Source: Candidatus Zixiibacteriota bacterium
Lineage (GTDB): Bacteria > Zixibacteria > MSB-5A5 > RBG-16-43-9
Length of the DNA: 64,000 nt
Direction of reading: 5' to 3'
NCBI GenBank assembly: GCA_030692925.1
Contig: JAUYBY010000101.1
Coordinates: forward strand, 3,663 to 67,662
Positions 1 through 64,000 of the stretch are shown here, piece after piece. How positions within the stretch are numbered: position 1 is the first letter of the stretch; every line of letters starts with the position of its first letter. The position numbers and the translations under genes were made by a program. The notes under the pieces are model-generated. The model had not been told where the DNA came from. It did no database searches and saw only the letters and a list, made by a program, of their open reading frames with translations.

Positions 1-160
1 TAAGTCGCACCCGGCCCTGCCCTTTGAGCTCAGCTCGAAAATCAGTTTCTGACTCATCCATACTCCTTACTAACTTTGACAACTCATGGTCCCTAATCTT
101 TCTTCTAATTGAAGACAAAGCCCTTACCTTTCCACTTGACTATGCTTTTTCCTTTGGTCC

Positions 161-1045
161 TTATTTTTTCTCAGTTCCTTTTCCTTCTAAGCCATCAATC
201 CTTTTCTGAACCCAGTCTTTTTCACCCGGGTCTAAAGTCGGATGGTCTTTCAGAAACTGTTTGTACAGTGAGAGAGCCTTGGTCGTATCTGCCATCTTCT
301 CATAAGAATAAGGGATATATTCTTCTGCATCCAAAGCCACTTTGCTTTTTGGAAACTCCTTCACGACCCTCTGGTAAGCTTCGATCGCCTTATCGAACTG
401 CTTTACGTTTCTACCCATATACAGAAGCCCGATGTTAAACAAAGCTTTTGAAGCCTTTTCGGTTTTGTCAGTGGGATCCAGAGAAACAACCTTGTTAAAA
501 CAGGTTACCGCCTGGTCAAATGACCTGCGCTCCTGATATTTTTCACCTAACTTTAACCAGAGCTCTACGTCGTTGGGATTTTGTTTCACCTTGCTCTCAT
601 AATCAGCTAAGGTCCCCTCACCTTTAAGGTATCCTTTAATATATTTGATGAATTCGCCTGAAGTGGCATACCCTACGACCCGATCTATCTCCTCACCTGA
701 AGAGTTAGCCAGAATAACTGTAGGATAACCGTTCACTTTATACCTTTCAGCTAAAGCCGTATCTTTTTCTGCATTGGCTTTGAAGAAGACATAATCCATA
801 GAAAACCGTATCATACTGGTATCGGTAAAGGTGGAATCATCCATCTTTTTACACCACTTGCACCAGTCAGTATAAAAGTCCAAGATCAAATTATTGTTAT
901 TGGACTTGGCTATCTTGGATGCCTCATCAAAATTAGCCACCCAGTTAATCGCTTTGGGGATCTTCTTTGCACAGCTGAAGAAATAAAATGAGATAAAAAG
1001 AATTGAAAATAAAGTAAACCAGTGAGAAATTTCTCTTTTAAACAT
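161..1045 (-). CDS. thioredoxin-fold (CxxC) / TPR-repeat secreted or lipoprotein
   Basis: 294 aa; N-terminal hydrophobic signal with Cys (FFSCAKK); WCKWCK thioredoxin-like CxxC motif; C-terminal TPR-like repeats. Confidence 0.65.
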   Translation of the reverse strand: MFKREISHWFTLFSILFISFYFFSCAKKIPKAINWVANFDEASKIAKSNNNNLILDFYTDWCKWCKKMDDSTFTDTSMIRFSMDYVFFKANAEKDTALAERYKVNGYPTVILANSSGEEIDRVVGYATSGEFIKYIKGYLKGEGTLADYESKVKQNPNDVELWLKLGEKYQERRSFDQAVTCFNKVVSLDPTDKTEKASKALFNIGLLYMGRNVKQFDKAIEAYQRVVKEFPKSKVALDAEEYIPYSYEKMADTTKALSLYKQFLKDHPTLDPGEKDWVQKRIDGLEGKGTEKK

Positions 1046-1147
1046 CCAAACCTCCTCTTTAGTTAAAGTTGTAGCTCAACCCTTTCAGGGTCGCAGTTTT
1101 GTAGGCGAGGCTAATCCCCTCAGCGGACGCACTACGTTTTAACATTC

Positions 1148-1486
1148 CTATAGGTTTCCAACGGTTTGCTCTTTAATGGCTAAGCTTTCCTCGTATTTAT
1201 CCTCCGGCACATACAACCTGTATCCGGGCTGGTCCTTAACCATGTATCCCAGACCACCCTCCAAAAAACTCCCGGTGTAGCTTAAGAAGCAGGGGATATT
1301 GCTATCCTCTAAAGTCTCCTTTAAGAACTCCGCCAGCACCCGGTTAGGAGTGGTGTAAAGCAGAACTAAATTTTTCTCCTCTTCTTCCTGCTCCTCAGGC
1401 AGCTCGTCAACTAAGTCTGCCTCACACTCGGAACATCTCTTGGTGCCGGGAGGATATTCGGTATTGCATAATGGACAGAATGGCAT
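1148..1486 (-). CDS. zinc-ribbon + DUF2007-like (putative signal-transducing) small protein
   Basis: 112 aa; N-terminal CPLC...CSEC zinc ribbon, acidic linker, C-terminal PII-like DUF2007-type region; tandem paralog of next gene. Confidence 0.5.
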   Translation of the reverse strand: MPFCPLCNTEYPPGTKRCSECEADLVDELPEEQEEEEKNLVLLYTTPNRVLAEFLKETLEDSNIPCFLSYTGSFLEGGLGYMVKDQPGYRLYVPEDKYEESLAIKEQTVGNL

Positions 1487-1522
1487 AGACTTTTCGATTT
1501 TTTAAACCTGTTACCTTTTTAT

Positions 1523-1894
1523 TTACAAATTATCTACAATTTGCTCCTTGATTTCGCAACTTTTTTCAAAATCCTCTTCTCTCACAAAGATGCTGACGTC
1601 TGTAAGGGATTGAGGCACCAGAGCTGGTATTAGTCCCATTGATTCCCTCTTGATCAAACAGGGAATCCCGTTCCTCTTCAAAGTCTCTTTTAAAAAGTTA
1701 GCATAAATTAAGTTCCTGCTGACATATAGCAGTTTCAGTTTGGGCTCAATTAAAGCTTTTTCTTCCGATATCTCCAGAGTCGCAACCTTTTTTCTTTTCT
1801 TCTGTTTAAGCTCCGCTACCAGTTTTTTGCCGCAATCCGGACATATCTCTATCGTCGGTTTATATTCATATCTGCATTTAGGACAATACGGCAT
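1523..1894 (-). CDS. zinc-ribbon + DUF2007-like small protein (paralog)
   Basis: 123 aa; CPKC...CPDC zinc ribbon then same C-terminal architecture as 1148-1486. Confidence 0.5.
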   Translation of the reverse strand: MPYCPKCRYEYKPTIEICPDCGKKLVAELKQKKRKKVATLEISEEKALIEPKLKLLYVSRNLIYANFLKETLKRNGIPCLIKRESMGLIPALVPQSLTDVSIFVREEDFEKSCEIKEQIVDNL

Positions 1895-1901
1895 CGATGC
1901 C

Positions 1902-3245
1902 TCATTTGACTATTCCTCTGAGACTTTCTACCAGATAGTCTATCTCCTGTCTGGTTCTCTTTTCAGCAACTGAGATCAGAAGACTGTTTTTGAGTTTTCT
2001 GTCGAACCGGGAAAGGTCGATCCCTGCCAGGATATTTTTCTTCAGAAGTAGTTTTACGACCCTGGAAGCAGGAAATGGAGTTTCCACCACAAACTCCTTG
2101 AAAAACTGCCCTGGGAACTGAAGTTTGAAACCGCCGATCTTGGAAATCTGCTCTGCCGCATAGTGGCTTTTCTGCAGACACAGTTCTGCTACTTTTCTTA
2201 AACCATTTTTGCCTAAAAGAGACAAGTATACCGTAGCGGCTAAGGCACACAGGGCTTCATTCGTGCAGATATTTGAGGTAGCCTTCTCCCGGCGGATATG
2301 CTGTTCCCTGGTCTGCAAAACCAGGACAAAACCTCTTCTTCCTTTAGAATCGACTGTTTCCCCCACAATCCTTCCCGGCATTTTGCGGATGAGACTCTGT
2401 TTGCAGGCGAAGAAACCCAAGAATGGTCCTCCGAAATTAAGGCTGTTCCCTAAAGGCTGACCTTCACCCACTGCGATGTCTGCTCCGTACTCCCCCGGAG
2501 TTTTTAAAATAGCCAGAGAGATAGGGTCACAAACCATAATCAACAAAGCCCCTACAGAATGGACTTTTTTCTCGATCTCCTCTACATTCTCTATCAACCC
2601 ATAGAAATTGGGCGATTGCACGATATAACTAGCGGTCTTAGAGGAAATTTTTGACTCTAAAGACCCGGCCTCCGTTACCCCATCCTTTAGCTCGATCTTC
2701 CTGATTTTTATACCGCCTCTTTCACAATAGGTGCAGAGAACCCTGTAATAATTTGGATTCAGCGAATGCGAGACCAGGATCTCGTTTCTGCCGGTTTCAG
2801 CCAGAGACATGAGAGCCGCCTCAGCCACTGCTGATGCCCCGTCATACATCGATGCGTTGGAAACCTCCATTTCAGTGAGCTGGCAGATAAGAGTCTGGTA
2901 TTCATAAATGCTCTGCAATGTTCCCTGGCTCACCTCTGGCTGATAAGGGGTATAGGCGGTATAAAACTCTGATCTTAGAAGTATGTGGTTCACTACGCTA
3001 GGAATGAAATGGTCATACGCACCCCCGCCTAAAAAACTGATCAGCTTGTCTGTGCCTTTGTTCTTCTCTGATATGTTTTGAAGTAGTTGAACAAGCTCCA
3101 GTTCGGAGATTCCTTTTGGCAGTTTAAGCTCACCCCTTAATCTAATAGACTCCGGCACAGCCTTCAGTAAATCCTGAAATGCTCTGACCCCTATTTTCTC
3201 CAGCATAAGCTTTTGATCATCTTCTGTATTAGGAATATAACCCAT
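1902..3245 (-). CDS. gcvPA: glycine dehydrogenase (decarboxylating) subunit 1
   Basis: 447 aa, typical GcvPA N-terminus and length; adjacent to gcvH. Confidence 0.9.
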   Translation of the reverse strand: MGYIPNTEDDQKLMLEKIGVRAFQDLLKAVPESIRLRGELKLPKGISELELVQLLQNISEKNKGTDKLISFLGGGAYDHFIPSVVNHILLRSEFYTAYTPYQPEVSQGTLQSIYEYQTLICQLTEMEVSNASMYDGASAVAEAALMSLAETGRNEILVSHSLNPNYYRVLCTYCERGGIKIRKIELKDGVTEAGSLESKISSKTASYIVQSPNFYGLIENVEEIEKKVHSVGALLIMVCDPISLAILKTPGEYGADIAVGEGQPLGNSLNFGGPFLGFFACKQSLIRKMPGRIVGETVDSKGRRGFVLVLQTREQHIRREKATSNICTNEALCALAATVYLSLLGKNGLRKVAELCLQKSHYAAEQISKIGGFKLQFPGQFFKEFVVETPFPASRVVKLLLKKNILAGIDLSRFDRKLKNSLLISVAEKRTRQEIDYLVESLRGIVK

Positions 3246-3307
3246 AGGTTTTCTTTTAACTCTTAAGTTATGACCTCAATTTTTTTATTGAAAACAGATG
3301 AGAATAT

Positions 3308-3691
3308 CTATTTCTGTTCTAGCAGTTTTTTATAATCCTCTGCTGAAAGAAGCTTATTGACCTCTGACTGATCCTTGACCTTCACCTTGATAATCCAGCC
3401 TTCGCCGTAAGGGTCCTTATTGATCAACCCCGCCTCTGACTCAAGTTTTGAATTCACTTCCACCACTTCACCTGTTACCGGGGAGAAAAGCTCTGATACG
3501 GCTTTGACTGCCTCGATCACGCCAAAAGATTTCATCTGTTCAACTTTTGTTCCCACCTTGGGCAGCTCCACAAAGACTATATCTCCCAATTCACCCTGAG
3601 CATAATCGGTAATGCCCATGGCGGCGATATCTTTTTCCAATTTTACCCATTCATGCTCCTTGGTATACCTCAGGTCGTCTTTTATAATCAA
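3308..3691 (-). CDS. gcvH: glycine cleavage system H protein
   Basis: 127 aa; lipoyl-lysine region ...IEAVKAVSEL...; textbook GcvH. Confidence 0.9.
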   Translation of the reverse strand: MIIKDDLRYTKEHEWVKLEKDIAAMGITDYAQGELGDIVFVELPKVGTKVEQMKSFGVIEAVKAVSELFSPVTGEVVEVNSKLESEAGLINKDPYGEGWIIKVKVKDQSEVNKLLSAEDYKKLLEQK

Positions 3692-3712
3692 CTTTCCCTC
3701 CTGCTTGAGAAA

Positions 3713-5080
3713 TTAAACGGATATTTTTTCTTTTGAAGTTTCCTTAAACAAGCACTCCACAAAAGATGTGTCATATTCCCCGCTTATAAAATTTGGATTG
3801 GAGAAGACTTTTTTATAAAATGGAATGGTCGTTTTAATTCCCTCCAGGATGAACTCATCTAAAGCTCTCCTCATTTTGAGGATGGACTCCTCCCGTGTAT
3901 CAGCCACCGAGATCAGCTTAGCCACCAGGGAATCGTAATATGGCGGCATCTCATATCCGGCATAAGCATGAGTATCTACCCTGATACCATGCCCGCCTGG
4001 TACATGAAAGCTTTTGATCAAGCCGGGACTGGGCATAAAATCTTTTTCCGGATCTTCCGCATTGATCCGGCACTCGATGGCATGACCTTTAAGGGTTATT
4101 TCGTCTTGAGTCCGGGAAAGCTTCTCACCAGCCGCTATTTTGATCTGTTCTTTTAACAGGTCGATCCCGGTTACCTCTTCAGTTACCGGATGCTCCACCT
4201 GAATCCGGGTATTCATCTCCATAAAATAAAAATTGCCGTTTTTATCTAAAAGAAACTCGATCGTGCCGACGCTCTCGTAACCTATGCGGGAAGCACCCAC
4301 CACTGCCACCCTTCCCATCTCGACTCTTAAGGACGTAGTCAGAGCCGGCGAAGGGGACTCCTCGATCAGCTTCTGATGTCTTCTCTGGATGGTACAGTCC
4401 CTCTCCCCTAAGTGAATCAGATTGCCCTGACTATCACCCATAATCTGAAACTCGATATGCCTGGGATTTAAAATATACTTTTCTATATAGACTTCCGGAT
4501 TACCGAAAGCTGCCTCTGCCTCCATCTTTGCCATTTCATAACCCTTTTTTAGCTCCTCGTCATTCGTCGCTACCCTCATCCCCTTGCCTCCGCCACCTCC
4601 TGCAGCTTTAATCAATAGCGGGTATCCTATTTCAGAAGCCATTTGCTGAGCTTCCTCTATGCTTTTGACCACTCCTTCACTTCCTGGAATAACCGGAATC
4701 CCTGCTTCCTTCATCATTTGCTTGGCAACGGCTTTATCACCCATCAGTCTTATCATCTGTGAGGTAGGTCCGATGAATTTTATCTTACAGGACTCGCAGA
4801 TCTCGGCGAAATCAGCATTCTCGGCTAAAAAACCGTATCCCGGATGAATCGCTTCAGCATTGGTCACCTCAGCCGCGCTGATTATCCTTTTTGGATCCAG
4901 ATAGCTTTCCGTAGCTTTCGCCGGACCAATACAAACAGCCTCGTCTGCAAATCTGACATGCAAAGAGTTCACATCCGCATCCGAATGCACAGCCACAGCC
5001 GCGATACCCAGTTCCTTACATGCCCGGATAATCCTTAGGGCTATCTCCCCCCGATTAGCTATCAGTATTTTTTTGAACAA
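3713..5080 (-). CDS. accC: biotin carboxylase (acetyl-CoA carboxylase subunit)
   Basis: 455 aa; [14 protein letters not shown]...; ATP-grasp biotin carboxylase motifs. Confidence 0.9.
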
Positions 5081-5539
5081 ATATCTTCCTTTCCTGACAT
5101 TTATTCATGTAAATCATAGTTCCAAATTTATCTTTTTTACGATGAAATAGCAAGAGAAATTTAACCTTAGTTTAAGCAGGGATAATTGTACACCGGCAAA
5201 GAAATTTCCAAATCCGCACAGTCTATCTATTCTCTTTTCTTTTGTGAAGAGGGCGGGGAAAAATTATCCCCTCTCCTGTCAGGAGAGGGTCAGGGTGAGG
5301 TCTCTGTATAGAGACGCATCGCCATGCGTCTCTACAAGTTCTCATCCGGAAGCATCTTTGTCACCCGGAAAGGGTCGTGCTACGAAAGCTCGAGATATGT
5401 TATCATCCCGAAAAAAACGATAAAGATAAGACATCTTCTCGATCCGAAAAAGCACTTAAAAATCATTCACAGCTGACAGAACGGATTAAACGGATAAAAA
5501 ATCGATGATTCTCAGCTTAATCCTGTTAATCAGCTGTGA

Positions 5540-5610
5540 GGGATTTTAAAAAAATAGGGGCGTTCAATCCGAGGAACGAATCCGTAGGATCGAACGCCCC
5601 TATAGTTTAA
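5540..5610 (-). terminator. rho-independent terminator downstream of pilT
   Basis: 12-bp perfect stem ataggggcgttc/gaacgcccctat; on minus strand followed by T-run (plus-strand aaaaaaa at 5546-5552). Confidence 0.55.
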
Positions 5611-5624
5611 ATATGTAATTTTTT

Positions 5625-6749
5625 TTATTTTTTCTTCCGTCCCTGCTCGAACTCGTGCCAGCCTCTGTCTGCGGCTCCGGTTATTCCTTTGACCCTTAAC
5701 TCGAAATCGTCCGGGTTGGAGCACTGCTGCATAGCTTCCTCATAGGAGATGAACCCGTCTTTATAGAGCTGCATTATAGACTGGTCAAACGACTGCATCC
5801 CGTATTGAATATTCCCGCTTTCTATCAGCTCGATTATCAGAGGGGTTTTCATCGAGTCAATTATATATTCTCTGATAAGAGCAGTCGAAACCAGAACCTC
5901 GACTGCAGGGACTCTGCCCGGACCGTCTGAACGGGGAAGAAGCCTTTGACAGACAATGGCTTTCAGAGTGGCTGCTAAGAGCAGCCTGATCTGCTGATGC
6001 TGATGAGGAGGGAAAAATGAAATTATCCGGTTTATGGTTTCAATCGCATTTAAAGTATGCAGGGTAGTTAAAACCAGATGACCTGTATCTGCTGCGGTCA
6101 GGGCGATCGACATAGTTTCGAAATCCCTGATCTCTCCTACCAGGATCACGTCCGGATCCTGGCGAAGGGCATGTCTTAAAGCAGTTACAAAGCTCTCTGT
6201 ATCTCCCCCCACCTCTCTCTGACAGATTATGCTTTTGCGATCTTTATGGATATATTCCATCGGGTCTTCAATAGTGAGAATGTTCTCCGAACGGTTAGTA
6301 TTAATATGTTCAATCATAGATGCCAGGGTAGTTGATTTGCCACTCCCGGTTGTTCCGGTAAGGATAATCATCCCTCTACGGTTATTGGCTAACCCCATAC
6401 AAGCCTTGGGAAGGTTCAATTCTTCAAACGTCGGAACCAGGGTGTGCACAGTTCTCAGAGCGATCCCCACTGTTCCCCTCTGGCGATAGAAGTTAATCCT
6501 GAATCTTCCCATTTTGGAAATGCTTAAAGCTAAATCCAGTTCGTTTCTTTTTAAAAATCTTTCTTTCTGCTCCTCTGTCAGTATCTGCTTCATTACTTCA
6601 TCCATATCCGCCTGAGTCAAGACCTCAGCCTCTAACGAAATAAGCGCCCCATCCACTCTGATAGTGGGCTTTACGCCTACCCTGAGGTGCAAATCAGATG
6701 CTTTCTTGGCGAGAACCTCTGCCAGCATCTGTTTTAAATTCATCGCCAT
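5625..6749 (-). CDS. pilT: type IV pilus retraction ATPase PilT
   Basis: 374 aa; Walker A GTTGSGKSTT, PilT/PilU family signature. Confidence 0.85.
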   Translation of the reverse strand: MAMNLKQMLAEVLAKKASDLHLRVGVKPTIRVDGALISLEAEVLTQADMDEVMKQILTEEQKERFLKRNELDLALSISKMGRFRINFYRQRGTVGIALRTVHTLVPTFEELNLPKACMGLANNRRGMIILTGTTGSGKSTTLASMIEHINTNRSENILTIEDPMEYIHKDRKSIICQREVGGDTESFVTALRHALRQDPDVILVGEIRDFETMSIALTAADTGHLVLTTLHTLNAIETINRIISFFPPHQHQQIRLLLAATLKAIVCQRLLPRSDGPGRVPAVEVLVSTALIREYIIDSMKTPLIIELIESGNIQYGMQSFDQSIMQLYKDGFISYEEAMQQCSNPDDFELRVKGITGAADRGWHEFEQGRKKK

Positions 6750-6858
6750 TTTGACCTCCTCAATCTGATGCTACTTCATTCTCTATTTTCGGCTGAATTA
6801 GACTACAGCTTAATATCTTCCAGATTGATTCTTTTGTGGGAAAATAATCTGAGGAGTT

Positions 6859-6944
6859 GGAGTGTAAACCTTCAGGTTTACCGAGAAATCCGTGTCATTC
6901 TAACTAAGCTTTAAGGGAATGGTAAAACTAAAGTTTTACACTCC
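6859..6944. repeat. palindromic intergenic element, family 1 (GGAGTGTAAAC...GTTTACACTCC termini)
   Basis: terminal inverted repeats ggagtgtaaacc / ttttacactcc; related copies at 7049-7090 (partial), 12016-12091, 18882-18905 (partial), 19836-19896. Confidence 0.7.
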
Positions 6945-7105
6945 AGATTCAGGGCGTAGGTCAACCATGTCCAGAGGACTGGTTGACGATTCAGTCAAAC
7001 ATAAGAAAAAATGGTGTCAGGAGATAACTCCTGACACCACAGAGAAAAAGGTAAAGCTAAAGTCACCAGGATCTTGAGACTTTACACTCCAAATTCTGGT
7101 AATTC

Positions 7106-7594
7106 TTACAAAGGCTCGATCAGGAAAAGGGTCTGTCCGAATTCGATTGGTTTTCCATTTTCTACCAGAATCTTGACTACCCTTCCAGCTACTTCAGATT
7201 CTATCTCATTCATCAGTTTCATCGCTTCAACGACGCAGACTACCTGTCCGGCGCTTATTATCTGCCCGATCTCTGCGTAGGGTTTAGCTCCGGGCGCTGG
7301 CGCCCGGTAGAAGGTTCCCACCATCGGGGACTTGATCGGGGTCAAGTTGCCTTCCGCCTCCTCCGGCTTGATAACTTCCACTGAAACTGATGCTGGCTCA
7401 TCTTTGACCGGTGTTGCGGCTACCCTTTCCGCTGGAGACGGCTGGTTCACAATTAAGTGCGACGAGCTGTGAGGATTCTGATGGTTTACCCTTCTTGTAA
7501 TCCTGATCTTTCTGCCCCAGGTAGTCACCTCCAGCTCATCAATGTTGCTTTCCTCTACTATCCTGATTAATTTTCTAATTTTCGACTCTAACAT
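7106..7594 (-). CDS. accB: biotin carboxyl carrier protein
   Basis: 162 aa; EAMKLMN biotinyl-lysine motif, Pro/Ala-rich linker. Confidence 0.85.
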   Translation of the reverse strand: MLESKIRKLIRIVEESNIDELEVTTWGRKIRITRRVNHQNPHSSSHLIVNQPSPAERVAATPVKDEPASVSVEVIKPEEAEGNLTPIKSPMVGTFYRAPAPGAKPYAEIGQIISAGQVVCVVEAMKLMNEIESEVAGRVVKILVENGKPIEFGQTLFLIEPL

Positions 7595-7689
7595 ATTTAC
7601 CCCTTTCTCAAAAGGGTTACTGTAAATTTATTGAGACTTTTACCTTTTATAGCTTTTCGGATTTCACTCCATCAAAAATTAGAGATATC

Positions 7690-8763
7690 TTAAGATATCT
7701 CTAATAGCTCTCTGTCTATATGTGTTAAAATCTTACAGCCATTTCTGGTTATGAGCACGTCATCCTCAATCCTCACTCCTCCCCATCCTGGAATATACAC
7801 ACCAGGCTCGATGGTTATGACCATACCGGGCTTGAGTACCTCCTGGCTTTTGGTATTTATTCCAGGTGAATCATGCACTAACAGCCCTATGCCGTGTCCC
7901 AATCCATGACCAAAATATTTCTGGTATCCGGCTTTTTTTATAATATCCCGTGCTTTTCGGTCTAATTCAAATCCTTTCATCCCGGAGCGAGCCTCTTCAA
8001 TGGCTCTGGTTTGAGCTTTTAGAACCAGGTTATAAATCTTTTTTTGCCTGGGAGTGGCATTTCCCAAAACTACTGTCCGGGTTATATCGCACACGTAACC
8101 ATCGTAAGAGGCACCAAAATCCAGGGTCACGAATTCCCCCTTTTTCAGTGTTTTAGAAGAAGCCCTGGCATGCGGCATGGCCGATCTTAAGCCAGAAGCA
8201 ACAATTGGCTCAAAAGCAGAGCCGGTTCCTCCATTCCTTTTGATTCTGTATTCAAGCTCCGCCGCAATGTCCGATTCTTTTGTCCCTGGTCTAAGGAATG
8301 GCAATATCTCCTGATAGGCTTTCGCGCTTATGTCTGCCGCCTTTGCAATCTTTTTTATCTCGTCTTCATCTTTGGTGACCAGTAAGGATTCAACCAGATT
8401 CTCAGTCGGCACCCAGAGGACCTGAGGCAAAAGTGTTTTGAGCCTTTGATATAATTGAAAGGTAAGATATTTCTCTTCAAATCCTGCTTTAATCCTTTTT
8501 CCTTTCAGCAGGTTGATCTCAGGAAGGAAGGAGAATAGCTCTTTCTGGGCAATTTTTATCTCTGCACCTTTGACTTCTTTTTTTACCTGTTCCTTATATC
8601 TGAAGTCAGTCAGGAAAACAGCTTTATCCTTGGATATCAGGAGGATTCCGTTAGAGCCGGTGAATCCGCAAAGATACCTTATATTGGGGAGAGAGGTTAC
8701 CAGCAGGAGGTCCAGGTTTTCCTGATTCAGTTTTTCCCTTATCCTTTCAATCCTTTCTTTCAC
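7690..8763 (-). CDS. Xaa-Pro aminopeptidase / M24 family peptidase
   Basis: 357 aa; creatinase N-domain plus M24 metal ligands (HGLGHGIGL..., EPG). Confidence 0.8.
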   Translation of the reverse strand: MKERIERIREKLNQENLDLLLVTSLPNIRYLCGFTGSNGILLISKDKAVFLTDFRYKEQVKKEVKGAEIKIAQKELFSFLPEINLLKGKRIKAGFEEKYLTFQLYQRLKTLLPQVLWVPTENLVESLLVTKDEDEIKKIAKAADISAKAYQEILPFLRPGTKESDIAAELEYRIKRNGGTGSAFEPIVASGLRSAMPHARASSKTLKKGEFVTLDFGASYDGYVCDITRTVVLGNATPRQKKIYNLVLKAQTRAIEEARSGMKGFELDRKARDIIKKAGYQKYFGHGLGHGIGLLVHDSPGINTKSQEVLKPGMVITIEPGVYIPGWGGVRIEDDVLITRNGCKILTHIDRELLEIS

Positions 8764-8772
8764 TTTAAGTTC

Positions 8773-8964
8773 TTACTCGCTTTTTAACTTTTTCTCCAAT
8801 TCCTCAACTTTTCTAGCTATCTCTATGTTAGCTGGATCTTTTGCAAGAATTCTTCTGTAGATCTCTAATCCTTCTTTATATCTTTTAGCCTGGATATAGA
8901 TCTCCGCCATCGTAGCGGTCTCTATATACTTCTTCTCTTCCAGACTTTTATCATCCTTCTCCAT
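8773..8964 (-). CDS. small TPR-like hypothetical protein
   Basis: 63 aa, single TPR-like helix pair; weak. Confidence 0.3.
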   Translation of the reverse strand: MEKDDKSLEEKKYIETATMAEIYIQAKRYKEGLEIYRRILAKDPANIEIARKVEELEKKLKSE

Positions 8965-9092
8965 TTAAAGAAAAAAATAAGCCTAACTCGGAATCTGTTG
9001 CCTTTAATGTTTTTAGAATAACATCTGAGATTGAAGCTGTCAAGAAAAAAAAGAGAAAACAAGGATTCTTCTTTTCTACCGTAGGATTAACC

Positions 9093-9572
9093 CTAACTAC
9101 GAAATCTACTCACAATAGTTTGGATGATATTTCTGGTGGATTTCCCCTCAGTCATTTTTATGCTCAGGACTTTTCCGCCATGAGACTCTACTATATCTTT
9201 ACCCACGATGTCTTTTACTTTCCAATCCCCTCCTTTGGCTAAAATATCGGGGATCAATTTAGAGATCAGCTTCAACGGAGTTAGCTCATTAAAAATGCAG
9301 ACATAATCCACGAAATAGAGTGAAGCTAAAATTACGGCTCTATCTGCTTGACCCTGGATTGGTCTACCTTCTCCTTTTATTTTTTTGACTGAAGAGTCAC
9401 TATTTAATCCCACTATCAGGATATCCCCTAATTTTTTTGCTTTTTTGAGATACTCGATATGCCCCCGGTGCAGAAGGTCAAAGCATCCATTGGTGAAAAC
9501 CACTTTTTTATTTTCTTTCTTAGCTTTCTTTCTAATCTGAATTAGTTCTTGTAACTTGACTATCTTTCCCAT
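9093..9572 (-). CDS. rfaE2: D-glycero-beta-D-manno-heptose 1-phosphate adenylyltransferase (HldE C-terminal domain as separate gene)
   Basis: 159 aa; cytidylyltransferase motif FTNGCFDLLHRGH. Confidence 0.8.
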   Translation of the reverse strand: MGKIVKLQELIQIRKKAKKENKKVVFTNGCFDLLHRGHIEYLKKAKKLGDILIVGLNSDSSVKKIKGEGRPIQGQADRAVILASLYFVDYVCIFNELTPLKLISKLIPDILAKGGDWKVKDIVGKDIVESHGGKVLSIKMTEGKSTRNIIQTIVSRFRS

Positions 9573-9763
9573 TGAATAAACCCTCTCTACCTTCTTTGAG
9601 CAGTACTCTGATGAACCTGACCTACAGAGCTGGTTCCGCCAGAGGCGGGATGCCTACGAAAATCAAATTGCTGATCCTCGTAGGTCGGGCACCTTGCCCG
9701 ACTTTTTTCCTCTACTTTTTCAGAATTTTCTTATGAAGAATTCATCAGAATCCAAACTAGATT

Positions 9764-10765
9764 TTACTCGGTATAATTTTTCAAATCCTGATATAATTTC
9801 TCTTTAGTCACCTGAGCAGTGCCTAACTCGCCCACCACTATCCCGGCAGCATGGTTGGAGATCAAAGCCGCCTCTTTTAAACTGGCTCCGGCAGAATAAG
9901 CGCTGGTGAAAGCTGAGATGACCGTGTCTCCAGCACCAGTGACATCATATACTTCTTTTGCCACTGTGGGGAAATTGGTAAGCATCCTGTTTTTTTCGAA
10001 AAGGGACATACCTTTTTCTCCCCGGGTAATCAATAAAGCCTCCGTTTCCAATTTTTCTAATAGTCCCCAGCCTACCTCCTCTAAACTTTTCTCATCTTTT
10101 ATCCTTTTGCCATAAGCAAAACCTGCCTCAGAATGATTCGGAGTAATAATCGATACCCTTTTGTAATTCATAAAATGAGTCTCTTTGGGGTCCACTGAGA
10201 TGAAAATGTTGTTCTCCCTGGCTAAGCTTATTACCTCATTCAAAAGCTTTAGACTGATCATCCCTTTACCATAATCGGAGATCAAGATCGCAGAGATTTT
10301 TTCTTCTTTTATTTTTATCTTAATGAAATCTACCAGGCGGAGAGTCAAATCTAAAGACAACTCCTCAGTGTTTTCCCGGTCAGCTCTCACCACCTGCTGA
10401 CTATGAGCGATGATCCTGGTCTTGGCTGTGGTCCTGCGAGCTGCGTCAACAAAAATCCCCTGGCTTGATATCTCAGCACCTGCAAGAAGCTCTTTTAGTT
10501 TTTCTCCATTTTTGTCATTTCCTACAATGCTGACCAGAAGCGGAATATCTCCTAAGGTCTTGACATTCAGAGCCACATTTGCCGCACCGCCTAATTTGAC
10601 AGATTCATCCATGACTTCTACTACCGGAACTGGCGCCTCGGGCGAGATCCGGGTTACGTTCCCCCAGATATACTCATCCAGCATCAGGTCGCCTAATATC
10701 AAAATCTTATGACCTCCTAAATTGGAGAAGATCTGCTGTAATCTTTGTGCAGGTATATTTTTCAT
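9764..10765 (-). CDS. rfaE1: D-glycero-beta-D-manno-heptose 7-phosphate kinase (HldE N-terminal domain as separate gene)
   Basis: 333 aa; PfkB-family carbohydrate kinase motifs (DVTGAGDT). Confidence 0.8.
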   Translation of the reverse strand: MKNIPAQRLQQIFSNLGGHKILILGDLMLDEYIWGNVTRISPEAPVPVVEVMDESVKLGGAANVALNVKTLGDIPLLVSIVGNDKNGEKLKELLAGAEISSQGIFVDAARRTTAKTRIIAHSQQVVRADRENTEELSLDLTLRLVDFIKIKIKEEKISAILISDYGKGMISLKLLNEVISLARENNIFISVDPKETHFMNYKRVSIITPNHSEAGFAYGKRIKDEKSLEEVGWGLLEKLETEALLITRGEKGMSLFEKNRMLTNFPTVAKEVYDVTGAGDTVISAFTSAYSAGASLKEAALISNHAAGIVVGELGTAQVTKEKLYQDLKNYTE

Positions 10766-10770
10766 ATATC

Positions 10771-11598
10771 TTAAAAGTTAAAAGACACCCCGATCGAATT
10801 AATCCCTATTGTGGGTTGAACTGATAGCTTGTTTGATTCTGCATCTTTATTCTTATTGAGTCGAACAATGGTTTTTCCTACCCAGGTTCCAAGCACACCT
10901 CCGAAGAAAACATCTGAGGTGAAATGAACGTTGTCATTCACCCGAGCCCAGGCAGCTAAAAAAGCCAGGCTATAAGCAGCCCAATCGATGAGTCTGTTAT
11001 CATACTGCTCTGCGATTACCGAAGCTAAGGAAAAAGCCGTGGCTGCATGCCCGGAAGGAAAAGACTGAGAGTAAGAGGAAGGCGGGAATTTTAATGCTTC
11101 GAAATGGTAGGCTCCCTTATCCGCAAAAGGCCTGGCTCTACCCACAGTGTGTTTTATCACCTGAGTGATGCCCTGGGTGAACATTACCGACTCCAGAAGG
11201 TAAAGAGCGGTATCCTTTTCTTTTTTGCGTTTAAAGATCAGTCCGCCCAGATAGAAGCCTCCGATAACAAACCTGGGGTAGACTGTCTCCGGTGGAGTGA
11301 CCAGCTTTGCCAGATCGTTCGAGAAACGACTGCGGTTTCTCCGAGCGACCTTCTGCAGCTCCTCATCTGCCAGGAATAATCCGGCTGTTACCGAAGCTAT
11401 CAGAAGAAATTCTAACCTTTCTTTCTTATCCCAGTGAAAGGGCGAGAGAAAAAGGTTCTTGCCGTCATAGTAGAAATGTTTAACTGTACGATCTAAAATA
11501 TTGTCGCTATCAGCTCCCGAAGCAAGGACTCTTCCCGCGACAAAAATTAAACAAATAATAAGAAAGACCGAGAGAACAACTATCTTTACCCTTGACAT
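10771..11598 (-). CDS. PAP2-family phosphatase, membrane protein
   Basis: 275 aa; KxxxxxxRP ... PSGH ... SR..H acid phosphatase motifs (RARPF, PSGHA). Confidence 0.7.
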   Translation of the reverse strand: MSRVKIVVLSVFLIICLIFVAGRVLASGADSDNILDRTVKHFYYDGKNLFLSPFHWDKKERLEFLLIASVTAGLFLADEELQKVARRNRSRFSNDLAKLVTPPETVYPRFVIGGFYLGGLIFKRKKEKDTALYLLESVMFTQGITQVIKHTVGRARPFADKGAYHFEALKFPPSSYSQSFPSGHAATAFSLASVIAEQYDNRLIDWAAYSLAFLAAWARVNDNVHFTSDVFFGGVLGTWVGKTIVRLNKNKDAESNKLSVQPTIGINSIGVSFNF

Positions 11599-11660
11599 CG
11601 AGGCATAATATATGTTAAAATAGGATTCAAATGCAAGCAGATATTTAAAGAGGAGAGCAT

Positions 11661-11990
11661 ATGGAGATAAAACCCCAACCCTTAAATGTGGAATTGGGCG
11701 AAAAAGAATCAGAGGGAATATATTCTAATTTAGCCTTAATCACCCATTCACCCTCAGAGATCATCATCGACTTTGCGCGGGTGATGCCCGGGATTCCCAA
11801 AGCCAGGGTCTATGCCAGAATCGTTATGACCCCGGCTCATGCCAAGCTGCTTTTGAATGCTCTGGATGACAACATCAAGAAATTCGAATCCCAGTTCGGG
11901 ACAATCAGGCTTTTCGGAAAAGAAGGAAAAGAGATCGGCTTTTCACGGGGATTGACCGATATCTCAGAACCTCCCAAGAAAGAGGATTAA
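11661..11990 (+). CDS. DUF3467-like small protein
   Basis: 109 aa; YSNLALITHSPSEIIIDF pattern typical of DUF3467. Confidence 0.45.
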   Translation: MEIKPQPLNVELGEKESEGIYSNLALITHSPSEIIIDFARVMPGIPKARVYARIVMTPAHAKLLLNALDDNIKKFESQFGTIRLFGKEGKEIGFSRGLTDISEPPKKED

Positions 11991-12111
11991 TTGTAAATAT
12001 ATTGGTTGAGGCACTGGAGTATAAACCTTTAGGTTTATCTCTATGATTTTTCCTTCGACGGACCACAGGTAAAGCTGAAGCTTTACACTCCATTACATCT
12101 GTAATTTCAGC

Positions 12112-12300
12112 AGTTGCTCGATTTATCGAGTACAAAACATTGCCCAATAAATTGGGCGACTACAAAGAACTCTGTAGTTGCTCGATTTATCGAGCCAAAA
12201 CATTGCCCAATGAATTGGGCAACTACAAAGAACTCTGTAGTTGCTTGATTTATCAAGCAAAAAAATCGCCCAATAAATTGGGCAACTACAGTGAAGAACT
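12112..12300. repeat. 3 tandem ~63-bp repeats, each with two palindromes, in the 5-prime leader of the GH57 gene
   Basis: units start 12112, 12176, 12239; palindromes gctcgatttatcgagc and gcccaataaattgggc; unit 3 carries a compensatory double change (gcttgatttatcaagc) preserving the dyad. Confidence 0.8.
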
Positions 12301-12319
12301 TAAAAGAAAGGAACTCAAA

Positions 12320-14059
12320 GTGTCGAATAAAATAGGAAGTTTCACCTTCGTTTTACATTTTCATCTGCCCTACGTTATCGCTCACGGAAAATGGCCTCAC
12401 GGTATGGATTGGTTAAACGAAGCCGCGGCTGAGTGCTACATCCCCATCCTGAATATTTTAAATGAGCTAATAGCCGAAGGATATTCTCCCAAATTAACCC
12501 TGGGAATTACTCCGGTTTTGACCGAGCAGTTGTCTGACGAGTCTTTCAAGTCCGAGCTTTCCTCTTACCTGGAGCAGAAGATCAAAGCGGCAGAGATAGA
12601 CATTCAGGAGTTCACCCGTTATAACCGTGTCAATCTTCTCTCCTTAGCCCAGATGTGGAAAGACTATTATTCCAGGATAAAAAACGATTTCGAAAGCAGG
12701 TATAATCGAAATATAGTTAGAGCTTTTAAAAAGTTGCAGGACGAAGGACATATTGAAGTAATCACCTCTGCAGCTACCCATGGTTATTTACCTTTATTAT
12801 CACAGGATACCTCAGTCCAGGCTCAAGTTAAGCAGGGAGTTGCGACTTACCAGAAATTTTACGGCAGAAAACCCAGGGGAATCTGGCTTCCTGAATGTGC
12901 CTATCGTCCTCGATATAAATGGCTGCCACCGGTTCAGACAGAGGGAATAAAAGAACCTTATCCCCGTAAAGGAATAGATGAATTCCTGACTGAGAATGGA
13001 ATCGAATATTTTATAGTGGATTCTGCGCTTCTAAAAGGCGGAAAGGCTATAGGAGTCTATATTGACCGGTTTCAAGCTTTACAGCAGTTATGGGGACAGT
13101 TTGAAAAAGAATATAAGCCCAGGGAGGAGGAGCTGGACAAAACTCCAAGAGAAGTTTATTTGGTTTCCTCCTCAGTTGAGGGAAAAAAGCCGGTTGCCAT
13201 CTTCACCCGCGACCCGGAAACAGGCTTACAAGTCTGGAGCGGAGAATGGGGTTATCCTGGAGATGGGAACTACTTGGATTTTCATAAGAAACATTTTCCT
13301 GGAGGACACCGCTATTGGAAGGTGACTTCAGCTAAAAGTGATTTAGCAGACAAGTGGGAATATTATCCCAAAGATGCCCAGGCACGTGTTCCAGAAAACG
13401 CAAGCCATTATAAGGGAATAGTCAAGAGACTTTTGAGCGAATATCGTCAGAAGTCCGGAAAAAAGGGAATAGTCTGCGCACCTTATGATGCTGAGCTTTT
13501 TGGCCACTGGTGGTTTGAGGGAACCCAATTTTTAAAACTGGTGTTGAAATACATAGCAGATGATCCGGAATTGGAATTGACCACCTGCTCAGGATTTCTG
13601 GATGAAGTCAAACCCAGTCAGGTGATCTCCATACCTGAAGGCTCCTGGGGAGAAGGAGGTTATCATTACATCTGGCTCAACCAGTGGACCGAATGGACCT
13701 GGAAACATATCTATGAAGATGAGAAAAGGATGCAGAGTCTGGCCAGGAGGTTCAAGGAAACTAAAGATGAGAATCTGCTTAAAATCTTGAAACAAGCTGC
13801 CAGGGAGCTTTTGTTGTTGCAGGCTTCGGACTGGCAGTTTTTAATCTCCACCTGGAGCGCCAGAGATTATGCGGAGCTAAGGGTTTCCGAGCATCATCAG
13901 AATTTTAAAAGGCTTTCTGAGATGGCGGAAAAATATGGTAAAGGCGACTATGTAGACCAAGGCGAGTGGACTTTCTTAGGCGATTGCGAAGCCAGGGACA
14001 ATCTATTCAAAGAGATAAAGCTGGAATGGTTTGCTGAGGTAGAGTACCCGGTAGAATGA
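12320..14059 (+). CDS. GH57-family 1,4-alpha-glucan branching enzyme
   Basis: HFHLPYV GH57 signature. Start moved to GTG 12320 (AGGA RBS 7 nt upstream) because the 60 aa upstream in the ORF track are translated tandem repeat. Confidence 0.8.
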   Translation: MSNKIGSFTFVLHFHLPYVIAHGKWPHGMDWLNEAAAECYIPILNILNELIAEGYSPKLTLGITPVLTEQLSDESFKSELSSYLEQKIKAAEIDIQEFTRYNRVNLLSLAQMWKDYYSRIKNDFESRYNRNIVRAFKKLQDEGHIEVITSAATHGYLPLLSQDTSVQAQVKQGVATYQKFYGRKPRGIWLPECAYRPRYKWLPPVQTEGIKEPYPRKGIDEFLTENGIEYFIVDSALLKGGKAIGVYIDRFQALQQLWGQFEKEYKPREEELDKTPREVYLVSSSVEGKKPVAIFTRDPETGLQVWSGEWGYPGDGNYLDFHKKHFPGGHRYWKVTSAKSDLADKWEYYPKDAQARVPENASHYKGIVKRLLSEYRQKSGKKGIVCAPYDAELFGHWWFEGTQFLKLVLKYIADDPELELTTCSGFLDEVKPSQVISIPEGSWGEGGYHYIWLNQWTEWTWKHIYEDEKRMQSLARRFKETKDENLLKILKQAARELLLLQASDWQFLISTWSARDYAELRVSEHHQNFKRLSEMAEKYGKGDYVDQGEWTFLGDCEARDNLFKEIKLEWFAEVEYPVE

Positions 14060-14277
14060 AGTTTTTGTAGGGACAGAACACTGTTCTGTCCTTACATTTA
14101 TATCAATAAGAATGGAAGGCTGAAGCCTTCCGCTACACAAGAAATGTAGCGGAGGTCTTCAGACCTCCATCTTCTAGTAGACGTAGAGCGGCCCTTTCAG
14201 GGTCGCCAAAATATAAAGCGATGCTAAAAGTCTCAAGACCTTGACGGCCTCGCACTACGTCTTAACCCCTCCCCTAC

Positions 14278-14312
14278 AAAAAAAATCAGGGTGGAGATTT
14301 TATCTCCACCCT
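14278..14312 (-). terminator. rho-independent terminator for OMP gene (between convergent genes)
   Basis: stem cagggtggaga/tctccaccctg with A-run on plus strand (= T-run on minus). Confidence 0.55.
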
Positions 14313-14341
14313 GAAGTCATTAGTTCCTTAATCTGTAAGAG

Positions 14342-15553
14342 TTAGAATGTGAAAACGGCAGACACGGTCCCGAAAAGATTTCTTTGAATTCCGCTCAGCA
14401 AATAGGTACCTTCAAAGAAATTATCCTCGCCAATAGTAGCATCCACCTGGAACTTGGAGAACTTGAATCCCACACCCAGACCGATGAAATCCTGAGAACT
14501 CGGGCTGGAGAAACGCCCTTTCTCTTCGAAGAAAAAGGCTGAATTGGAGGGGTGCCATTTATCCTCGAAGCGTCCGAACTCTTTTTCCATTCCCATCCTG
14601 GCGGTTAGCCATTTGGTCAGCTCATATTCCACCCCCAAGTTGAAACCGGGCATAAACCACTCGGTGTATTCATCGGTGATAAATGTGGTATCCGTCTCAT
14701 CTGTCCATCTCATCCGGGTAAGGTTCAACCCACCTACTACCATCCCTTTATCCAGCTTAAGATTTCCACCTAAACCGACGATGAAAAAGCTCTCTTTAAA
14801 ATCTCCAGTAGAAGAATTCCCTGCCTCGGCACCGGTTCCTTTTAAGGAGATAGATTCACTGCCGAAAGCAAACAGTGGAACCATCTGGAAATCATCTGTG
14901 ACCTGGAAAAACCCTCTGGCGCCAAACTGAATCCCGTTTCCACCGTCAGTCTCTAAAGTACTGGTGGCTCCTGCATCAGTATTAGTCAGCTTTCCGCGGT
15001 CAAAATTAAGTCTCAGCATACCTTCGATCTCATGTTTTTCCATCAGATTGAAAACAAAACCACCGGTGAGCGCTGTGTTCCCGGATGAATTTTCCTCCGA
15101 ATAATCAACTCCATTTTTGTATTCCTGTTTGTTCCCGGCATGATACAGACTTATGCCTAAACGGAGCTTTTCAAAATCGTAGGATGCCATAAGGTCAAAT
15201 GGATTTATCGGGCTGGGGAAACGATAATAATTAAAATCCGTGGAAACAAACCGGTTCAGGGTCAGACCTAAGGATAATCCTTTATACAGCTTGTAATTTA
15301 TTCCTAAGAATTGATCTTCCGGGGTAAACTGCTCAGTTCCCTTTTCAAAACTGTTGTAGAATCCCAGCTCTCCGTAGACCGTGTTAGTGTACATCCCTAA
15401 ATAGGCAGGGTTGGCGTAGATGTGATAAACGTCCTTGAAGAAATAGTCTGCGTTACCCAGACTTCTGATGCGAGCCAAAGTTGCAAACGCAGAACTGCCG
15501 ATCAAAATCACGAGAAGCAGTGTCACAGTTGAAAGTAGTATAAAGCGTTTCAT
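14342..15553 (-). CDS. outer-membrane beta-barrel protein (porin-like)
   Basis: 403 aa; signal peptide, alternating amphipathic strands, C-terminal ...VFTF aromatic terminus. Confidence 0.6.
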   Translation of the reverse strand: MKRFILLSTVTLLLVILIGSSAFATLARIRSLGNADYFFKDVYHIYANPAYLGMYTNTVYGELGFYNSFEKGTEQFTPEDQFLGINYKLYKGLSLGLTLNRFVSTDFNYYRFPSPINPFDLMASYDFEKLRLGISLYHAGNKQEYKNGVDYSEENSSGNTALTGGFVFNLMEKHEIEGMLRLNFDRGKLTNTDAGATSTLETDGGNGIQFGARGFFQVTDDFQMVPLFAFGSESISLKGTGAEAGNSSTGDFKESFFIVGLGGNLKLDKGMVVGGLNLTRMRWTDETDTTFITDEYTEWFMPGFNLGVEYELTKWLTARMGMEKEFGRFEDKWHPSNSAFFFEEKGRFSSPSSQDFIGLGVGFKFSKFQVDATIGEDNFFEGTYLLSGIQRNLFGTVSAVFTF

Positions 15554-15909
15554 TCTTTCCTCCTCTTTTGTTAGATTCCATTCAGTTAGCTAACCTTTTA
15601 CTTTTATCCCATCACCTCCTTAAAGTAACCAGGTTAGAATTTGATAAATTGTTATTAAATAACTCCACCTTCTCCTTTTGTCAAGTAAAAAATCATCTTT
15701 TTTTTAAAATATCCACTCTATTTATTAGTTTGTTTACGTAGAACCAATCTTCAAGTTTGATATTTTTTTCACAAATATTAACTGCATTCACGTTTTTTTC
15801 GCTTCCGTCCGAATTTGTCCAGGATGGATCCAATCGGAGATCCATCGGATTGGTGCCCCCGCCAACGAAATTTGCCCGTTGGTCTGGAGACCAACCAGGA
15901 GCAATTTCT

Positions 15910-17259
15910 CTAAAATTCAGTTTTCCCGGTGAACTTGAAATTCTTGATCAGCATAGCCGGAGTGACAATGGCGCCTATATCTCCCCACCAGGGAACAGCT
16001 ATTTTCCTTTGCCTGGAGATCAAAGAGATATTGGAAAAGGCTTTGAGCATGCTTTCGGTAAAACGCAGGTTCTTCACCCCGTATTTCACTTTTCCATTTT
16101 CGATCCAGAACGTTCCGTCCCTGGTCATGCCGGTCATCAAAGCGTTTTTGGTATCCAGGTAGCCATTAATATAATGAAACCGGGTAACCAGCAGCCCTTT
16201 TTCCAGAGATTCGATCATCTTCTTTAAGGATGAATCTCCAGACCTTACAAATAGATTCAAAGGTATGGGTCCTTCTGTGGCGGGCGGAGGAAGTGAATGC
16301 CCGGTGGATTTAACTTTATCCTTATACGCTGTCTGGGAATCGTAGACCAAACCTTTGGCTACACCTTTTTCGATAAATATCACTTTCTTCTTGGGAACAC
16401 CCTCGAAATCAAAGGGAAAGGGGACTCCGCTTTCATCTGTGCCGTCATCTAAAAGGGTGAAGTTCTCTGACATAATCTTCTTTCCCATCTTACCGCATAG
16501 GAAACCTGTCCCCTCTTGGTACTGCTTGGCACCTAAGCCTATTGTGCAGAGCCATTCGAGCAGATTCCCGACTGCGGCTGGCTCGAGAATGACGTCATAT
16601 TCACCCGGTTCTATCCCCTTCGGTTTTTTAGAATCCAGACATTTCTGGATTGCAGTCTGGGTTAATTCCTCGAAATCTATCAGGCTGACGTCCCGGTTCA
16701 GACCCTCAGCATACCCGGAGCTATCGTCTGACATTGCCACTAAGTTTATGCTGGCAGAAGTCAGGGGCTGATAGGCAGAAAGTCCATGGCTGCTCAGGAC
16801 AGCGATCTCAGATTGACCCGTGGAAAATGAACCGGCAACTGTAAGCTTCTGCTTTGTGGCTTCATCACAGATATTCTTGACAATCTCGGCTCTCTGGATC
16901 GGAGAGAAATCAGCAGTCTTTTTGAAATAGGTTTTAAGCTTTACGCTTTTCTGTTTATCCGGAATCCCGGGAAAATCAGGATTTTCCCTTTGATGCGAGG
17001 CAATCTGCTGGGCTGAAGATAAAGTCTTGAGCAGGTCATCTTTTTTAAAGGAATTTGTGGAACAGACCCCTATCTTTTTGCCCAGTGCGACTCTGAAGAA
17101 AACTTTACTGTTATGCTCTGAAACGTTCTGGTGGATGTAAGAGTTAGCATATCTTGTCAGTCCACTCTCGCCCCCGATGTATAAAGCCTCGGACTGATCT
17201 GCCTCTGATTTTTTTAAAACCGAATTCAAAATCTCCAAGATTTTTTCTTTACCGATCAT
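15910..17259 (-). CDS. pmbA: TldD/PmbA-family metalloprotease (PmbA-like)
   Basis: 449 aa; paired with tldD, 4-bp overlap. Confidence 0.8.
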   Translation of the reverse strand: MIGKEKILEILNSVLKKSEADQSEALYIGGESGLTRYANSYIHQNVSEHNSKVFFRVALGKKIGVCSTNSFKKDDLLKTLSSAQQIASHQRENPDFPGIPDKQKSVKLKTYFKKTADFSPIQRAEIVKNICDEATKQKLTVAGSFSTGQSEIAVLSSHGLSAYQPLTSASINLVAMSDDSSGYAEGLNRDVSLIDFEELTQTAIQKCLDSKKPKGIEPGEYDVILEPAAVGNLLEWLCTIGLGAKQYQEGTGFLCGKMGKKIMSENFTLLDDGTDESGVPFPFDFEGVPKKKVIFIEKGVAKGLVYDSQTAYKDKVKSTGHSLPPPATEGPIPLNLFVRSGDSSLKKMIESLEKGLLVTRFHYINGYLDTKNALMTGMTRDGTFWIENGKVKYGVKNLRFTESMLKAFSNISLISRQRKIAVPWWGDIGAIVTPAMLIKNFKFTGKTEF

Positions 17260-18698
17260 CTGCTTACTCCCACTTTGACATTTCTAAACCTGGCTGGAGC
17301 TGCCCCGTGAGCCACGTGCATAGTCTGCATCGGCTCTCCTTTTCCGCAGTTAGGCAGTCCCCAGACATGCCAGTGATTCCGGTTGCAAACCGCATCGCAG
17401 CTATTCCAGAACTCCGGGGTAATCCCGGTATAGACCGCATTCTTATGCATCCTTCCCTTTTTCCCGTCTTTAATCTCCCAGGCAGCCTCAACTCCGAACT
17501 GGAAATTCAGTCTTTTATCATCGATGGACCAGCTTTTGTTCATATCTAAAAGGAACCCGTCTTTTGTGTCGGCAATGAGATTATCCAGTTCCCATTCTCC
17601 GGGCTCTAAGTTGATATTGGTCATTCTTATCAAGGGTATCCGGTTCCAGCCCTCAGCTCGCATTGTTCCGTTGCTTTTCTGATTGAGCACCCGGGCGGTC
17701 TCCCTGGAGGTGAGGTAACCTACGAAAATTCCGTTTTTAACCAGCTCGACCCTCTGGGCTTTTACCCCTTCATCGTCATAGCCGAAGCTGCCTAATCCCC
17801 CTTCCAAGGTGGCATCTGCAGTTATACTCACTTTACCCGAACCATATTTTAGTTTGTTTAGCTTGTCTAAAGTCATAAAACTGCTGCCAGCCAAACTTAC
17901 CTCTGTTCCTAAAACCCGATCTAACTCAGTCGGGTGCCCGCACGACTCGTGCACCTGCAGAGCCATCTGCGAGCCGGTGATTATCAAAGTGGTATCTTTA
18001 TCCGGACACGCAGGTGCAGAGAGAAGCTCAATCGCCTCTTCCCTTACCCGGTCTGCGTTTTCCGCTAAGTTCAATCCCTGAATGAACTCATACCCGCGGG
18101 TAGCATAATCCCCGCGATGAGAGTTAGGATAACACCTTCTCTGAACTTCATTCCCGTTTACTGCTGTAGCCAAAATACCTGCCCCGCTTTCCAGTATCGA
18201 TTGGCGGATAAAAGCTCCCTCAGTCGAGGCGAATAGCTTTTCGGTTTTGTGAAAATCCATGCTCCCCTCCGCCACCTTGATCTTGTCATTTTTCCGCAAC
18301 AGTTCAGTTGCTTTGAGTAAAAGCTCAATTTTCTCCTCCAGCGGAACCTTGAATGGGTCGATCTCATATTTCGAAATATACTGGTCTTCAAAAACTTCAG
18401 TAGGACTTAACCTGGCTAATTCTTTTTTGATTATGGAGCTGGCTTTAGCTATCTCTAAAGCTTTGTTAGCTACCCTTTTCATCTCAGCCGGTGAAAGTAC
18501 GGAACTGGAAGCAAAACCCCAGGCTCCGTTGGCGATTATGCGTATACCAAAACCCTGATCTTCATCGCAGGAAATCCCTTCTATGTTTCCGTTTTTTACC
18601 TCGATGTTTTCGGTAACCCTGTGGATTTGTCTGATATCCGCATACTCTACCTTTTTTCTTTTCAGAAACTCCAGTGTCTCCTTTATTGCCTCTTTCAA
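17256..18698 (-). CDS. tldD: TldD-family metalloprotease
   Basis: 480 aa; HESCGH motif (VHESCGHPTE). Confidence 0.85.
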   Translation of the reverse strand: MKEAIKETLEFLKRKKVEYADIRQIHRVTENIEVKNGNIEGISCDEDQGFGIRIIANGAWGFASSSVLSPAEMKRVANKALEIAKASSIIKKELARLSPTEVFEDQYISKYEIDPFKVPLEEKIELLLKATELLRKNDKIKVAEGSMDFHKTEKLFASTEGAFIRQSILESGAGILATAVNGNEVQRRCYPNSHRGDYATRGYEFIQGLNLAENADRVREEAIELLSAPACPDKDTTLIITGSQMALQVHESCGHPTELDRVLGTEVSLAGSSFMTLDKLNKLKYGSGKVSITADATLEGGLGSFGYDDEGVKAQRVELVKNGIFVGYLTSRETARVLNQKSNGTMRAEGWNRIPLIRMTNINLEPGEWELDNLIADTKDGFLLDMNKSWSIDDKRLNFQFGVEAAWEIKDGKKGRMHKNAVYTGITPEFWNSCDAVCNRNHWHVWGLPNCGKGEPMQTMHVAHGAAPARFRNVKVGVSR

Positions 18699-18896
18699 AC
18701 TTCCTCCTTTACCAAAGCTTGAACTAAATCTAAAAAATCGCTGTAATCTATAAGCCCTGTTTCAGGTTGTCAAGTCAAATTAGATTCTTTTCTAAGTTTT
18801 CAGATTAATTTTGTCTAGATTAATCAAAGTGGAGTATAAAGCTTTAGCTTTATCTTCAATCAACTGGGGAAAAATCAATTTGATAAACCTAAAGGT

Positions 18897-19814
18897 TTAT
18901 ACTCCAATGTTTTTTCCCAGAAACATCTCAATCCCTGAGAATCTGCTTTTCATACCTGCAAGGAAATTAGCATATTCACAAGAAAGTTCAGTGTTACTGG
19001 TTTTGAGATAAGCCAAAAGGAAACCCGATGAGAAAACGTCTCCACAGCCTGTAGGGTCTACAAAATCTCTCACTTTTAAAGCAGATGTCTGGTAACGGAT
19101 TATTTTTTTACTTTTTTTGTAGTAGAGCAAAGCTCCTTTTCTTCCGCGGGTAACCAGTAAGATATCAGGACCAAGATTTAAAATTGTCCGTGCAAATTCC
19201 TTCATCTCATTTTCTGGTTTCAGATGACTCCCCGATATTATTTGCATCTCTTTGAAGTTCATCTGAACTATATCTGCTATTTTCAGATATTCTCTCCATA
19301 AAGCTGGAGCTTTAAAAAATCTTTTACCGTTTTTTGTAATTCCTAATATTAAAGAATGCACATCTATGAAGATTGGAGAGTGAGTCTTTGCTTTTATCTT
19401 TCTAAGAGTATCCAGACCTATGTCGAAACCGGAGATAAAATTAATCAGGAGGTAATCGCTATCAAGATATGGTTTGACCTGATGAAACTCAATTTTCGGG
19501 ACCAAATTTTTTAAGATTTCCTTTTTGTGCCATCTTCGGTCATAGAAAAGGTGGACATGGTTATTCTTCCCTCCTACTCTGGATATTCCGCTCAGCTCGA
19601 TATTGTCAAACTCTTTTAAATAGAAGATTACTCTTTTATAAATGTCAGACCCCAAATTGCACACAGGTGAGATTATAATGTCTTGCTGAGTTGCTTGTGC
19701 CAGGGGAAGAACGTTGTAAAGGATGCCGCCGAAACTTCTGGTTACCTTTCCATTCGGAAAAGTAATTGTGTCTTTTGTAATTGTTCCGATAACTGCCAGT
19801 TTAATCGGTCTCAT
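18897..19814 (-). CDS. PfkB-family sugar kinase
   Basis: ribokinase-like GG and DPTGCGD motifs; start set at internal Met (MRPIKLAV) because the upstream 28 codons overlap a family-1 repeat. Confidence 0.6.
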   Translation of the reverse strand: MRPIKLAVIGTITKDTITFPNGKVTRSFGGILYNVLPLAQATQQDIIISPVCNLGSDIYKRVIFYLKEFDNIELSGISRVGGKNNHVHLFYDRRWHKKEILKNLVPKIEFHQVKPYLDSDYLLINFISGFDIGLDTLRKIKAKTHSPIFIDVHSLILGITKNGKRFFKAPALWREYLKIADIVQMNFKEMQIISGSHLKPENEMKEFARTILNLGPDILLVTRGRKGALLYYKKSKKIIRYQTSALKVRDFVDPTGCGDVFSSGFLLAYLKTSNTELSCEYANFLAGMKSRFSGIEMFLGKNIGV

Positions 19815-19879
19815 AATGAATCGAAAACCCAGACTGGAGTGTAAAACTTTAGTTTTACTTTTTGATTCAATCGGCAAAC

Positions 19880-20914
19880 CTAAAGGTTCGCACTCCAAAC
19901 TTTCGCCACTCCCTCAAAAACCTCCGCCGCCGTAATCTCTTTCATACATCTGAAATGCTTTTCCGGACATTTTTTTCTTCCGTGAATGCCGCAGGGCCGG
20001 CAGTAAAGTTTTTTCTGAATAACCACGTCATTTTTACCAGTGGGCGCAAAACCGAACTCCGGAATGGTTGATCCGAAAATGGCCACTACTGGGACCCTCA
20101 TCGCCACCGCTATGTGCATAGGTGCGGTATCATTGGATAAGATTACATGGCATCTGGAAATCAAAGCTGCAGACTGCAGAGGTGAGGTTTTGCCTGCAGC
20201 TATCAAAGGTTTACTTTTCATATTACTGGCAATCTCCAGACAGAGCTTTTCATCTTCCTTTCCACCAGTGAAGATGACTTTTACGCCCAGTTTTTCAATC
20301 AGAGATTCTGCCACCTCACCAAATCTTTCAGGCAGCCATCTTTTGGTATTCCAGACCGAGCCAGGTGCTATACCTACTATTTTATCTTCTTTCTTGACAT
20401 CCCAGCTTATAAAAAGCTCTTCTATATATTTAAAATCATCCTCAGATGGAAAAAGCTCAGGCAAACAGTCGTTTTCTGGGGGCATATCTGTTTCCAGAAG
20501 AGAAAGATTCCTTTTAGACTCTGGCTGGTTCTGAATATATTTTATCTTTTGAGTAAAAAGAAAAGCTCCAGAGCTTTTATCAAAACCTATTCTCTGCGGA
20601 ATTCTCGCAAGATAAGCTAAGAGAGCGCTACGAAAAGAACGGTGAGGAATAAAAGCCAGATCAAAACCTGAGGCTCTAATTTTTTTCGCCAGGGCAAGGA
20701 AACTGGAAACTCCCTTCTCTTTGTTCTTTTTATCATAGACAATGACCCCGTCTAGATCTGGATTATTCTGCAAAAGCTCCTTCGTCTGCGGAATGAGCAG
20801 GAAAAAGATTTTCGAGTGCGGATATTTTCTTTTTACCGCCTTTATTAAAGGGGTAGTCAGAACCACATCTCCTAAAAAAGCGGTCTGGATGATAAATATT
20901 TTTTGAGGATTCAT
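19880..20914 (-). CDS. waaF: ADP-heptose:LPS heptosyltransferase (GT9)
   Basis: 344 aa; GT9 heptosyltransferase architecture, AFLGDVVLTTPL N-terminus. Confidence 0.75.
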   Translation of the reverse strand: MNPQKIFIIQTAFLGDVVLTTPLIKAVKRKYPHSKIFFLLIPQTKELLQNNPDLDGVIVYDKKNKEKGVSSFLALAKKIRASGFDLAFIPHRSFRSALLAYLARIPQRIGFDKSSGAFLFTQKIKYIQNQPESKRNLSLLETDMPPENDCLPELFPSEDDFKYIEELFISWDVKKEDKIVGIAPGSVWNTKRWLPERFGEVAESLIEKLGVKVIFTGGKEDEKLCLEIASNMKSKPLIAAGKTSPLQSAALISRCHVILSNDTAPMHIAVAMRVPVVAIFGSTIPEFGFAPTGKNDVVIQKKLYCRPCGIHGRKKCPEKHFRCMKEITAAEVFEGVAKVWSANL

Positions 20915-21043
20915 AAACTAAGCAAGAGGGCTTTTAGGAGAACCCTCAACGATCATCAGTACCAAAATCCATCCCCGTATGAAAAGAATTTTCTTCAACC
21001 AAATCCTCCTGCGACACTGAAAAGGGGTGTTGAGAAAAACACT

Positions 21044-21127
21044 GTGTCATTCTGGGGGAGTTCGTTTCTGGCGTATTGATTAATATGAAGATTCTTCGTC
21101 GCGCCCTCGGCGGACTCAGAATGACAC
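21044..21127. repeat. palindromic intergenic element, family 2 (GTCATTCTGAGG...CCTCAGAATGAC)
   Basis: inverted termini gtgtcattctg / cagaatgacac; related copies 25434-25507 and 26589-26677 share internal cgaag...cggcgga core. Confidence 0.65.
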
Positions 21128-21207
21128 TCTATTTGCATCAGTTTTTCAACAATTCCTAAAAGCGTCACTCTACGAAATCCATTCTTCAATTTTTCATTTT
21201 ACATTTG

Positions 21208-22104
21208 TCATTGTTTTACAGTGCTTTTCCATCTGCGATGAGGCCAGAACCAGTGATCCGGATATTTTCTTACATAATCCTCCAGTAGAGAGGTGTAAGC
21301 CTGAGTCAGTTTCCTGATATCCTCCTCTTTATTACTACTCTCCTGAATATAAATTGGTTCCTCTAAAATTACCCTTTGTTTTCCGTTGTTCTTTCTGATT
21401 ATAAATGCCATAATAACCGGAGCACCGGTCTTCAGGGCAAAAGCAGCCGGTCCTTTGGGAGTTGAGGCCGGATAACCAAAAAAGTCCACCACCGCCCCGT
21501 CTCTTCCTGCGTCCTGGTCCGAGAGCATTGCCACAAACCTGTTATTTCTTAATGCTTTTATCACTCCTCTGGTTGCTACTCCCATCTTGATAATTCCTAT
21601 TCCCATCAGTTGACGGTATTTGTTCATCAGATTGTCGACCAGTAAATTGTGTTGTTCTCCGACTAAGAAATCCATGGGATAACCTTTTTGCCTTGTGGCA
21701 GCACCCATCAATTCCCAGCTTCCAAAATGCCCGGCTATCAAGACTGCACCCTTTCTATCTTTCAAAGCTTTATCAAAATTCTCCAGCCCTTCAAATTCTA
21801 CTAGCTTATCCAATCTGTTCTTCAAAACCGGGAACATCGCATATTCTACAAATCCCCTGCCGATATTCCGGTAAGCTTCCCTGGCAATTTTTTTAAATTC
21901 TTTTTCAGTATAGGTCTGACCAAAAGCTCTTTTCAGATTATCTATTGCGACTTTTCTCCTTATCCTGAGCAGACTGAAAGCTAAATCTCCTAAAAAAGAG
22001 CCGATGAAAATAGCAGCATTATAAGGAAGTATCTGGACTAAAGTCCCCACTCCCCTGGTGAAAAGATATTCAATCTGGTGCCTGATTTTCCTCATGGTAG
22101 TCAT
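21208..22104 (-). CDS. lpxL: lipid A biosynthesis lauroyl/myristoyl acyltransferase (LpxL/HtrB family)
   Basis: 298 aa; HFGSWE-type acyltransferase motif (AGHFGSWE). Confidence 0.8.
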   Translation of the reverse strand: MTTMRKIRHQIEYLFTRGVGTLVQILPYNAAIFIGSFLGDLAFSLLRIRRKVAIDNLKRAFGQTYTEKEFKKIAREAYRNIGRGFVEYAMFPVLKNRLDKLVEFEGLENFDKALKDRKGAVLIAGHFGSWELMGAATRQKGYPMDFLVGEQHNLLVDNLMNKYRQLMGIGIIKMGVATRGVIKALRNNRFVAMLSDQDAGRDGAVVDFFGYPASTPKGPAAFALKTGAPVIMAFIIRKNNGKQRVILEEPIYIQESSNKEEDIRKLTQAYTSLLEDYVRKYPDHWFWPHRRWKSTVKQ

Positions 22105-22993
22105 ACTTTCCTATCTTCTCCTCGTATTCCCATCTCTTCAGGGTCTTGCGGTTATAATATCTTTTCATAAAATAAAGAAACACCAGCAAAAAGGCAAGCA
22201 CCAGCCAGAATAAAATGTTGTCCCCGAAGAAGGCTAACCAGTTATACCTTTTCTTCAAGTAGTTTACAAAACCGACCTGAAAATCGATGTAGCTTTCACC
22301 CGTGGCTTTGAGGAAGGCTAAATCCAGACCTTGACCTGAGGAGAGGTAGTTCAAGAGCTTGAAAAAACTCTCTTTTCCGTATTCGTCCAGAAAATAAGAC
22401 AAAGCCAGATAGCTTTCAGTATAGGCCAGCTCTGCCTTGCTATTACTGAAACTGTTTAGATTTTCAATCTGCTGTAAAGGGATGATCGAGTTGGTGAGGA
22501 CTGCACGGACGATTAAAATGTCCTGCCCTATCCTCCATTCCCTGGATACTAACATGGCAAACCCCTCATCCATCCAGCGTGGAGGAACTGCATTGCCTGA
22601 TTTTTTATCTAAGAAAATATGAGCCAGCTCGTGTTCCAAAACCTCTGAGAAAGGGCGATTATACCTGAATTTCGCTGGGGACTTTAAAATAATCAGATTA
22701 TGTTCTGAAATCGCCGCTCCTATCCCCCAATCTGGAAAATCCGAGCCTAATTTAGATTTGAAATCATTCTCATTCTCAGCTACATAAATGGTAACCGGAT
22801 GAGTTAATGAATCTTCTATGAAATCGGAGATCTGGTTATAGGCTTTTTTAGCTGTGACTTCTATTTCCTGTTTTAATTTGGGATTTTGAACGTATATGTC
22901 AAATTGCGGGAAAGCATAGGTTGACCCTGGAATAAGAAAAATGCAGAAAAATATCCACAGCCATTTTTTGAACGAGCTCGAATCCTCTTTCAT
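22070..22993 (-). CDS. putative peptidase MA-like zinc metalloprotease, secreted
   Basis: 307 aa; signal peptide; HELAHIF HExxH motif; C-terminal TM. Confidence 0.45.
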   Translation of the reverse strand: MKEDSSSFKKWLWIFFCIFLIPGSTYAFPQFDIYVQNPKLKQEIEVTAKKAYNQISDFIEDSLTHPVTIYVAENENDFKSKLGSDFPDWGIGAAISEHNLIILKSPAKFRYNRPFSEVLEHELAHIFLDKKSGNAVPPRWMDEGFAMLVSREWRIGQDILIVRAVLTNSIIPLQQIENLNSFSNSKAELAYTESYLALSYFLDEYGKESFFKLLNYLSSGQGLDLAFLKATGESYIDFQVGFVNYLKKRYNWLAFFGDNILFWLVLAFLLVFLYFMKRYYNRKTLKRWEYEEKIGKYDYHEENQAPD

Positions 22994-25407
22994 TTTTTGA
23001 ACAGGCCCTTCAGTAAATCCCCGGCTTTCTTCTTCAAATCCTCAGTCGCCTTATCCTTCTGCTTCTGGATTTCCTGCTGGAATTTTTTCTCTGCCCTGGC
23101 AGTGCTTATCGTAAACTTGGGACTTTTGGCATTTCCCTCTATCTTGAAATCCAGAACCATCCTTCCCTTTTCATCCTGAAAGAACTTTGTCAGATCTCCC
23201 AAATCTATACGGCTGGAAAGCTCTGGTGAAAGAACCACATTCACTGAATAATCCAAACTCCCATCCAGACCAACTGAGCCGGTTGCTTTCCAGTCTCCAC
23301 TTTGAGAAAGGGCTTCAAAATCCTCGAAATAAACTCTCCCGTTATTGACCTTAAAGGAATTTGTCAGGGTTCTTATCTTCTCTTCCTTGAACTCATTCAT
23401 CTTGAGATAGGAGGAGATTTGATTTAAAAGATCCCAGTTTACCAGCTTGCCGTCAGTAATCGTCCCAGTGCCTGAGGCAACTAAAGATTTGGTTATCTGT
23501 TCTGCACTTTGACCTTTTCCTGAGAAATCAGCAGTCATATTCAGGCTCCCGAAGAGATGGTCTTTGAAAAGGGCAAATCTGGACAAAAAGTTGTTAGCTT
23601 CGATCTTGCTCGCGCTGACCTTTATGTCGAATTTAGGGTCATTCGCATCAGTCAAATCATAAGTGGCATTCCCGCCTACCAGACCATTGTAAACGTTAGC
23701 CGCAACGTTCTGGACTTTTACGACTCTGTTCTTAATCTCTAAATTCGCCACCAGATTTTCAAGCTCGACCTGTCTGAAGATTAATTTCTTGACTTCTACC
23801 TGTCCTGAAGCATCAATATCCGGAAAAGGAGGTGCAGTTTTCACTGGCTGTTTTTCCTTTGGTTTGACCTTCTGCTCGACCGGCATTATCTCATCCAGGT
23901 CTACGAATGGCGAGTTCAATTTGAAGCTTAAGAAAGGTTTCTTCGGAACTCCTTTTACCGGGATGAGTGACTGAACTGCATTCTCAACTTTTCCATTAAG
24001 ACTCAAAGATGATTTCCCCAGACTCAGGCTCAGATTCTCGATGTTCAAAACCCCTTTGGAAAGTGAAATATCACTGTTGAGATTTTTCACCGGAACCGTG
24101 AGATTGGGAGAGGAAATCTCCACGTTCCTTAAATTGAAATTTCCGGAAAGGTCTAACTGGTCCACTTTTTTGAGCTTACCAAAGGCTTTAGCATCGATGT
24201 CGACTGAACCTGAGAGGTTTGTTCCTTCTGGCAACTTTTGCACTTCTTTCACGATTGCCAGATCGAATTTAGTTTTAAGCTCGGAGGTTAGATTCGGATC
24301 TGAGTAATTATCAATCACTGCCTTGAGTTCTAATGGAGTATCCCCTAATTTCGCATCCTGAGTGATGACGCTTAATCCCTGGTTATCAAAATCGATCTGG
24401 CCAGAAGGCAGGATGAAAGGCTGCGGGACTCTGGCAAAATCGACCCTCACATCCTTAAGAGCCACCTGACCTTTAAAGTTCGGCAAAGTTTTACCTTTAA
24501 GCTCACCTTTTAGCGAAGCAGTTACCCTCATTTTGCCGGCCCCTTTTAGCTGTGACAGAGGTGAGTTCTTATCTGCAGGAATAGAGGACAACAGGTCCTG
24601 GATCGATATATCCTTTGAGTTGAGAACCAAATCAGCTTGCGGAGTTGTTTTCAGGTCTCTTACCACGCCTTTTATCTCCAAGGATATTTTGGCCAGATCA
24701 ATTTTGATCTGTTCGACATTCAGGGAGTCACCAGGAAAGTTGAAGCTCACTTTGTGCTGGAGCATGAAAGAAAGTTCCGGGAGTTTGCTTTTGAACCCCG
24801 GTAGTTTCAGGTCAATTTTCTGGATGGAAAGTTTTCCTTCAGACCTTCCGTTCTCATACTTTTGATCCATCACCAGCTTCCCTTTTTGCTCTATTCCTCC
24901 TAAGAAGATTCTGCTGCCGTTGGACAGGTCGTCATAAGTAAAACTCCCGTTTTTTATCTGCATGTTCTCAAAAAGGATTAAAGGCAGCGGACCACCACCG
25001 CTTTTCATCAAATCAGCAATACTCAGAACCCCCTCCCTGTTTTTCTCGACGAAAATCTCCGGCTGATCCAGGATTATCTTTCTTACCTCAATCCTTTTCT
25101 TCAATAAGGGCCAGAATTTTACCCGGACGGAGAAGTTTTTGATTTTGAAAAGGTCCTTCTGCTCGTATCCCGGCAGGTTTGAAATCTCAAGCCCTTTAAT
25201 ATCCACTCCCAAACCCTTGAAGATCGAAGGAGAGATGTCTTCGATTGACACCTTGCGGTTTAAAGCTTTTTCCACCTGCGGCTGAACCATAGCTATGAGT
25301 TTTTCTTTGGTGAAGATAAGTTTCACCACCAAGGAGGTGATTATCAAAACAGCTATGATGATAGCCATAATCCAGATAAGAATTTTCCAGCCTTTTTTGA
25401 TTTTCAT
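22990..25407 (-). CDS. AsmA-family outer-membrane assembly protein
   Basis: 805 aa; single N-terminal TM then long repetitive beta-rich periplasmic domain typical of AsmA. Confidence 0.7.
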   Translation of the reverse strand: MKIKKGWKILIWIMAIIIAVLIITSLVVKLIFTKEKLIAMVQPQVEKALNRKVSIEDISPSIFKGLGVDIKGLEISNLPGYEQKDLFKIKNFSVRVKFWPLLKKRIEVRKIILDQPEIFVEKNREGVLSIADLMKSGGGPLPLILFENMQIKNGSFTYDDLSNGSRIFLGGIEQKGKLVMDQKYENGRSEGKLSIQKIDLKLPGFKSKLPELSFMLQHKVSFNFPGDSLNVEQIKIDLAKISLEIKGVVRDLKTTPQADLVLNSKDISIQDLLSSIPADKNSPLSQLKGAGKMRVTASLKGELKGKTLPNFKGQVALKDVRVDFARVPQPFILPSGQIDFDNQGLSVITQDAKLGDTPLELKAVIDNYSDPNLTSELKTKFDLAIVKEVQKLPEGTNLSGSVDIDAKAFGKLKKVDQLDLSGNFNLRNVEISSPNLTVPVKNLNSDISLSKGVLNIENLSLSLGKSSLSLNGKVENAVQSLIPVKGVPKKPFLSFKLNSPFVDLDEIMPVEQKVKPKEKQPVKTAPPFPDIDASGQVEVKKLIFRQVELENLVANLEIKNRVVKVQNVAANVYNGLVGGNATYDLTDANDPKFDIKVSASKIEANNFLSRFALFKDHLFGSLNMTADFSGKGQSAEQITKSLVASGTGTITDGKLVNWDLLNQISSYLKMNEFKEEKIRTLTNSFKVNNGRVYFEDFEALSQSGDWKATGSVGLDGSLDYSVNVVLSPELSSRIDLGDLTKFFQDEKGRMVLDFKIEGNAKSPKFTISTARAEKKFQQEIQKQKDKATEDLKKKAGDLLKGLFKK

Positions 25408-25785
25408 CTTATACCTCTTTTTTTATTCTTCACGTCATTGCGAGGAGTCCATTTGGACGACGAAGCCCATCTGGGCTTTGTCTCGCCTACGGCGGACTCG
25501 CAATGACAGAACAACTTGTTTTTCAAGGCTGAAGCCTTGCCCTATGGACTTTTTTACCAGGTGGGTCAGGCATCCTGCCTGACCAGAACAGACAAGATGT
25601 CTGTTCCACCATTTTTTGCTCCGCAATTTGCGGAGCCCTACGATTTTCTCGAACCCTTGAACCCTTTAATCCTTGAATCCTCTCTTATAGCTCGCGTAGG
25701 GGCGGAGTTCATCTCCGCCCCAAGTAGACAGGTGGAGTCAAGCTCCACCCCTACGCAACTTGAACCCTTCTATCCTTGAATCCTA

Positions 25786-26508
25786 TTACAGATTATAACC
25801 CTCTCCTATCTTAAGTATTTTCACTTTGCTCTTAGAACCTTCAAGTTTTTTAGCAAAAACCTTCGGGTCCTGTTTGATAACGTCAAAAGTATCAAAATGC
25901 ATTGGAATGACCAGCTTGGGTTTCAAAAATTCCACTGCTTTTACTGCATCCTCAACTCCCATCGTAAAGTTGTCCCCGATCGGAATTAAGGCAACATCCA
26001 GCTTATTCAATTGACCGATCAATTTCATATCCGAGAAAAGCCCGGTGTCTCCTGAATGATATACATTCTTTCCACCGAAATTGACCACAAATCCGCACGG
26101 GTTGCCAGTGTAGGTTATCTGCTCGTCAACTACGGCCGAACCATGATGGGCAATGGTCAGTTTGACTCTGCCGAAATCGAAGTTGTAGCTTCCTCCTATA
26201 TGCATCGGATGCACGTTAGCCCCTTTTTTCTGACAGTACATCGCCAACTCAAACGGAGCAATGATCAGGGCATTGTTGCTTTTAGATATGCTGATAGCAT
26301 CACCCAGGTGGTCCCCATGCCCATGCGATACAAGCACAGCCTCGACCTTTATATCCTCCGGGCTTCTTTTAGCTAATGGATTCCCGGAAAGAAACGGGTC
26401 GAAAATTATCTTATGTTTTTCATTTTCTAAGGTAAAACAAGCGTGCCCTAAATAAGTCAGTTTTGGTATATATCCTCCATTTTTTATACAAGTTTTTCTT
26501 CCTTTCAA
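25786..26508 (-). CDS. MBL-fold metal-dependent hydrolase (UPF0173)
   Basis: 240 aa; HGHGDH motif. Confidence 0.8.
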   Translation of the reverse strand: MKGRKTCIKNGGYIPKLTYLGHACFTLENEKHKIIFDPFLSGNPLAKRSPEDIKVEAVLVSHGHGDHLGDAISISKSNNALIIAPFELAMYCQKKGANVHPMHIGGSYNFDFGRVKLTIAHHGSAVVDEQITYTGNPCGFVVNFGGKNVYHSGDTGLFSDMKLIGQLNKLDVALIPIGDNFTMGVEDAVKAVEFLKPKLVIPMHFDTFDVIKQDPKVFAKKLEGSKSKVKILKIGEGYNL

Positions 26509-26760
26509 TTTAAAGACTCACTTTCCTTTGTCAAGGAAAAAGACCAGGAAGAGGCGACCCTGAAATGCGTCTTGAAAAAGCTCACCCTGTCATTCTGAGG
26601 GAGTCCCCTATGGGACGACCGAAGAATCTGCTTTTACAATCTGAGATTCTTCGCCCCCTGCGGGGTCTCAGAATGACGTAAGTCTTCAACGTTCTTTTTT
26701 GTAAAATCAGTTGACTCTTTTTCCCTGAGATTTATATTGTTATTCACTGGTAAATGAAAA

Positions 26761-27234
26761 ATGGCAGATAATCAAGATGAAAAATGGATGAGGGTGGCTT
26801 TGCAGGAGGCAAACTTAGCCCTCAAGAAAAAAGAGGTGCCAGTCGGCGCGGTGGTGGTTTATCAGGACAAGGTCATTGGCAGAGGACATAACCAAACCGA
26901 AACGCTGAACGATCCCACTGCTCATGCCGAAATCTTAGCTATTGGAGCAGCAGCCAATTATTTGAACTCCTGGCGACTTTCAGAAGCAGTCTTATACGTG
27001 ACCCTGGAACCTTGTGCAATGTGTGCCGGAGCAATAGTGCTGGCAAGAATGAAAAAGTTAGTCTTCGGAGCTTTTGACCCTAAAGCCGGAGCGTGCGGTT
27101 CACTCTATAATCTTGTCCAGGACAAAAGACTCAACCATCAGGTTGAGGTCACACCTGATGTTTTAAAAGAGGATTGTTCATCATTACTTCAGACTTTTTT
27201 CAAAGAGCTAAGAGAGGTCAGGAATGAGTCATAG
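26761..27234 (+). CDS. tadA: tRNA-specific adenosine deaminase
   Basis: 157 aa; HAE...PCxxC deaminase zinc motifs (HAEILAI, CAMCAGAI). Confidence 0.9.
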   Translation: MADNQDEKWMRVALQEANLALKKKEVPVGAVVVYQDKVIGRGHNQTETLNDPTAHAEILAIGAAANYLNSWRLSEAVLYVTLEPCAMCAGAIVLARMKKLVFGAFDPKAGACGSLYNLVQDKRLNHQVEVTPDVLKEDCSSLLQTFFKELREVRNES

Positions 27235-27706
27235 CTGGAATGAATCTCTTGAAAAGATGCATACGAAGATTCTACAATTAGGGATGGTCCTGGACATCTT
27301 TTTACCAGTTGTCATATTCTTTTCAGCCATTTATCTCCGGGATAGATTCGTTTCCATAAAGAGTCCGATGGATCTAAACATGATATTCTATGTTTTACTT
27401 GCCCTTAGCGCAGCAGAAGCTATAACTATATTTATCCTTAAAACTAAATCCTGGAGACCTTATATTAAGAGAAAATTCCAGGAAAATCCTCAGCTCACAA
27501 TAGAAAAGGGTCTCTTTGGATTCGGAACAATTATCTATGGGCTTTGTTTTTCGCCCACGATCTACGGACTGGTCTATTATATCTTAGGCGGAACCTGGGA
27601 GCATTTTGCTCTGTTCGTGGCGATAACTTTTCTCTTTTTTCAGTTGTTCAAACCCAAAATGGAGGAACTTGAAAAGTTGAATAAAGAATTTAACACGAGC
27701 GATTAA
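27224..27706 (+). CDS. hypothetical membrane protein
   Basis: 160 aa; 4 predicted TM helices. Confidence 0.4.
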   Translation: MSHSWNESLEKMHTKILQLGMVLDIFLPVVIFFSAIYLRDRFVSIKSPMDLNMIFYVLLALSAAEAITIFILKTKSWRPYIKRKFQENPQLTIEKGLFGFGTIIYGLCFSPTIYGLVYYILGGTWEHFALFVAITFLFFQLFKPKMEELEKLNKEFNTSD

Positions 27707-27780
27707 TGTTTTTGATTTGATTTTGTTGTTTTTTTGTTCTTTTACAAACTCCAAACTCACAAACGAACAAACTGTATTCC

Positions 27781-27878
<98 letters not shown>

Positions 27879-27888
27879 AAGATTTTAC

Positions 27889-27917
27889 TTGACAAGAAGT
27901 TATAAGATAGCTATATT
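27889..27917 (+). promoter_or_regulatory. sigma-70-like promoter for integrase (TTGACA-17-TATATT)
   Basis: TTGACA 27889-27894 and TATATT 27912-27917; followed by dyad-like repeat ttgtgccagatttgtgccac (27921-27940). Confidence 0.5.
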
Positions 27918-27958
27918 AGGTTGTGCCAGATTTGTGCCACAATTTTTGAGGCTATCTT

Positions 27959-29074
27959 ATGGGAAGAATATATCAGAGAGGCGACATTTACTACATTGAC
28001 TATTCTGTCAATGGCCTCAGGATAAGGAAGAAAATAAGCAAATCCAAGCGGGTTGCTGAGCTTGCGCTGAAGGATGTTGAAGTAAAACTCGCCAAAGGTG
28101 AAATAGGGATAGTGGAAAATGATTACGCTATCCCTGATTTTTTTCAGGAATATCTGGTCTTCTCTAAGACCAACCATTCAGATAAAACCTTTTTGAGATA
28201 CCGAGTCATAATAGATCATTTCCTTCACTTCTTGGAGAGACATCCTCGGATACACCATCTCTCAGATTTAAACCCTAAGCTGTTTGAAGACTACAAGACC
28301 TGGAGGAGAACCAAACACGTTATGCCCAATGGACAGCCTGTGTTTGAAGGAGAACCAGTGCCAAAAACAGCCAGACTTGGTGCCAAGGCAAACACCATCA
28401 ATATGGAGTTGGGGACCCTGCGGACCATCATGAATCAGGCAATCAAATGGGGATACCTGAAGGAAAACCCCACCAGAGGTGTAAGTATGCTCAAGGTCAA
28501 TGATTCCAAAAAGCCCAGGTTTCTAACCGAGCAGGAGTGCAAGAAGCTTCTGGACGAGTGTGGTGCGGAGCTTCATCCTATATTTTACACCTTCCTCAAT
28601 ACCGGGATGAGATTGTCTGAGCTGATAAACTTGACCTGGGATGACATAGATTTCATGAGGAAGAAGATAAAGATCCAGACAAAATCCTTCTGGCATCCGA
28701 AGACTGGTGAGCGGGAAATACCTATGAACAAGGGGATGGAGGAGCTTTTAACCGGTCTGCAGAAAAGGAAGAAGAAAGCCAGCCAGTTTGTGTTTCATCT
28801 CAAGAACGGTCCAAAGATCCCGGATAACTATCTAAGGAAGAAGTTGATTGTCATTGCCAAAAGATGTGGCTTTTCCGATGTAACCAAGATTCACTCTTTA
28901 AGACACACCTTTGCCAGTCATCTGATAATGAAAGGGGTTGACCTTCCCACCGTTCAAAAGCTAATGGGTCACTCTGATATTCAAACCACTATGATCTATT
29001 CACACTTATCACCTGACCATCTCGTAGCTGCGGTTGATAAGCTTTCTTTCTTATCCGGTGATGAAGAAGATTAG
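27959..29074 (+). CDS. int: tyrosine-type integrase (phage integrase family), island integrase at tRNA-Ser
   Basis: 371 aa; R...HxLRH...Y catalytic region (HSLRHTFASHL...IYSHL); begins 89 bp after tRNA 3-prime end. Confidence 0.9.
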   Translation: MGRIYQRGDIYYIDYSVNGLRIRKKISKSKRVAELALKDVEVKLAKGEIGIVENDYAIPDFFQEYLVFSKTNHSDKTFLRYRVIIDHFLHFLERHPRIHHLSDLNPKLFEDYKTWRRTKHVMPNGQPVFEGEPVPKTARLGAKANTINMELGTLRTIMNQAIKWGYLKENPTRGVSMLKVNDSKKPRFLTEQECKKLLDECGAELHPIFYTFLNTGMRLSELINLTWDDIDFMRKKIKIQTKSFWHPKTGEREIPMNKGMEELLTGLQKRKKKASQFVFHLKNGPKIPDNYLRKKLIVIAKRCGFSDVTKIHSLRHTFASHLIMKGVDLPTVQKLMGHSDIQTTMIYSHLSPDHLVAAVDKLSFLSGDEED

Positions 29075-29267
29075 AGGATATATCTTTCACAGTTCTTGCC
29101 TTAACTTCCTTTTCAGACAGCCATTTTAGAATAGTCTCTCGGTTAAAACGCACATGCCTACCTATCTTTATATGCGGGATATATTCAATATGCGTCCAGT
29201 AATAGATAGTAGATACTGGAACTGACAGCAGTTGGTTTAATTCCTGTGGAGTTAAAAGCTTTTCCAT
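28989..29267 (-). CDS. excisionase/AlpA-like HTH DNA-binding protein
   Basis: 92 aa; HTH_17-like LSVPVSTIYYWTH...GRHVRF. Confidence 0.55.
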   Translation of the reverse strand: MEKLLTPQELNQLLSVPVSTIYYWTHIEYIPHIKIGRHVRFNRETILKWLSEKEVKARTVKDISSNLLHHRIRKKAYQPQLRDGQVISVNRS

Positions 29268-29332
29268 ATTTATGATCTTATCTTCAAGCCTTGGTTGACC
29301 AAGGCATAACTCGATTCATATTCTTAAGTTGT

Positions 29333-29560
29333 TCACTTTTCTTTAGATAATTTCTCAATCTCTTTTCTATTGAACATCACTTTTCTGCTTCCAAGCTTTA
29401 CTAAGGGAACTCGTTTCTGAGATACCCAACTGTCGATGGTATAAATACTGATATTAAGGTGCTCAGCTAGCTGTCGTTTATTAAAAAATCGACATCCTGG
29501 TTTTACCGTAGTTGCCTCATTTGAAGGGTATCTCATTCTGTCCTCAATCCTGTTCGCCAC
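29333..29560 (-). CDS. excisionase-like HTH DNA-binding protein
   Basis: 75 aa; LAEHLNISIYTIDSWVSQKRVP...GSRKVMF HTH_17 pattern. Confidence 0.55.
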   Translation of the reverse strand: MANRIEDRMRYPSNEATTVKPGCRFFNKRQLAEHLNISIYTIDSWVSQKRVPLVKLGSRKVMFNRKEIEKLSKEK

Positions 29561-29633
29561 ATCAATTCAAATATGGTATTGTCAACCATCACGTCCAAGA
29601 TCGTTATTGCTGTGCTTCCGCCAATTCGATTTT

Positions 29634-29945
29634 TCACGAACTCAGCTCCAGATTTTTTGACTTTGTCTTCATCTCAATCAACTTATCATCCTTACCATTT
29701 TCTTTCGAAAAAACCTTGCTGAGTTCATCTTTTCTGTGAAAGCTTGCCCTTTTATTGCCAATCCCTGACCTCCTCGGGTTATGACCGAACCGGTAAGGAA
29801 AAAGAGAACAATCTGTGTCCTCGCACTTTCTCACTTCAGCACAGGAATTGTTACAGCAATCAAGGCACTTTTCCCGGATGGCTTTTAATGGTGGCAGTTC
29901 TTTATTATTCATTTTTCCTCCTAGGATATGTCTGTTTCTGTCCAA
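29634..29945 (-). CDS. Cys-rich hypothetical protein
   Basis: 103 aa; multiple CxxC-like pairs (LDCCNNSCAEVRKCEDTDC). Confidence 0.3.
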   Translation of the reverse strand: MDRNRHILGGKMNNKELPPLKAIREKCLDCCNNSCAEVRKCEDTDCSLFPYRFGHNPRRSGIGNKRASFHRKDELSKVFSKENGKDDKLIEMKTKSKNLELSS

Positions 29946-29990
29946 GAATGACCTTCACGCGGAAGATGTTCTTGTAACAAACCAATTGAG

Positions 29991-31508
29991 CTATGTCCTG
30001 CCACATAGCTCAGACTTCTGGCTAATCCAGCTCCCTTCCTTCTTTTCTGATCTCTCCAGTAGTAGAAGCCCCTCATTCAGGGAAGCCACTTTGACCGGGT
30101 CATTTTCATCAAATTGAAAATGTACCCAATACTCCGCACAATGGTTGCTATCTGGATGAGCTTTCTTTTTCAGTGACAAAAGCCCCAAGGCTTCAATCTT
30201 TCTTCTCATTATCTGTGGATTTGCTTTATCAAAGCCAACTAGTTGCTGAAAGGTTTTCTTTGGGATTGCGCAGTAGAGATCTTTCTGCGATCCTTGACTA
30301 CTTCTTAAATAGTCAGTCCCTGACATATAAGAGTTACTAGGTTTGTTGGTTTTACCTTCTCCATTAAAATCAGCAATATGTTTACCCTTTTTCATACAAT
30401 GTTTAAGTAAGGAAAACATTGCTTGTCTAAGCTTCGAGTCAACGGTCAACAAAACGATTTTCCGAACATCACCTAAGGATAGTTTCTTTTCCGCAAAGAC
30501 ACTTCCGGTTCCGATAAACTTGGCTTTTTTTTCATCAATGCTCGTGACTATCTTCTTGATCTGAGCGAGTACCTCATCAATCCTTCCTGCATTCATCCTG
30601 TTAGACAGCCCATTGTGCTTTTCCCTGATCCACATTATTAGTGTTCCTTCAGTCTCCTCCTCTGAACGACCCTGTCTTATTCGCATATCCCAGCTCAACT
30701 TCATAAATGCCTCATAGGTTGATATCTCGGGATAGAGCCCTTCATCATACAGGCGACTCACAATCTGTTTATAATCACGCGGTCTCTGAGTGCCCCCAAT
30801 CGACGTTTGGTTCAAGGCTTGAATCTTAAACGGTATTTCTATTTTGTGCTTTTTGAAAATGTCGTAGGCTTTGGAAATGGTCTGTTTCAGGGTAAGATTA
30901 GTCCGGGGCTTCAGGGTCAAAGGGTGAACTATGTAGCTGCCAGAGCCAAAGGGAAGTCTATCTCCACTTTTTTTAGCCAGAATCTCGATTTCTCCCGGTT
31001 TCACGTTCACATCTTTTTCCGAAAGAAGGTCTTTGCACCGTTGGTATAGTAATTCACGTGACACTGGATTGGAAAGGAAGTAGCACAACCTGATACCGCC
31101 CGACGACGAGCTCTGATACATCAAAGGCTTTCCCTCGATCGCCTTCCTCACCTTCTTGATCCTGGATCTAAGGTTTGCTTTTGCCTCGTGATCGTGTCTG
31201 TCGATGTCGATCATCATATAATCAAGTTTCTCGCCAGGGAAAAGACCGATGGTCCGTTCGCCGGTAAGATGTCTTAGGACTTCACGTTTACGCCAAGGGT
31301 GCTTTATTTCTACCCAACTGTCTTTAGTCTTCTGAATGTAATGAGATGCCTCTCGATACCTCAGGAATATCTCTTCATACTTCCGGTAATCTGACTCATC
31401 GATACCTAGCAAATACAGTCTTTGCTCAAAGGGCAGTCTTTTACCTATCAAGGCAGGTGCTGACATATGCACTTGTTTTAAGCTGCTCATACCATTCATG
31501 CAGAACAA
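29991..31508 (-). CDS. island-encoded replication initiator / primase-polymerase-like protein (tentative)
   Basis: 505 aa; hhhDhDxHD acidic motif (MMIDIDRHD) resembling prim-pol/Rep catalytic motifs; typical position next to integrase/excisionase genes. Confidence 0.35.
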   Translation of the reverse strand: MFCMNGMSSLKQVHMSAPALIGKRLPFEQRLYLLGIDESDYRKYEEIFLRYREASHYIQKTKDSWVEIKHPWRKREVLRHLTGERTIGLFPGEKLDYMMIDIDRHDHEAKANLRSRIKKVRKAIEGKPLMYQSSSSGGIRLCYFLSNPVSRELLYQRCKDLLSEKDVNVKPGEIEILAKKSGDRLPFGSGSYIVHPLTLKPRTNLTLKQTISKAYDIFKKHKIEIPFKIQALNQTSIGGTQRPRDYKQIVSRLYDEGLYPEISTYEAFMKLSWDMRIRQGRSEEETEGTLIMWIREKHNGLSNRMNAGRIDEVLAQIKKIVTSIDEKKAKFIGTGSVFAEKKLSLGDVRKIVLLTVDSKLRQAMFSLLKHCMKKGKHIADFNGEGKTNKPSNSYMSGTDYLRSSQGSQKDLYCAIPKKTFQQLVGFDKANPQIMRRKIEALGLLSLKKKAHPDSNHCAEYWVHFQFDENDPVKVASLNEGLLLLERSEKKEGSWISQKSELCGRT

Positions 31509-31955
31509 TTAGCTCCAATGAATTCCAGACCCGGGTTCACTTCACCTGATCTTCTCGAACCTGGTACCCTTACAAGAGAAAGTTCGGTCCACCGTTGTTC
31601 CTCTCTCTGATAAGTCGCACCGCTTGAAAGGTAGTGAGTTCTCAACTCGCCATCGCTGTTCCCAAAGGGAATTCCCTTCCTGTTGACCCTAGTCATTTGA
31701 CCCCCCTAGCCCGAAATGCTTCCTAAACAGTCTCTTGAATTCTTCGATTAGACCTTCTCTCATACCATGGCCTGATATTGCAAGGGTCGTGCCAATAAAC
31801 GAATGGGCTGCGCGCATCCTTGTAACATGCTGTGGTGCATGCCGTTGATAAAAAGGATGCTCGAGGTACTTTTATATGAGTTGAAATTGTAAAGCAGAAA
31901 TTAGCAACTGCAGTTGCTTTTAAGCAACTAGAGTTGCTATTTGTGGGGGGTAAAA

Positions 31956-33266
31956 TCACATACCAAGTCGTTTGAGCGCTTTTCTCAATCCAAATGCTTT
32001 CATGCCAATTCTTCTCGCTGTCCTTGGTATGTTTCTCGCATTTTCTTCCAGTTTCTTAGTCAAATATTGCTTTTCAAATTCCTGCTTGGCTTTCTTGAAA
32101 GAGTCGATAGCGAATAGGTCAATAGCTGCCTTCTTGTCTGCAGGTAAGAGATCCATCTTTTGAGCGAAATGCAATACACTATCTCTAAGATACTTCAAAT
32201 CAACAGATACAAGTTTATCTCTATCTATGTATTTGTTGAATCGCTTTCTCCTCTGACAGACCATTTTTATGAATATATCATCATCTGGTGGTTTGATCCA
32301 AGCATTTTTGCATCTAAATAGGTCATTGTTATTAATTATATTCCCACCTTTTTTTGTATCGACTAAAGCCTTGATGAGGTGATCGTAAGTCTCAGGCCAG
32401 CCGGTAACTGATAGGTAAGCTGGGGGTGTTCCCATGATACTCATTCCAGAATAGAAAGCTGCGTTAATTTCGTTCTTAAGCTGCCTTACATTTCCCGGTA
32501 ACGGGTCAAGGGAGCAAAGGATAAAGATGATAGGGTCGATTCCCTTTATCTCTGTTTTGTATTGACTTTCCAATTCTGACAGAAACTCATTCATTAAAAA
32601 AGGGATATCATTAACCCTATTTCTCAGAGGTGGGATATGAATATGAAACATATCCAGTCTGTAGTATAAATCGTCTCTTAATATATTATTATCGGGAAGA
32701 AGCTTATTTGTAGCTGATATTATCCTCACATCAACCTTCTTTTCCTCTTTCGCTTGTCCGAGCTTTCGATAAGTGCCGTATTCCAAAACCCTCAATAAGC
32801 CGCACTGGGCGTTGGGTGGCAGATCACCTATCTCGTCTAGGAATAAGGTTCCACCGTTCGCCTCCTGAATCAACCCTGTCGTTTCCGAAGTCGCACCCGT
32901 GAAGGCACCTTTAATATGTCCAAACAATTCAGAATACAGTAAGTCATTCGGTATCATGGCACAGTCGACTGTTACCAAATTATTCTTCTTCCGGTCCGAG
33001 TTTTCATGGATAGTCTTAGCAATTAGTTCTTTACCTGTTCCGGTCTCGCCTGTAATTAAAACCGGTCCACGATTATTTAAGGTGTGTATGATCTCGCCAA
33101 ACATGTCTACGTAGTAACTGCTCAAGGTCGACCGTTCACAGACATATTTGGTTTGAACCCTTTTTTTAATCAACTCAACCACGGGATGTTTAAAAGGGTC
33201 AATCCTATCTATGTGGTGGATAAACGGTCTGCCAGTCTCATCTGTTATGATTATGGGAGTTGTCAT
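31956..33266 (-). CDS. sigma-54-dependent transcriptional activator (AAA+ plus Fis-type HTH, no N-terminal sensor domain)
   Basis: 436 aa; Walker A GETGTGKE, GAFTGA motif, ESELFGH, C-terminal HTH. Confidence 0.85.
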   Translation of the reverse strand: MTTPIIITDETGRPFIHHIDRIDPFKHPVVELIKKRVQTKYVCERSTLSSYYVDMFGEIIHTLNNRGPVLITGETGTGKELIAKTIHENSDRKKNNLVTVDCAMIPNDLLYSELFGHIKGAFTGATSETTGLIQEANGGTLFLDEIGDLPPNAQCGLLRVLEYGTYRKLGQAKEEKKVDVRIISATNKLLPDNNILRDDLYYRLDMFHIHIPPLRNRVNDIPFLMNEFLSELESQYKTEIKGIDPIIFILCSLDPLPGNVRQLKNEINAAFYSGMSIMGTPPAYLSVTGWPETYDHLIKALVDTKKGGNIINNNDLFRCKNAWIKPPDDDIFIKMVCQRRKRFNKYIDRDKLVSVDLKYLRDSVLHFAQKMDLLPADKKAAIDLFAIDSFKKAKQEFEKQYLTKKLEENARNIPRTARRIGMKAFGLRKALKRLGM

Positions 33267-33622
33267 CTCGGAATCCTCTCAGTGTGTGATCAGAGATGTT
33301 GATTTCGTTTTTTCTGAAACTAATCACAAAAATTAATCAAAGCAAGGAAAATCGTCAAAAAGTAGCTGGATCGTGAGGTCTTGCTATTCTCCATAGAGAA
33401 CTGCAAATAGGTTATATGTGGACATTGCTGAACTAGATAGGTTAAGAATCAATATCAGCTCCACTTATAACCCTCTAAAATTACCTTAAGGGGTGTAAAA
33501 AGATGATTCTTTCTGTCAAATAACTGGAGGATTTTATAACCTGCCACCTGTCTCGTAAGCTTTAGATAGATTGGAGGTTAAAGGGGCAACCCTTTGGGGG
33601 GCAGACCTTCAAAGGAATTAAG

Positions 33623-33859
33623 ATGATTAGAACAAAAACCTTTAACCCCAAAAGAAGGAGTAGTAAAATGAAGAAGAGAGTTAAAAAGAGCAAGGAACTT
33701 GTCATTGAATGCCCCCACTGTGGTAGTCAGGTATATGAACCAATAGAAAATGAATTAGATTATGGACCATCAGATAATGAGGTGTTTGCTATGTTTAAGT
33801 GCTTAAAATGCAGAGAAACTTTCTTTGTGACTTATAAAGCGGTGGAGATAAACCCATGA
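33623..33859 (+). CDS. zinc-ribbon small protein
   Basis: 78 aa; CPHCGS ... CLKC. Confidence 0.4.
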   Translation: MIRTKTFNPKRRSSKMKKRVKKSKELVIECPHCGSQVYEPIENELDYGPSDNEVFAMFKCLKCRETFFVTYKAVEINP

Positions 33860-33937
33860 AAGAACATGATATTGATTGGGGTGGTCCTGAGTTTGGTAGT
33901 GAAGTTATATTCTATCTAAAGGAGGTGAAAACTAGTA

Positions 33938-34156
33938 ATGAGTTACAATCTTAAAATAAAAGAAAAAGGTGGTATTATAACCGGTGTTAGGGATGAGTAT
34001 TATAATCTCCCGGAGGAGGAACTCAAGTCTATAATGGGGCTATCTAACTTAGTAGATGAAAAATGGAATCCTATCAAGTTAGCTAAAACTTATGAGGACA
34101 GTTCTTTAATATTTAGCTGGGAAGAGACCATGACAAAAAAGAGAAAGACTACCTAA
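33938..34156 (+). CDS. hypothetical protein (phage-like module)
   Basis: 72 aa; tightly packed same-strand ORF with RBS. Confidence 0.35.
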   Translation: MSYNLKIKEKGGIITGVRDEYYNLPEEELKSIMGLSNLVDEKWNPIKLAKTYEDSSLIFSWEETMTKKRKTT

Positions 34157-34470
34157 TGCCAACAACACTGGCAGGGAGGCTAGGGGAGGGGGAGACAAAA
34201 TTGGGGAAAATAACATACTGGCAAGTTTATAAGACTGAAAAGGGGTATACTTTTGAAAATGGGGAGCACAGGCTTGCCCTGATTTCATTAGTAGGAATTT
34301 GGGTAATTCAGGGCACTCCAGGTATAATGTTTTATCCTACTTTGGGGGAAGGCGTAAGCCATATTCTCTATTGGATGAAATTAAATACCCCAAATTCAAG
34401 ATTAGATCTGGATGGTATCCCGGAGTTGGGGGAGACAATAAGAATTTTAAGGGAAAGGGAGAAATTATGA
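34156..34470 (+). CDS. hypothetical protein (phage-like module)
   Basis: 104 aa; start overlaps previous stop (ATGA). Confidence 0.35.
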   Translation: MPTTLAGRLGEGETKLGKITYWQVYKTEKGYTFENGEHRLALISLVGIWVIQGTPGIMFYPTLGEGVSHILYWMKLNTPNSRLDLDGIPELGETIRILREREKL

Positions 34471-34946
34471 GAAATGGTAAGACTTGGAAAGATACTGCAT
34501 TGAGCTTTATTCTAACAGCACTTTGTTTGACAGTACTCTACGTTTTGTTAGTAAAAGCGCTTACTGGTAAGTCAAGTCCTTCTATGTTGCAGGAGTATGA
34601 AAAAAGTTTTTATAGTGGTCAGAGAGAAATGTTCTGGCTCAAAAATGCTACATGGCAGGACTTCAGGCTTAAAGCCTATATTCCTAAGGATAAATTGGAA
34701 GGACGGTCTAGTGGACTTACTTACATGGAGGGTCAGGCGATCCCCTATTTTACTGTAGCGGTAGACCCCAAAGTGGTCCCTCTGGGCGCATGGGTGTATA
34801 TAAAGGCTGATAGTCTGGAAGGGTGGTTTCGGGCTACTGATACTGGAAGTCTTATTAAGGGGAAGGTCATAGATATTTGTGTTCCGGATCGAGGAACAGC
34901 ATTACGATTTGGAACACAACGGGGTCAAGTAGTTGTACTTTATTAG
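34467..34946 (+). CDS. 3D-domain cell-wall hydrolase (MltA-like), membrane-anchored
   Basis: N-terminal TM then 3D-domain Asp pattern (ATDTGS...VIDICVPD); start at ATG 34467 after upstream stop. Confidence 0.55.
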   Translation: MRNGKTWKDTALSFILTALCLTVLYVLLVKALTGKSSPSMLQEYEKSFYSGQREMFWLKNATWQDFRLKAYIPKDKLEGRSSGLTYMEGQAIPYFTVAVDPKVVPLGAWVYIKADSLEGWFRATDTGSLIKGKVIDICVPDRGTALRFGTQRGQVVVLY

Positions 34947-34957
34947 GAGGAGAGAAA

Positions 34958-35107
34958 ATGAAATTTGAGAAACTGGTTATCAATTTAGACGAAGACCACA
35001 GTGTTGAAGAAACTGTGGAAGAAGTGTTGAGATTAATCAGAGAGGGTTATACTTCGGGATATTACCCAACTTGGAATTTGGTTAAACCCAACAACGAGGA
35101 GCAATAG
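34958..35107 (+). CDS. hypothetical small protein
   Basis: 49 aa; GGAGG RBS 8 nt upstream. Confidence 0.3.
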   Translation: MKFEKLVINLDEDHSVEETVEEVLRLIREGYTSGYYPTWNLVKPNNEEQ

Positions 35108-35307
35108 TGGCTAAGTGTATTAGATATACTCATTATGAAGTAGATGGGGATGAACTTTTAATTTTTAAGGGGGAAAAATTGGTAGATGCTGTTAAAATAT
35201 TAGAGATTATTGAGGATTGGTTAGAAGAAAGTGTGCTTACTACTATAGCTCCGTTGACTGTCTACCAAAAAATTGAAAAAGAGAAGGAATATGAAGATAA
35301 CCTGTAA
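35107..35307 (+). CDS. hypothetical small protein
   Basis: 66 aa. Confidence 0.3.
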   Translation: MAKCIRYTHYEVDGDELLIFKGEKLVDAVKILEIIEDWLEESVLTTIAPLTVYQKIEKEKEYEDNL

Positions 35308-35348
35308 AAGTTGTGGGGAGGTTATAACTGGATTTATTTACCGGAGGA

Positions 35349-35630
35349 ATGGGGCTAATTTGTGTGAACGGTGTTGGAGCAACGGGGAGGACTATAAAAA
35401 GGAAACAACTAAGAAGGAGGAAAGTAGTGAGCAAAAAAGCTAAGAAAAAGAAGCGAGTTATAGAATACACCCATTGGGAATTTGACCGGGATGGGTTAAC
35501 TGCATTACTTTTTAATGGAGATGAGGAGGTAGCTGGATTTCCTATAGATGTGTTAATGGAAATTGCTCTAGAGTTCTATGAGTGGGAGAATCGGGAGTAT
35601 AAAGAAGTGAGTGGGAATGAAAAGGATTGA
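35349..35630 (+). CDS. hypothetical basic protein
   Basis: 93 aa; Lys/Arg-rich centre. Confidence 0.3.
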   Translation: MGLICVNGVGATGRTIKRKQLRRRKVVSKKAKKKKRVIEYTHWEFDRDGLTALLFNGDEEVAGFPIDVLMEIALEFYEWENREYKEVSGNEKD

Positions 35631-36450
35631 AGCCTTTCTAAAATACTTGGAAGAAATAGGTAGATCTAAGACCACCATAATTACTTATAAAGGTGTCCTG
35701 GAAGGTATATGGAAGGCTCTGGGTACTAAGATAGTCTACCCGGCTAGGTTACAGGAATACTTCTTGAGTTTAAATTTTGAAAAACCCCGGACTCTTCATA
35801 AGAAGTTAGCTGTAATCAAGTCATATTTTCAATGGCTGATAAGGACAGGAGTAGTTAAGTTGGATCCTACTCCGGACGTGGTTTTACCCCCAATCCCCTA
35901 TGATCTTCCCAAGGCAGTGGAGTATGATGAACTACAAAGAGTTATTGAAGGGATTGAGGGGGAAGAATTTATTCCGAGGAGAGACAGAGCTATATTTGAG
36001 CTGGGTTATGCTATTGGAGCTCGGGTAGGGGATTTAAGACAGGCTAATGTAGAAGACCTGGACATGGATCGAATGTTGTTTCATGCCCGGGGTAAAGGTA
36101 ATAAAGAGGCTTATATACCTTTCGGGGAGAGTGCGCGGGATGCACTACAAAAGTATTTAGAAAAGCGGACGGGCGTAGCCAATGGAGAGTCTACTGCTCT
36201 ATTCTTAAATACTGGGGGATCCCGATTAACTAATATATGGAAAATAGTGAAAAAGTATACGACTGCCACTCCCCATTCTTTCTTCCGACACAGTGCGGCC
36301 ACTCATCTACTCCAGAACGGAGCAGAACTACGAGATGTGCAGGAGTTTATGAGGCATGCTAGTCCGAATACTACTGCTTTGTATACTAAAGTAAACCCCC
36401 AGAGGTTGAGAAGTGAATATAATGCTCATCATCCAAGAGCGAGGAGGTAA
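35611..36450 (+). CDS. tyrosine recombinase, XerC/D-like
   Basis: 279 aa; R..., HxxR (FRHSAATHL), Y (TALYTKV) catalytic residues. Confidence 0.85.
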   Translation: MGMKRIEAFLKYLEEIGRSKTTIITYKGVLEGIWKALGTKIVYPARLQEYFLSLNFEKPRTLHKKLAVIKSYFQWLIRTGVVKLDPTPDVVLPPIPYDLPKAVEYDELQRVIEGIEGEEFIPRRDRAIFELGYAIGARVGDLRQANVEDLDMDRMLFHARGKGNKEAYIPFGESARDALQKYLEKRTGVANGESTALFLNTGGSRLTNIWKIVKKYTTATPHSFFRHSAATHLLQNGAELRDVQEFMRHASPNTTALYTKVNPQRLRSEYNAHHPRARR

Positions 36451-36452
36451 GT

Positions 36453-36806
36453 ATGGTTGGTTTGTATAAACTAAAACCAGTCCCTCAAGACTGCTCAGAT
36501 TTTAAGAAACTTGATAAAATATGGAAAGAAAATTGGGCCCAATTAAAGAGGCAGGATGAGGAGGCTAAAAAGAAAGGAACAATTATTGGTGGATTTTTAA
36601 CTGAACCAATAGCTGATGGTAAGGCAATTTATCAAATAGTGAGGGAGACAAAGGTCCAAGTGCTGATAAAAGTTTGCACCGGGCTTGGGGATGATTGGGT
36701 AATTCCTTATTGGGGGGAGAAGGCTGTGATAGATAAGGAATATGCCATACAATCTATTAGAAGAGGGGATGGTCTTAATCAAATATTTAAAAGGAGGAGT
36801 GATTAA
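36453..36806 (+). CDS. hypothetical protein
   Basis: 117 aa. Confidence 0.3.
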   Translation: MVGLYKLKPVPQDCSDFKKLDKIWKENWAQLKRQDEEAKKKGTIIGGFLTEPIADGKAIYQIVRETKVQVLIKVCTGLGDDWVIPYWGEKAVIDKEYAIQSIRRGDGLNQIFKRRSD

Positions 36807-36808
36807 TA

Positions 36809-37030
36809 ATGGGTTTAACAGAAATTTTAGCAGCAAAGAAAGTAGTGCTGGATATCATAGACAGTATGACTATAGCAAACAAGCTATACCAAGGCAAAAT
36901 AGATATAACGGAGTACATTGATTTTCAGGATATAGCTGGTCAGTTTAATTTAACTCAGAAGGAATATGACGAACTAATAAATGATACTCAGGAGTTGGTG
37001 GATGGGGCAGTGAGGAGGTACTTAAAATAG
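36809..37030 (+). CDS. hypothetical protein
   Basis: 73 aa. Confidence 0.3.
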   Translation: MGLTEILAAKKVVLDIIDSMTIANKLYQGKIDITEYIDFQDIAGQFNLTQKEYDELINDTQELVDGAVRRYLK

Positions 37031-37210
37031 TTAAAGGCAGAAAAGAAAATTAATGCATTGGTGGAGAGGAGAGGAACTATTTGAAAGAAACAAACATTAA
37101 ATGCCCTAACTGTGGTGAGTTTTTGAAGGATATTAATTTGCAATTAACTTGTATGAATGCTCAGTGTGAGAATTTTATGATGGTAGTTTATGGGTTAGAA
37201 AGGAGGTAAG

Positions 37211-37828
37211 ATGAAACAAATATACTACACCAAAACGGTGTCGGAACGCAATAGGAAGTATGGCTATTTTGAAGAAAAGGATTTTGGGGAGATATCCATA
37301 GTTGAATTAACAGAAGAAGAAGCTCCTTTAATGTTTAAAATAGATAAATCAATTATTAGAAAGGTAAAAAGCAAATATATCACCAGCAGTTTTACCCTTC
37401 CCTTTTCCAGAGAAGAAGACGCTGAATATATTTCTAAGCAAGGAAGATTTAGGGAAAAACTACTCAAGAAGTTGGGTATAAGATTAAGAGAACAATCAGA
37501 CGACTCTTATTACCCTGCCCGTAGTTTTACTTATTACTTGGTAGGCAAAAACCTTTTTTCTTCTCTCTGTCCTGTTTCTGAGTTATCAATAACGAGATGT
37601 GGGAATATTACTTTTGGCGATTGGTGGTCTCTTGGCATAGAACCTCGTCATCAGGGGAAAAACAATATCCCATTCACAAAGGAAAGATTTCTAAAAGAGT
37701 TAGCCAAAGACAAAAAACGGATTGCCACCCAGAATAAGGGACGCACAAAGAAAATCTATTTTTCTTATCCAAGAGTTAAATGGTTTGATAATCAAGTAAA
37801 CCCTAAAGGAAAGGAAAAGAGATGCTGA
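37211..37828 (+). CDS. hypothetical protein
   Basis: 205 aa; AGGAGG RBS. Confidence 0.4.
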   Translation: MKQIYYTKTVSERNRKYGYFEEKDFGEISIVELTEEEAPLMFKIDKSIIRKVKSKYITSSFTLPFSREEDAEYISKQGRFREKLLKKLGIRLREQSDDSYYPARSFTYYLVGKNLFSSLCPVSELSITRCGNITFGDWWSLGIEPRHQGKNNIPFTKERFLKELAKDKKRIATQNKGRTKKIYFSYPRVKWFDNQVNPKGKEKRC

Positions 37829-38047
37829 AAGTAAAACACCCTTGCCCGCGTTGTGGCAAAGACCCTAACCCCGTAAAAATAGTTGGGGGGATTACTCAAA
37901 ACCTAGAGATAAGACCGATCCTTTTATTGCTTAATTGTAACCATTGTCTAAATAGTTTTGTGATGGAGATAATAGCTTACAAATTATCAAAAGAATAAAA
38001 GGATCATAAGAAGAAACTTTAAATGAACTTAAAAGTCTTTTAGAGGA

Positions 38048-38230
38048 GTGAAAGAGATGGCAAAATCTTATAAAGTTGACTTAGAAAAAGGTGATACCTT
38101 ACTGAATATGCTCGATTATTTATGCTCTAAAGTAGACTGGGGTAAATCCGCTTTAGACAATAAGGCTATAATCTGTATGGATACACTTTTCAAAGAATTA
38201 AGAAAAGATAACAGGATAATTAAACCCTGA
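38048..38230 (+). CDS. hypothetical small protein
   Basis: 60 aa. Confidence 0.3.
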   Translation: MKEMAKSYKVDLEKGDTLLNMLDYLCSKVDWGKSALDNKAIICMDTLFKELRKDNRIIKP

Positions 38231-38402
38231 AAGGTGGTGAAAAGAGATGCCAAAGCGAACAAAAACCCAAAAGGTAATATATGATATCCTGTGCGAATTG
38301 CTTGAAGACGCAAATAACAACAATGGTCTTCTAGACAAGAGTGTTGTAGAGGTTTACGTGGAAGAAATTTTAGATAATTGTAAATAATAAAAAGGAGAAT
38401 GG

Positions 38403-38645
38403 GTGTCAAAAATAAAATTTGATTTTTCAAAAGTAGAAGCACACATTGAGGAGATCATTTGTGCTTATAAGTGTGGGGAGGCAGAGCCCCTGGATGGGGA
38501 TGAGGTTGACATTTTAGCTAGTATAGTGAAAAATTATATGAATAGGCATGAGGGGAATTTGACTGATGGGGAATATGAGTATAAGCAAAAACAGGAATTT
38601 ACACGCGCTCGGTTTTTAACGGTGGTCAGGAAAGATGGAATATAA
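38403..38645 (+). CDS. hypothetical small protein
   Basis: 80 aa. Confidence 0.3.
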   Translation: MSKIKFDFSKVEAHIEEIICAYKCGEAEPLDGDEVDILASIVKNYMNRHEGNLTDGEYEYKQKQEFTRARFLTVVRKDGI

Positions 38646-38662
38646 AGGAGAGGAGGAACTTC

Positions 38663-39217
38663 TTGATAGACAACAATGTAATTGGAGTAAAGACCCTGGA
38701 TGGGGATCGGAATGCACTATTTGAGCTCTTTGGGAAACTGCTCGGAGACGGCTACCATCTGGTTTACGTCAATGGTAATAAAAAGCATCAATTAGAACGG
38801 TGGGACTTTGGACTGGAGAGAACAGTGTTGTTTTTGCAACTGCTTAACAATACTAATATGAGAAAAGGCTGGAATGATTTGGTAAGCGAGGACCATGCGT
38901 GGGGATATGTGGTTAGTGATGGTGATAGATTTAAAGCTTTTATTGGGGAACTGCGGGAGAAAATGGCAGATAATAAAGATTGGGGAGTGCAGTATAATGA
39001 GCTGGCACTCGTTCCCGGGCAAACAACATATCAGGTTATGTGGAATATGCTCGGGGAGTTAGTCACTCTTCCTATAAATGAGAGAATTGCCCTAATCCGA
39101 GATCTGCGTATTCCTTGCTTTTGTAAAAACTGTTGGAAACGAGCTCCCTTCTTCCTGTTTAGGAAGTGGTGTCGATATGTATTTAGAAGCTTTGTTAGGA
39201 GGTGGCATAAACAATAA
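38663..39217 (+). CDS. hypothetical protein
   Basis: 184 aa. Confidence 0.35.
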   Translation: MIDNNVIGVKTLDGDRNALFELFGKLLGDGYHLVYVNGNKKHQLERWDFGLERTVLFLQLLNNTNMRKGWNDLVSEDHAWGYVVSDGDRFKAFIGELREKMADNKDWGVQYNELALVPGQTTYQVMWNMLGELVTLPINERIALIRDLRIPCFCKNCWKRAPFFLFRKWCRYVFRSFVRRWHKQ

Positions 39218-40383
39218 TGGGTACTGCTGTTTGGATTATTATGGGGGTGATTATTTTTATAGGGCTTTTTTGTAAAGAGGAGGAAGCAGTGAAAAAGCTA
39301 TCAAGGGAAGAGGAGGGGACTACTACTATACCAGTAGACTTCCCACTGGCTATGGAAGCAGACGCTACTACTCCACTGAAAGATTCTCCGATAGATACTA
39401 CTATAGAATCTTTAAATACACCAGCTCCGGTTTGTGATGCTTTGGCTCATCCCGTGTTCCCCCATCTGTTGTTGTGGGGGCCCGCCGGATCGGGTAAGAC
39501 TGCACTGGCTCGGGTGTTGGCTAATGAGTTAATAAAACCCTATGGTTATGCACCTAATTTTCTAGAGTTTACTCCAATGGTTCTAAGAGAGGAAGACACT
39601 ATTGACGCTATTCTTGTTGAGATGGTAAATTATGGAACTGTACTTTTTATAGATGAGGTTCATTCGTTGCCAAGTCAGGTTGAGGAATGTCTATATAGTG
39701 TAATGCAGGATGGGGTCTTTTCAGGGAAGTATGGAACCTTTAAAATTCCACCCTTCACATTGGTGGGGGCCACGACAAAAGCGGGGTTACTACAGAAGCC
39801 ATTAAGGGATAGGTTTACACTAGAGTTAGAGCTTGACCCCACAACGCAAGAAGATTTAATACAGATTATTAGGGATCAAGAACAAAACATTCCAGCTCCT
39901 ACTAATTTTAGTCAATACCACGGCCAAGAAAAAATCAAAATGCTCTTGAAGTTACACATTGCAGCCTTGTCCCAGCCAGATCCTCCCTTGGATTTGACGG
40001 ATGATATTAAACAATTTTTAGCAGAGAGGGCACTGAGCAATCCCCGGATCCTTAAGCAACTTTACCGGCATATAATTGCTTATTACAAAGTAGTGAAAAA
40101 AATGACAATTGTGGAGGCTGAGGTTTGTATGAATTTATTGGGAGTTGACAATTACGGATTGCACTCTTCCGACCGAAGAGTAATAAAAGCACTATTAAGG
40201 AGAGATAACAAACCTGTCGGGGCAAAGGCACTTGCAGGTGTTGCTAATGTCTCAGTTGTAGATTTGGAAGAAGCAATTGAACCAAGGCTTGTTCTGTCGG
40301 GGATGCTAGAAAGATCTAGCCGAGGTAGAATTCTTACACCACAAGCTTTAGAAATTTACAGTGAGCAAGAGGGGGGTATATGA
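39217..40383 (+). CDS. RuvB-family AAA+ ATPase (stand-alone, mobile-element-encoded)
   Basis: Walker A GPAGSGKT, Walker B LFIDEVH, sensor region PPFTLVGATTKAGLLQKPLRDRF nearly identical in pattern to RuvB; first ~45 codons hydrophobic/acidic and may precede the true start. Confidence 0.75.
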   Translation: MGTAVWIIMGVIIFIGLFCKEEEAVKKLSREEEGTTTIPVDFPLAMEADATTPLKDSPIDTTIESLNTPAPVCDALAHPVFPHLLLWGPAGSGKTALARVLANELIKPYGYAPNFLEFTPMVLREEDTIDAILVEMVNYGTVLFIDEVHSLPSQVEECLYSVMQDGVFSGKYGTFKIPPFTLVGATTKAGLLQKPLRDRFTLELELDPTTQEDLIQIIRDQEQNIPAPTNFSQYHGQEKIKMLLKLHIAALSQPDPPLDLTDDIKQFLAERALSNPRILKQLYRHIIAYYKVVKKMTIVEAEVCMNLLGVDNYGLHSSDRRVIKALLRRDNKPVGAKALAGVANVSVVDLEEAIEPRLVLSGMLERSSRGRILTPQALEIYSEQEGGI

Positions 40384-40592
40384 TAAAAGTTCCATTAATA
40401 GGTAAGTATGAAGGTCAGTATGCATTGGTAGATGATCAGGATGTGTGGGTACTAAAATTTAGATGGTTTGGGAAGACGGATAGGCCGAATCTTATCTACG
40501 CTTCAGTTTCTACGAGGAAAGAAGGACTAAATAAGGCACGGCTGGAAACCCGCAGTGAATTTCTAAGAATACTGGCCAATAAGAGAAGCTGA
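40380..40592 (+). CDS. hypothetical small protein
   Basis: 70 aa; overlaps RuvB-like stop. Confidence 0.3.
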   Translation: MIKVPLIGKYEGQYALVDDQDVWVLKFRWFGKTDRPNLIYASVSTRKEGLNKARLETRSEFLRILANKRS

Positions 40593-41241
40593 AAATTTTC
40601 TGCCACTGTGTATATCTAATAGAGAATATTATTTGATTTTTCGTTTTTTACTGGTACTGAATTACACACAGCGTCAGATTCTTTTCAGGTAGGGGTGAAT
40701 GTGATTTGAAGCTATGTGCTGGGTGATTCCGATAAAAGAAGCACAAAAATAGGGCAGAAATCTACAGAATTGAGCGTGGAATAGGTCAAACAAGCTGATA
40801 GAAGTTAATCCTCAAGCCTAATCTCAAGAAGATCCTGTATTCTTCATAACTTCTTGACTTAGATGGTCTTATCGGCAAATAAGTGCTGATCCATGAGGGT
40901 CTTTGGGCCCTGCTATTACACTGGAGAATAACCTTTTTTTATGGCTGCGGAGTAATATACATCGGTGTATCAACGCCTCATAACCTGTGGTAGATAGAAT
41001 GGGCATTCTATTAACCCAAAAGAGACCTCTGCTGGATATCAAGAGTAATATACACGTGTAGATTCATCTCCAGAAGCTGATAAGCTAATAGACCCCGGGA
41101 AGAACCTGGAACTGGGTCTAAAGGTGCAATAAAAGTAATGGTAGACTCCGAAAAGCTGAGGAATTTGATATAAGTGATGGACTTAGGAGTAGTTATCGAA
41201 TTGCACTCTATATACATTTAATGCAATAAGGAGTAAAACAT

Positions 41242-41805
41242 ATGAATTACGAAAAACTACCCAAGTATTTAACTCAGGAGCAAGTCAAGACATTCTTCTC
41301 CAAAATAACTCAAAAGAGAGACTATGCTCTATTTGGAGTAATCTACAAATATGGTTTGAGGGTTTCTGAAGCTTCCTTCCTGAATTTAGAGGACATAGAC
41401 CTTGAAAGAAGGAAAATCAGGATTACCAGAGCCAAAGGTGGAATCTCAGGAGAAAGGACTATCTTCCCGGATTTACTGAATAAGCTGAAAGCTTATCTAA
41501 TGGAAAGAAAAGATAATAGTCCTGCTTTATTCACTGGAAAGAGGGGAAGACTAAAGAAAAGGATGATTCAAGCTCTTTTTTACAGGTACGCTAAAGAAGC
41601 AAATCTTGAAAGATATAGCATTCATTGTCTGAGACATTCTATCGCTGTTCATCTCTTAGAAGATGGCCAGGGAATCGAATTTGTGCAGGATCAATTAGGA
41701 CACAGAAATATCAAAAATACTCTGATTTACTCGAAAATTACCAATCCAAGGAGGGAAGAAATTTATAGGGAGTTGGAGAATTCGAGGAAGGTTGTGAAAA
41801 TTTGA
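41242..41805 (+). CDS. tyrosine recombinase, catalytic domain only (187 aa)
   Basis: R (LRVSEA), HxLRH (HCLRHSIAVHL), Y (LIYSKI); lacks N-terminal SAM-like core-binding domain. Confidence 0.75.
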   Translation: MNYEKLPKYLTQEQVKTFFSKITQKRDYALFGVIYKYGLRVSEASFLNLEDIDLERRKIRITRAKGGISGERTIFPDLLNKLKAYLMERKDNSPALFTGKRGRLKKRMIQALFYRYAKEANLERYSIHCLRHSIAVHLLEDGQGIEFVQDQLGHRNIKNTLIYSKITNPRREEIYRELENSRKVVKI

Positions 41806-42413
41806 ATTATAGAACTGGGTTATCTGTGCAGCTAACGAGAGATATTCAGAGTTGACGAAAGCAGAAACACTTAACAGAATTGCAAACCAACTCCATGGTT
41901 CTCGCAGCTGAGTCAAGCACTAACAATGACCCGACAGAACTTTCAATAATCAAAACAAAATAATCAAGCAGTCAAGACAAAAATATTCAAAACCAAGAAG
42001 AATCGTTGAAGAAAAAATATCCAAGTGGAAGAGCAAAGAATATATGATCGGAGAAAACTAAAAGAACCCATCTGTCTAGTGCAATGTGCAGGGGATATGT
42101 GTCCTAACCTCCAATGAACAAAAGTCACTGAATCAGTTGACTCGATTGCTTATTGCCTAGTGATTTCCATCACCTATCATCCATACTGTTGAAAAGTTAT
42201 TAATTTCAACCCTAAGGGGGATCCAAGACCTACATCATAAACTTCTAGTCACGGGAATGGATCAACTCTATCCCTTTTTTCAGGATTTTTGCTACAGGTA
42301 AAAACGAGCTCAGCCCAATGTCAAATCGTGACCAAGTATTTGTTGTATTAAAATCGGTAGATTAAGAACTTAGCTGGTACGACATTTGACGACCCTTTGT
42401 AAAAGAAAGCTAT

Positions 42414-43331
42414 TTATTCATGCACTTCCTTATCTATAAACTGACTATGCCCTCCCTCGGGTACGTAAATATGGAATTTATGTGTTAGCAGTTTTGTTAT
42501 CCAGTTGAATAAGTTTTTTTGAAGTTCTTTAACCTCTTTTCTATATGGTTTTGGGTCATCCAGAAGAGAATCATGAATTTCCTTTGATAGTTCGCCAAAA
42601 CTCTTCCTCCCTATTAACGTCTTTTCCAACCATTTTATCACAGTTGAAGTCTCGAAGCTGCGTGATATTTCTTCAAAGTTTAGACAAGAGGGAACGATGT
42701 TCAACAACTTAACATCGTGCTCCGCAAATTCCGTTACCTGATCATGTAGTAACTCTTCTGGATCCTCGCAGAATGGAAAGTCATTTACAAATATACCTTG
42801 AGGCAACTTCCTTACTTCTTTGATTCTCGATTCATTCCAATCTGATGTTTCTTTGTCCGTGAGTTGCATGCTAAGTTCATTTAACAAAGCCTGATCGATG
42901 ATTTCTGAGTTTTTAATTATTGAATTTACGAAAAATATATCATCAGGTCTTACCTTTTCAGGACATGATAGGCATTCTATGTTGAACTGCATGTTGCCTA
43001 TTCCTAAACCTCTGCCAGTCATATTGGCACTACCAAACAATAATACCCCTTTATCGATCATGTACAATTTCGCATGAAGGTTTGAATTCCGAAATACCCT
43101 ACCTTTGCGTTGTGATACAATATCCGCAACACCGAGATCACTAGAGCCGCTTAAAATATCATATTTGCTCCACCTTGTAACTAGAGAAATTGTCACACGA
43201 CTTGAAATATCCTGCAATAGGTAGGTTGTTGCTTCAGACGTAGTAAAAGCTGATACAATAATAATCTCCGATTCTGCATCATCAAAAAGCTCTTTCAGTA
43301 AGCTTGCAGAATCACCGTAATGAATTGGCAT
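42414..43331 (-). CDS. PLD-family (HKD) nuclease-like protein
   Basis: 305 aa; perfect HxK(x)4D(x)6GSxN motif LHAKLYMIDKGVLLFGSAN; C-terminal ~170 aa unassigned. Confidence 0.75.
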   Translation of the reverse strand: MPIHYGDSASLLKELFDDAESEIIIVSAFTTSEATTYLLQDISSRVTISLVTRWSKYDILSGSSDLGVADIVSQRKGRVFRNSNLHAKLYMIDKGVLLFGSANMTGRGLGIGNMQFNIECLSCPEKVRPDDIFFVNSIIKNSEIIDQALLNELSMQLTDKETSDWNESRIKEVRKLPQGIFVNDFPFCEDPEELLHDQVTEFAEHDVKLLNIVPSCLNFEEISRSFETSTVIKWLEKTLIGRKSFGELSKEIHDSLLDDPKPYRKEVKELQKNLFNWITKLLTHKFHIYVPEGGHSQFIDKEVHE

Positions 43332-43350
43332 CTTGTTTCTGATTTAGATT

Positions 43351-45000
43351 TCATTCACTCCAGTAATCTTCAAAGTACTCGTAAAGCAAGTCTTGATCTG
43401 GGAAACCAATAATATTATCCCTTACATCAATGATCTTGCATTTGTCAGTCCCCCCAATCGCTGGACCTCGTATTCCTCGCCCAATCATTTGACTGTACAG
43501 AACCAAAGAAGCAGTTGGACGAGAAATAAAAACCACATCCGTTTGAGGTGCATCAAATCCTGTAGACAAAACACCATAATTGCATAAAACTCTAATATTC
43601 CCAGAACGAAAATCATCAATGATCTTCTTTCGCATATGAACAGGGGTGTCTCCATCTATGTGAGCTGCATAATAACCAAGATATAATAATACAGAACAAA
43701 TAAATTTCGAATGGTCAACGCTGCAGGCGAAAAACAATATTCTAGAACTGCTCTTTAGCTCTATGTCAATTCTTTTTATGATTTCAAGATTTCGAAGGTC
43801 ATCTTTGCCTAGATTAATCAGAAATCCAGAAGGAAGATCATATAGCGTTTCCAAGTTCTTACGCTCTTTTGCAGTTAACTCATATGTTCTATTAGTAAGC
43901 AAAGGCTCAAGGCTAATCTTAGCCAATATCTGCTTCTCGCGCAACCATTCAATGACTGATTTGGCTTCAGGTGGAGTTATTGATATGATTCTTTTAAAAA
44001 AGAAAGAAGCTAGTTCCTCATTTTCCTCTAATTCAGATGAACTTCTTCCAGGAGTTGCTGTTAGTCCAATAACCTGAGTATCTGATCCCATTAATGCTTT
44101 GGTTACTTCCTTATAAGTCGGGGCAATTACTTTATGTGCTTCGTCCACAACAATCAACTTAACCCGCTCCTTAATTTCATTGAATGGAACCCTATTACGT
44201 CTTAATAGAGAATAGAGCCCCTGGAAACTAGCCACTATAAAGCTTGTATGGTTTGATTCATAGGGTAGGGTGCTATTTCTTCCCCAGCACCTATATAGGT
44301 AAATAGGACGATCTGCCACGTGCACCCAAACATCTTTAAAACACTCAAGTGATTGCTCACAAAGTTCTTGAGAATGAGCAAGCCAAAGAATGATTCCATT
44401 ATTGCCTATATTTTTTATCTGTTGCGTCACGATTTCCATAGAAGTCCTGGTCTTTCCTGACCCGGTAGGCATCTGTATTACAAATCTCGAACGTGGCTTT
44501 GTCAACTCTATCATGGAACTACTAAAGACTGAGTATTGATAGTCCATCAAGGACTTGAAGGGTTTCATAATTGGTGTAAGAAATTCGCACGTTGGGTAAT
44601 CTGCCCGTTTAACAGGCATAAAGTGATCGGGTAAGTGGGCCCATTTCAAAAAATCTCTACAAAACTCTTCCTTTTGCCAGCCGAGAAAGACTAATTGACT
44701 TATGCTCTCATCAAATGTTTTATTCTCATCATAATATCCCAGAGTTTTACAGAGATCCTGCAATTTTTCCTTTGGTAGCTGATTAAGAAGTGTGAACATG
44801 AACTTTTTATCGCTTAAAATATCTGACGGAGCAAAGGCATTAAAGAGCTTGATAAGGTTTTCTTTTCTGAATAGTTCTGTTGGGTCATGATCCTCACCCA
44901 ACAAAATGGGTACTAAGGTTTCAAACCTATCAAAGCTCTGTTCGCCAATTATGCCCTCCAATTGTCGTTTATTTAAGAACTGCCAAATCATGAGGCTCAA
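43351..45000 (-). CDS. SF2 helicase, type III restriction Res-subunit-like (DEAH)
   Basis: 549 aa; motif I QMPTGSGKT, II VVDEAH, III GLTATPGR, VI QMIGRGIRG; ~170-aa N-terminal unassigned domain. Confidence 0.85.
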   Translation of the reverse strand: MSLMIWQFLNKRQLEGIIGEQSFDRFETLVPILLGEDHDPTELFRKENLIKLFNAFAPSDILSDKKFMFTLLNQLPKEKLQDLCKTLGYYDENKTFDESISQLVFLGWQKEEFCRDFLKWAHLPDHFMPVKRADYPTCEFLTPIMKPFKSLMDYQYSVFSSSMIELTKPRSRFVIQMPTGSGKTRTSMEIVTQQIKNIGNNGIILWLAHSQELCEQSLECFKDVWVHVADRPIYLYRCWGRNSTLPYESNHTSFIVASFQGLYSLLRRNRVPFNEIKERVKLIVVDEAHKVIAPTYKEVTKALMGSDTQVIGLTATPGRSSSELEENEELASFFFKRIISITPPEAKSVIEWLREKQILAKISLEPLLTNRTYELTAKERKNLETLYDLPSGFLINLGKDDLRNLEIIKRIDIELKSSSRILFFACSVDHSKFICSVLLYLGYYAAHIDGDTPVHMRKKIIDDFRSGNIRVLCNYGVLSTGFDAPQTDVVFISRPTASLVLYSQMIGRGIRGPAIGGTDKCKIIDVRDNIIGFPDQDLLYEYFEDYWSE

Positions 45001-45639
45001 TCAACCTTCATCTAAGTAGTTTTGCAGAATAGTACCCCAATTAAATAATAAGGTGTCTAGGTAGTTATCGGGTGGCATATCAGAAGAGTTGTCAAATAAT
45101 CTCTGCGACCTTGAAAAAGCAAGAAGCAATGAGTTCATTATTTCCAGTAATTCTCTTGATATTCGTTCCCCATTTGACACACTTCTATCATTAAGCAACT
45201 GAACCCTTAGATTATTCAGCCTATTATAAAATGCGTGGCCAGTATTTAGGATAATTTTATCGCGCCCTCCTTGCCCCTCCGTCAAGAAAAACAGAGGACT
45301 TCTTAACTCTGACTCTTCGTAGATGTAATCCCGTGGGTCATTCCTAGCCTTAACAATAGCACTTTTTTGGATGCTCACATCTTTTGAAACTCCTTTTGAG
45401 GTTTCGCATCGCTTATCGAGCCATTCTCTTATCACTTCTTCGTGCTGTGTAAGAATATTCTGGACTACTGCGAAAGTCTTTTCAGCTAAAGAAATCCCCT
45501 TTCTAGTGGCTATCAGCTTCTTACTTTTAGTATCATAAAAATGCTTACGTATATCTAAGGTACGTATACCCTTAAATTCGGATAATTGGAAGACAAGGGT
45601 AGATTTCTTGGTGCCTACGGCTGCTAGAATCTTGTTCAT
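45001..45639 (-). CDS. hypothetical protein sharing a C-terminal motif with the GHKL ATPase
   Basis: 212 aa; C-terminus DNYLDTLLFNWGTILQNYLD parallels GHKL protein C-terminus DRFIETLRLNWGFYLNSYLD; start overlaps GHKL stop (ATGA). Confidence 0.5.
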   Translation of the reverse strand: MNKILAAVGTKKSTLVFQLSEFKGIRTLDIRKHFYDTKSKKLIATRKGISLAEKTFAVVQNILTQHEEVIREWLDKRCETSKGVSKDVSIQKSAIVKARNDPRDYIYEESELRSPLFFLTEGQGGRDKIILNTGHAFYNRLNNLRVQLLNDRSVSNGERISRELLEIMNSLLLAFSRSQRLFDNSSDMPPDNYLDTLLFNWGTILQNYLDEG

Positions 45640-47333
45640 TTCCTCTCACCCTCCTCATGAAGCCAGGTATCCAAATAGCTATTTAAGTAAAAACCCCAGT
45701 TCAGCCTAAGGGTTTCAATGAATCTATCAGCAGTCCAAGTTTGACCGCTTTCGAATTTTGCCTCTGCCTTTGAGTAAGATATTAATAATAAATCGATAAG
45801 ACTCTTTAGCTTCCTGGACTCTACCGTGCTTTCACCTGAGATTTCTAACCTGCCAACTATCTTGTAAAGGGTTTCCATGAACAGATGCCTGCAGTTATAC
45901 ATGATAACATCAGACCCCCCTAAGTGATTCGTCTCAAAAAACTCCGGCCCTTTCCAATCTTCATCAATAATTGTAAAAGGTTGGCTAGAAAACTTGATGG
46001 CCCAAGCGGCCTTCTTTTGCTCTGATTCATCCTTTTTGACTTCATCAACAAGTTTCTTCGCCTCTTCGTCTCGAACCTTGTCTTTATCAATTGCACTTTT
46101 ATCAGTTTTGGTTAAAGCGGCAGTATTTTCTGCTTCCTCATGGCCGGTTAATAGGCCTTCTCCACTTTCTTCCCTTTGTTTTTTTCTCGCATCGATATCT
46201 GCTTCTGCCCAGACATCCCTAACTTTCTCTACAGCCGTTTTTCTAGTTGGGGTAATCTGTTCATATATCGCTTGTTTTAGCTCGGGCGCAGGAACGGCAC
46301 CTCGTTTTATATTTTTCACCGTAAATGCTCGATCTAAACAAGCTTTAAATGAAATTTCGCAACCCCACCATCTGTCGATTTCGGTGAATTTTTCTCCAGG
46401 CCAATAGGGGATATGTCCAAAAAACACTTCGCGATCATTCCTGAGAATTGTAATTCCTTCATTTCTGTCAATATATCTTATCCTAGCTATGTGTGATCCT
46501 CCAGAACCTTTTTGAGGTCGAAAACTCTCATCTATTAGACTCATACGAATTTCGATTGTGGATTCATCTGGTGCACCAGGAGGTTTATCAATATTAGGAA
46601 CCGGCCAATTCATCTTTATGGGTTGATATTCATATGCAGGGGGGTCGTCAGGGAACGCAGTGTTCTTTGTTGTCACGTATAGAGGATCGATAGCTTTTAC
46701 CTCCTCACCATTCACCTCAATCTTGAATCCCTTCCAAATAAACTTGCGATAAGCACGACCAAACCATATTTTCATTTCTTGAAGTATCTCATCGGCATCA
46801 CAAGGTTGCCTGTCGTATTTTTCCCAAACTACGATGGTTCCTGATTTTTCACCTGTTAGCCTTTGATAATCCCTGGGCAATTCCCTTACACGAGGCTCTG
46901 GGATATGTTCCATTTTAGGGGGTTCCGAAGTAATCTCATCAAGATCAACATATGTCCATAACCAACTCTCACTATTCTTTTCTTTTGAGAATATTTCTAC
47001 CCGCCGACATTGATTGATGGCTGCCAAGGTCATACCAACTCCAAACCGTCCTATTCCTGATCTATCGTTATAACGGGTCGAATATCCAAGCTGCATACAT
47101 CTATGTAAAACATCTGCTCGCATTCCGTAACCATCGTCACCAAAGACTATTCTTTCGACAACACCATAAGAATTCTTTCTTCCTGTTATAGTGTAGAGTA
47201 ACTTGATTTTTACAACGGTAGCATCTGCTTGTATGGAATTGTCTACAACTTCTCCATATGCGCTATATGTGTCAAAATCCGAATTTCTCATTGATAATAA
47301 CGCCGTGGCTTCATTGACGAGCCTGACATCCAT
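45636..47333 (-). CDS. MORC/MutL-like GHKL ATPase
   Basis: 565 aa; Bergerat motifs I EVVDNSIQADA, II FGDDGYGM, III GRFGVGM. Confidence 0.8.
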   Translation of the reverse strand: MDVRLVNEATALLSMRNSDFDTYSAYGEVVDNSIQADATVVKIKLLYTITGRKNSYGVVERIVFGDDGYGMRADVLHRCMQLGYSTRYNDRSGIGRFGVGMTLAAINQCRRVEIFSKEKNSESWLWTYVDLDEITSEPPKMEHIPEPRVRELPRDYQRLTGEKSGTIVVWEKYDRQPCDADEILQEMKIWFGRAYRKFIWKGFKIEVNGEEVKAIDPLYVTTKNTAFPDDPPAYEYQPIKMNWPVPNIDKPPGAPDESTIEIRMSLIDESFRPQKGSGGSHIARIRYIDRNEGITILRNDREVFFGHIPYWPGEKFTEIDRWWGCEISFKACLDRAFTVKNIKRGAVPAPELKQAIYEQITPTRKTAVEKVRDVWAEADIDARKKQREESGEGLLTGHEEAENTAALTKTDKSAIDKDKVRDEEAKKLVDEVKKDESEQKKAAWAIKFSSQPFTIIDEDWKGPEFFETNHLGGSDVIMYNCRHLFMETLYKIVGRLEISGESTVESRKLKSLIDLLLISYSKAEAKFESGQTWTADRFIETLRLNWGFYLNSYLDTWLHEEGERK

Positions 47334-47360
47334 ATTATACCCTCCAATATCTCAATTGGT

Positions 47361-48587
47361 TTATGTTGGCAGCATACTTGATTGTTTCATTACTATATAC
47401 TTATCTAAAAAGTCCAATCCTTCCTCGAAATTATCGAAATCTGCATCTGAAATCTCGTGGAGCATTTTAAAGTATCTGGCAACTTCTTTGTCTGTAAGGG
47501 ATTTTTCGTCTACAAAGATTATAATTTTGCCTAAAGCCTTCGCAAAACCTAACTCACTCGCCAAAGCAAATCCACTTGGGTTATCTGCTTCGAGATAAGC
47601 AAAAATACAATCACAGTTTTTTATTGCCTCTAAATCCCAAAACGTGTATTCCTTTTCGCCCTGGAAACCGTGACTCCTAGGATCCAAAAAATGTATATTT
47701 GGGTATCTGTTGATAATTGCGTCTTGCCACTTAGTGTAAAATCCTCCTGCTAGGTAGATTGACAATTTCTTTTTCTGATCAATGACATTAACCCTGTTAT
47801 GTTGCATATTTTTCGATGCTGAAAGCTCTTTAACATTATTAGAACTATGAGCCTTTGACCTAAGTCTTGCTAAGGCCATTGGAAATGGCACTCTCATTGC
47901 TCTTGAATAGAATTCGTACCTTCTTGCAATGAAAAACAAGGATAAAACAGCTGGGATTAACAGGCTTAAAATATTTAGTTCAAAGTTTACAGATATTATG
48001 CTGAATCTGTGTAATAAGTATATGCCAAGTTGAATTATCACCATCATTATTAAAATTGTTGAGATACCCAAATTGAAGAGCGATATAAACATGAATCTAT
48101 GGACTATATGGATATCGTCACTAGCAATCGTCATTGCGATGCTTCTCATAGAATGAACGACTGTTTTGTTTGATGTCTCTGATCGTTGATTACCGACATC
48201 AAGCTGCATTAGATCACGAAATGCTCTGAAATCATCACTTTCGATAATGCTTCCAAGTAGTTCATCGTCTGATTTTAAATTCCAGGATTTTGGTATAAGA
48301 AACTTAAAAGCTCTTACCTTTTTTTGCAGGTTGATGAGATAATTTCCGAGGTTGATAATAACTACATTCCCAAAACTTATTACAAAATGACCCGATATAT
48401 AGCTCAATAATATCATCAGGAACCATTCAAATGAACTTGAAGGCGGAAATAATGAGAGAACACCAATTCTAACAGGCGAACCCAAGATATACGACAAAGA
48501 CAGCACTAATAACAAACCAGGAACAAGGGTTCCTATGATCTCATTAAAAAATCTTTCTAGTGTCTCGATTAGCTCACTTGACCTCAT
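47361..48587 (-). CDS. multi-TM protein with C-terminal nucleoside 2-deoxyribosyltransferase-like (NDT/Rcl-fold) domain
   Basis: 408 aa; ~5 TM helices in first 230 aa; C-terminal IYLAGGF ... CDCIFAYL ... ASELGFAKALGKIII matches NDT-family YLAGPF / ELG(Y/F)A motifs. Confidence 0.55.
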   Translation of the reverse strand: MRSSELIETLERFFNEIIGTLVPGLLLVLSLSYILGSPVRIGVLSLFPPSSSFEWFLMILLSYISGHFVISFGNVVIINLGNYLINLQKKVRAFKFLIPKSWNLKSDDELLGSIIESDDFRAFRDLMQLDVGNQRSETSNKTVVHSMRSIAMTIASDDIHIVHRFMFISLFNLGISTILIMMVIIQLGIYLLHRFSIISVNFELNILSLLIPAVLSLFFIARRYEFYSRAMRVPFPMALARLRSKAHSSNNVKELSASKNMQHNRVNVIDQKKKLSIYLAGGFYTKWQDAIINRYPNIHFLDPRSHGFQGEKEYTFWDLEAIKNCDCIFAYLEADNPSGFALASELGFAKALGKIIIFVDEKSLTDKEVARYFKMLHEISDADFDNFEEGLDFLDKYIVMKQSSMLPT

Positions 48588-48594
48588 AAGATAT

Positions 48595-49395
48595 CTACAA
48601 GTAACATATTAGACAGGGAGGATCTGAACCTTCATCTTCCAGCATTTTTTCCAGAGCTTCAGCAAGAGTTTTGCCTTTCGATTCTGATGACTTTCTGACA
48701 AGCGTTTTCTCAAAATCTTCGAGTATTTGCTCTCTTCTCTGAATCAGCTCACTCAGTGATTCCCCTTGATTCCAATAGAAAGTACGACCATCACCGTGTG
48801 ATGTCTCATATCTCATGGCCTCTTTAAAAAGATCCGGATGCTCCTCAGCTAACCTAATCCATTCGTACTTTCTCTGAAAAAAACAGAAATAGCATCCCGA
48901 CCGAGATCTCCAACGATAATAGCTAGGCATACCTATACCGCTATCTCCAAGCAGACGAAAGATGTCTTTCTTAACAAGACCTGCCTCTTTAAATGGGTAG
49001 ACTGGCTTGATATTCGGTTTAGTGGATATGTAGCCAGTTCGATCTTCGTCTGCTCTAATTCCTATATAACTGAAAATCGTATCATCGCCAGCGTACTTCT
49101 CAAAGGGAACAATTTTCAACTGTTTTGTGCACCATCGAGCTTTAACCGAAGGCAAATACCCACCATATACCTGTAACCAGTGATCAAAGCCTCGTTCAGA
49201 GCTCAAATGCGTGATCTTTATACCTAATCTAGCTTCCAAGCGCACAAGGAATTCGTAAGTTTCGGGCAGTTCTTTGTGAGTGTCGCAAAACACGTATTCC
49301 AGCTGTGGAACTTTTTTGTGCATATAAACGGCCAAAGCCGCACTATCCTTACCACCCGAGAGAGATAGTATGTGGCGAACCTTCTCTTTAGTCAT
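48595..49395 (-). CDS. PAPS-reductase-family PP-loop ATP pyrophosphatase
   Basis: 266 aa; PP-loop SLSGGKDSAAL; ARWCTKQLK and C-terminal Cys cluster as in DndC/SspD/BrxP-type enzymes. Confidence 0.75.
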   Translation of the reverse strand: MTKEKVRHILSLSGGKDSAALAVYMHKKVPQLEYVFCDTHKELPETYEFLVRLEARLGIKITHLSSERGFDHWLQVYGGYLPSVKARWCTKQLKIVPFEKYAGDDTIFSYIGIRADEDRTGYISTKPNIKPVYPFKEAGLVKKDIFRLLGDSGIGMPSYYRWRSRSGCYFCFFQRKYEWIRLAEEHPDLFKEAMRYETSHGDGRTFYWNQGESLSELIQRREQILEDFEKTLVRKSSESKGKTLAEALEKMLEDEGSDPPCLICYL

Positions 49396-50812
49396 GAACT
49401 TTCTCGCTCTCCTCTTTTTGAGACTCTAGATCTGTATTGCTTTTATCATCCTTGCGATTATCTCTGCAAAGTACTTTTTCTATCATGGAAATGATCACGG
49501 GTTTTATAAGCTTCTCATTATATCTCAGATTTTCGTCATGGAGTATTTGCTCAGCAATTTCATTTATTTTATCCTTCTGGTCTAACTCAGTCCAGATGAC
49601 CTCTCTCATCTCCTTACCGTCGGGAAGAGTGAGAGTAACTCTTCTTACATCAAAACCGTCCAACTTTGCTCTTGAAAGCTCGTCTTGTAAGGCTTCCAGA
49701 TTAGTGAACCTTCTAACAAGCTCGCTCAGTCTTGCTTCAAAACTCAGAACATCGTCGTCAGTCCAAAACCTAGGGGGCTTATCGGCCACAACCATAAGAA
49801 GTGCTTCTAACCATTTGGTATCATCTATTTCCTCATTCGCAGCAGCTAGGACAAAGCTCTTCAAACAAGGATCGAGGACGCGGTCCTTTATATAGTGAGT
49901 TCTAACCTTAAGGTTTCCTCTCAACCTTTCTAAATCAGATCCTAAGGCAAAGGCGCTATGAAGCAATTCCCTGCAGTGCATAAGAAGGTCCGAATAAGCA
50001 CTCTGGATTTCTTGCAGAACTTTGTACAATTTTTGCCTGAAATCTCTTGCTACTTGACTATCATAAGTCACATCAGCATTTGATAATACTACTCCACATG
50101 CTTGCGGCAAGGCGACAAAAAGCAGATTATCCGGCTCCGTTTCGGTGAGAAGAGCACGTCTGACAGATATTGCCTCCTGGCTCAAGCGATTTGTGCTCAG
50201 AGTGTAGGGGGGCAACTTTCTTACTATTGCTATCAAAGGTTTTACAACTCCTAATAGGGTGGCATTCCAAACCTTATCAGCTCTAGTGTAAGAGGAATTG
50301 AATAGACCTTCTTGCAGTTCCTTGAATATACTAGCATTGACTCCGGACATTTTAAGGCTCTTTACACTGAACCTCACAGGATTTCTGACTAAAAGTTCAA
50401 AATGCTCTACTCCAAGCACAGGTATGAATGCGCCGTCAAGATAAAGGGTCAAATCTTCGCTGTGAGATAGAAGAACTGCTGCCAATAATACAGGAATGCA
50501 TCCTTGCTTAACGCCGTACGGTGGAGCCTCAAGTATTTGTATTAACATGTTTATTGACTTCGGCGCGTCAGTTGCCGATAGACAAAAATCTTCAATAGCC
50601 TTCCACACCTCGTAAACATCACTCTTTTCATTGGGATTTACAAAGTACCACTTATCCTTGTTCCTCCTGTAGATACCGGTTTGAGCAAATAGACTTTCAA
50701 AGATGCTACACTCAGATCCATTTCCTACTAATCCCAGTCGTTCCTTTCCTTCGTTGGTGATCATTGCTTCTATCAACTTTCGTCTAGCCTGCATCCCCTG
50801 CGATGTTAGCAA
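49388..50812 (-). CDS. hypothetical protein (474 aa) in PP-loop operon
   Basis: overlaps PP-loop gene start by 8 bp; no recognisable motif. Confidence 0.5.
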   Translation of the reverse strand: MLTSQGMQARRKLIEAMITNEGKERLGLVGNGSECSIFESLFAQTGIYRRNKDKWYFVNPNEKSDVYEVWKAIEDFCLSATDAPKSINMLIQILEAPPYGVKQGCIPVLLAAVLLSHSEDLTLYLDGAFIPVLGVEHFELLVRNPVRFSVKSLKMSGVNASIFKELQEGLFNSSYTRADKVWNATLLGVVKPLIAIVRKLPPYTLSTNRLSQEAISVRRALLTETEPDNLLFVALPQACGVVLSNADVTYDSQVARDFRQKLYKVLQEIQSAYSDLLMHCRELLHSAFALGSDLERLRGNLKVRTHYIKDRVLDPCLKSFVLAAANEEIDDTKWLEALLMVVADKPPRFWTDDDVLSFEARLSELVRRFTNLEALQDELSRAKLDGFDVRRVTLTLPDGKEMREVIWTELDQKDKINEIAEQILHDENLRYNEKLIKPVIISMIEKVLCRDNRKDDKSNTDLESQKEESEKVHD

Positions 50813-50902
50813 TCTTCGATTTATGAGTTCGTTCCAGAGTCGAAGGCCCTTATGATAGACATGGTCACTGATATCGGATAGTAGTCTATTAAAGTATCTA
50901 TT

Positions 50903-52906
50903 TTAATCAAGTTTCTTCTGTCTACCTTTTATCCAATAAGTGAAATTAGTTAGTGAATCATCGAAAGAATGTGACAGAGCCTGGTCCAATAGTCGCATGG
51001 CACTAATCAGACGTTGCTTAACCTCATTTCTGGCGACTCCGTCGGTTCTCAATTGAGGTGCGTTCTCCTGGATTCTTTTTAATGCCACATATTCATTAGA
51101 TGCTAGTCTCAGAGCTTCAAGGTCTCTAGCACAGATAACAATAAGTGGTCTAAAATCTTGGGTCTGTGCTGGCACCTCCCGCAATTCCGCTTTATCACCT
51201 ACCCAATAACAAATCAATCCGTCGCTCTCGAACTCCTGGCATTTGCTATTCTTTATGTTAGCAACTCTATCGAAGTATTGTCTCTCGAAATAGCGAACCG
51301 TGCCCGTCAGATAACTGTGACGCCTTGCAACTACAGGAGCTAGAGGATAATGCTGATTCAACAAATCCGATAGAGAAGGAGTCATGGTAACAGTCTGTTC
51401 GGCGATTTCTCTCTCTATATCAAAATCAGACCCTTGCCATATCCTTAGCTCATCGAGTTGCCTTCGAAGTGTCACAAAACCTTTGTCCACAAGGACGTCC
51501 ACGACTTTTTTCCAATGGGACAGTTCTTTTGCATTTCTAGGATCATCACACAGGGCAAAAGCAACTAGCTGAAGAGAAGCCCTAAGTGGTCCTGAAGTCG
51601 AGATAAGGTTCAGTATACCAATTGTTTTTAAGGCTACAAAAACATCAGGATCAAGGTGTTTAGCATCCAAGATACTTTCCTGAATTTCAACCCAACGCTG
51701 ATAATTAGGTCGCCTAGATATTGTCATTCCTGCCGATTCAATGAAGTAATCATATATGCGGTCTAACTTCAGGGTTGGGAGCTTAGTATTGTCAAACGAA
51801 TACTCGTTTAAGAAACTCGCAAAAGAGTGGGGCTCCTGGCTAGCCAAAAATGTGAACAGTGTTCGATCGTTCTGGGCATAGCGGCTGCATAGAATCGGCA
51901 ACGCTAGAGCGGCCACCGGGTGAAATGGATAAATAGAAGCAATGTTGTCAGAAGAAATGCCATGAAAGATGTTGCTTTCTTTAAAAACGGTCAACCATAT
52001 CCGAGACCATTTTCTTATGGACGAGCAGAGATTATTTGTGGTCGTATTTGTGATTGCTTGTCCTATTACCTTTATTGTTTGTCCAGGGGACTCGATCCAT
52101 GGAATATCTTCAAAGCGACCTTGAATTTTAGCCCATTCGTTTCTCTGCGCCGCACTGAGACCGTGGGCATAGTCCGCAAAGGATTGATGAAGGAGTCCAA
52201 ACAGGAAAACCCTTGATTCGCCGCTCGTGGAAAAAGACTCGGCTATTTGTTGGAGAACATAAAGATCCTCAACCGATTGACTGAGAGCTGCGGATTCTAG
52301 GCTTTTGCCGAGCTCATCTATGATCAGCAATATTCCGTTGTTAGCGCTATCGGCTACCTTTTGTATAATATCGATTAATTTCTGATCAGTGATTTTCTCT
52401 CCGTAACCTATTTTCTTTCTTAATTTGTCAAGCTCAAATAGGACCCCGGGTTTTTTCCCTCTCTTTTTCTGCCAAAAAAGTTGTGTTCCGCGCAGAAGCG
52501 CTTTTATAATAGTAGTTCTGATCGATTCGCGCTGCGCCGTTGCAACCGCTCTAATAAGTCCCTCTTTGGGGATTTTATCTGTCCAAGAATCACAGAGCTC
52601 AGAGTCTGCCTCCCGAAGAATCTGCAGCGCATTTGTGTGAATTCTCTCTGTAGTGGGAGAACACAGAGCGGTTAGAAAATGCGCAAAAGCTGATTTCCCA
52701 GTTCCGTAGACTCCAGTTAATGTCCAGGCACTGACCGCACGCGGTGAAGAAAAAGATTCAAGGAATCTTCGAGTCGTTTCAAGGGCTCTAGCAGTTGGAA
52801 TATATCCCACGATACTATCAGGGACTTCTAAGTCGCGCTCGAGATTTACGGAGCGTACATACCTACGTCGAATCGTAATATATCTTGAAAGCTGTTGCAT
52901 CCTCAC
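50903..52906 (-). CDS. large P-loop NTPase
   Basis: 667 aa; Walker A GVYGTGKS, Walker B LLIIDELGK; family not assignable by eye. Confidence 0.7.
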   Translation of the reverse strand: MRMQQLSRYITIRRRYVRSVNLERDLEVPDSIVGYIPTARALETTRRFLESFSSPRAVSAWTLTGVYGTGKSAFAHFLTALCSPTTERIHTNALQILREADSELCDSWTDKIPKEGLIRAVATAQRESIRTTIIKALLRGTQLFWQKKRGKKPGVLFELDKLRKKIGYGEKITDQKLIDIIQKVADSANNGILLIIDELGKSLESAALSQSVEDLYVLQQIAESFSTSGESRVFLFGLLHQSFADYAHGLSAAQRNEWAKIQGRFEDIPWIESPGQTIKVIGQAITNTTTNNLCSSIRKWSRIWLTVFKESNIFHGISSDNIASIYPFHPVAALALPILCSRYAQNDRTLFTFLASQEPHSFASFLNEYSFDNTKLPTLKLDRIYDYFIESAGMTISRRPNYQRWVEIQESILDAKHLDPDVFVALKTIGILNLISTSGPLRASLQLVAFALCDDPRNAKELSHWKKVVDVLVDKGFVTLRRQLDELRIWQGSDFDIEREIAEQTVTMTPSLSDLLNQHYPLAPVVARRHSYLTGTVRYFERQYFDRVANIKNSKCQEFESDGLICYWVGDKAELREVPAQTQDFRPLIVICARDLEALRLASNEYVALKRIQENAPQLRTDGVARNEVKQRLISAMRLLDQALSHSFDDSLTNFTYWIKGRQKKLD

Positions 52907-53913
52907 TTTCTTTTCCTGTAATATTTTGTCAAAACTTGTTCAACTAATAGGCTAGGAGGCCTCTTAAAAGAAAACTGGATTAAACCTGCTGTCTCCGATA
53001 GAGAAATATCTGGAAAGTCTGTAGAGACCTTGTCTATGGCTTCACGGAGAGAAGGATCAGATAGTTTGAAAACGTGCCCCGGGCTTCCAATATCATACAG
53101 AAGGCGAGAAATGGAAATTGTTTTCGCACTGCTTTCAATCCGCGAGATGAAATCGAGACAACAGACAACAATAATCTCTGCAGGTAGTTCGTATTTGCTT
53201 CCCATATTGAAAGAATAATGCTTAGTATCGCCATAGTCCTGTAGGAGTCCCAAATCGGCAAAAGGACAGTCCAGCGAATCCTCACTTGGTCCTCTTAAAT
53301 TGTTATGTCTAACATACATCCGCAGAATACAATTGACATCTTTTCTAAGGGACGAGTCAGCAACTTTGCTTGATGGAAACAGTCGCTCCTTAAACTCTTT
53401 CAGGGCTGAAAACAGATCTTCAGCAGTGAATATCAGTTGATTGAATTCATTGAAAGTAAAGTACCAGGCAGTTGCTCTGCATGGAGGTTTTAGTAAACTC
53501 CACTGAAGCAGCCATAGTGATCCGGGATCTTCAAGATATGGGTCCCAACCCTTATCCCCAAGAAGCTTAACGCCAAATTCGGAAGGTACCATTTGGTGGC
53601 TTCTACCCAAAGCATCCTCCGCCTCGTCAAGCACTTTGAACGCAAAACACCAGTACCTAATGGCCTTGGCCATGTTCTTCCCGACGCCTAAAATGATATG
53701 AGCATCTTCTCTTGCGAAAATTGTGTGTTCTGTGGATGCCTTATCAAATCCCTTCTTTAGCCAACCATAACGTGGATGGAAGGTTTCATGTCTACAGAAC
53801 ATAGGAACGTTTGTCGACGAATACAGCGACGGCATATGAGCAAGAATGTCTAGTGTGGCTTTTCCTCTCAGGAAAGCACTTGTATTTGCTTTAGGCATAT
53901 TGAATCCTAACAT
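52903..53913 (-). CDS. hypothetical protein (336 aa), first gene of PP-loop operon
   Basis: 4-bp overlap with P-loop ATPase; conserved-looking N-terminal FHPRYGWLKKG. Confidence 0.5.
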   Translation of the reverse strand: MLGFNMPKANTSAFLRGKATLDILAHMPSLYSSTNVPMFCRHETFHPRYGWLKKGFDKASTEHTIFAREDAHIILGVGKNMAKAIRYWCFAFKVLDEAEDALGRSHQMVPSEFGVKLLGDKGWDPYLEDPGSLWLLQWSLLKPPCRATAWYFTFNEFNQLIFTAEDLFSALKEFKERLFPSSKVADSSLRKDVNCILRMYVRHNNLRGPSEDSLDCPFADLGLLQDYGDTKHYSFNMGSKYELPAEIIVVCCLDFISRIESSAKTISISRLLYDIGSPGHVFKLSDPSLREAIDKVSTDFPDISLSETAGLIQFSFKRPPSLLVEQVLTKYYRKRK

Positions 53914-54354
53914 TCATGCGAACTCTATTCATAGCTAATATATTCCCTGTTGAGTTAAGGTACTGTTTATCAGATTAGGTCCTATATCTTTCTAGTTTGA
54001 TCCTCTGATTCTCCCTGCTTCTATAGTCGATTATCGCGCTTGTTCTTATAACCCTAAACAGGCTACTGGAACTGGAAAAAGGCATTTCAAGAAAACTTGA
54101 TAAAATGATACTATAACAAGCTTAAACTGTCAAGATATTTCCTTCCCTTATGAACTGACTCCAGATTCGCTCATAAGATGAGTTAGATTCTAACCGTTCA
54201 AAGTATGAGTTCGTTTCTTTAATATCTTCAGCACTTAAAGGTTGAAGAAAAATTCAATTTGATTAGAATATGAGTTCTATCTCCAAAAAGTGAGCAAATT
54301 TGACATATTTTTCATCTTCTGCTAAGCTGATAAAACACAAACAGGAGGTGAAAA

Positions 54355-54489
54355 ATGACTCTTTCAAAGGCTCAAAAACTCATTATAAAGCTGTATCATG
54401 AGCTAAAAGCTGGGAAAACCGTGACCCACGATGAGGTCAATGGGCTGGGTAACTTTCTTGATAAGAATAGGTTCTGTTATTGCGCTTAA
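54355..54489 (+). CDS. 44-aa micro-ORF with strong RBS (tentative)
   Basis: AGGAGGTGAAAAATG; MTLSKAQKLIIKLYHELKAG... Confidence 0.25.
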   Translation: MTLSKAQKLIIKLYHELKAGKTVTHDEVNGLGNFLDKNRFCYCA

Positions 54490-54689
54490 TGTCCATAAGG
54501 TGCAATTGAGGAGCAGACTGTAACTGTCTCATAATCAAAGACTTGTCCAATTTCCCATACACCTAAGCCTTGGTTATTGCACCTTTATGTCAAAACTCGC
54601 GCGTTTTTCTTGAATTATTCCTAGAGGTCTACTCATTTTCTGATCGAGTACCTTTTCTCTGATATGTTCTACCGCCTAATGTCACACAT

Positions 54690-54747
54690 TGACAATTGCT
54701 TTGGCAGAACTAACTCAATAAGTGGCATAATAACTGGGGGCAGGACA
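54690..54747. repeat. ~58-bp direct repeat, left flank of CBASS cassette
   Basis: ttgacaattgct...aataactgggggcaggaca; second copy at 60424-60482 (about 80 percent identical), third partial at about 60926. Confidence 0.7.
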
Positions 54748-54971
54748 ATCCAGGATTTGAGAAGAATAGGTGGAGAGTGGAAAAAGCTGGTATCTTAAGA
54801 AAGTTCAAACAAGTTGATGTTTTAGACATATTCAAAGATTTCAAAGCCAGCTCATAAGATGGACTGGCTTTTTTTATCTCACCCTATTTAAATACCCCCT
54901 ACTTTTCATTCCCGAGACTGATTGTGGCCCACTGGATTTTTCTGGTACCAAATGCATTTACCTCGTTTTAT

Positions 54972-55496
54972 TTATGTTTGATCATACAAAAGCTCTATTC
55001 TTCCCCATCTACAAGAATAGAGGAATACGCCTAACTCGGGCACTGCAAAAAGGTTTCCTCCAATAATTACCAATATACTTTCAGGACAGTTGGTTTCACT
55101 ATCAGCCGATATAGCTGATTGAGTCATATTGTCCATATGACTCGGAATAGGAGTGCCATTCGGATGACTATGCCACTCGCCAACGTAATATCTTCTCCCC
55201 CCATATCTTTGCTGTAATTTGTTATAAAATGCCCTAAGACCTTTGATTCCTCTAAAAAATGAATTGTCATAGCACCTTGAGTCAGAACACAGAGGACTCG
55301 CATCGAGAACAAATGCATCAAATCCATCATCAGAATAACATCCCACTAACGACGTTCCAACTTCGTGTGGATGATGCTTTTTCCCCATCTTAAGCATCTT
55401 GTTAAAGCAAAAATGTGAAATTGAAACAGTATATCGGCCACATTTGGATTTCCACTTCAGTGGAAGCTCATTATTCATGGATATTGATTGGTCCAT
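54972..55496 (-). CDS. cap3: JAB/MPN (JAMM) metallopeptidase, CBASS Cap3-like
   Basis: 174 aa; JAMM motif EWHSHPNGTPIPSHMD (HxHx7Sx2D). Confidence 0.8.
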   Translation of the reverse strand: MDQSISMNNELPLKWKSKCGRYTVSISHFCFNKMLKMGKKHHPHEVGTSLVGCYSDDGFDAFVLDASPLCSDSRCYDNSFFRGIKGLRAFYNKLQQRYGGRRYYVGEWHSHPNGTPIPSHMDNMTQSAISADSETNCPESILVIIGGNLFAVPELGVFLYSCRWGRIELLYDQT

Positions 55497-57310
55497 ACTA
55501 TTTCAACAAACGGAGAAGATTGGACTACTTTGCTATTAAGCGAATTTCTCTTGATTATCACTACAAGCCCTTTTCCATCACCTTGTTCGATATGGTGATT
55601 GATAATATCCATAGCAGTTGCCGTCAATACATAAATATGGGCGTTCAGCGCAGGAAAAGTTGGATGCCAACAACCTGCCCCTTCAATGATTTGCTCTTCC
55701 CTCGATGGTTGATATAGATATTCTTGTGACGTAATCGGTAACTGTTCTTTTTTAACGCATGACATCAAATCTTGAAAAATTTCATCACACGAGGTTTCCC
55801 TTCCAGAAATTAGTAGAGTAATAAGCTCCGCATGAAAATTGAAGAACAAAGATATGATCTGTTTTCTTTCGACTGTTGCATATTTGTTCAACCAGTCGAA
55901 GGCCGATTCACTTGCAGTACTATTAATGATTATATCTGTCCGTGAAAGAGATTTGTAGGCATCATTTTGTGATGAAGGACTTAGGGGTATTCCGATCGGA
56001 TAACCAATAATAGTTGATAATGGATTGGTCCTTGAAAGTTTCCATGCGAGTGACTTTGCTTTGTTAAATCCTAGAAATGTTCCATCGAGTGTATGGCGAC
56101 AAAAATTGCCAATTTGAATGTTTTTAGGATCGAACAAGTAAAGGACCCTAACACCACCGCGAGTCAATAGTTCAGCGATAAGACTACCTAAAGCACCGCA
56201 ACCAAAGATAGCCACCCGCGCTGATCGAATCGACCGTGAATAGGAACCTCTGGCATATATTCTATCATCTGCGACATTAGATGATTTACCCCAAGGTAGC
56301 TGCTGAGCGAATTTGAAACGATCATGCTCTTGTAATCTCTTCCAAATCCTGTTTAGCTTAATGGATTTACACTTTACTGACTTCCGTTCAACTCTTAAAT
56401 TGGGAAATACAAGTGGTTGCCAATGCATTTCAATAGGTTTCTCGCCGTAGATTTTTGGGATTGGAAACCCGATTAATATCAGTCCGATTTCCGGGTCACG
56501 ATTCTCGACCTTCCATGCTTCTTTAAGAATATCATAAAAGTCCAAGTCATTGGCCGAACATAGTTGGGTAATCTCTCTATATGTTTGGGGCGGACGATGA
56601 CGCTTGAAACGAATATCAGGCAAAATCAGCCAGTTTCCAATCAGTTTCTTATCTTGGTCGAGAATCCCAGAGGAGAATTCTGATTCCCATACAATTGAGC
56701 TGTTATCGCTGAATCGAACTGCAAATATTGCTGGAATACAATTACCTACAAAGCATTCCACTATTCCAGATTTCCCAATATATGGTTTCCATTTTTCATA
56801 TGATTTTTCAGTTTCATTAAAGAGTATGGGAAAATCGGTCGGAAAGCTTTCGCCTAACAACTTTCGGCTGAAATCAGGCAATTCGTATGGATCACCTGGT
56901 TTAAGAAGGTTAGCATTGGCAGCGTCTGTGAGCCAGTTTTTTGCCCAATTAACATAGTGTACGAGTCGTTCAGCATTCCGGGGCGCCAAACGTTCCGCAG
57001 GAAGACATAACTTTCCTGTTTCTGAATCTTGATGCGGAAACCCTTTAACCTCCTCACAGTTTGAGAAAATGTCAACAGGTAAGAATGGGAAACCTTCTAG
57101 AATGCATACCTGCACATCTACCGCAGCCGGGATATTCTCTGGGTTGGGGTAAGGAACTGATACAACGCAGTCAAATATCCATCCTTTCCTACCGCTTGTG
57201 TGGTTCCAATAGAGTGGCTTCGTTACATCGACGATGCGGTATTGTAGTAGAAGATCATAAGCTTCCAAAACAACTTCAGGTATTTTTGCATCATTAAGCA
57301 TCGTATCCAT
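55475..57310 (-). CDS. cap2: E2-E1 fusion (ThiF/MoeB-like adenylation domain), CBASS Cap2-like
   Basis: 611 aa; C-terminal Rossmann RVAIFGCGALGS...LFDPKNIQIGNFCRH (ThiF/E1 pattern); ~340-aa N-terminal region consistent with E2-like domain. Confidence 0.75.
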   Translation of the reverse strand: MDTMLNDAKIPEVVLEAYDLLLQYRIVDVTKPLYWNHTSGRKGWIFDCVVSVPYPNPENIPAAVDVQVCILEGFPFLPVDIFSNCEEVKGFPHQDSETGKLCLPAERLAPRNAERLVHYVNWAKNWLTDAANANLLKPGDPYELPDFSRKLLGESFPTDFPILFNETEKSYEKWKPYIGKSGIVECFVGNCIPAIFAVRFSDNSSIVWESEFSSGILDQDKKLIGNWLILPDIRFKRHRPPQTYREITQLCSANDLDFYDILKEAWKVENRDPEIGLILIGFPIPKIYGEKPIEMHWQPLVFPNLRVERKSVKCKSIKLNRIWKRLQEHDRFKFAQQLPWGKSSNVADDRIYARGSYSRSIRSARVAIFGCGALGSLIAELLTRGGVRVLYLFDPKNIQIGNFCRHTLDGTFLGFNKAKSLAWKLSRTNPLSTIIGYPIGIPLSPSSQNDAYKSLSRTDIIINSTASESAFDWLNKYATVERKQIISLFFNFHAELITLLISGRETSCDEIFQDLMSCVKKEQLPITSQEYLYQPSREEQIIEGAGCWHPTFPALNAHIYVLTATAMDIINHHIEQGDGKGLVVIIKRNSLNSKVVQSSPFVEIVWTNQYP

Positions 57311-58454
57311 ATTGGCGAGGAGTTAGATCACCAGTTTGGGATTTAATTGCGGGAGTGATGAACGGTCCTTTCGGTTCCCCTCCGTCATCACCGCCGTCGT
57401 CATCTACAGGCGGTGGAAATTTGTCACTAAAGAGTTCACGCCATTTGTTCGCCGAGACTTTGACTGTATCAACACTCAACGCCTCTCTTGCTATTTGAGC
57501 CGCAGAGAATACATGGCCATAGAACTTAGCAAAGTCTTCTCCAGAAATCCTAGCAAAAACATTGTGCTGAGGAACTCCATGATCAGGGAAATTCGGAGTT
57601 CTTCTTGCCTCAGCGGCATAAGCGTACTTTTTAACAATTGACTCCAATGTCAATGTAACTCCTTCTGCTACTGACTGAATAGAGTCGGGACAACACACAC
57701 CAATAAGATGCTCAAGTGGGTAGCCCTTAGGACTATCAGTCTCATGATTTATCCTCTCCCACCATTTTATCGCCTTCACAACATTGACGTAGTGTCCATT
57801 ACAACGCGCATTTTTGCCAAAAGTCCACTTTATTTGCTCAAGTGGATGAGTAGGTTTCCACTCTCCAGCCTCCCTATCTGGAATCCATAAAGGCTCAATT
57901 TTCCACTCCGATTCTTTTCTAGCAGCTTCCATCAATGCATCAGCATAAATAGATTTTCGTTGAGATACAGGAACCCAGGATTTCACAAGACGCCAGTCTT
58001 GTGCTTCTTCAGGTGTTTCAAATGTCGTCACAGCCTCGCTCTTCAGGATCCCCTCTTCAGATTGTGAGAGTGAAGCTGTGATAACTAGATCTAAATCAAT
58101 ATAAGAAAGTTCAATACCGAATGATCGTCCCTGCCGTTTATGCTTTTCTTCGTAGTATTTCCTCAAGAAGGGTACAAAAAGGTCCATTGCCTTATTCGGA
58201 TCTTGATACTCATTTTTGTCCAATCGACTAACCACAATAACATCTACATCCGAGCGTTCATCTCCCTTTGGTCGAATTGCAGTAGCACGCCTATAACTGC
58301 CTTGCAGGAGTGTACTCACGATGATAGGTTTTAATTCTTCATCACTGGCTAAACGATCCCGAAGTGTTATGTGACCTTTAATACAGTCTTCTCTTTGGCT
58401 GTCTGTTGGACGTATCTCTCTTAAGAATTTTTCGAAATAACTTGACAGTATCAT
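57294..58454 (-). CDS. cdn: cGAS/DncV-like nucleotidyltransferase (CD-NTase)
   Basis: 386 aa; GS-x9-13-[DE]h[DE]h pol-beta NTase motif QGSYRRATAIRP...SDVDVIVV. Confidence 0.75.
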   Translation of the reverse strand: MILSSYFEKFLREIRPTDSQREDCIKGHITLRDRLASDEELKPIIVSTLLQGSYRRATAIRPKGDERSDVDVIVVSRLDKNEYQDPNKAMDLFVPFLRKYYEEKHKRQGRSFGIELSYIDLDLVITASLSQSEEGILKSEAVTTFETPEEAQDWRLVKSWVPVSQRKSIYADALMEAARKESEWKIEPLWIPDREAGEWKPTHPLEQIKWTFGKNARCNGHYVNVVKAIKWWERINHETDSPKGYPLEHLIGVCCPDSIQSVAEGVTLTLESIVKKYAYAAEARRTPNFPDHGVPQHNVFARISGEDFAKFYGHVFSAAQIAREALSVDTVKVSANKWRELFSDKFPPPVDDDGGDDGGEPKGPFITPAIKSQTGDLTPRQYGYDA

Positions 58455-58458
58455 GTTT

Positions 58459-59973
58459 TTATCCTCCTAGATTGATAATTGGTAATTGCATACTTGGATA
58501 ATATCTCGGCCCTCCAGATAATCCTTCAAAATCGTGCTCGTACAACTGGATGGTTTTGGTAACATAACGGAGCGTATTGCCCAAAATATATGCAAGTGCA
58601 ACAGGGCCAGAAAAAAAGAAGTGTAATTTATGGCACTTGGATGGAAGATTACTCCTAAGCAGCGTTTGTAATTCGCATCCCAATTGCCACGCATGCGTAC
58701 CGTCAAATATTGCCTTTGGCCCTATACCATTAACTGGAGAAAGATCAATTCGCAACAACCTTTCTAGTCCCGTTGATTTAAGGAAAGGAAGTAGGTGATT
58801 TTTTATAGGATTTGTTACAGAGATAGAGACAACTACTTCCGTATTGACCCCCCCGTAAATATTTATATTCCACAAACCACTATTACCAGTGCTTGGTTCA
58901 GGCCAAAATTCATAACCAGACATCGTCGTTTTTTGAGCAGGTATAATCTGAAGCCCAAATTTCGGATTTAATAGATTTCCGGCCAGAAAGGCGATACTCA
59001 AATGACAATCAAAGAATATGTAGACCGGCTGAGGAAGATTCTTTACATTATCGCTCCGAAAAAAAGCATCCACGAGCTTAGGGATCTCCTCTCGCCAATA
59101 GGACTTAGAATGGGGGAAACGTCCATCAAAGAGTTCAGATAAATCAAGGTGCGCTGCTTGAAACTCACGGGGTCTACGGGCACCCTGAGGACAACTTCTA
59201 ATGGAGATTTCACTGTAATTTGGCCGCGGGGGAACGATAAGCTTTTCCTCCTTGAGCATATCATTGAAAGAATCACGATCAAAACGATTTCGACCTTGGG
59301 AGAATAACTCCCACGCTAGATCATCATAAATTATGGTCGTTGCCAGAGGATCTATAGGTTTAAGCCCAGCTAATTTTAAATATGGTTCCAGTTCTTTAGC
59401 CAGGTCAGTAAGATTCTTACCCAGTTGAAATCTAACAGTGTTTAGAAACCTTTTAAGTTCTGTCTCCGTTATAGATAGGTGTTCTGCAAATTTGGAACGA
59501 ATCATTCCCTCCTTAGTTCTTGAACTACCCTTGTAAAAAGTATCGCGAATTCTCTCCTCAGATAAATGACGTGCTAGCACATCGGCAGGATCCCAAATCC
59601 AATTTGAAACCACGTATAACCGAAACGTCTTTGATTCGTTTATGAGCTGAACATAAGCATTATTTAAGCGCTTTAACATTGATTCTTCACAACTAATAAA
59701 AGACGGATCAAGCAATTTCTCATATGTGAATGCTCCTCCTTGTGTCACATGGTATTTACATTGATAGTAATCGCAACTAATTCTTTTACCAGTTGCTTTG
59801 TCACAGATTGGCTCACGGTAGGTCACCACAACATCGTCGACAAAGGATACCTTGTCGCTTTCTAGACATACCGATTCCACGAAGTCTCCTGTACGCAGTT
59901 TTAGCAAATGGAGCCAAAAAATCCGTGCTTGATATTCGTGTCCTTGCCTTATTGCAGCAATAGGCCGTCCCAT
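58459..59973 (-). CDS. CBASS effector, Cap4-like (N-terminal REase-fold nuclease + C-terminal SAVED-like domain), tentative
   Basis: 504 aa; N-terminal D...D/QxK-like acidic cluster (VDDVVVTY...DYYQCKYH); C-terminal HFFFSGPVALAYILG CARF/SAVED-like motif; position upstream of CD-NTase. Confidence 0.5.
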   Translation of the reverse strand: MGRPIAAIRQGHEYQARIFWLHLLKLRTGDFVESVCLESDKVSFVDDVVVTYREPICDKATGKRISCDYYQCKYHVTQGGAFTYEKLLDPSFISCEESMLKRLNNAYVQLINESKTFRLYVVSNWIWDPADVLARHLSEERIRDTFYKGSSRTKEGMIRSKFAEHLSITETELKRFLNTVRFQLGKNLTDLAKELEPYLKLAGLKPIDPLATTIIYDDLAWELFSQGRNRFDRDSFNDMLKEEKLIVPPRPNYSEISIRSCPQGARRPREFQAAHLDLSELFDGRFPHSKSYWREEIPKLVDAFFRSDNVKNLPQPVYIFFDCHLSIAFLAGNLLNPKFGLQIIPAQKTTMSGYEFWPEPSTGNSGLWNINIYGGVNTEVVVSISVTNPIKNHLLPFLKSTGLERLLRIDLSPVNGIGPKAIFDGTHAWQLGCELQTLLRSNLPSKCHKLHFFFSGPVALAYILGNTLRYVTKTIQLYEHDFEGLSGGPRYYPSMQLPIINLGG

Positions 59974-60423
59974 AGAAATAAGACCTCACTTGAAAAACGT
60001 GACGAATATTCCCGCCACAATTCCACCAACGGAATGGGTATTCTTTGCACGACCCAAAATGAACATTTATACTTCGAACGATATGTAACCTTACTATGTT
60101 TGCAACGGCTGAGTTCAGTCTCGCGACTACTCACATGTGCATAGGGTAGATGCCTTATTATTTTCACCACTCTATAGAATAAGACCTCTCTTGCTGTATG
60201 TCGTCAAACAAAGTGGACATTTAATACCCAAAAGCTAAGACGTACCTTCCCCTAAAGCAACAGTTATTTTGTAAGTGCTCATTCTTTTCTAATCTCTGGA
60301 GCACTTACTGGATTCGCCACCTCAACCAGGATAAGACTTTTTTAAAAGGGGTAGATTTCAAATACTACTTTTCGAACATTCATTATAAAAGTATAGGTAG
60401 ATTTACTCTACTGTAATTAGACT

Positions 60424-60482
60424 TGACAATTGCTATGGTTGGACTAACTTAAGAAGTGGTACAATAACTGGGGGCAGGACAC
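60424..60482. repeat. ~58-bp direct repeat, right flank of CBASS cassette
   Basis: see 54690-54747. Confidence 0.7.
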
Positions 60483-60635
60483 TGTTCCGTTCCTTGCCGG
60501 AGACGCCAACTGCGATGGTAATGTAACGGTCGGAGATTTGATCTATTTAATCAGCTATCTTTTCAAAGGTGGCCCACCACCTGCCTGTTGAAGGACGAAG
60601 AGAATTCTAGCAATCGAAGGGGACAGATATTGGTG

Positions 60636-60668
60636 AGCTGTCCCCTTACTTTTTCCAACCTGAAAATA
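60636..60668 (+). terminator. rho-independent terminator
   Basis: aaggggacag-loop-ctgtcccctt then ctttttcc; near-identical copy at 62871-62905. Confidence 0.6.
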
Positions 60669-61044
60669 TCTTGACACTGCGTGAGAAATAAAAGGTTGAG
60701 AAGATCACATACCCCTATCCATTCGAAATGGTCTAACAGATTTCCATTGACATTGTTCAGCTCTCCAGTTTAATTTAAGCAAAGGCTTCTAAGAAGATTT
60801 GAAGTCAATTAAAGAGGTTACTGTAGCTCAACCTGCGCTTCCAGGAACGCTTTCTGGCTTCACCTTGTCGACCACGATAAGACTTCTTCAGTCCAGTCTA
60901 ATTTACTAACTCTTAAACTGGACCGAAATATGGGGGCAGGCCAAAAGTATGTTTTTACTTCTGCACTAGAACATCCACAATCCTTTGACAGCATGAAATC
61001 GTATTAAAAAGTAGACATACTAACCGGCTAAGGAGGTGAAAACA

Positions 61045-61125
61045 ATGCCAAAGCCAACAGATAAATGCCCGTGCGGGTCAGGAAAAGTATATAAGGAGTG
61101 TTGCGGCAAGCCCAAGAAGAAATAA
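61045..61125 (+). CDS. SEC-C-motif metal-binding micro-protein (26 aa)
   Basis: AGGAGGTGAAAACAATG RBS; CPCGSGKVYKECCG SEC-C/YecA-type motif. Confidence 0.55.
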   Translation: MPKPTDKCPCGSGKVYKECCGKPKKK

Positions 61126-61785
61126 AGAGAATCAAGTAGGGGTGTATAAGCCATACGCCCCTACGCTATTTTCACAGGAATATGATTAATCAAACCCGCC
61201 CGAAGTAAGAGCCAGGGGGCTTGGTTTGCAAATTATCAAAGGATAATAGGTCAAAAGAAATGAAAGTAGCACCAAGAGAGGCAGGGTTCTAAGCCTTCGA
61301 AGGATAGTATCCAACGCCCTAAAATGTATGTCGACTTACCCCTGTCCATCTAATTACCAATTGATAAATTCCCAAGAATAACCCCCCATCCCACCTGACA
61401 GTATTTTGACATTGCGTGTAGAGAGAGAATCTACTCTATAAGACTCCCTATATGTCTCCCTTATGAAATAGGGAGTAGCGCAGGAAGATACCTTCGAGGG
61501 GTAGTTTTTCTCTCCCAAAATATATGTCAACTCACCCCTCGTGTATTCTCTTTTGGTTTAATAAATTACAAAAAATAACCCCCCCGTCTGTTCCAGCTAA
61601 TGATATTTTTACGCAGTGATAGGCATAGGTAGGAGTATATTCCCGTGCCTCAAATATGCCTCATTTCAAGTTGGATTATCTTGGATTATGGTGGGTTATT
61701 ATGGATCTTCGAGAATCTAAGCGATTTCTTGTCTACCTTGCTAATAGCTTTAAAAAAAGAGTTCCCAGGCCCTCCCTATGTGCAT

Positions 61786-62442
61786 TTATAACCAGCCTTT
61801 ATCCTGCCAGAATTCATATTCTTTTTTCCAATCATCTTTTCTTGATTGCATTATTCTTTTGAAGTGCTCCCTGCCTGCCTTGATGATTTTCATCTGATCA
61901 GCAAATACCCTTTTCTCTTTTATATCTTGGACCAGTTTTTTACCCAATTGATACGCATCCTCTAGCTTATCTTTTACAGCATATGCTGCAGATGATACGC
62001 CTCCGGAATACTGTGCACCGCAGGTATGAGCATAATATTCAATATAATCCAGGACATTTTTGTCTTGACCGCTTCCTGAGGAAACCACACCTGTAACGTA
62101 TTTATCTAAAAGCCGCTTACAATGTATAAAGTGACTTGAGCGGTCAAAGAACGTCTTCATTGAGCCGCTAACCTGATTTATATAGTTAGGCGAGGCTAGA
62201 ATTATACCATCGGCATCAAGCATCTTTTTTAGTACCCAATTGACATCGTCTCTTATTGAACAGGCAAGAATCTTCTTATGACAAGCTTCGCAATGATGAC
62301 AAAATTCAATTTTTAAATCGCATAAATGGATTATTTCAGATTCAGTCTTTTTAATATTACAGCCCCTCAAGACCTCTTTCGCCAAAAGAAAGGTGTGACT
62401 TTTTGCTTTACGGGGACTCGAAGATATGAGTAGAAGTTTCAT
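61786..62442 (-). CDS. iron-sulfur flavoprotein / NADPH-dependent FMN reductase family
   Basis: 218 aa; flavodoxin-like fold N-terminus MKLLLISSSPRK, Cys cluster CxxC..CxxC (CHHCEACHKK). Confidence 0.65.
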   Translation of the reverse strand: MKLLLISSSPRKAKSHTFLLAKEVLRGCNIKKTESEIIHLCDLKIEFCHHCEACHKKILACSIRDDVNWVLKKMLDADGIILASPNYINQVSGSMKTFFDRSSHFIHCKRLLDKYVTGVVSSGSGQDKNVLDYIEYYAHTCGAQYSGGVSSAAYAVKDKLEDAYQLGKKLVQDIKEKRVFADQMKIIKAGREHFKRIMQSRKDDWKKEYEFWQDKGWL

Positions 62443-62633
62443 AACGATCTCCTCTAAATCTAACTAATTGATTCCCAACTCTTTATTGTTGGAGCAACCA
62501 CCAGGCCATGACCATATTTCCGCATTGTAGTTAGGCTACGTATTCTTCAGACTTCATGTTGGAGGCATCCACGTGGTATCACGAGCACCGACTTCAGATT
62601 TAATGCTGGATTTGTTTACCCCACTGTAGTAAT

Positions 62634-62834
62634 ATGCGGGGCGATGCTAATGGGGATGGAAAGAGGACAGTTTCAGATGCTGTGTACCTGATAAACTATC
62701 TGTTTAAGGGCGGTCCAGCTCCTGTTCCCGTCTTGCGGCCTGGAGATTGCAATTGTGATGGTAAAGTGAATGTAGCTGACGTAGTATACTTAATAAATTA
62801 TCTCTTCAAAGGCGGTCCACCACCAGCTTGTTAA
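62634..62834 (+). pseudogene. dockerin-type-I-like repeat fragment (two Ca-binding repeats), likely gene remnant
   Basis: DANGDGKRTVSDAVYLINYLFKGGPAP and GDCNCDGKVNVADVVYLINYLFKGGPPP; in-frame stops immediately upstream; similar single-repeat fragment at 60490-60592. Confidence 0.45.
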
Positions 62835-63738
62835 GAGCTAAAGAAAATTTTGGTAACCCAAGGGGACAGATATTTGTGAGCTGTCCCCTTGCTTTTTCCA
62901 ACCTGAAAATATTTTGACACCCTGTGCGTAGTGAGGAAAGGAAATAGTGTAAACATGGTCGGGGTAAACTTAACTTGGGACCATGAAACAGGTTCTAACC
63001 TCAGCAAGATGGGGGAGAGGATAATCTTGGAAATTCTCTAGAATCTCATAAAAATCATCGAAAGCTTTTTGTGCCTAATTTGTGCCTAAAATAAGTCAAA
63101 ACAAGCCAAAATGTGCAAGATTCCCTTTTTTGGTTTACTTTGGCTTATTTCGGTTTAATTTACTCTGTTTATTTAACTTAGGAACCTTTCTATTGACTTT
63201 ATTTCCTAAGTCATTATCTTTCTTTATGCCTGTCCCCGCCCTTTCACGGCGGCAACACGAGTTCAAATCTCGTTGGGGACATTTTTATTATCCAAGTTAG
63301 GTAAGAAGCAACCCTCTAAACAACAAGAACTTAACCAAAATAAACAGAAGCCAAGCAAACGAAAATCAAAATAACTTTTTTGGATTGTTTTGACTTGGGT
63401 ACGGCACAAATTTGGCACGACATAGTATTGCTGTCCTACAACCCTCTGTTAAGGAAAAAATTAAAAAAATAAGCGGAGGCTGGGATTCCTCGGCGGTGTC
63501 AATGTAAGTTTCTCTTCACCTTTAGATTATGAGCTAAATCTTTGTTTTTTTTGAATTTGGTTTTTTTGTTTGTTTGTGTTTCTTTATGTCTTTTGTGTCT
63601 ATCTATACGTTGTTTGGACACTAAAAAAGAACGTGATTGTCTTTACCTGAGCTTTTTCTCTACAACAAAGATTCTTCAGGTCGCCTGATGAATATATCAA
63701 AAAAATCTTCAGAGGGGTTTAAAATTTATTGTCCTTTT

Positions 63739-64000
63739 CTAAAATAATCTCTTTAAGCTTAGATGATTTGCTTTAATGGTTTTCTCAATATCATTCTCTG
63801 TATGGGCTAAGGAGATGAAATTGGCTTCGAACTGGGAGGGTGGCAAGAATATACCTCTATTTAACATCTCATGGAAATATCTGGCATATCTCTTTGTATC
63901 GCTTTTCTGGGCAGAGGCAAAATCGTAAACCTTCTCTTCAGTAAAAAATAAGGCTGAGATTGAACCGATCCGGTTATACTGAAGCTCTATCCCTAACTTA
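63739..64000 (-). CDS. hemL: glutamate-1-semialdehyde 2,1-aminomutase, C-terminal part (partial, runs off window)
   Basis: minus-strand translation ...FHEMLNRGIFLPPSQFEANFISLAHTENDIEKTIKANHLSLKRLF* matches HemL C-terminus. Confidence 0.7.
   Translation of the reverse strand, partial: KLGIELQYNRIGSISALFFTEEKVYDFASAQKSDTKRYARYFHEMLNRGIFLPPSQFEANFISLAHTENDIEKTIKANHLSLKRLF

Follow-up and report, generated by a model that had tools for sequence, protein, structure and literature searches.

What is a tandem array of palindromes doing in front of a gene for a glycogen-branching enzyme? In the 64-kb stretch of DNA analysed here (the window), taken from a Candidatus Zixiibacteriota bacterium, three 63-bp units with paired dyads lie upstream of a GH57 1,4-alpha-glucan branching enzyme gene. 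A first-pass annotation, made from the sequence alone, had proposed that they form a reiterated operator or a structured 5′ untranslated region dedicated to that gene. The evidence presented below leads to a different reading, to which we assign a probability of about 0.88: the array is a BIME-like cluster of six GTAG-tagged 22-nt REPs, organized as three head-to-head (REPIN-like) dimers in tandem.

Anatomy of the array

Tandem Repeats Finder reported 12112-12290 as a tandem repeat with a period of 63, 2.8 copies, 91% matches, no indels and a score of 293, by far the strongest tandem repeat of the window. This confirmed the three units with paired dyads, which are present as originally quoted. 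Their right boundary had to be corrected. Position 12300 is where a count of 3 × 63 bp would nominally finish, and unit-to-unit homology stops at about 12290/12291, 29 nt before the GTG codon at 12320 rather than the 20 bp given at first. Dyad 1 reads GCTCGATTTATCGAGT in unit 1 (one mismatch), GCTCGATTTATCGAGC in unit 2 and GCTTGATTTATCAAGC in unit 3; relative to GCTCGATTTATCGAGC, both arms of the last are changed in such a way that pairing is kept, just as the first-pass annotation described. Dyad 2 reads GCCCAATAAATTGGGC in units 1 and 3 and GCCCAATGAATTGGGC in unit 2, the two forms differing in the loop only. In scans of the whole window, the dyad 1 pattern gave 5 matches (0.36 expected) and the dyad 2 pattern 6 matches (0.65 expected), numbers that were not equalled by any shuffle. 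A third inverted repeat, CTGTAGTT...AACTACAG, had been missed; its arms surround every dyad pair and also pair from one unit to the next (AACTACAaagaactcTGTAGTT).

Both dyads represent a single 22-nt element, GTAG-TT-GCYYRAT-TT-ATYRRGC, in opposite orientations. Read from its tag, the element comprises GTAG, an unpaired dinucleotide and a stem of 7 bp closed by a 2-nt loop (or, equivalently written, a stem of 6 bp with a TTTA loop). The pattern GCNNNATWWATNNNGCRACTAC has six matches in the array, in the orientations −,+,−,+,−,+, against 0.14 expected in the window scan. The plan GTAG-NN-7 bp stem-2 nt loop-stem is found in five of the six copies, and the sixth has GCAG. Each 63-bp unit is thus composed of a head-to-head pair with outward-facing tags and a spacer of 9-10 nt, followed by the 10-nt linker AAAGAACTCT.

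The leftmost copy (copy 1, 12110-12131, + strand) is decayed: it carries GCAG for GTAG, has a G.T at the stem base and, with GCTCGA-TTTA-TCGAGT, shows 2 mismatches to the 22-nt element. It is separated by the 10-nt spacer ACAAAACATT from its head-to-head partner, the inverted copy 2 (12142-12163, − strand), which reads GCCCAATAAATTGGGC-GA-CTAC on the + strand. Copy 3 (12174-12195, + strand) has the canonical sequence GTAGTTGCTCGATTTATCGAGC and is followed, after the 9-nt spacer CAAAACATT, by the inverted copy 4 (12205-12226, − strand; GCCCAATGAATTGGGCAACTAC). In the last dimer, copy 5 (12237-12258, + strand; GTAGTTGCTTGATTTATCAAGC), whose stem variant CTTGA/TCAAG is what the first-pass annotation called a compensatory mutation, precedes the inverted copy 6 (12268-12289, − strand; GCCCAATAAATTGGGCAACTAC) at a distance of 9 nt (AAAAAAATC). 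The tail-to-tail linkers at 12164-12173 (between dimers 1 and 2) and at 12227-12236 are identical. The locus therefore displays a BIME-type layout, with alternating orientations, head-to-head spacers of 10, 9 and 9 nt, and two identical tail-to-tail 10-mers.

RNA folding, which had been suggested as a check, gave the array a minimum free energy of −77.7 kcal/mol, with a z-score of −9.1 relative to shuffled sequence. A single unit folded as single-stranded DNA gave −13.8 kcal/mol (z −5.4).

A dispersed REP family and its transposase

GTAG-tagged REPs are short stem-loops of 20-40 bp with an unpaired GTAG (or a close variant) at one end; they favour sites between unidirectional or convergent genes and occur in sub-families with alternative, complementary stem residues, frequently as head-to-head dimers (Di Nocera et al. 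2013, PMC3733652). To find relatives of the array element, 185,579 species-representative genomes (1.2e12 nt) were scanned with GTAGTTGCYYRATTTATYRRGC, for which about 4 matches would be expected by chance according to our own estimate. At least 116 stretches of DNA matched. The matches listed carry about 15 phylum-level labels, come from both MAGs and complete chromosomes, and often number several per genome. Among them are Zixibacteria, Poribacteria, Dehalococcoidia/Chloroflexi/Anaerolineae, Omnitrophota, Elusimicrobiota, Nitrospirae/Nitrospirota, Nitrospinota, WOR-3, Ignavibacteria, Planctomycetes/Planctomycetota, Delta- and other Proteobacteria, Clostridia, Terriglobales, Saccharibacteria and others. 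Most of the matches listed have an inverted partner 6-20 nt away, i.e. they are arranged head to head like the dimers of the window.

Several Zixibacteria MAGs have 2-3 contigs each with a match to the strict pattern among the matches listed. In the sister assembly CAZMZF01, copies occur at four of the loci listed: L002, which is the site orthologous to the array, L053 and two in L112. Those beyond L002 are located on two other contigs, by a gene for a sigma-54 activator, between the genes of a beta-helix protein and of a transglycosylase, and in a further intergenic stretch. Within the 64 kb of the source genome covered by the window, no family copy was found beyond the array, and the search for further dyads that was to reveal a regulon yielded none there.

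All-against-all clustering of 1,870 ORFs from the matched loci listed revealed no protein family that recurs beside the element; the only families found were generic (for example response regulators, ABC ATPases and SDRs) and lay at kilobase distances. Among the matches listed, 20 of 153 elements (13%) are placed inside stop-to-stop ORFs of at least 150 aa, which occupy 80% of the bases, and 69 of 92 elements lie between co-directional ORFs. The window array is likewise situated between two + strand genes, encoding a DUF3467 protein and the GH57 enzyme, and is the largest cluster of the GTAG-TT REP family in the loci sampled. These data show that GTAG-TT-GCYYRAT-TT-ATYRRGC is a dispersed, mostly extragenic family found beside unrelated genes in many phyla.

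At three stem positions of each arm, the search pattern specified no more than pyrimidine or purine and did not demand pairing. At these three free positions, 143 of the 153 elements (matches listed) are fully Watson-Crick, where chance would give about 12.5%. They fall into six main palindromic variants among the matches listed: CCCAA/TTGGG (45), CCTGA/TCAGG (33), CCCGA/TCGGG (32), CTCGA/TCGAG (14), CTTGA/TCAAG (12) and CTCAA/TTGAG (7). The partner hairpins, which the pattern did not select, show 74-88% pairing per position in the matches listed, compared with 3-82%, mostly well below 60%, when the register is slid. The covariation suggested as a check is therefore present, and this excess of complementary stems indicates that the hairpin is under selection throughout the family and is kept through compensatory stem changes. 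Judged from sequence, the two-arm change in unit 3 swaps one standard stem form of the family for another (CTCGA/TCGAG and CTTGA/TCAAG) and is not an event specific to this locus. The first-pass annotation had taken this change as a signature of selection on either a hairpin or a dimeric protein-binding site; the former holds for the family as a whole, while the free covariation of the stems speaks against the latter.

RAYT genes flanked by REPs are referred to as REPtrons (PMC3733652). Six-frame translations of the fetched loci were searched with an E. coli RAYT query, and candidates were verified with curated models. Two 145-aa Y1_Tnp proteins (PF01797, E 1e-9 to 1e-11, above the Pfam cut-off) were identified directly beside REPs of the family, at loci L019 and L044. 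The best NCBIfam model for both is REP_Tyr_transpos (NF047646), with 74-76 bits, which is under the equivalog cut-off of 80 and higher than their scores on IS200 models. In L019, a complete Poribacteria chromosome, the gene (2248-2685 of the locus) is bracketed by REPs of inverted orientation at 1961, 2742 and 2785. In L044, an Anaerolineae contig, three REPs are located upstream, no more than about 90 nt from the gene, which is cut at its other end by the contig edge. A further locus, L074, contains only a C-terminal RAYT-like fragment.

Annotated Zixibacterial homologues of these proteins share 59-62% identity with them, and identity between the Poribacteria, Anaerolineae and Zixibacteria proteins ranges from 52 to 62%. 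In two Zixibacterial lineages the RAYT gene lies between carboxyltransferase and biotin-carboxylase genes of a propionyl-CoA-carboxylase-like cluster. In L123/L124, also Zixibacterial, the RAYT gene is preceded by GTAGTTGCTCGATTTATCGAGC-aaaaaaagat-GCCCAATAAATTGGGCAACTAC and followed by a near-identical pair, an arrangement that reproduces the window unit almost base for base; the 22-mer of array copy 3 is identical to the one flanking RAYT in L123. L126, also from Zixibacteria, is organized similarly, with family REPs on both flanks, and in both L123 and L126 the TAG stop codon of the RAYT gene is part of the first downstream GTAG. Among solved structures, the L123 protein matches E. coli TnpArep best (4ER8, E 3.9e-8), ahead of ISDra2 TnpA (2XM3, 2XMA, 2XO6), and the HUH and WQPxxxEHxIRN motifs align. 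No RAYT gene was detected in the 64-kb window by phmmer and tblastn with the E. coli, L019, L044 and L123 RAYT queries. The REP family is physically linked to RAYT genes in Zixibacteria, Poribacteria and Anaerolineae, on both sides of the gene in the first two.

The stem base of E. coli REPs, which we take to be GCCKGAT...ATCMGGC-CTAC, resembles the family variant GCCTGAT..ATCAGGC-AA-CTAC. The array further shares with E. coli REPs and BIMEs (GTAG-3) the GTAG tag beside a short palindrome, and the alternation of REPs and inverted REPs with short linkers and tandem reiteration (PMC8266576, PMC3733652). As in E. coli, members of the family are extragenic and often lie between same-strand genes, and the Zixibacterial RAYT, like TnpA-REP/RAYT of E. 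coli (4ER8), is a cognate HUH/Y1 transposase flanked by REPs. The window palindrome is perfect, 16 nt long and free of bulges, with a loop of 2-4 nt, whereas E. coli REPs are imperfect, 29-37 nt long and carry an AA-GC bulge. The family also differs from them in the TT between tag and stem, and in its Zixibacterium host and spread over many phyla (matches listed). In E. coli, such clusters are bound by the host proteins DNA gyrase, IHF and Pol I.

The REP of Marinomonas consists of GTAG, 2 nt and a short perfect palindrome with a TTTA loop (Corneloup et al., PMC8266576). GTAG-TT-GCTCGA-TTTA-TCGAGC of the window follows the same plan, including the loop, as REPtron Mb of Marinomonas sp. MWYL1, which has a group 3 RAYT. 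The first T and last A of the Mb loop can pair (PMC8266576). The stem sequence differs, and the stem is 6-7 bp long in the window but 5 bp in Mb. A dinucleotide between GTAG and the stem is common to the window family, GTAG-1 and GTAG-2 (PMC3733652). Pseudomonas REPINs (GTAG-1) resemble the family in two other respects: spread appears to occur as head-to-head dimers, and RAYT is a single gene at a fixed place, in two Zixibacteria between propionyl-CoA carboxylase subunit genes. Unlike Pseudomonas REPINs, the family has much shorter spacers (6-20 nt in the matches listed) and, in the window, heterodimers made of two different stems, and its abundance looks low, with one locus in 64 kb. IS200/IS605 elements also have a Y1 HUH transposase that recognizes a hairpin, with a tetranucleotide 5′ of the hairpin as a guide (PMC8266576), and both they and MITEs recall the family in including small non-autonomous elements. 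In contrast to IS200/IS605, there is no transposase gene between hairpins at the array locus and the RAYT fits REP_Tyr_transpos better than IS200 models; in contrast to MITEs, the array is devoid of terminal inverted repeats with target-site duplications. A literature search returned nothing relevant on RAYT in these phyla or on the 16-mers, and no description of the family.

The mechanism of spread can be proposed from published RAYT and REP biochemistry. The RAYT would bind the folded, single-stranded REP through the GTAG tag and the hairpin, and would cut at CT or CA beside the REP, thereby spreading dimers around the genome.

Orthologous sites and local expansion

The closest relative, GCA_964570765.1 (L002, 88% protein identity), has exactly one pair at this site and the same right flank as the window (…GGGCAACTACAGTGAAGAACTTAAAA…). 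Its first hairpin has the window stem with the loop TTCG, and its second is partly decayed. The single-pair state is also present in two Logan contigs and one JGI contig (L003, L004 and L129), and a metagenome scan with the right junction of the array, aimed at strain-level copy-number variants, found a single L002-like contig with one unit. In two relatives with 78% identity (L005 and L006) the pair is absent from the array site. It is found instead downstream of the DUF3467 promoter and ahead of the ribosome-binding site of that gene, and one or other hairpin loop carries additional DNA; the window and L002 have nothing at that position. The orthologous site thus holds three dimers in the window, one in L002, L003, L004 and L129, and none in L005 and L006.

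The ancestral state of the array site was a single dimer, as in the closest relative, and the window shows a local expansion from one pair to three. The inter-pair linker (AAAGAACT + CT) contains, as comparison with L002 shows, the right-flank AAGAACT and the left-flank CT of the ancestral single dimer, and joins the one flank to the other; it therefore matches the product of a tandem duplication of the pair with little flanking DNA. The expansion probably proceeded by slipped-strand events or unequal recombination, and may have been favoured by selection. The differences in copy number and position among such close relatives also imply that the element is gained and lost and settles at different sites. 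A neutral minisatellite had been described in the first-pass annotation as an array whose copy number varies freely and whose dyads are not conserved. Copy number does vary here, yet the dyads are conserved, a pattern expected of a REP family and not of a neutral minisatellite.

Gene context and alternative explanations

The GH57 gene (12320-14059, + strand; PF03065 and PF09210) encodes a protein of 579 aa when read from GTG 12320. A 60-codon open frame runs through the array, open from TTG 12140, and had given the gene an N-terminal extension in the six-frame translation. The first-pass annotation rejected this extension, and our results support its choice of GTG 12320 as the predicted start. 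The best 120 GH57 homologues are 548-610 aa long, mostly 577-582 aa, an ATG stands at the aligned position in the closest relative, and the ribosome-binding-site-like GAAAGGAA (12306-12313, + strand), aligned with AGAAAGGAAA of L002, is located 6 nt upstream. On the same grounds, the open frame through the array is best read as non-coding. The ribosome-binding site lies outside the repeat hairpins and is not sequestered by them in the RNA fold. Protein look-ups gave no exact match to the GH57 product with either V or M as its first residue. Judging by the source names of the GH57 homologues, the window comes from a member of the Zixibacteria.

The DUF3467 gene (11661-11990, + strand; PF11950, E 1.1e-26) lies upstream of GH57 as a conserved neighbour. 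In front of it is a sigma-70-like promoter, TTGACA-18-TAAAAT (11592-11621, + strand; 11/12 matches, TG extension), whose sequence is conserved in L002, L005 and L006; the promoter scan found no + strand promoter between the two genes. Relatives retain the gene pair with 110-139 bp between the two genes, compared with 329 bp in the window, where the enlarged spacer contains the array and, filling the remainder, two inverted copies of another small palindromic repeat family (12008-12099; GGAGTRTAAAnCTTTAGnTTTAY at 12016-12038, + strand, and 12069-12091, − strand). A look-up of the DUF3467 product yielded one Logan contig, which breaks inside the array. From this context, the two genes are probably co-transcribed from the promoter at 11592-11621, on a transcript in which the array would form very stable RNA hairpins. 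These could stabilize the DUF3467 portion of the message upstream or lower read-through into GH57, although any such effect on expression would be a by-product of insertion and not the action of a dedicated control element.

Could the hairpins nevertheless owe their retention and amplification to a role in setting the expression of DUF3467 relative to GH57? Such an exapted cis-acting RNA could serve as a 3′ stabilizer for DUF3467, as a processing or attenuation site before GH57, or as both, and this role would add to the REP identity of the array and not replace it. The strong promoter upstream of DUF3467, with none detected before GH57, and the conserved synteny with short spacers are in line with it, as is folding far better than that of shuffled sequence (z −9.1). 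In our reading, the weakened second hairpin of L002 still pairs through G.U on the + strand. In the outer stem, U-A, U.G and C-G pairs are seen across the window, L005 and L006. Effects of REPs on mRNA stability have been reported, and many REPs have been suggested to act as RNA (PMC3733652). Nonetheless, close relatives differ in copy number (3, 1 and 0) and, in L005 and L006, in position, the ribosome-binding site is outside the hairpins and no Rfam family corresponds to the array, so that we consider exaptation rather improbable, with perhaps one chance in eight.

Far less probable is an operator through which a dimeric transcription factor bound at the 16-bp dyads controls the glycogen-branching gene, a reading largely refuted by the present data. 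The perfect 16-bp palindromes and their regular spacing do look operator-like, but the same dyads with GTAG tails occur in many phyla by unrelated genes, with no recurrent neighbour family among the matches listed, and they flank a transposase gene. They are absent at the orthologous site in relatives of 78% identity, and the absence of further copies in 64 kb gives no sign of a regulon. Moreover, the free covariation of the stem bases (six variants among the matches listed) fits a hairpin rather than a base-specific duplex operator. Least probable of all are a neutral minisatellite and a coding N-terminal extension of GH57, for which a period of 63 would correspond to 21 codons. The frame is indeed open from TTG 12140, copy number differs between relatives, and intragenic REP clusters encoding 43-82 aa have been reported (PMC3733652); against this, the best 120 homologues are almost all 570-590 aa long and align from the GTG/ATG, which is preceded by GAAAGGAA, and the repeat units belong to a conserved, structured and dispersed family. 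The proposal of an operator or 5′ untranslated region dedicated to GH57 thus gives way to the REP cluster, since the element stands beside unrelated genes in many phyla, varies in copy number and position, and flanks a RAYT gene.

Other candidates were considered for the array. In an Rfam search of the whole window at the gathering threshold, only a tRNA elsewhere reached threshold, and at an E-value threshold the region 11900-12450 gave only sub-threshold miRNA- and snoRNA-type matches typical of palindromes. A cis-regulatory RNA of GH57 finds no support, given the lack of an Rfam match and the 3, 1 or 0 units at the orthologous site. Terminator-like calls in the array are confined to the − strand, on which no gene runs into it, and an intrinsic terminator was rejected on this ground. 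Repetition extends over the full 63-bp unit and leaves no unique spacers of the CRISPR kind, and the loops are TTTA/TAAA with no GGA, unlike a CsrA-type leader as might be suspected in a glycogen context.

As such, the array is an unremarkable representative of a known class, REP/BIME with RAYT, and the most unusual observation is the breadth of the family across phyla. The occurrence of one REP sequence, near base for base, in about 15 phylum-level groups together with a fairly conserved RAYT might reflect extraordinary age or constraint, or movement between phyla, an interpretation that we offer tentatively and hold with some doubt. If true and not binning noise, it would fit poorly with the usual view of REPIN-RAYT systems as lineage-specific and vertically inherited.

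For the annotation of this genome, a false N-terminal extension is removed from the GH57 gene, and a selfish repeat is no longer to be read as a glycogen-specific regulator. The window records a local amplification of a REP dimer from one to three within a probable operon. Most work on REPs and BIMEs concerns Proteobacteria; our results indicate that Zixibacteria carry classical GTAG-type REP/RAYT systems, and a REP family shared across little-studied phyla together with its transposase would provide material on how REP-RAYT pairs persist or spread.

Array copy number and the surroundings of the GH57 gene

The only other assembly encoding the exact DUF3467 protein of the window is the Logan SRR13727536 contig (L001). 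This contig ends at position 2095, corresponding to approximately 12188 of the window, within the second 63-bp unit of the array, and therefore the count of three units depends on the window assembly alone. Breaks at repeats are normal for k-mer assemblers. Point differences between the units argue against the array being an assembly artefact.

GTAG/CTAC-tagged hairpins of sequence types other than the array REP (e.g. GTAGCGGAGGTCTTCAGACCTC, GTAGGGGCGGAGTTCATCTCCGC and GTAGAGCGGCCCTTTCAGGGTCGC) were also distinguished within the window, at 1071-1093, 14067-14205 and 25619-25754. A similar hairpin, GTAGTGCGACCCTTCAGGGTCGC, is present in a Proteobacteria MAG (L120). One of these clusters begins 8 nt past the stop codon of the GH57 branching-enzyme gene, which is thus bracketed by REP-like clusters. 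Downstream of GH57 lies a 403-aa ORF in the opposite orientation (14342-15553, minus strand), to which no Pfam family could be assigned at E ≤ 0.001. Its position is occupied by other small genes in the relatives, i.e. an OMP_b-brl gene in the closest of them (L002) and a 190-aa ORF without annotation in L006. Further along the window, the segment 34001-42000 has a strongly positive GC skew (+0.16 to +0.32; negative over most of the window) and a reduced G+C content (0.38-0.40). This segment could be a block of opposite-strand genes or a foreign segment.

Other repeat types

A second palindromic family, GGAGTRTAAAnCTTTAGnTTTAY, distinct from the REP, is represented by eight copies in the window (chance expectation 0.01), arranged as four inverted doublets at 6859-6944, 12016-12091, 18831-18905 and 19836-19896, one of which directly adjoins the REP array. 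Stem covariation is found in this family as well (AAACC/GGTTT, AAAAC/GTTTT, AAAGC/GCTTT), and among the fetched loci its occurrence is limited to the close relatives L001, L002, L005, L006 and L053.

In L005 (5491-5533) and L006 (5498-5520), one hairpin loop of the REP pair located upstream of DUF3467 holds additional DNA. The L005 insert consists of CCGCC...GGCGG palindromes, with further copies at 5350 and 5885 of this locus, and looks like a third repeat type nested within REP loops.

RAYT genes and the distribution of the 22-nt REP

Genes encoding REP-associated tyrosine transposases (RAYTs), flanked by REPs of the array family, were identified in two Zixibacteria loci, L123 (2907-3506) and L126 (2893-3432), and in the Poribacteria locus L019 (1961-2806). 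The RAYT gene occupies an identical position in two Zixibacterial lineages, between carboxyltransferase and biotin-carboxylase genes, and in both its TAG stop codon forms part of the GTAG that tags the nearest REP downstream. Between Poribacteria, Anaerolineae and Zixibacteria, the RAYTs share 52-62% identity. The 22-nt REP itself is almost unchanged across approximately 15 phylum-level labels among the matches listed from the scan of genome contigs (loci L007-L122). This near-invariance may reflect either horizontal spread or ancient conservation.

Follow-up and report, generated by a model that had tools for sequence, protein, structure and literature searches.

Related systems

In the phosphorothioate (PT) system SspABCD-SspE of Vibrio cyclitrophicus FF75 and E. 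coli 3234/A, the genes sspB, sspC and sspD follow one another in that order, and SspE is the usual occupant of the slot 3' of sspD. The SspBCD-SspFGH system of Vibrio anguillarum FF-93 combines sspBCD, without sspA, with a multi-gene restriction module, and SspA is frequently missing from Ssp systems, IscS standing in for it (PMC8092258). BREX type 4 (BrxP, BrxC, PglZ and BrxL) is related through BrxC/PglY, a homolog of SspC, and through BrxP, whose two halves correspond to SspD and SspB. Prokaryotic MORC/paraMORC modules, which bring together a GHKL ATPase, an SFII helicase and an HKD or other nuclease, are predicted restriction-modification (R-M) systems (PMC2292703).

The window, that is, the whole 64-kb stretch of DNA analysed, has the same sspB-sspC-sspD order and families as SspABCD-SspE, again with one more defence gene directly 3' of sspD (Table 1). 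Unlike that system, it contains no sspA, its sspC is interrupted, and the gene after sspD encodes not SspE but 4TM-NDT, a protein with neither DUF262 nor DUF1524. With SspBCD-SspFGH it shares sspBCD without sspA and a multi-gene candidate restriction module, but a GHKL/PC4-like/SF2 helicase/PLD operon replaces SspF (Walker A), SspG and SspH (FtsK-like), and the PADLOC models of these three, which match locus L001 strongly, matched no window protein. Its SspC matches PADLOC BrxC (3.8e-86), as a BREX type 4 relative, but PglZ and BrxL are absent from the window. The gene mix is that of MORC/paraMORC modules (Iyer, Abhiman and Aravind 2008), a likeness at type level only; the modification partner here is PT (SspBCD) rather than a methylase, and a PC4-like subunit, which shares a C-terminal module with the GHKL protein, is added. 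We found no description of either the TM-NDT gene or the link between Ssp and the GHKL operon. Overall, we read the locus, with a probability of roughly 70%, as an Ssp-type PT cassette with a candidate GHKL restriction module and a putative TM-NDT guard.

Table 1 Features of the cassette and its flanks (window positions, upstream to downstream)
Feature	Position	Strand	Description
Sigma-70-like promoter match	54105..54133	-	TTGACA-17-TATCAT, 11/12 positions; consensus match alone; best one, upstream of sspB
sspB, 336 aa	52903..53913	-	DUF4007 protein; DNA-binding/nickase subunit of Ssp
sspC	49388..52906	-	BrxC/PglY-like P-loop ATPase; one 1172-codon frame with a single stop inside
sspC N-terminal ORF, 667 aa	50903-52906	-	ORF list
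In-frame TAA, codon 668 of sspC	50903..50905	-	...GRQKKLD*NRYFNRLL...
sspC C-terminal ORF, 474 aa	49388-50812	-	ORF list; C-terminal part of SspC
sspD, 266 aa	48595..49395	-	PAPS-reductase-family PP-loop ATP pyrophosphatase, SGGKDS motif
4TM-NDT gene, 408 aa	47361..48587	-	Accessory gene associated with Ssp/PT modules
Membrane domain, residues 1-262	47802..48587	-	Four TM helices, ~17-35, 55-77, 167-189, 200-220
NDT/DNPH1-like Rossmann-type domain, residues 273-408	47364..47771	-	C-terminal, predicted cytoplasmic
MORC/paraMORC-type GHKL ATPase, 565 aa	45636..47333	-	PF13589 1.5e-20; first gene of candidate restriction module
PC4-like ssDNA-binding protein, 212 aa	45001..45639	-	PF02229 1.5e-7
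SF2 helicase, 549 aa	43351..45000	-	ResIII PF04851 1.1e-23; Helicase_C PF00271 2.9e-15
PLD/HKD-family nuclease candidate, 305 aa	42414..43331	-	PF13091 4.3e-7; PF00614 8.6e-4
Terminator-like hairpin	42305..42317	-	Consensus match alone; downstream of PLD gene

The modification genes

ORF calling and translation placed the five tightly packed ORFs of the original prediction where it had drawn them, all on the minus strand, with overlaps of 4 and 8 bp and a gap of 90 nt; the other gap is 7 nt rather than 8 bp, and the GHKL gene lies 27 nt, not 28 bp, from the 4TM-NDT gene. The number of genes is four, however: the 667- and 474-aa ORFs share a frame and homology spans the stop, so one gene is interrupted. 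The ~1-kb gap upstream of sspB (53914-54971) is free of ORFs of 45 aa or more, and the hairpin downstream of the PLD gene possibly marks the end of the transcription unit.

The SGGKDS PP-loop and the Walker A (GVYGTGKS) and Walker B (LLIIDELG) motifs can be read in the translations, as had been noticed by eye. The sspB product matched PADLOC SspB at 6.7e-116 over profile positions 2-295 of 295 and Pfam PF13182 at 1.2e-96; because homology begins only from residue 38, translation may really start at an internal Met. The sspC frame matched the 1104-position PADLOC SspC profile PDLC02781 over positions 2-650 (E 1e-237) and 684-1104 (E 9e-145), and the sspD product matched SspD at 8.5e-113 (374.7 bits) over positions 1-276 of 277, with 3.6e-13 for PF01507 and just 2.8e-5 for DndC. 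By profile, ORFs 1-4 are the SspB/SspC/SspD PT modification module in canonical order, and this part of the locus is an already-known DNA-sulfur defence module and no new system. The 336- and 474-aa proteins, previously called unknown, are SspB/DUF4007 and the C-terminal part of SspC (PADLOC, Pfam), and the lack of fit to named systems gives way to very strong scores: four of the five proteins match one described system in order, TM-NDT lying outside it. The SspD profile places the PP-loop enzyme in the DNA-phosphorothioation branch of the PAPS-reductase family, as had been proposed, and the large ATPase, likened to DndD/SspC-type partners, is SspC/BrxC-type by profile.

The few motifs obvious by eye and the failure to find genes for PglZ, a Lon-like protein or a cysteine desulfurase had suggested a new modification system outside Dnd, Ssp and BREX, with unknown 336- and 474-aa components. 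The last absence is no argument against Ssp, since SspA is often missing and IscS substitutes for it (PMC8092258); with no sspA within the 64 kb, the sulfur would have to come from a housekeeping cysteine desulfurase. End-to-end SspB, SspC and SspD profile matches (E 1e-113 to 1e-237) in canonical order rule the new-system reading out, and the same module is present in dozens of fetched loci. That the PP-loop enzyme is a CysH-type sulfate-assimilation reductase, the alternative that the original prediction had set against itself, would agree with its membership of PF01507 but is firmly excluded by cysH TIGR00434 (17.7 bits against a cut-off of 165); PRK02090 likewise reached 24.4 against 154, compared with 374.7 for SspD, and the gene has sspC on one side and a defence gene on the other.

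Interruption of sspC

Homology runs across the in-frame TAA of sspC: intact SspC homologs of 1161-1167 aa have T, Q or S at this position, the 30 'intergenic' codons are also homologous, including a conserved LWNELINR motif, and identity to the intact SspC of L008 and L009 is 40% over 1164 aligned residues. Recoding is unlikely, because TAA serves as a genuine stop more often than any other codon in the window, ending 15 of its 32 ORFs of 250 aa or longer. Either a nonsense mutation put the codon there, for which a CAA to TAA change is a possible origin given that L008 has Q at this point, or it is a variant of the metagenome-assembled genome (MAG) at the assembly or population level. If the stop is real, this copy may make no PT at all. 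A restriction module attacking unmodified DNA would then be toxic to its own host, which leaves two options: an artefactual stop, or a system that works in another way.

It is conceivable, although we lean against it, that the cassette is a decaying, non-functional remnant in which the nonsense mutation is real, no PT is made and the neighbours are heading for loss. The single TAA, a normal stop codon here, has its next possible start 30 codons downstream, beyond the conserved motif, and defence islands turn over fast, with three integrase genes nearby; but ~11.5 kb show just this one lesion, homology is otherwise full-length and conserved motifs are retained in all eight genes, and a minority allele or consensus error is possible in a MAG. 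Decay would in any case bear on this copy alone, not on the nature of the system.

A candidate restriction module beside sspBCD

The GHKL protein, with at least 1257 homologs at E <1e-20, has merely weak similarity to MzaB; similarity of the helicase to PbeA and TIGR04095 is sub-threshold, and the PLD candidate matches DrmC and ZacB weakly. The C-terminal ~125 residues of the PC4-like protein (84-210) are homologous to the GHKL C-terminus (432-555; BLASTP, E 9e-16). sspBCD adjoins the GHKL module in all four usable genome loci (two Marinoscillum, one Poribacteria and one archaeal, Nitrosopumilus), and L009 carries the eight genes in the same order as the window, with sspC intact. sspD was seen in 38 of 80 metagenome GHKL loci, 40 of the remaining 42 being too short in flank to tell, and in 11 of the 13 whose flanks reach 1.2 kb or more upstream and 9 kb or more downstream. 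It is co-directional and upstream in 24 loci (gap often only 19-87 nt) and convergent in 12; two well-flanked GHKL loci, L059 among them, have no Ssp.

In bacteria and in one archaeon, the GHKL/PC4-like/SF2 helicase/PLD operon repeatedly turns up beside sspBCD. This co-occurrence, in 11 of the 13 well-flanked metagenome loci and four genome loci, supports the earlier suggestion of a possible modification-plus-restriction unit, and from gene neighbourhood and domain analogy we infer that the operon is the cognate restriction module. The shared C-terminal part would be a docking module common to the GHKL clamp and the ssDNA-binding PC4-like subunit, which together would recruit or license a helicase-driven PLD nuclease according to the PT status of the DNA.

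The 4TM-NDT protein and its family

The 4TM-NDT protein is identical to the NCBI MAG protein 'hypothetical protein Q8O10_10360'; it has no PADLOC or NCBIfam match, and the family has no name in any library searched. The predicted fusion of TM and NDT-like parts was borne out as a four-TM domain followed by an NDT/DNPH1-like domain. The former includes a helical insert (residues 90-160) and the conserved motifs ERFFxDxIGxxxPG, WRSIAMT, YRFMFISL and ERRYxFYSRAMRVPF, and has no relative among solved structures. The NDT domain barely reaches its Pfam gathering threshold; D318, N336, P337 and E345 are invariant, Y278 nearly so, and the Glu and Asp that are catalytic in NDT-family N-glycosidases are likewise invariant. 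The full-length model has a pTM of 0.56, with uncertain interdomain orientation. Compared with DNPH1/Rcl, MilB, CMP N-glycosidase (PDB 4jen), nucleoside 2-deoxyribosyltransferases and YtoQ, the predicted domain here differs in being fused to or encoded beside four TM helices, in PT defence loci.

The membrane-domain family comprises at least 550 clusters at E 1e-3 or better. Among the members listed, all 66 long ones carry the NDT domain, at least 87 consist of the TM part alone, and NDT is the one fused domain seen. The 4TM domain thus occurs fused to NDT, beside a separate NDT gene, or alone, and since TM-only forms exist, NDT activity is not essential to the family.

Genomic context and possible role of 4TM-NDT

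PT-modification genes lie beside or around the 4TM-family gene in 12 of 13 contexts with usable flanks, often 5-20 nt apart or overlapping, whichever the restriction partner: the GHKL module (L008, L009), SspFGH (L001-3, L010-12 and plasmid CP013100.1) or BREX type 4. Several homologs sit exactly between sspD and sspFGH (L001, L105); in L007 the gene follows a BREX type 4-like locus with PglZ, BrxL and a cysteine desulfurase (SspA); TM-only or split forms adjoin SspBCD/A in L100, L101 and L103; and L106 places the gene between sspC and sspD, with 4 nt of overlap. The exception is L004-6: here TM-NDT adjoins RepA and a three-gene module of DUF87/HerA type, and the 21-kb stretch fetched is devoid of Ssp genes. 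None of the TM-NDT loci fetched has an annotated DUF262/SspE gene.

The cassette is part of a defence island flanked by tRNA/integrase genes, and its neighbour there is a type II CBASS, ~1 kb upstream of sspB and ~6.4 kb from the TM-NDT gene. TM-NDT might then be an independent single-gene defence system or a CBASS effector that lies between two systems by chance, as defence genes cluster in islands and nucleotide-signalling systems often use effectors that join TM and Rossmann-type parts. We consider this very unlikely given the immediate adjacency to PT genes; moreover, this CBASS has its own SAVED-endonuclease effector, and no CBASS genes occur at any TM-NDT homolog's locus.

Between the window and L008, identity is 40-58% for Ssp proteins and 50% for TM-NDT, against 26% for GHKL and 37% for the helicase; TM-NDT co-diverges with the Ssp genes rather than the restriction genes. 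The gene nevertheless appears dispensable, being absent from L031 and L035, the nearest SspD relatives (62% identity), and from the other 84 GHKL loci.

We infer the function of 4TM-NDT only from gene neighbourhood and domain analogy. One reading, on balance unlikely, makes it a component or regulator of PT modification instead of an effector: a membrane anchor placing SspBCD, a nucleotide-sensing regulator of PT density with a DndB-like role, or an N-glycosidase that cleans up nucleotides derived from PT or formed as by-products, much as DNPH1 removes hmdUMP. The overlapping stop and start codons in L106, the place immediately behind the cysteine desulfurase gene in L007 and L100, the tracking of modification genes under any restriction module, the invariant catalytic residues and the DndB-like genes present in two TM-family loci would all suit such a role. 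It fits poorly with the absence of the gene in the nearest relatives of this SspBCD and in the majority of sampled Ssp loci and with TM-only forms that miss the enzyme domain; four TM helices are needless for a soluble hydrolase, and the characterised E. coli and Vibrio SspBCD make PT without TM-NDT (PMC8092258).

The leading mechanism, favoured tentatively and at somewhat under even odds, casts 4TM-NDT as a 'guard' of the PT machinery: a second-layer effector that can be dispensed with. Membrane-anchored with its NDT domain in the cytoplasm, it would respond when infection disturbs the Ssp machinery, cleaving a (deoxy)nucleotide N-glycosidically or binding it, or perturbing the membrane, so that phage replication stops. 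TM-only forms count against this guard role, and the positions inside the modification operon (L106) or right after sspA (L007, L100) fit modification or regulation equally well. SspE, from the same slot, offers one analogy; PrrC, an anticodon nuclease whose gene sits within a type I R-M locus, offers the other. Although PrrC/EcoprrI has no sequence or fold relationship to 4TM-NDT, so that the guard logic is analogy only, it too presents an accessory, dispensable and potentially toxic gene nested in an R-M locus and inherited with it.

SspBCD core and the interruption of sspC

The first four of the five ORFs in the operon are identified by homology as a standard phosphorothioation module of the SspBCD type in which sspC is broken, since they match PADLOC and Pfam models of that module and the PP-loop protein scores far below the cut-offs for CysH. 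The original prediction had placed five tightly packed genes on one strand, fitting no named system. All five ORFs were recovered at the predicted positions, all on the minus strand, with the 4- and 8-bp overlaps that pack sspB, sspC and sspD together and the 90-nt gap as described; the gap put at 8 bp is 7 nt, and the distance put at 28 bp to the GHKL operon is 27 nt. The count of five genes and the lack of a named system did not hold. The first ORF encodes the DUF4007 protein SspB (PADLOC SspB, 6.7e-116, whole profile length; Pfam PF13182, 1.2e-96). The second and third lie in one frame with a single TAA between them and cover positions 2-650 (1e-237) and 684-1104 (9e-145) of the 1104 positions of the SspC profile; read through, they are 40% identical to intact SspC over 1164 residues, a full-length homology to a BrxC/PglY-like P-loop ATPase of about 1050-1170 aa. 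The fourth encodes SspD (PADLOC, 8.5e-113, positions 1-276 of 277), against a match of only 2.8e-5 to DndC; neither DndD nor DndE was matched, and the Dnd system (DndABCDE) was rejected. The SGGKDS motif of SspD and the Walker A and B motifs of SspC can be read directly in the translations. The same sspB-sspC-sspD order is found in many loci with a GHKL module and in the homologous loci L001, L008, L009, L100 and L105 (handles L001 to L106 denote fetched loci that carry a relative of the TM-NDT protein or of the GHKL module).

The prediction of a real operon encoding a PP-loop enzyme of the PAPS-reductase family was borne out, the enzyme being SspD, and the alternative that it named, a CysH sulfate-assimilation enzyme, was excluded (TIGR00434, 17.7 bits against a curated equivalog cut-off of 165.1; PRK02090, 24.4 against 154). 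The operon was also correctly said to lack a cysteine desulfurase: tblastn with two SspA proteins gave no match in the 64-kb window. SspA is an optional member, and the Ssp systems of FF-93 and 3234/A likewise lack sspA and use IscS instead (PMC8092258). BREX type 4 was rejected because profile searches found neither PglZ, whose absence had been noted from the sequence, nor BrxL in the cassette; the similarity of the ATPase to BrxC is explained by the homology of SspC and BrxC.

Features of the window and their coordinates
Feature	Coordinates	Strand	Description
sspB	52903-53913	-	336 aa
sspC, N-terminal part	50903-52906	-	667 aa
In-frame TAA	50903-50905	-	splits sspC
sspC, C-terminal part	49388-50812	-	474 aa
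sspD	48595-49395	-	266 aa
TM-NDT gene	47361-48587	-	408 aa
GHKL ATPase gene	45636-47333	-	PF13589
PC4-like gene	45001-45639	-	PF02229
tRNA gene	27781-27867	+	
Tyrosine integrase gene	27959-29074	+	directly after tRNA gene (together 27781-29074)
Integrase gene 2	35611-36450	+	
Integrase gene 3	41242-41805	+	short, 187 aa
505-aa protein gene	29991-31508	-	weak AEP-TOTE primase match
RuvB-like AAA+ gene	39217-40383	+	weak IetA matches
Gap, Cap3 gene to sspB	53914-54971		about 1 kb
Type II CBASS	54972-59973	-	complete; directly upstream of cassette

The TAA leaves sspC without an intact ORF. Homology to intact SspC proteins of related loci (1161-1167 aa) crosses the stop, at which the aligned homologs have T, Q or S, and it spans the 30 codons that precede the presumed TTG start of the 474-aa ORF, including a conserved LWNELINR motif. 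A natural split of sspC was rejected on the shared frame, the homology across the stop and the use of TAA as the commonest genuine stop in the window (15 of 32 long ORFs). The stop is most simply explained by a nonsense mutation, or else by an error in, or a minority allele of, this Zixibacteria metagenome-assembled genome. If the stop is real, attack on unmodified DNA by the GHKL module would be self-toxic.

GHKL module downstream of sspBCD

Four consecutive genes beside the modification module encode a GHKL ATPase, a PC4-like protein, an SF2 helicase (ResIII/Helicase_C) and a PLD nuclease (PLDc_2), and thus bring together the GHKL ATPase, SFII helicase and nuclease of MORC/paraMORC-type systems. 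A restriction theme of GHKL, SFII helicase and HKD-type nuclease was predicted in 2008 (PMC2292703). None of the four proteins falls in a named PADLOC system, and matches to MzaB, PbeA, DrmC and TIGR04095 were weak or sub-threshold. The helicase matches PbeA through its SF2 core alone (1.6e-18, partial), with no other match to PbeABCD, and reaches 42.7 bits against the 600 of TIGR04095 (dnd_restrict_1); both assignments were rejected. The established Ssp restriction partners were rejected as well. SspE, sought as a DUF262 NTPase with a DUF1524 HNH nuclease 3' of sspD, gave no SspE, DUF262 or DUF1524 match among nine proteins searched. SspFGH, sought as SspF (Walker A), SspG and SspH (FtsK-like, about 1750 aa), gave no PADLOC match in the window; these models do work, because the proteins of L001 matched them at 7e-209, 6e-188 and 0, respectively.

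The family to which the GHKL ATPase belongs is large (at least 1257 matches at E <1e-20). Genome contigs searched with the single GHKL protein yielded 5 loci, and metagenomes searched with the GHKL alignment yielded 80. Each of the four usable genome loci, two from Marinoscillum and one each from Poribacteria and Nitrosopumilus, has sspBCD next to the module. Among the metagenome loci, sspD was seen in 38/80, 40 of the remaining 42 having insufficient flank, and in 11/13 of those whose flanks reach at least 1.2 kb upstream and 9 kb downstream; this co-occurrence supports the earlier view of the two operons as a possible single modification-plus-restriction unit. In 24 loci sspD is co-directional with the module and upstream of it, often 19-87 nt away, and in 12 it is convergent. 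The pairing spans bacteria and archaea, because the Nitrosopumilus locus carries both parts. That locus (L016; Nitrosopumilus sp. MAG OZ245003.1, 483251-504936) lies on an archaeal chromosome and comprises sspB-sspC, a 3-kb insert, sspD and GHKL-helicase-PLD.

Homology links the C-terminal ~125 residues of the PC4-like protein with the C terminus of the GHKL ATPase (BLASTP, E 9e-16), and this shared region suggests a common docking module. The same relation appears in L013, in which the PC4 query matches inside the GHKL ORF. A strong promoter-like site precedes sspB, and a hairpin resembling a terminator follows the PLD gene; both are consensus matches only, and they would be consistent with one transcription unit.

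In some GHKL-type loci the slot that the TM-NDT gene takes in the window, between sspD and the gene for the GHKL ATPase, contains other genes. The fillers are unannotated ORFs of 189 and 671 aa (L018, 2576-5161), of 215, 615 and 547 aa (L021, 1384-5549) or of 92-93 aa (L045/L046, about 454-775), and elsewhere the PLD gene itself (L035/L040/L050/L065). The slot holds sspA in L069; L043 and L048 have sspA beside sspB, in a different arrangement.

TM-NDT family and its genomic contexts

The TM-NDT protein, which joins an N-terminal four-helix membrane domain to a C-terminal NDT/DNPH1-like domain, is labelled a hypothetical protein at NCBI and has no PADLOC or NCBIfam match. Both Pfam membership and fold place the C-terminal domain in the NDT/DNPH1 superfamily. 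The nucleophile Glu of that superfamily (E345) and a conserved Asp (D318) are invariant in 15/15 sequences, and the counterpart of E345 in the CMP N-glycosidase 4jen is, by alignment, the Glu of its IEIGWA motif. A search of the literature on YtoQ gave no functional lead. A word-indexed search returned only 17 close relatives; a profile of the TM domain, run against 1.84 billion representative proteins, returned 550 clusters at E <=1e-3, 124 of them at <=1e-30. The listed proteins form two length classes, long ones that all carry the NDT domain (66/66) and 87 short ones that are TM-only, and no other fused domain occurs among them. A TM-only gene in L098/99 and L101 has a separate NDT gene (136-158 aa) 0-13 nt behind it; because these split forms adjoin, TM and NDT constitute a conserved domain pair. 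No relatives of the TM domain were found in viral contigs.

Genes for phosphorothioate (PT) modification adjoin or enclose the TM-NDT family gene in 12 of the 13 contexts with usable flanks, and an SspE-type DUF262 gene is absent from every TM-NDT context examined.

Gene content of contexts carrying a TM-NDT family gene
Context	Arrangement	Remark
L009	eight genes as in window	sspC intact
L008	SspBCD, TM-NDT, then helicase, GHKL, PLD	order rearranged
L001-3	SspBCD, TM-NDT, SspFGH	PADLOC-confirmed
L010-12	SspD, TM-NDT, SspFGH-like genes	SspFGH-like genes convergent
Plasmid CP013100.1	SspA, SspBCD-TM-NDT, SspHGF	Ca. Tenderia electrophaga; SspHGF convergent
L007	PglZ, BrxL, cysteine desulfurase, TM-NDT	BREX type 4-like
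L100	SspBCDA, then TM	
L101	SspBCD, SspA remnant, TM, NDT	
L103/4	SspA, TM, SspH-like gene, SspC, DUF4007	
L106	SspB, SspC, TM-NDT, SspD	sspC/TM-NDT overlap 4 nt
L004-6	TM-NDT beside RepA and DUF87-type three-gene module	sole exception

Between the window and L008 the TM-NDT proteins share 50% identity and the Ssp proteins 40-58%, against 26-37% for the restriction genes, which are also rearranged. Because its identity tracks that of the Ssp proteins, yet its gene is missing beside the closest relatives of SspD (L031 and L035; 62% identity) and from the other 84 GHKL-type loci, the TM-NDT protein is, judged by its distribution, an accessory of the PT-modification module that is co-inherited with it, dispensable and patchily distributed.

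Neither the TM-NDT protein nor the GHKL module is described as a partner of SspBCD in the open-access literature searched, an absence that is not proof, and neither is mentioned in that role in a Dnd reappraisal (PMC10853773) or a BREX survey (PMC12839542). The 4TM(±NDT) family, of at least 550 clusters, has no name in any library searched and appears to be new as an accessory that recurs with PT modules of the Ssp and BREX-4 kinds; the GHKL/PC4/helicase/PLD module likewise appears, from the libraries and open-access papers searched, to be new as a frequent Ssp partner.

Three further observations concern individual contexts. The exceptional loci L004-L006 (JGI Ga0163150_10001472 and relatives) have no Ssp genes within the 21-kb locus fetched, and their TM-NDT gene is convergent to a module encoding proteins of 1759 aa (DUF87/HerA-type), 279 aa and 1425 aa, the last with only a weak SspC P-loop match. 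DndB-like genes (PF14072) adjoin the Ssp and TM/NDT clusters of L101 (11334-12545) and L106 (9321-10559); DndB is known as a regulator of Dnd, not Ssp, systems. The sspA of L101 may be a pseudogene, because its region gives a strong tblastn match in which only small ORFs were called.

Possible roles of the TM-NDT protein

In the proposed mechanism SspBCD, served by a housekeeping cysteine desulfurase, would place single-strand PT marks (for example CpsCA), and the GHKL, PC4-like, helicase and PLD proteins, acting as a complex, would sense the PT status of DNA and cut or nick foreign molecules. The two established partners differ in this respect: SspFGH acts on unmodified DNA, and SspE needs PT for activity. 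For the TM-NDT protein we tentatively favour a role as a second-layer effector or guard of the PT machinery (probability about 0.4), because its membrane domain is joined to a potentially catalytic Rossmann-type domain (TIR/NDT-related folds), because it is dispensable and usually occupies the slot of sspE, and because it can nest in the modification operon, as PrrC does in a type I R-M locus. Its coexistence with different restriction modules argues in the same direction, SspE being known to coexist with SspFGH (PMC8092258). The main rival would have the protein take part in PT modification or its regulation, by anchoring at the membrane, by sensing nucleotides or by clearing nucleotides derived from PT. 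We consider it somewhat less likely than the effector role; a gene position between sspC and sspD, or after sspA, fits such a role as well as it fits an effector.

A bolder proposal makes PT modification a source of alarm signals as well. Phage degradation of PT-marked host DNA would cause nuclease-resistant PT-linked dinucleotides or thiophosphate nucleotides to build up; the cytoplasmic NDT-like domain would bind or cleave these products and switch on the 4-TM domain as a membrane abortive-infection effector. In a milder, ligand-free version, the 4TM(±NDT) family would be an unrecognised fifth component guarding the Ssp and BREX-4 PT machineries, and GHKL-PC4-helicase-PLD the missing restriction partner of many sspBCD clusters counted as orphans. 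Taken jointly, the two versions seem very improbable. About 84% of 2,678 sspBCD clusters have no nearby SspE or SspFGH, and the study that defined SspFGH raised the question of further restriction partners (PMC8092258).

The window locus and its relatives offer two candidate Ssp partners, the GHKL module and the 4TM(±NDT) family. If the TM-NDT protein is an effector or guard, as we favour, it would extend PT-based immunity, to our knowledge so far known to act only on DNA, by a membrane and nucleotide-directed layer; if it is part of the modification machinery, PT biosynthesis or its regulation would gain a new accessory factor.

Island setting

The Ssp and CBASS genes probably belong to a mobile defence island integrated at a tRNA gene. 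The tRNA gene is followed by an integrase gene and then by two more, GC content falls to 0.37-0.40 over roughly 32-50 kb, and the sign of the GC skew flips at 34-42 kb. The CBASS operon encodes a SAVED-endonuclease effector (504 aa), a CD-NTase (386 aa), a Cap2-like E1-E2 protein (611 aa) and a Cap3-like JAB protein (174 aa). The gap between it and sspB has no ORF of at least 45 aa and no Rfam RNA family; the region's best promoter-like match lies within it. The RuvB-like AAA+ protein and the 505-aa protein are encoded in the same island and may be products of further conflict-system genes.
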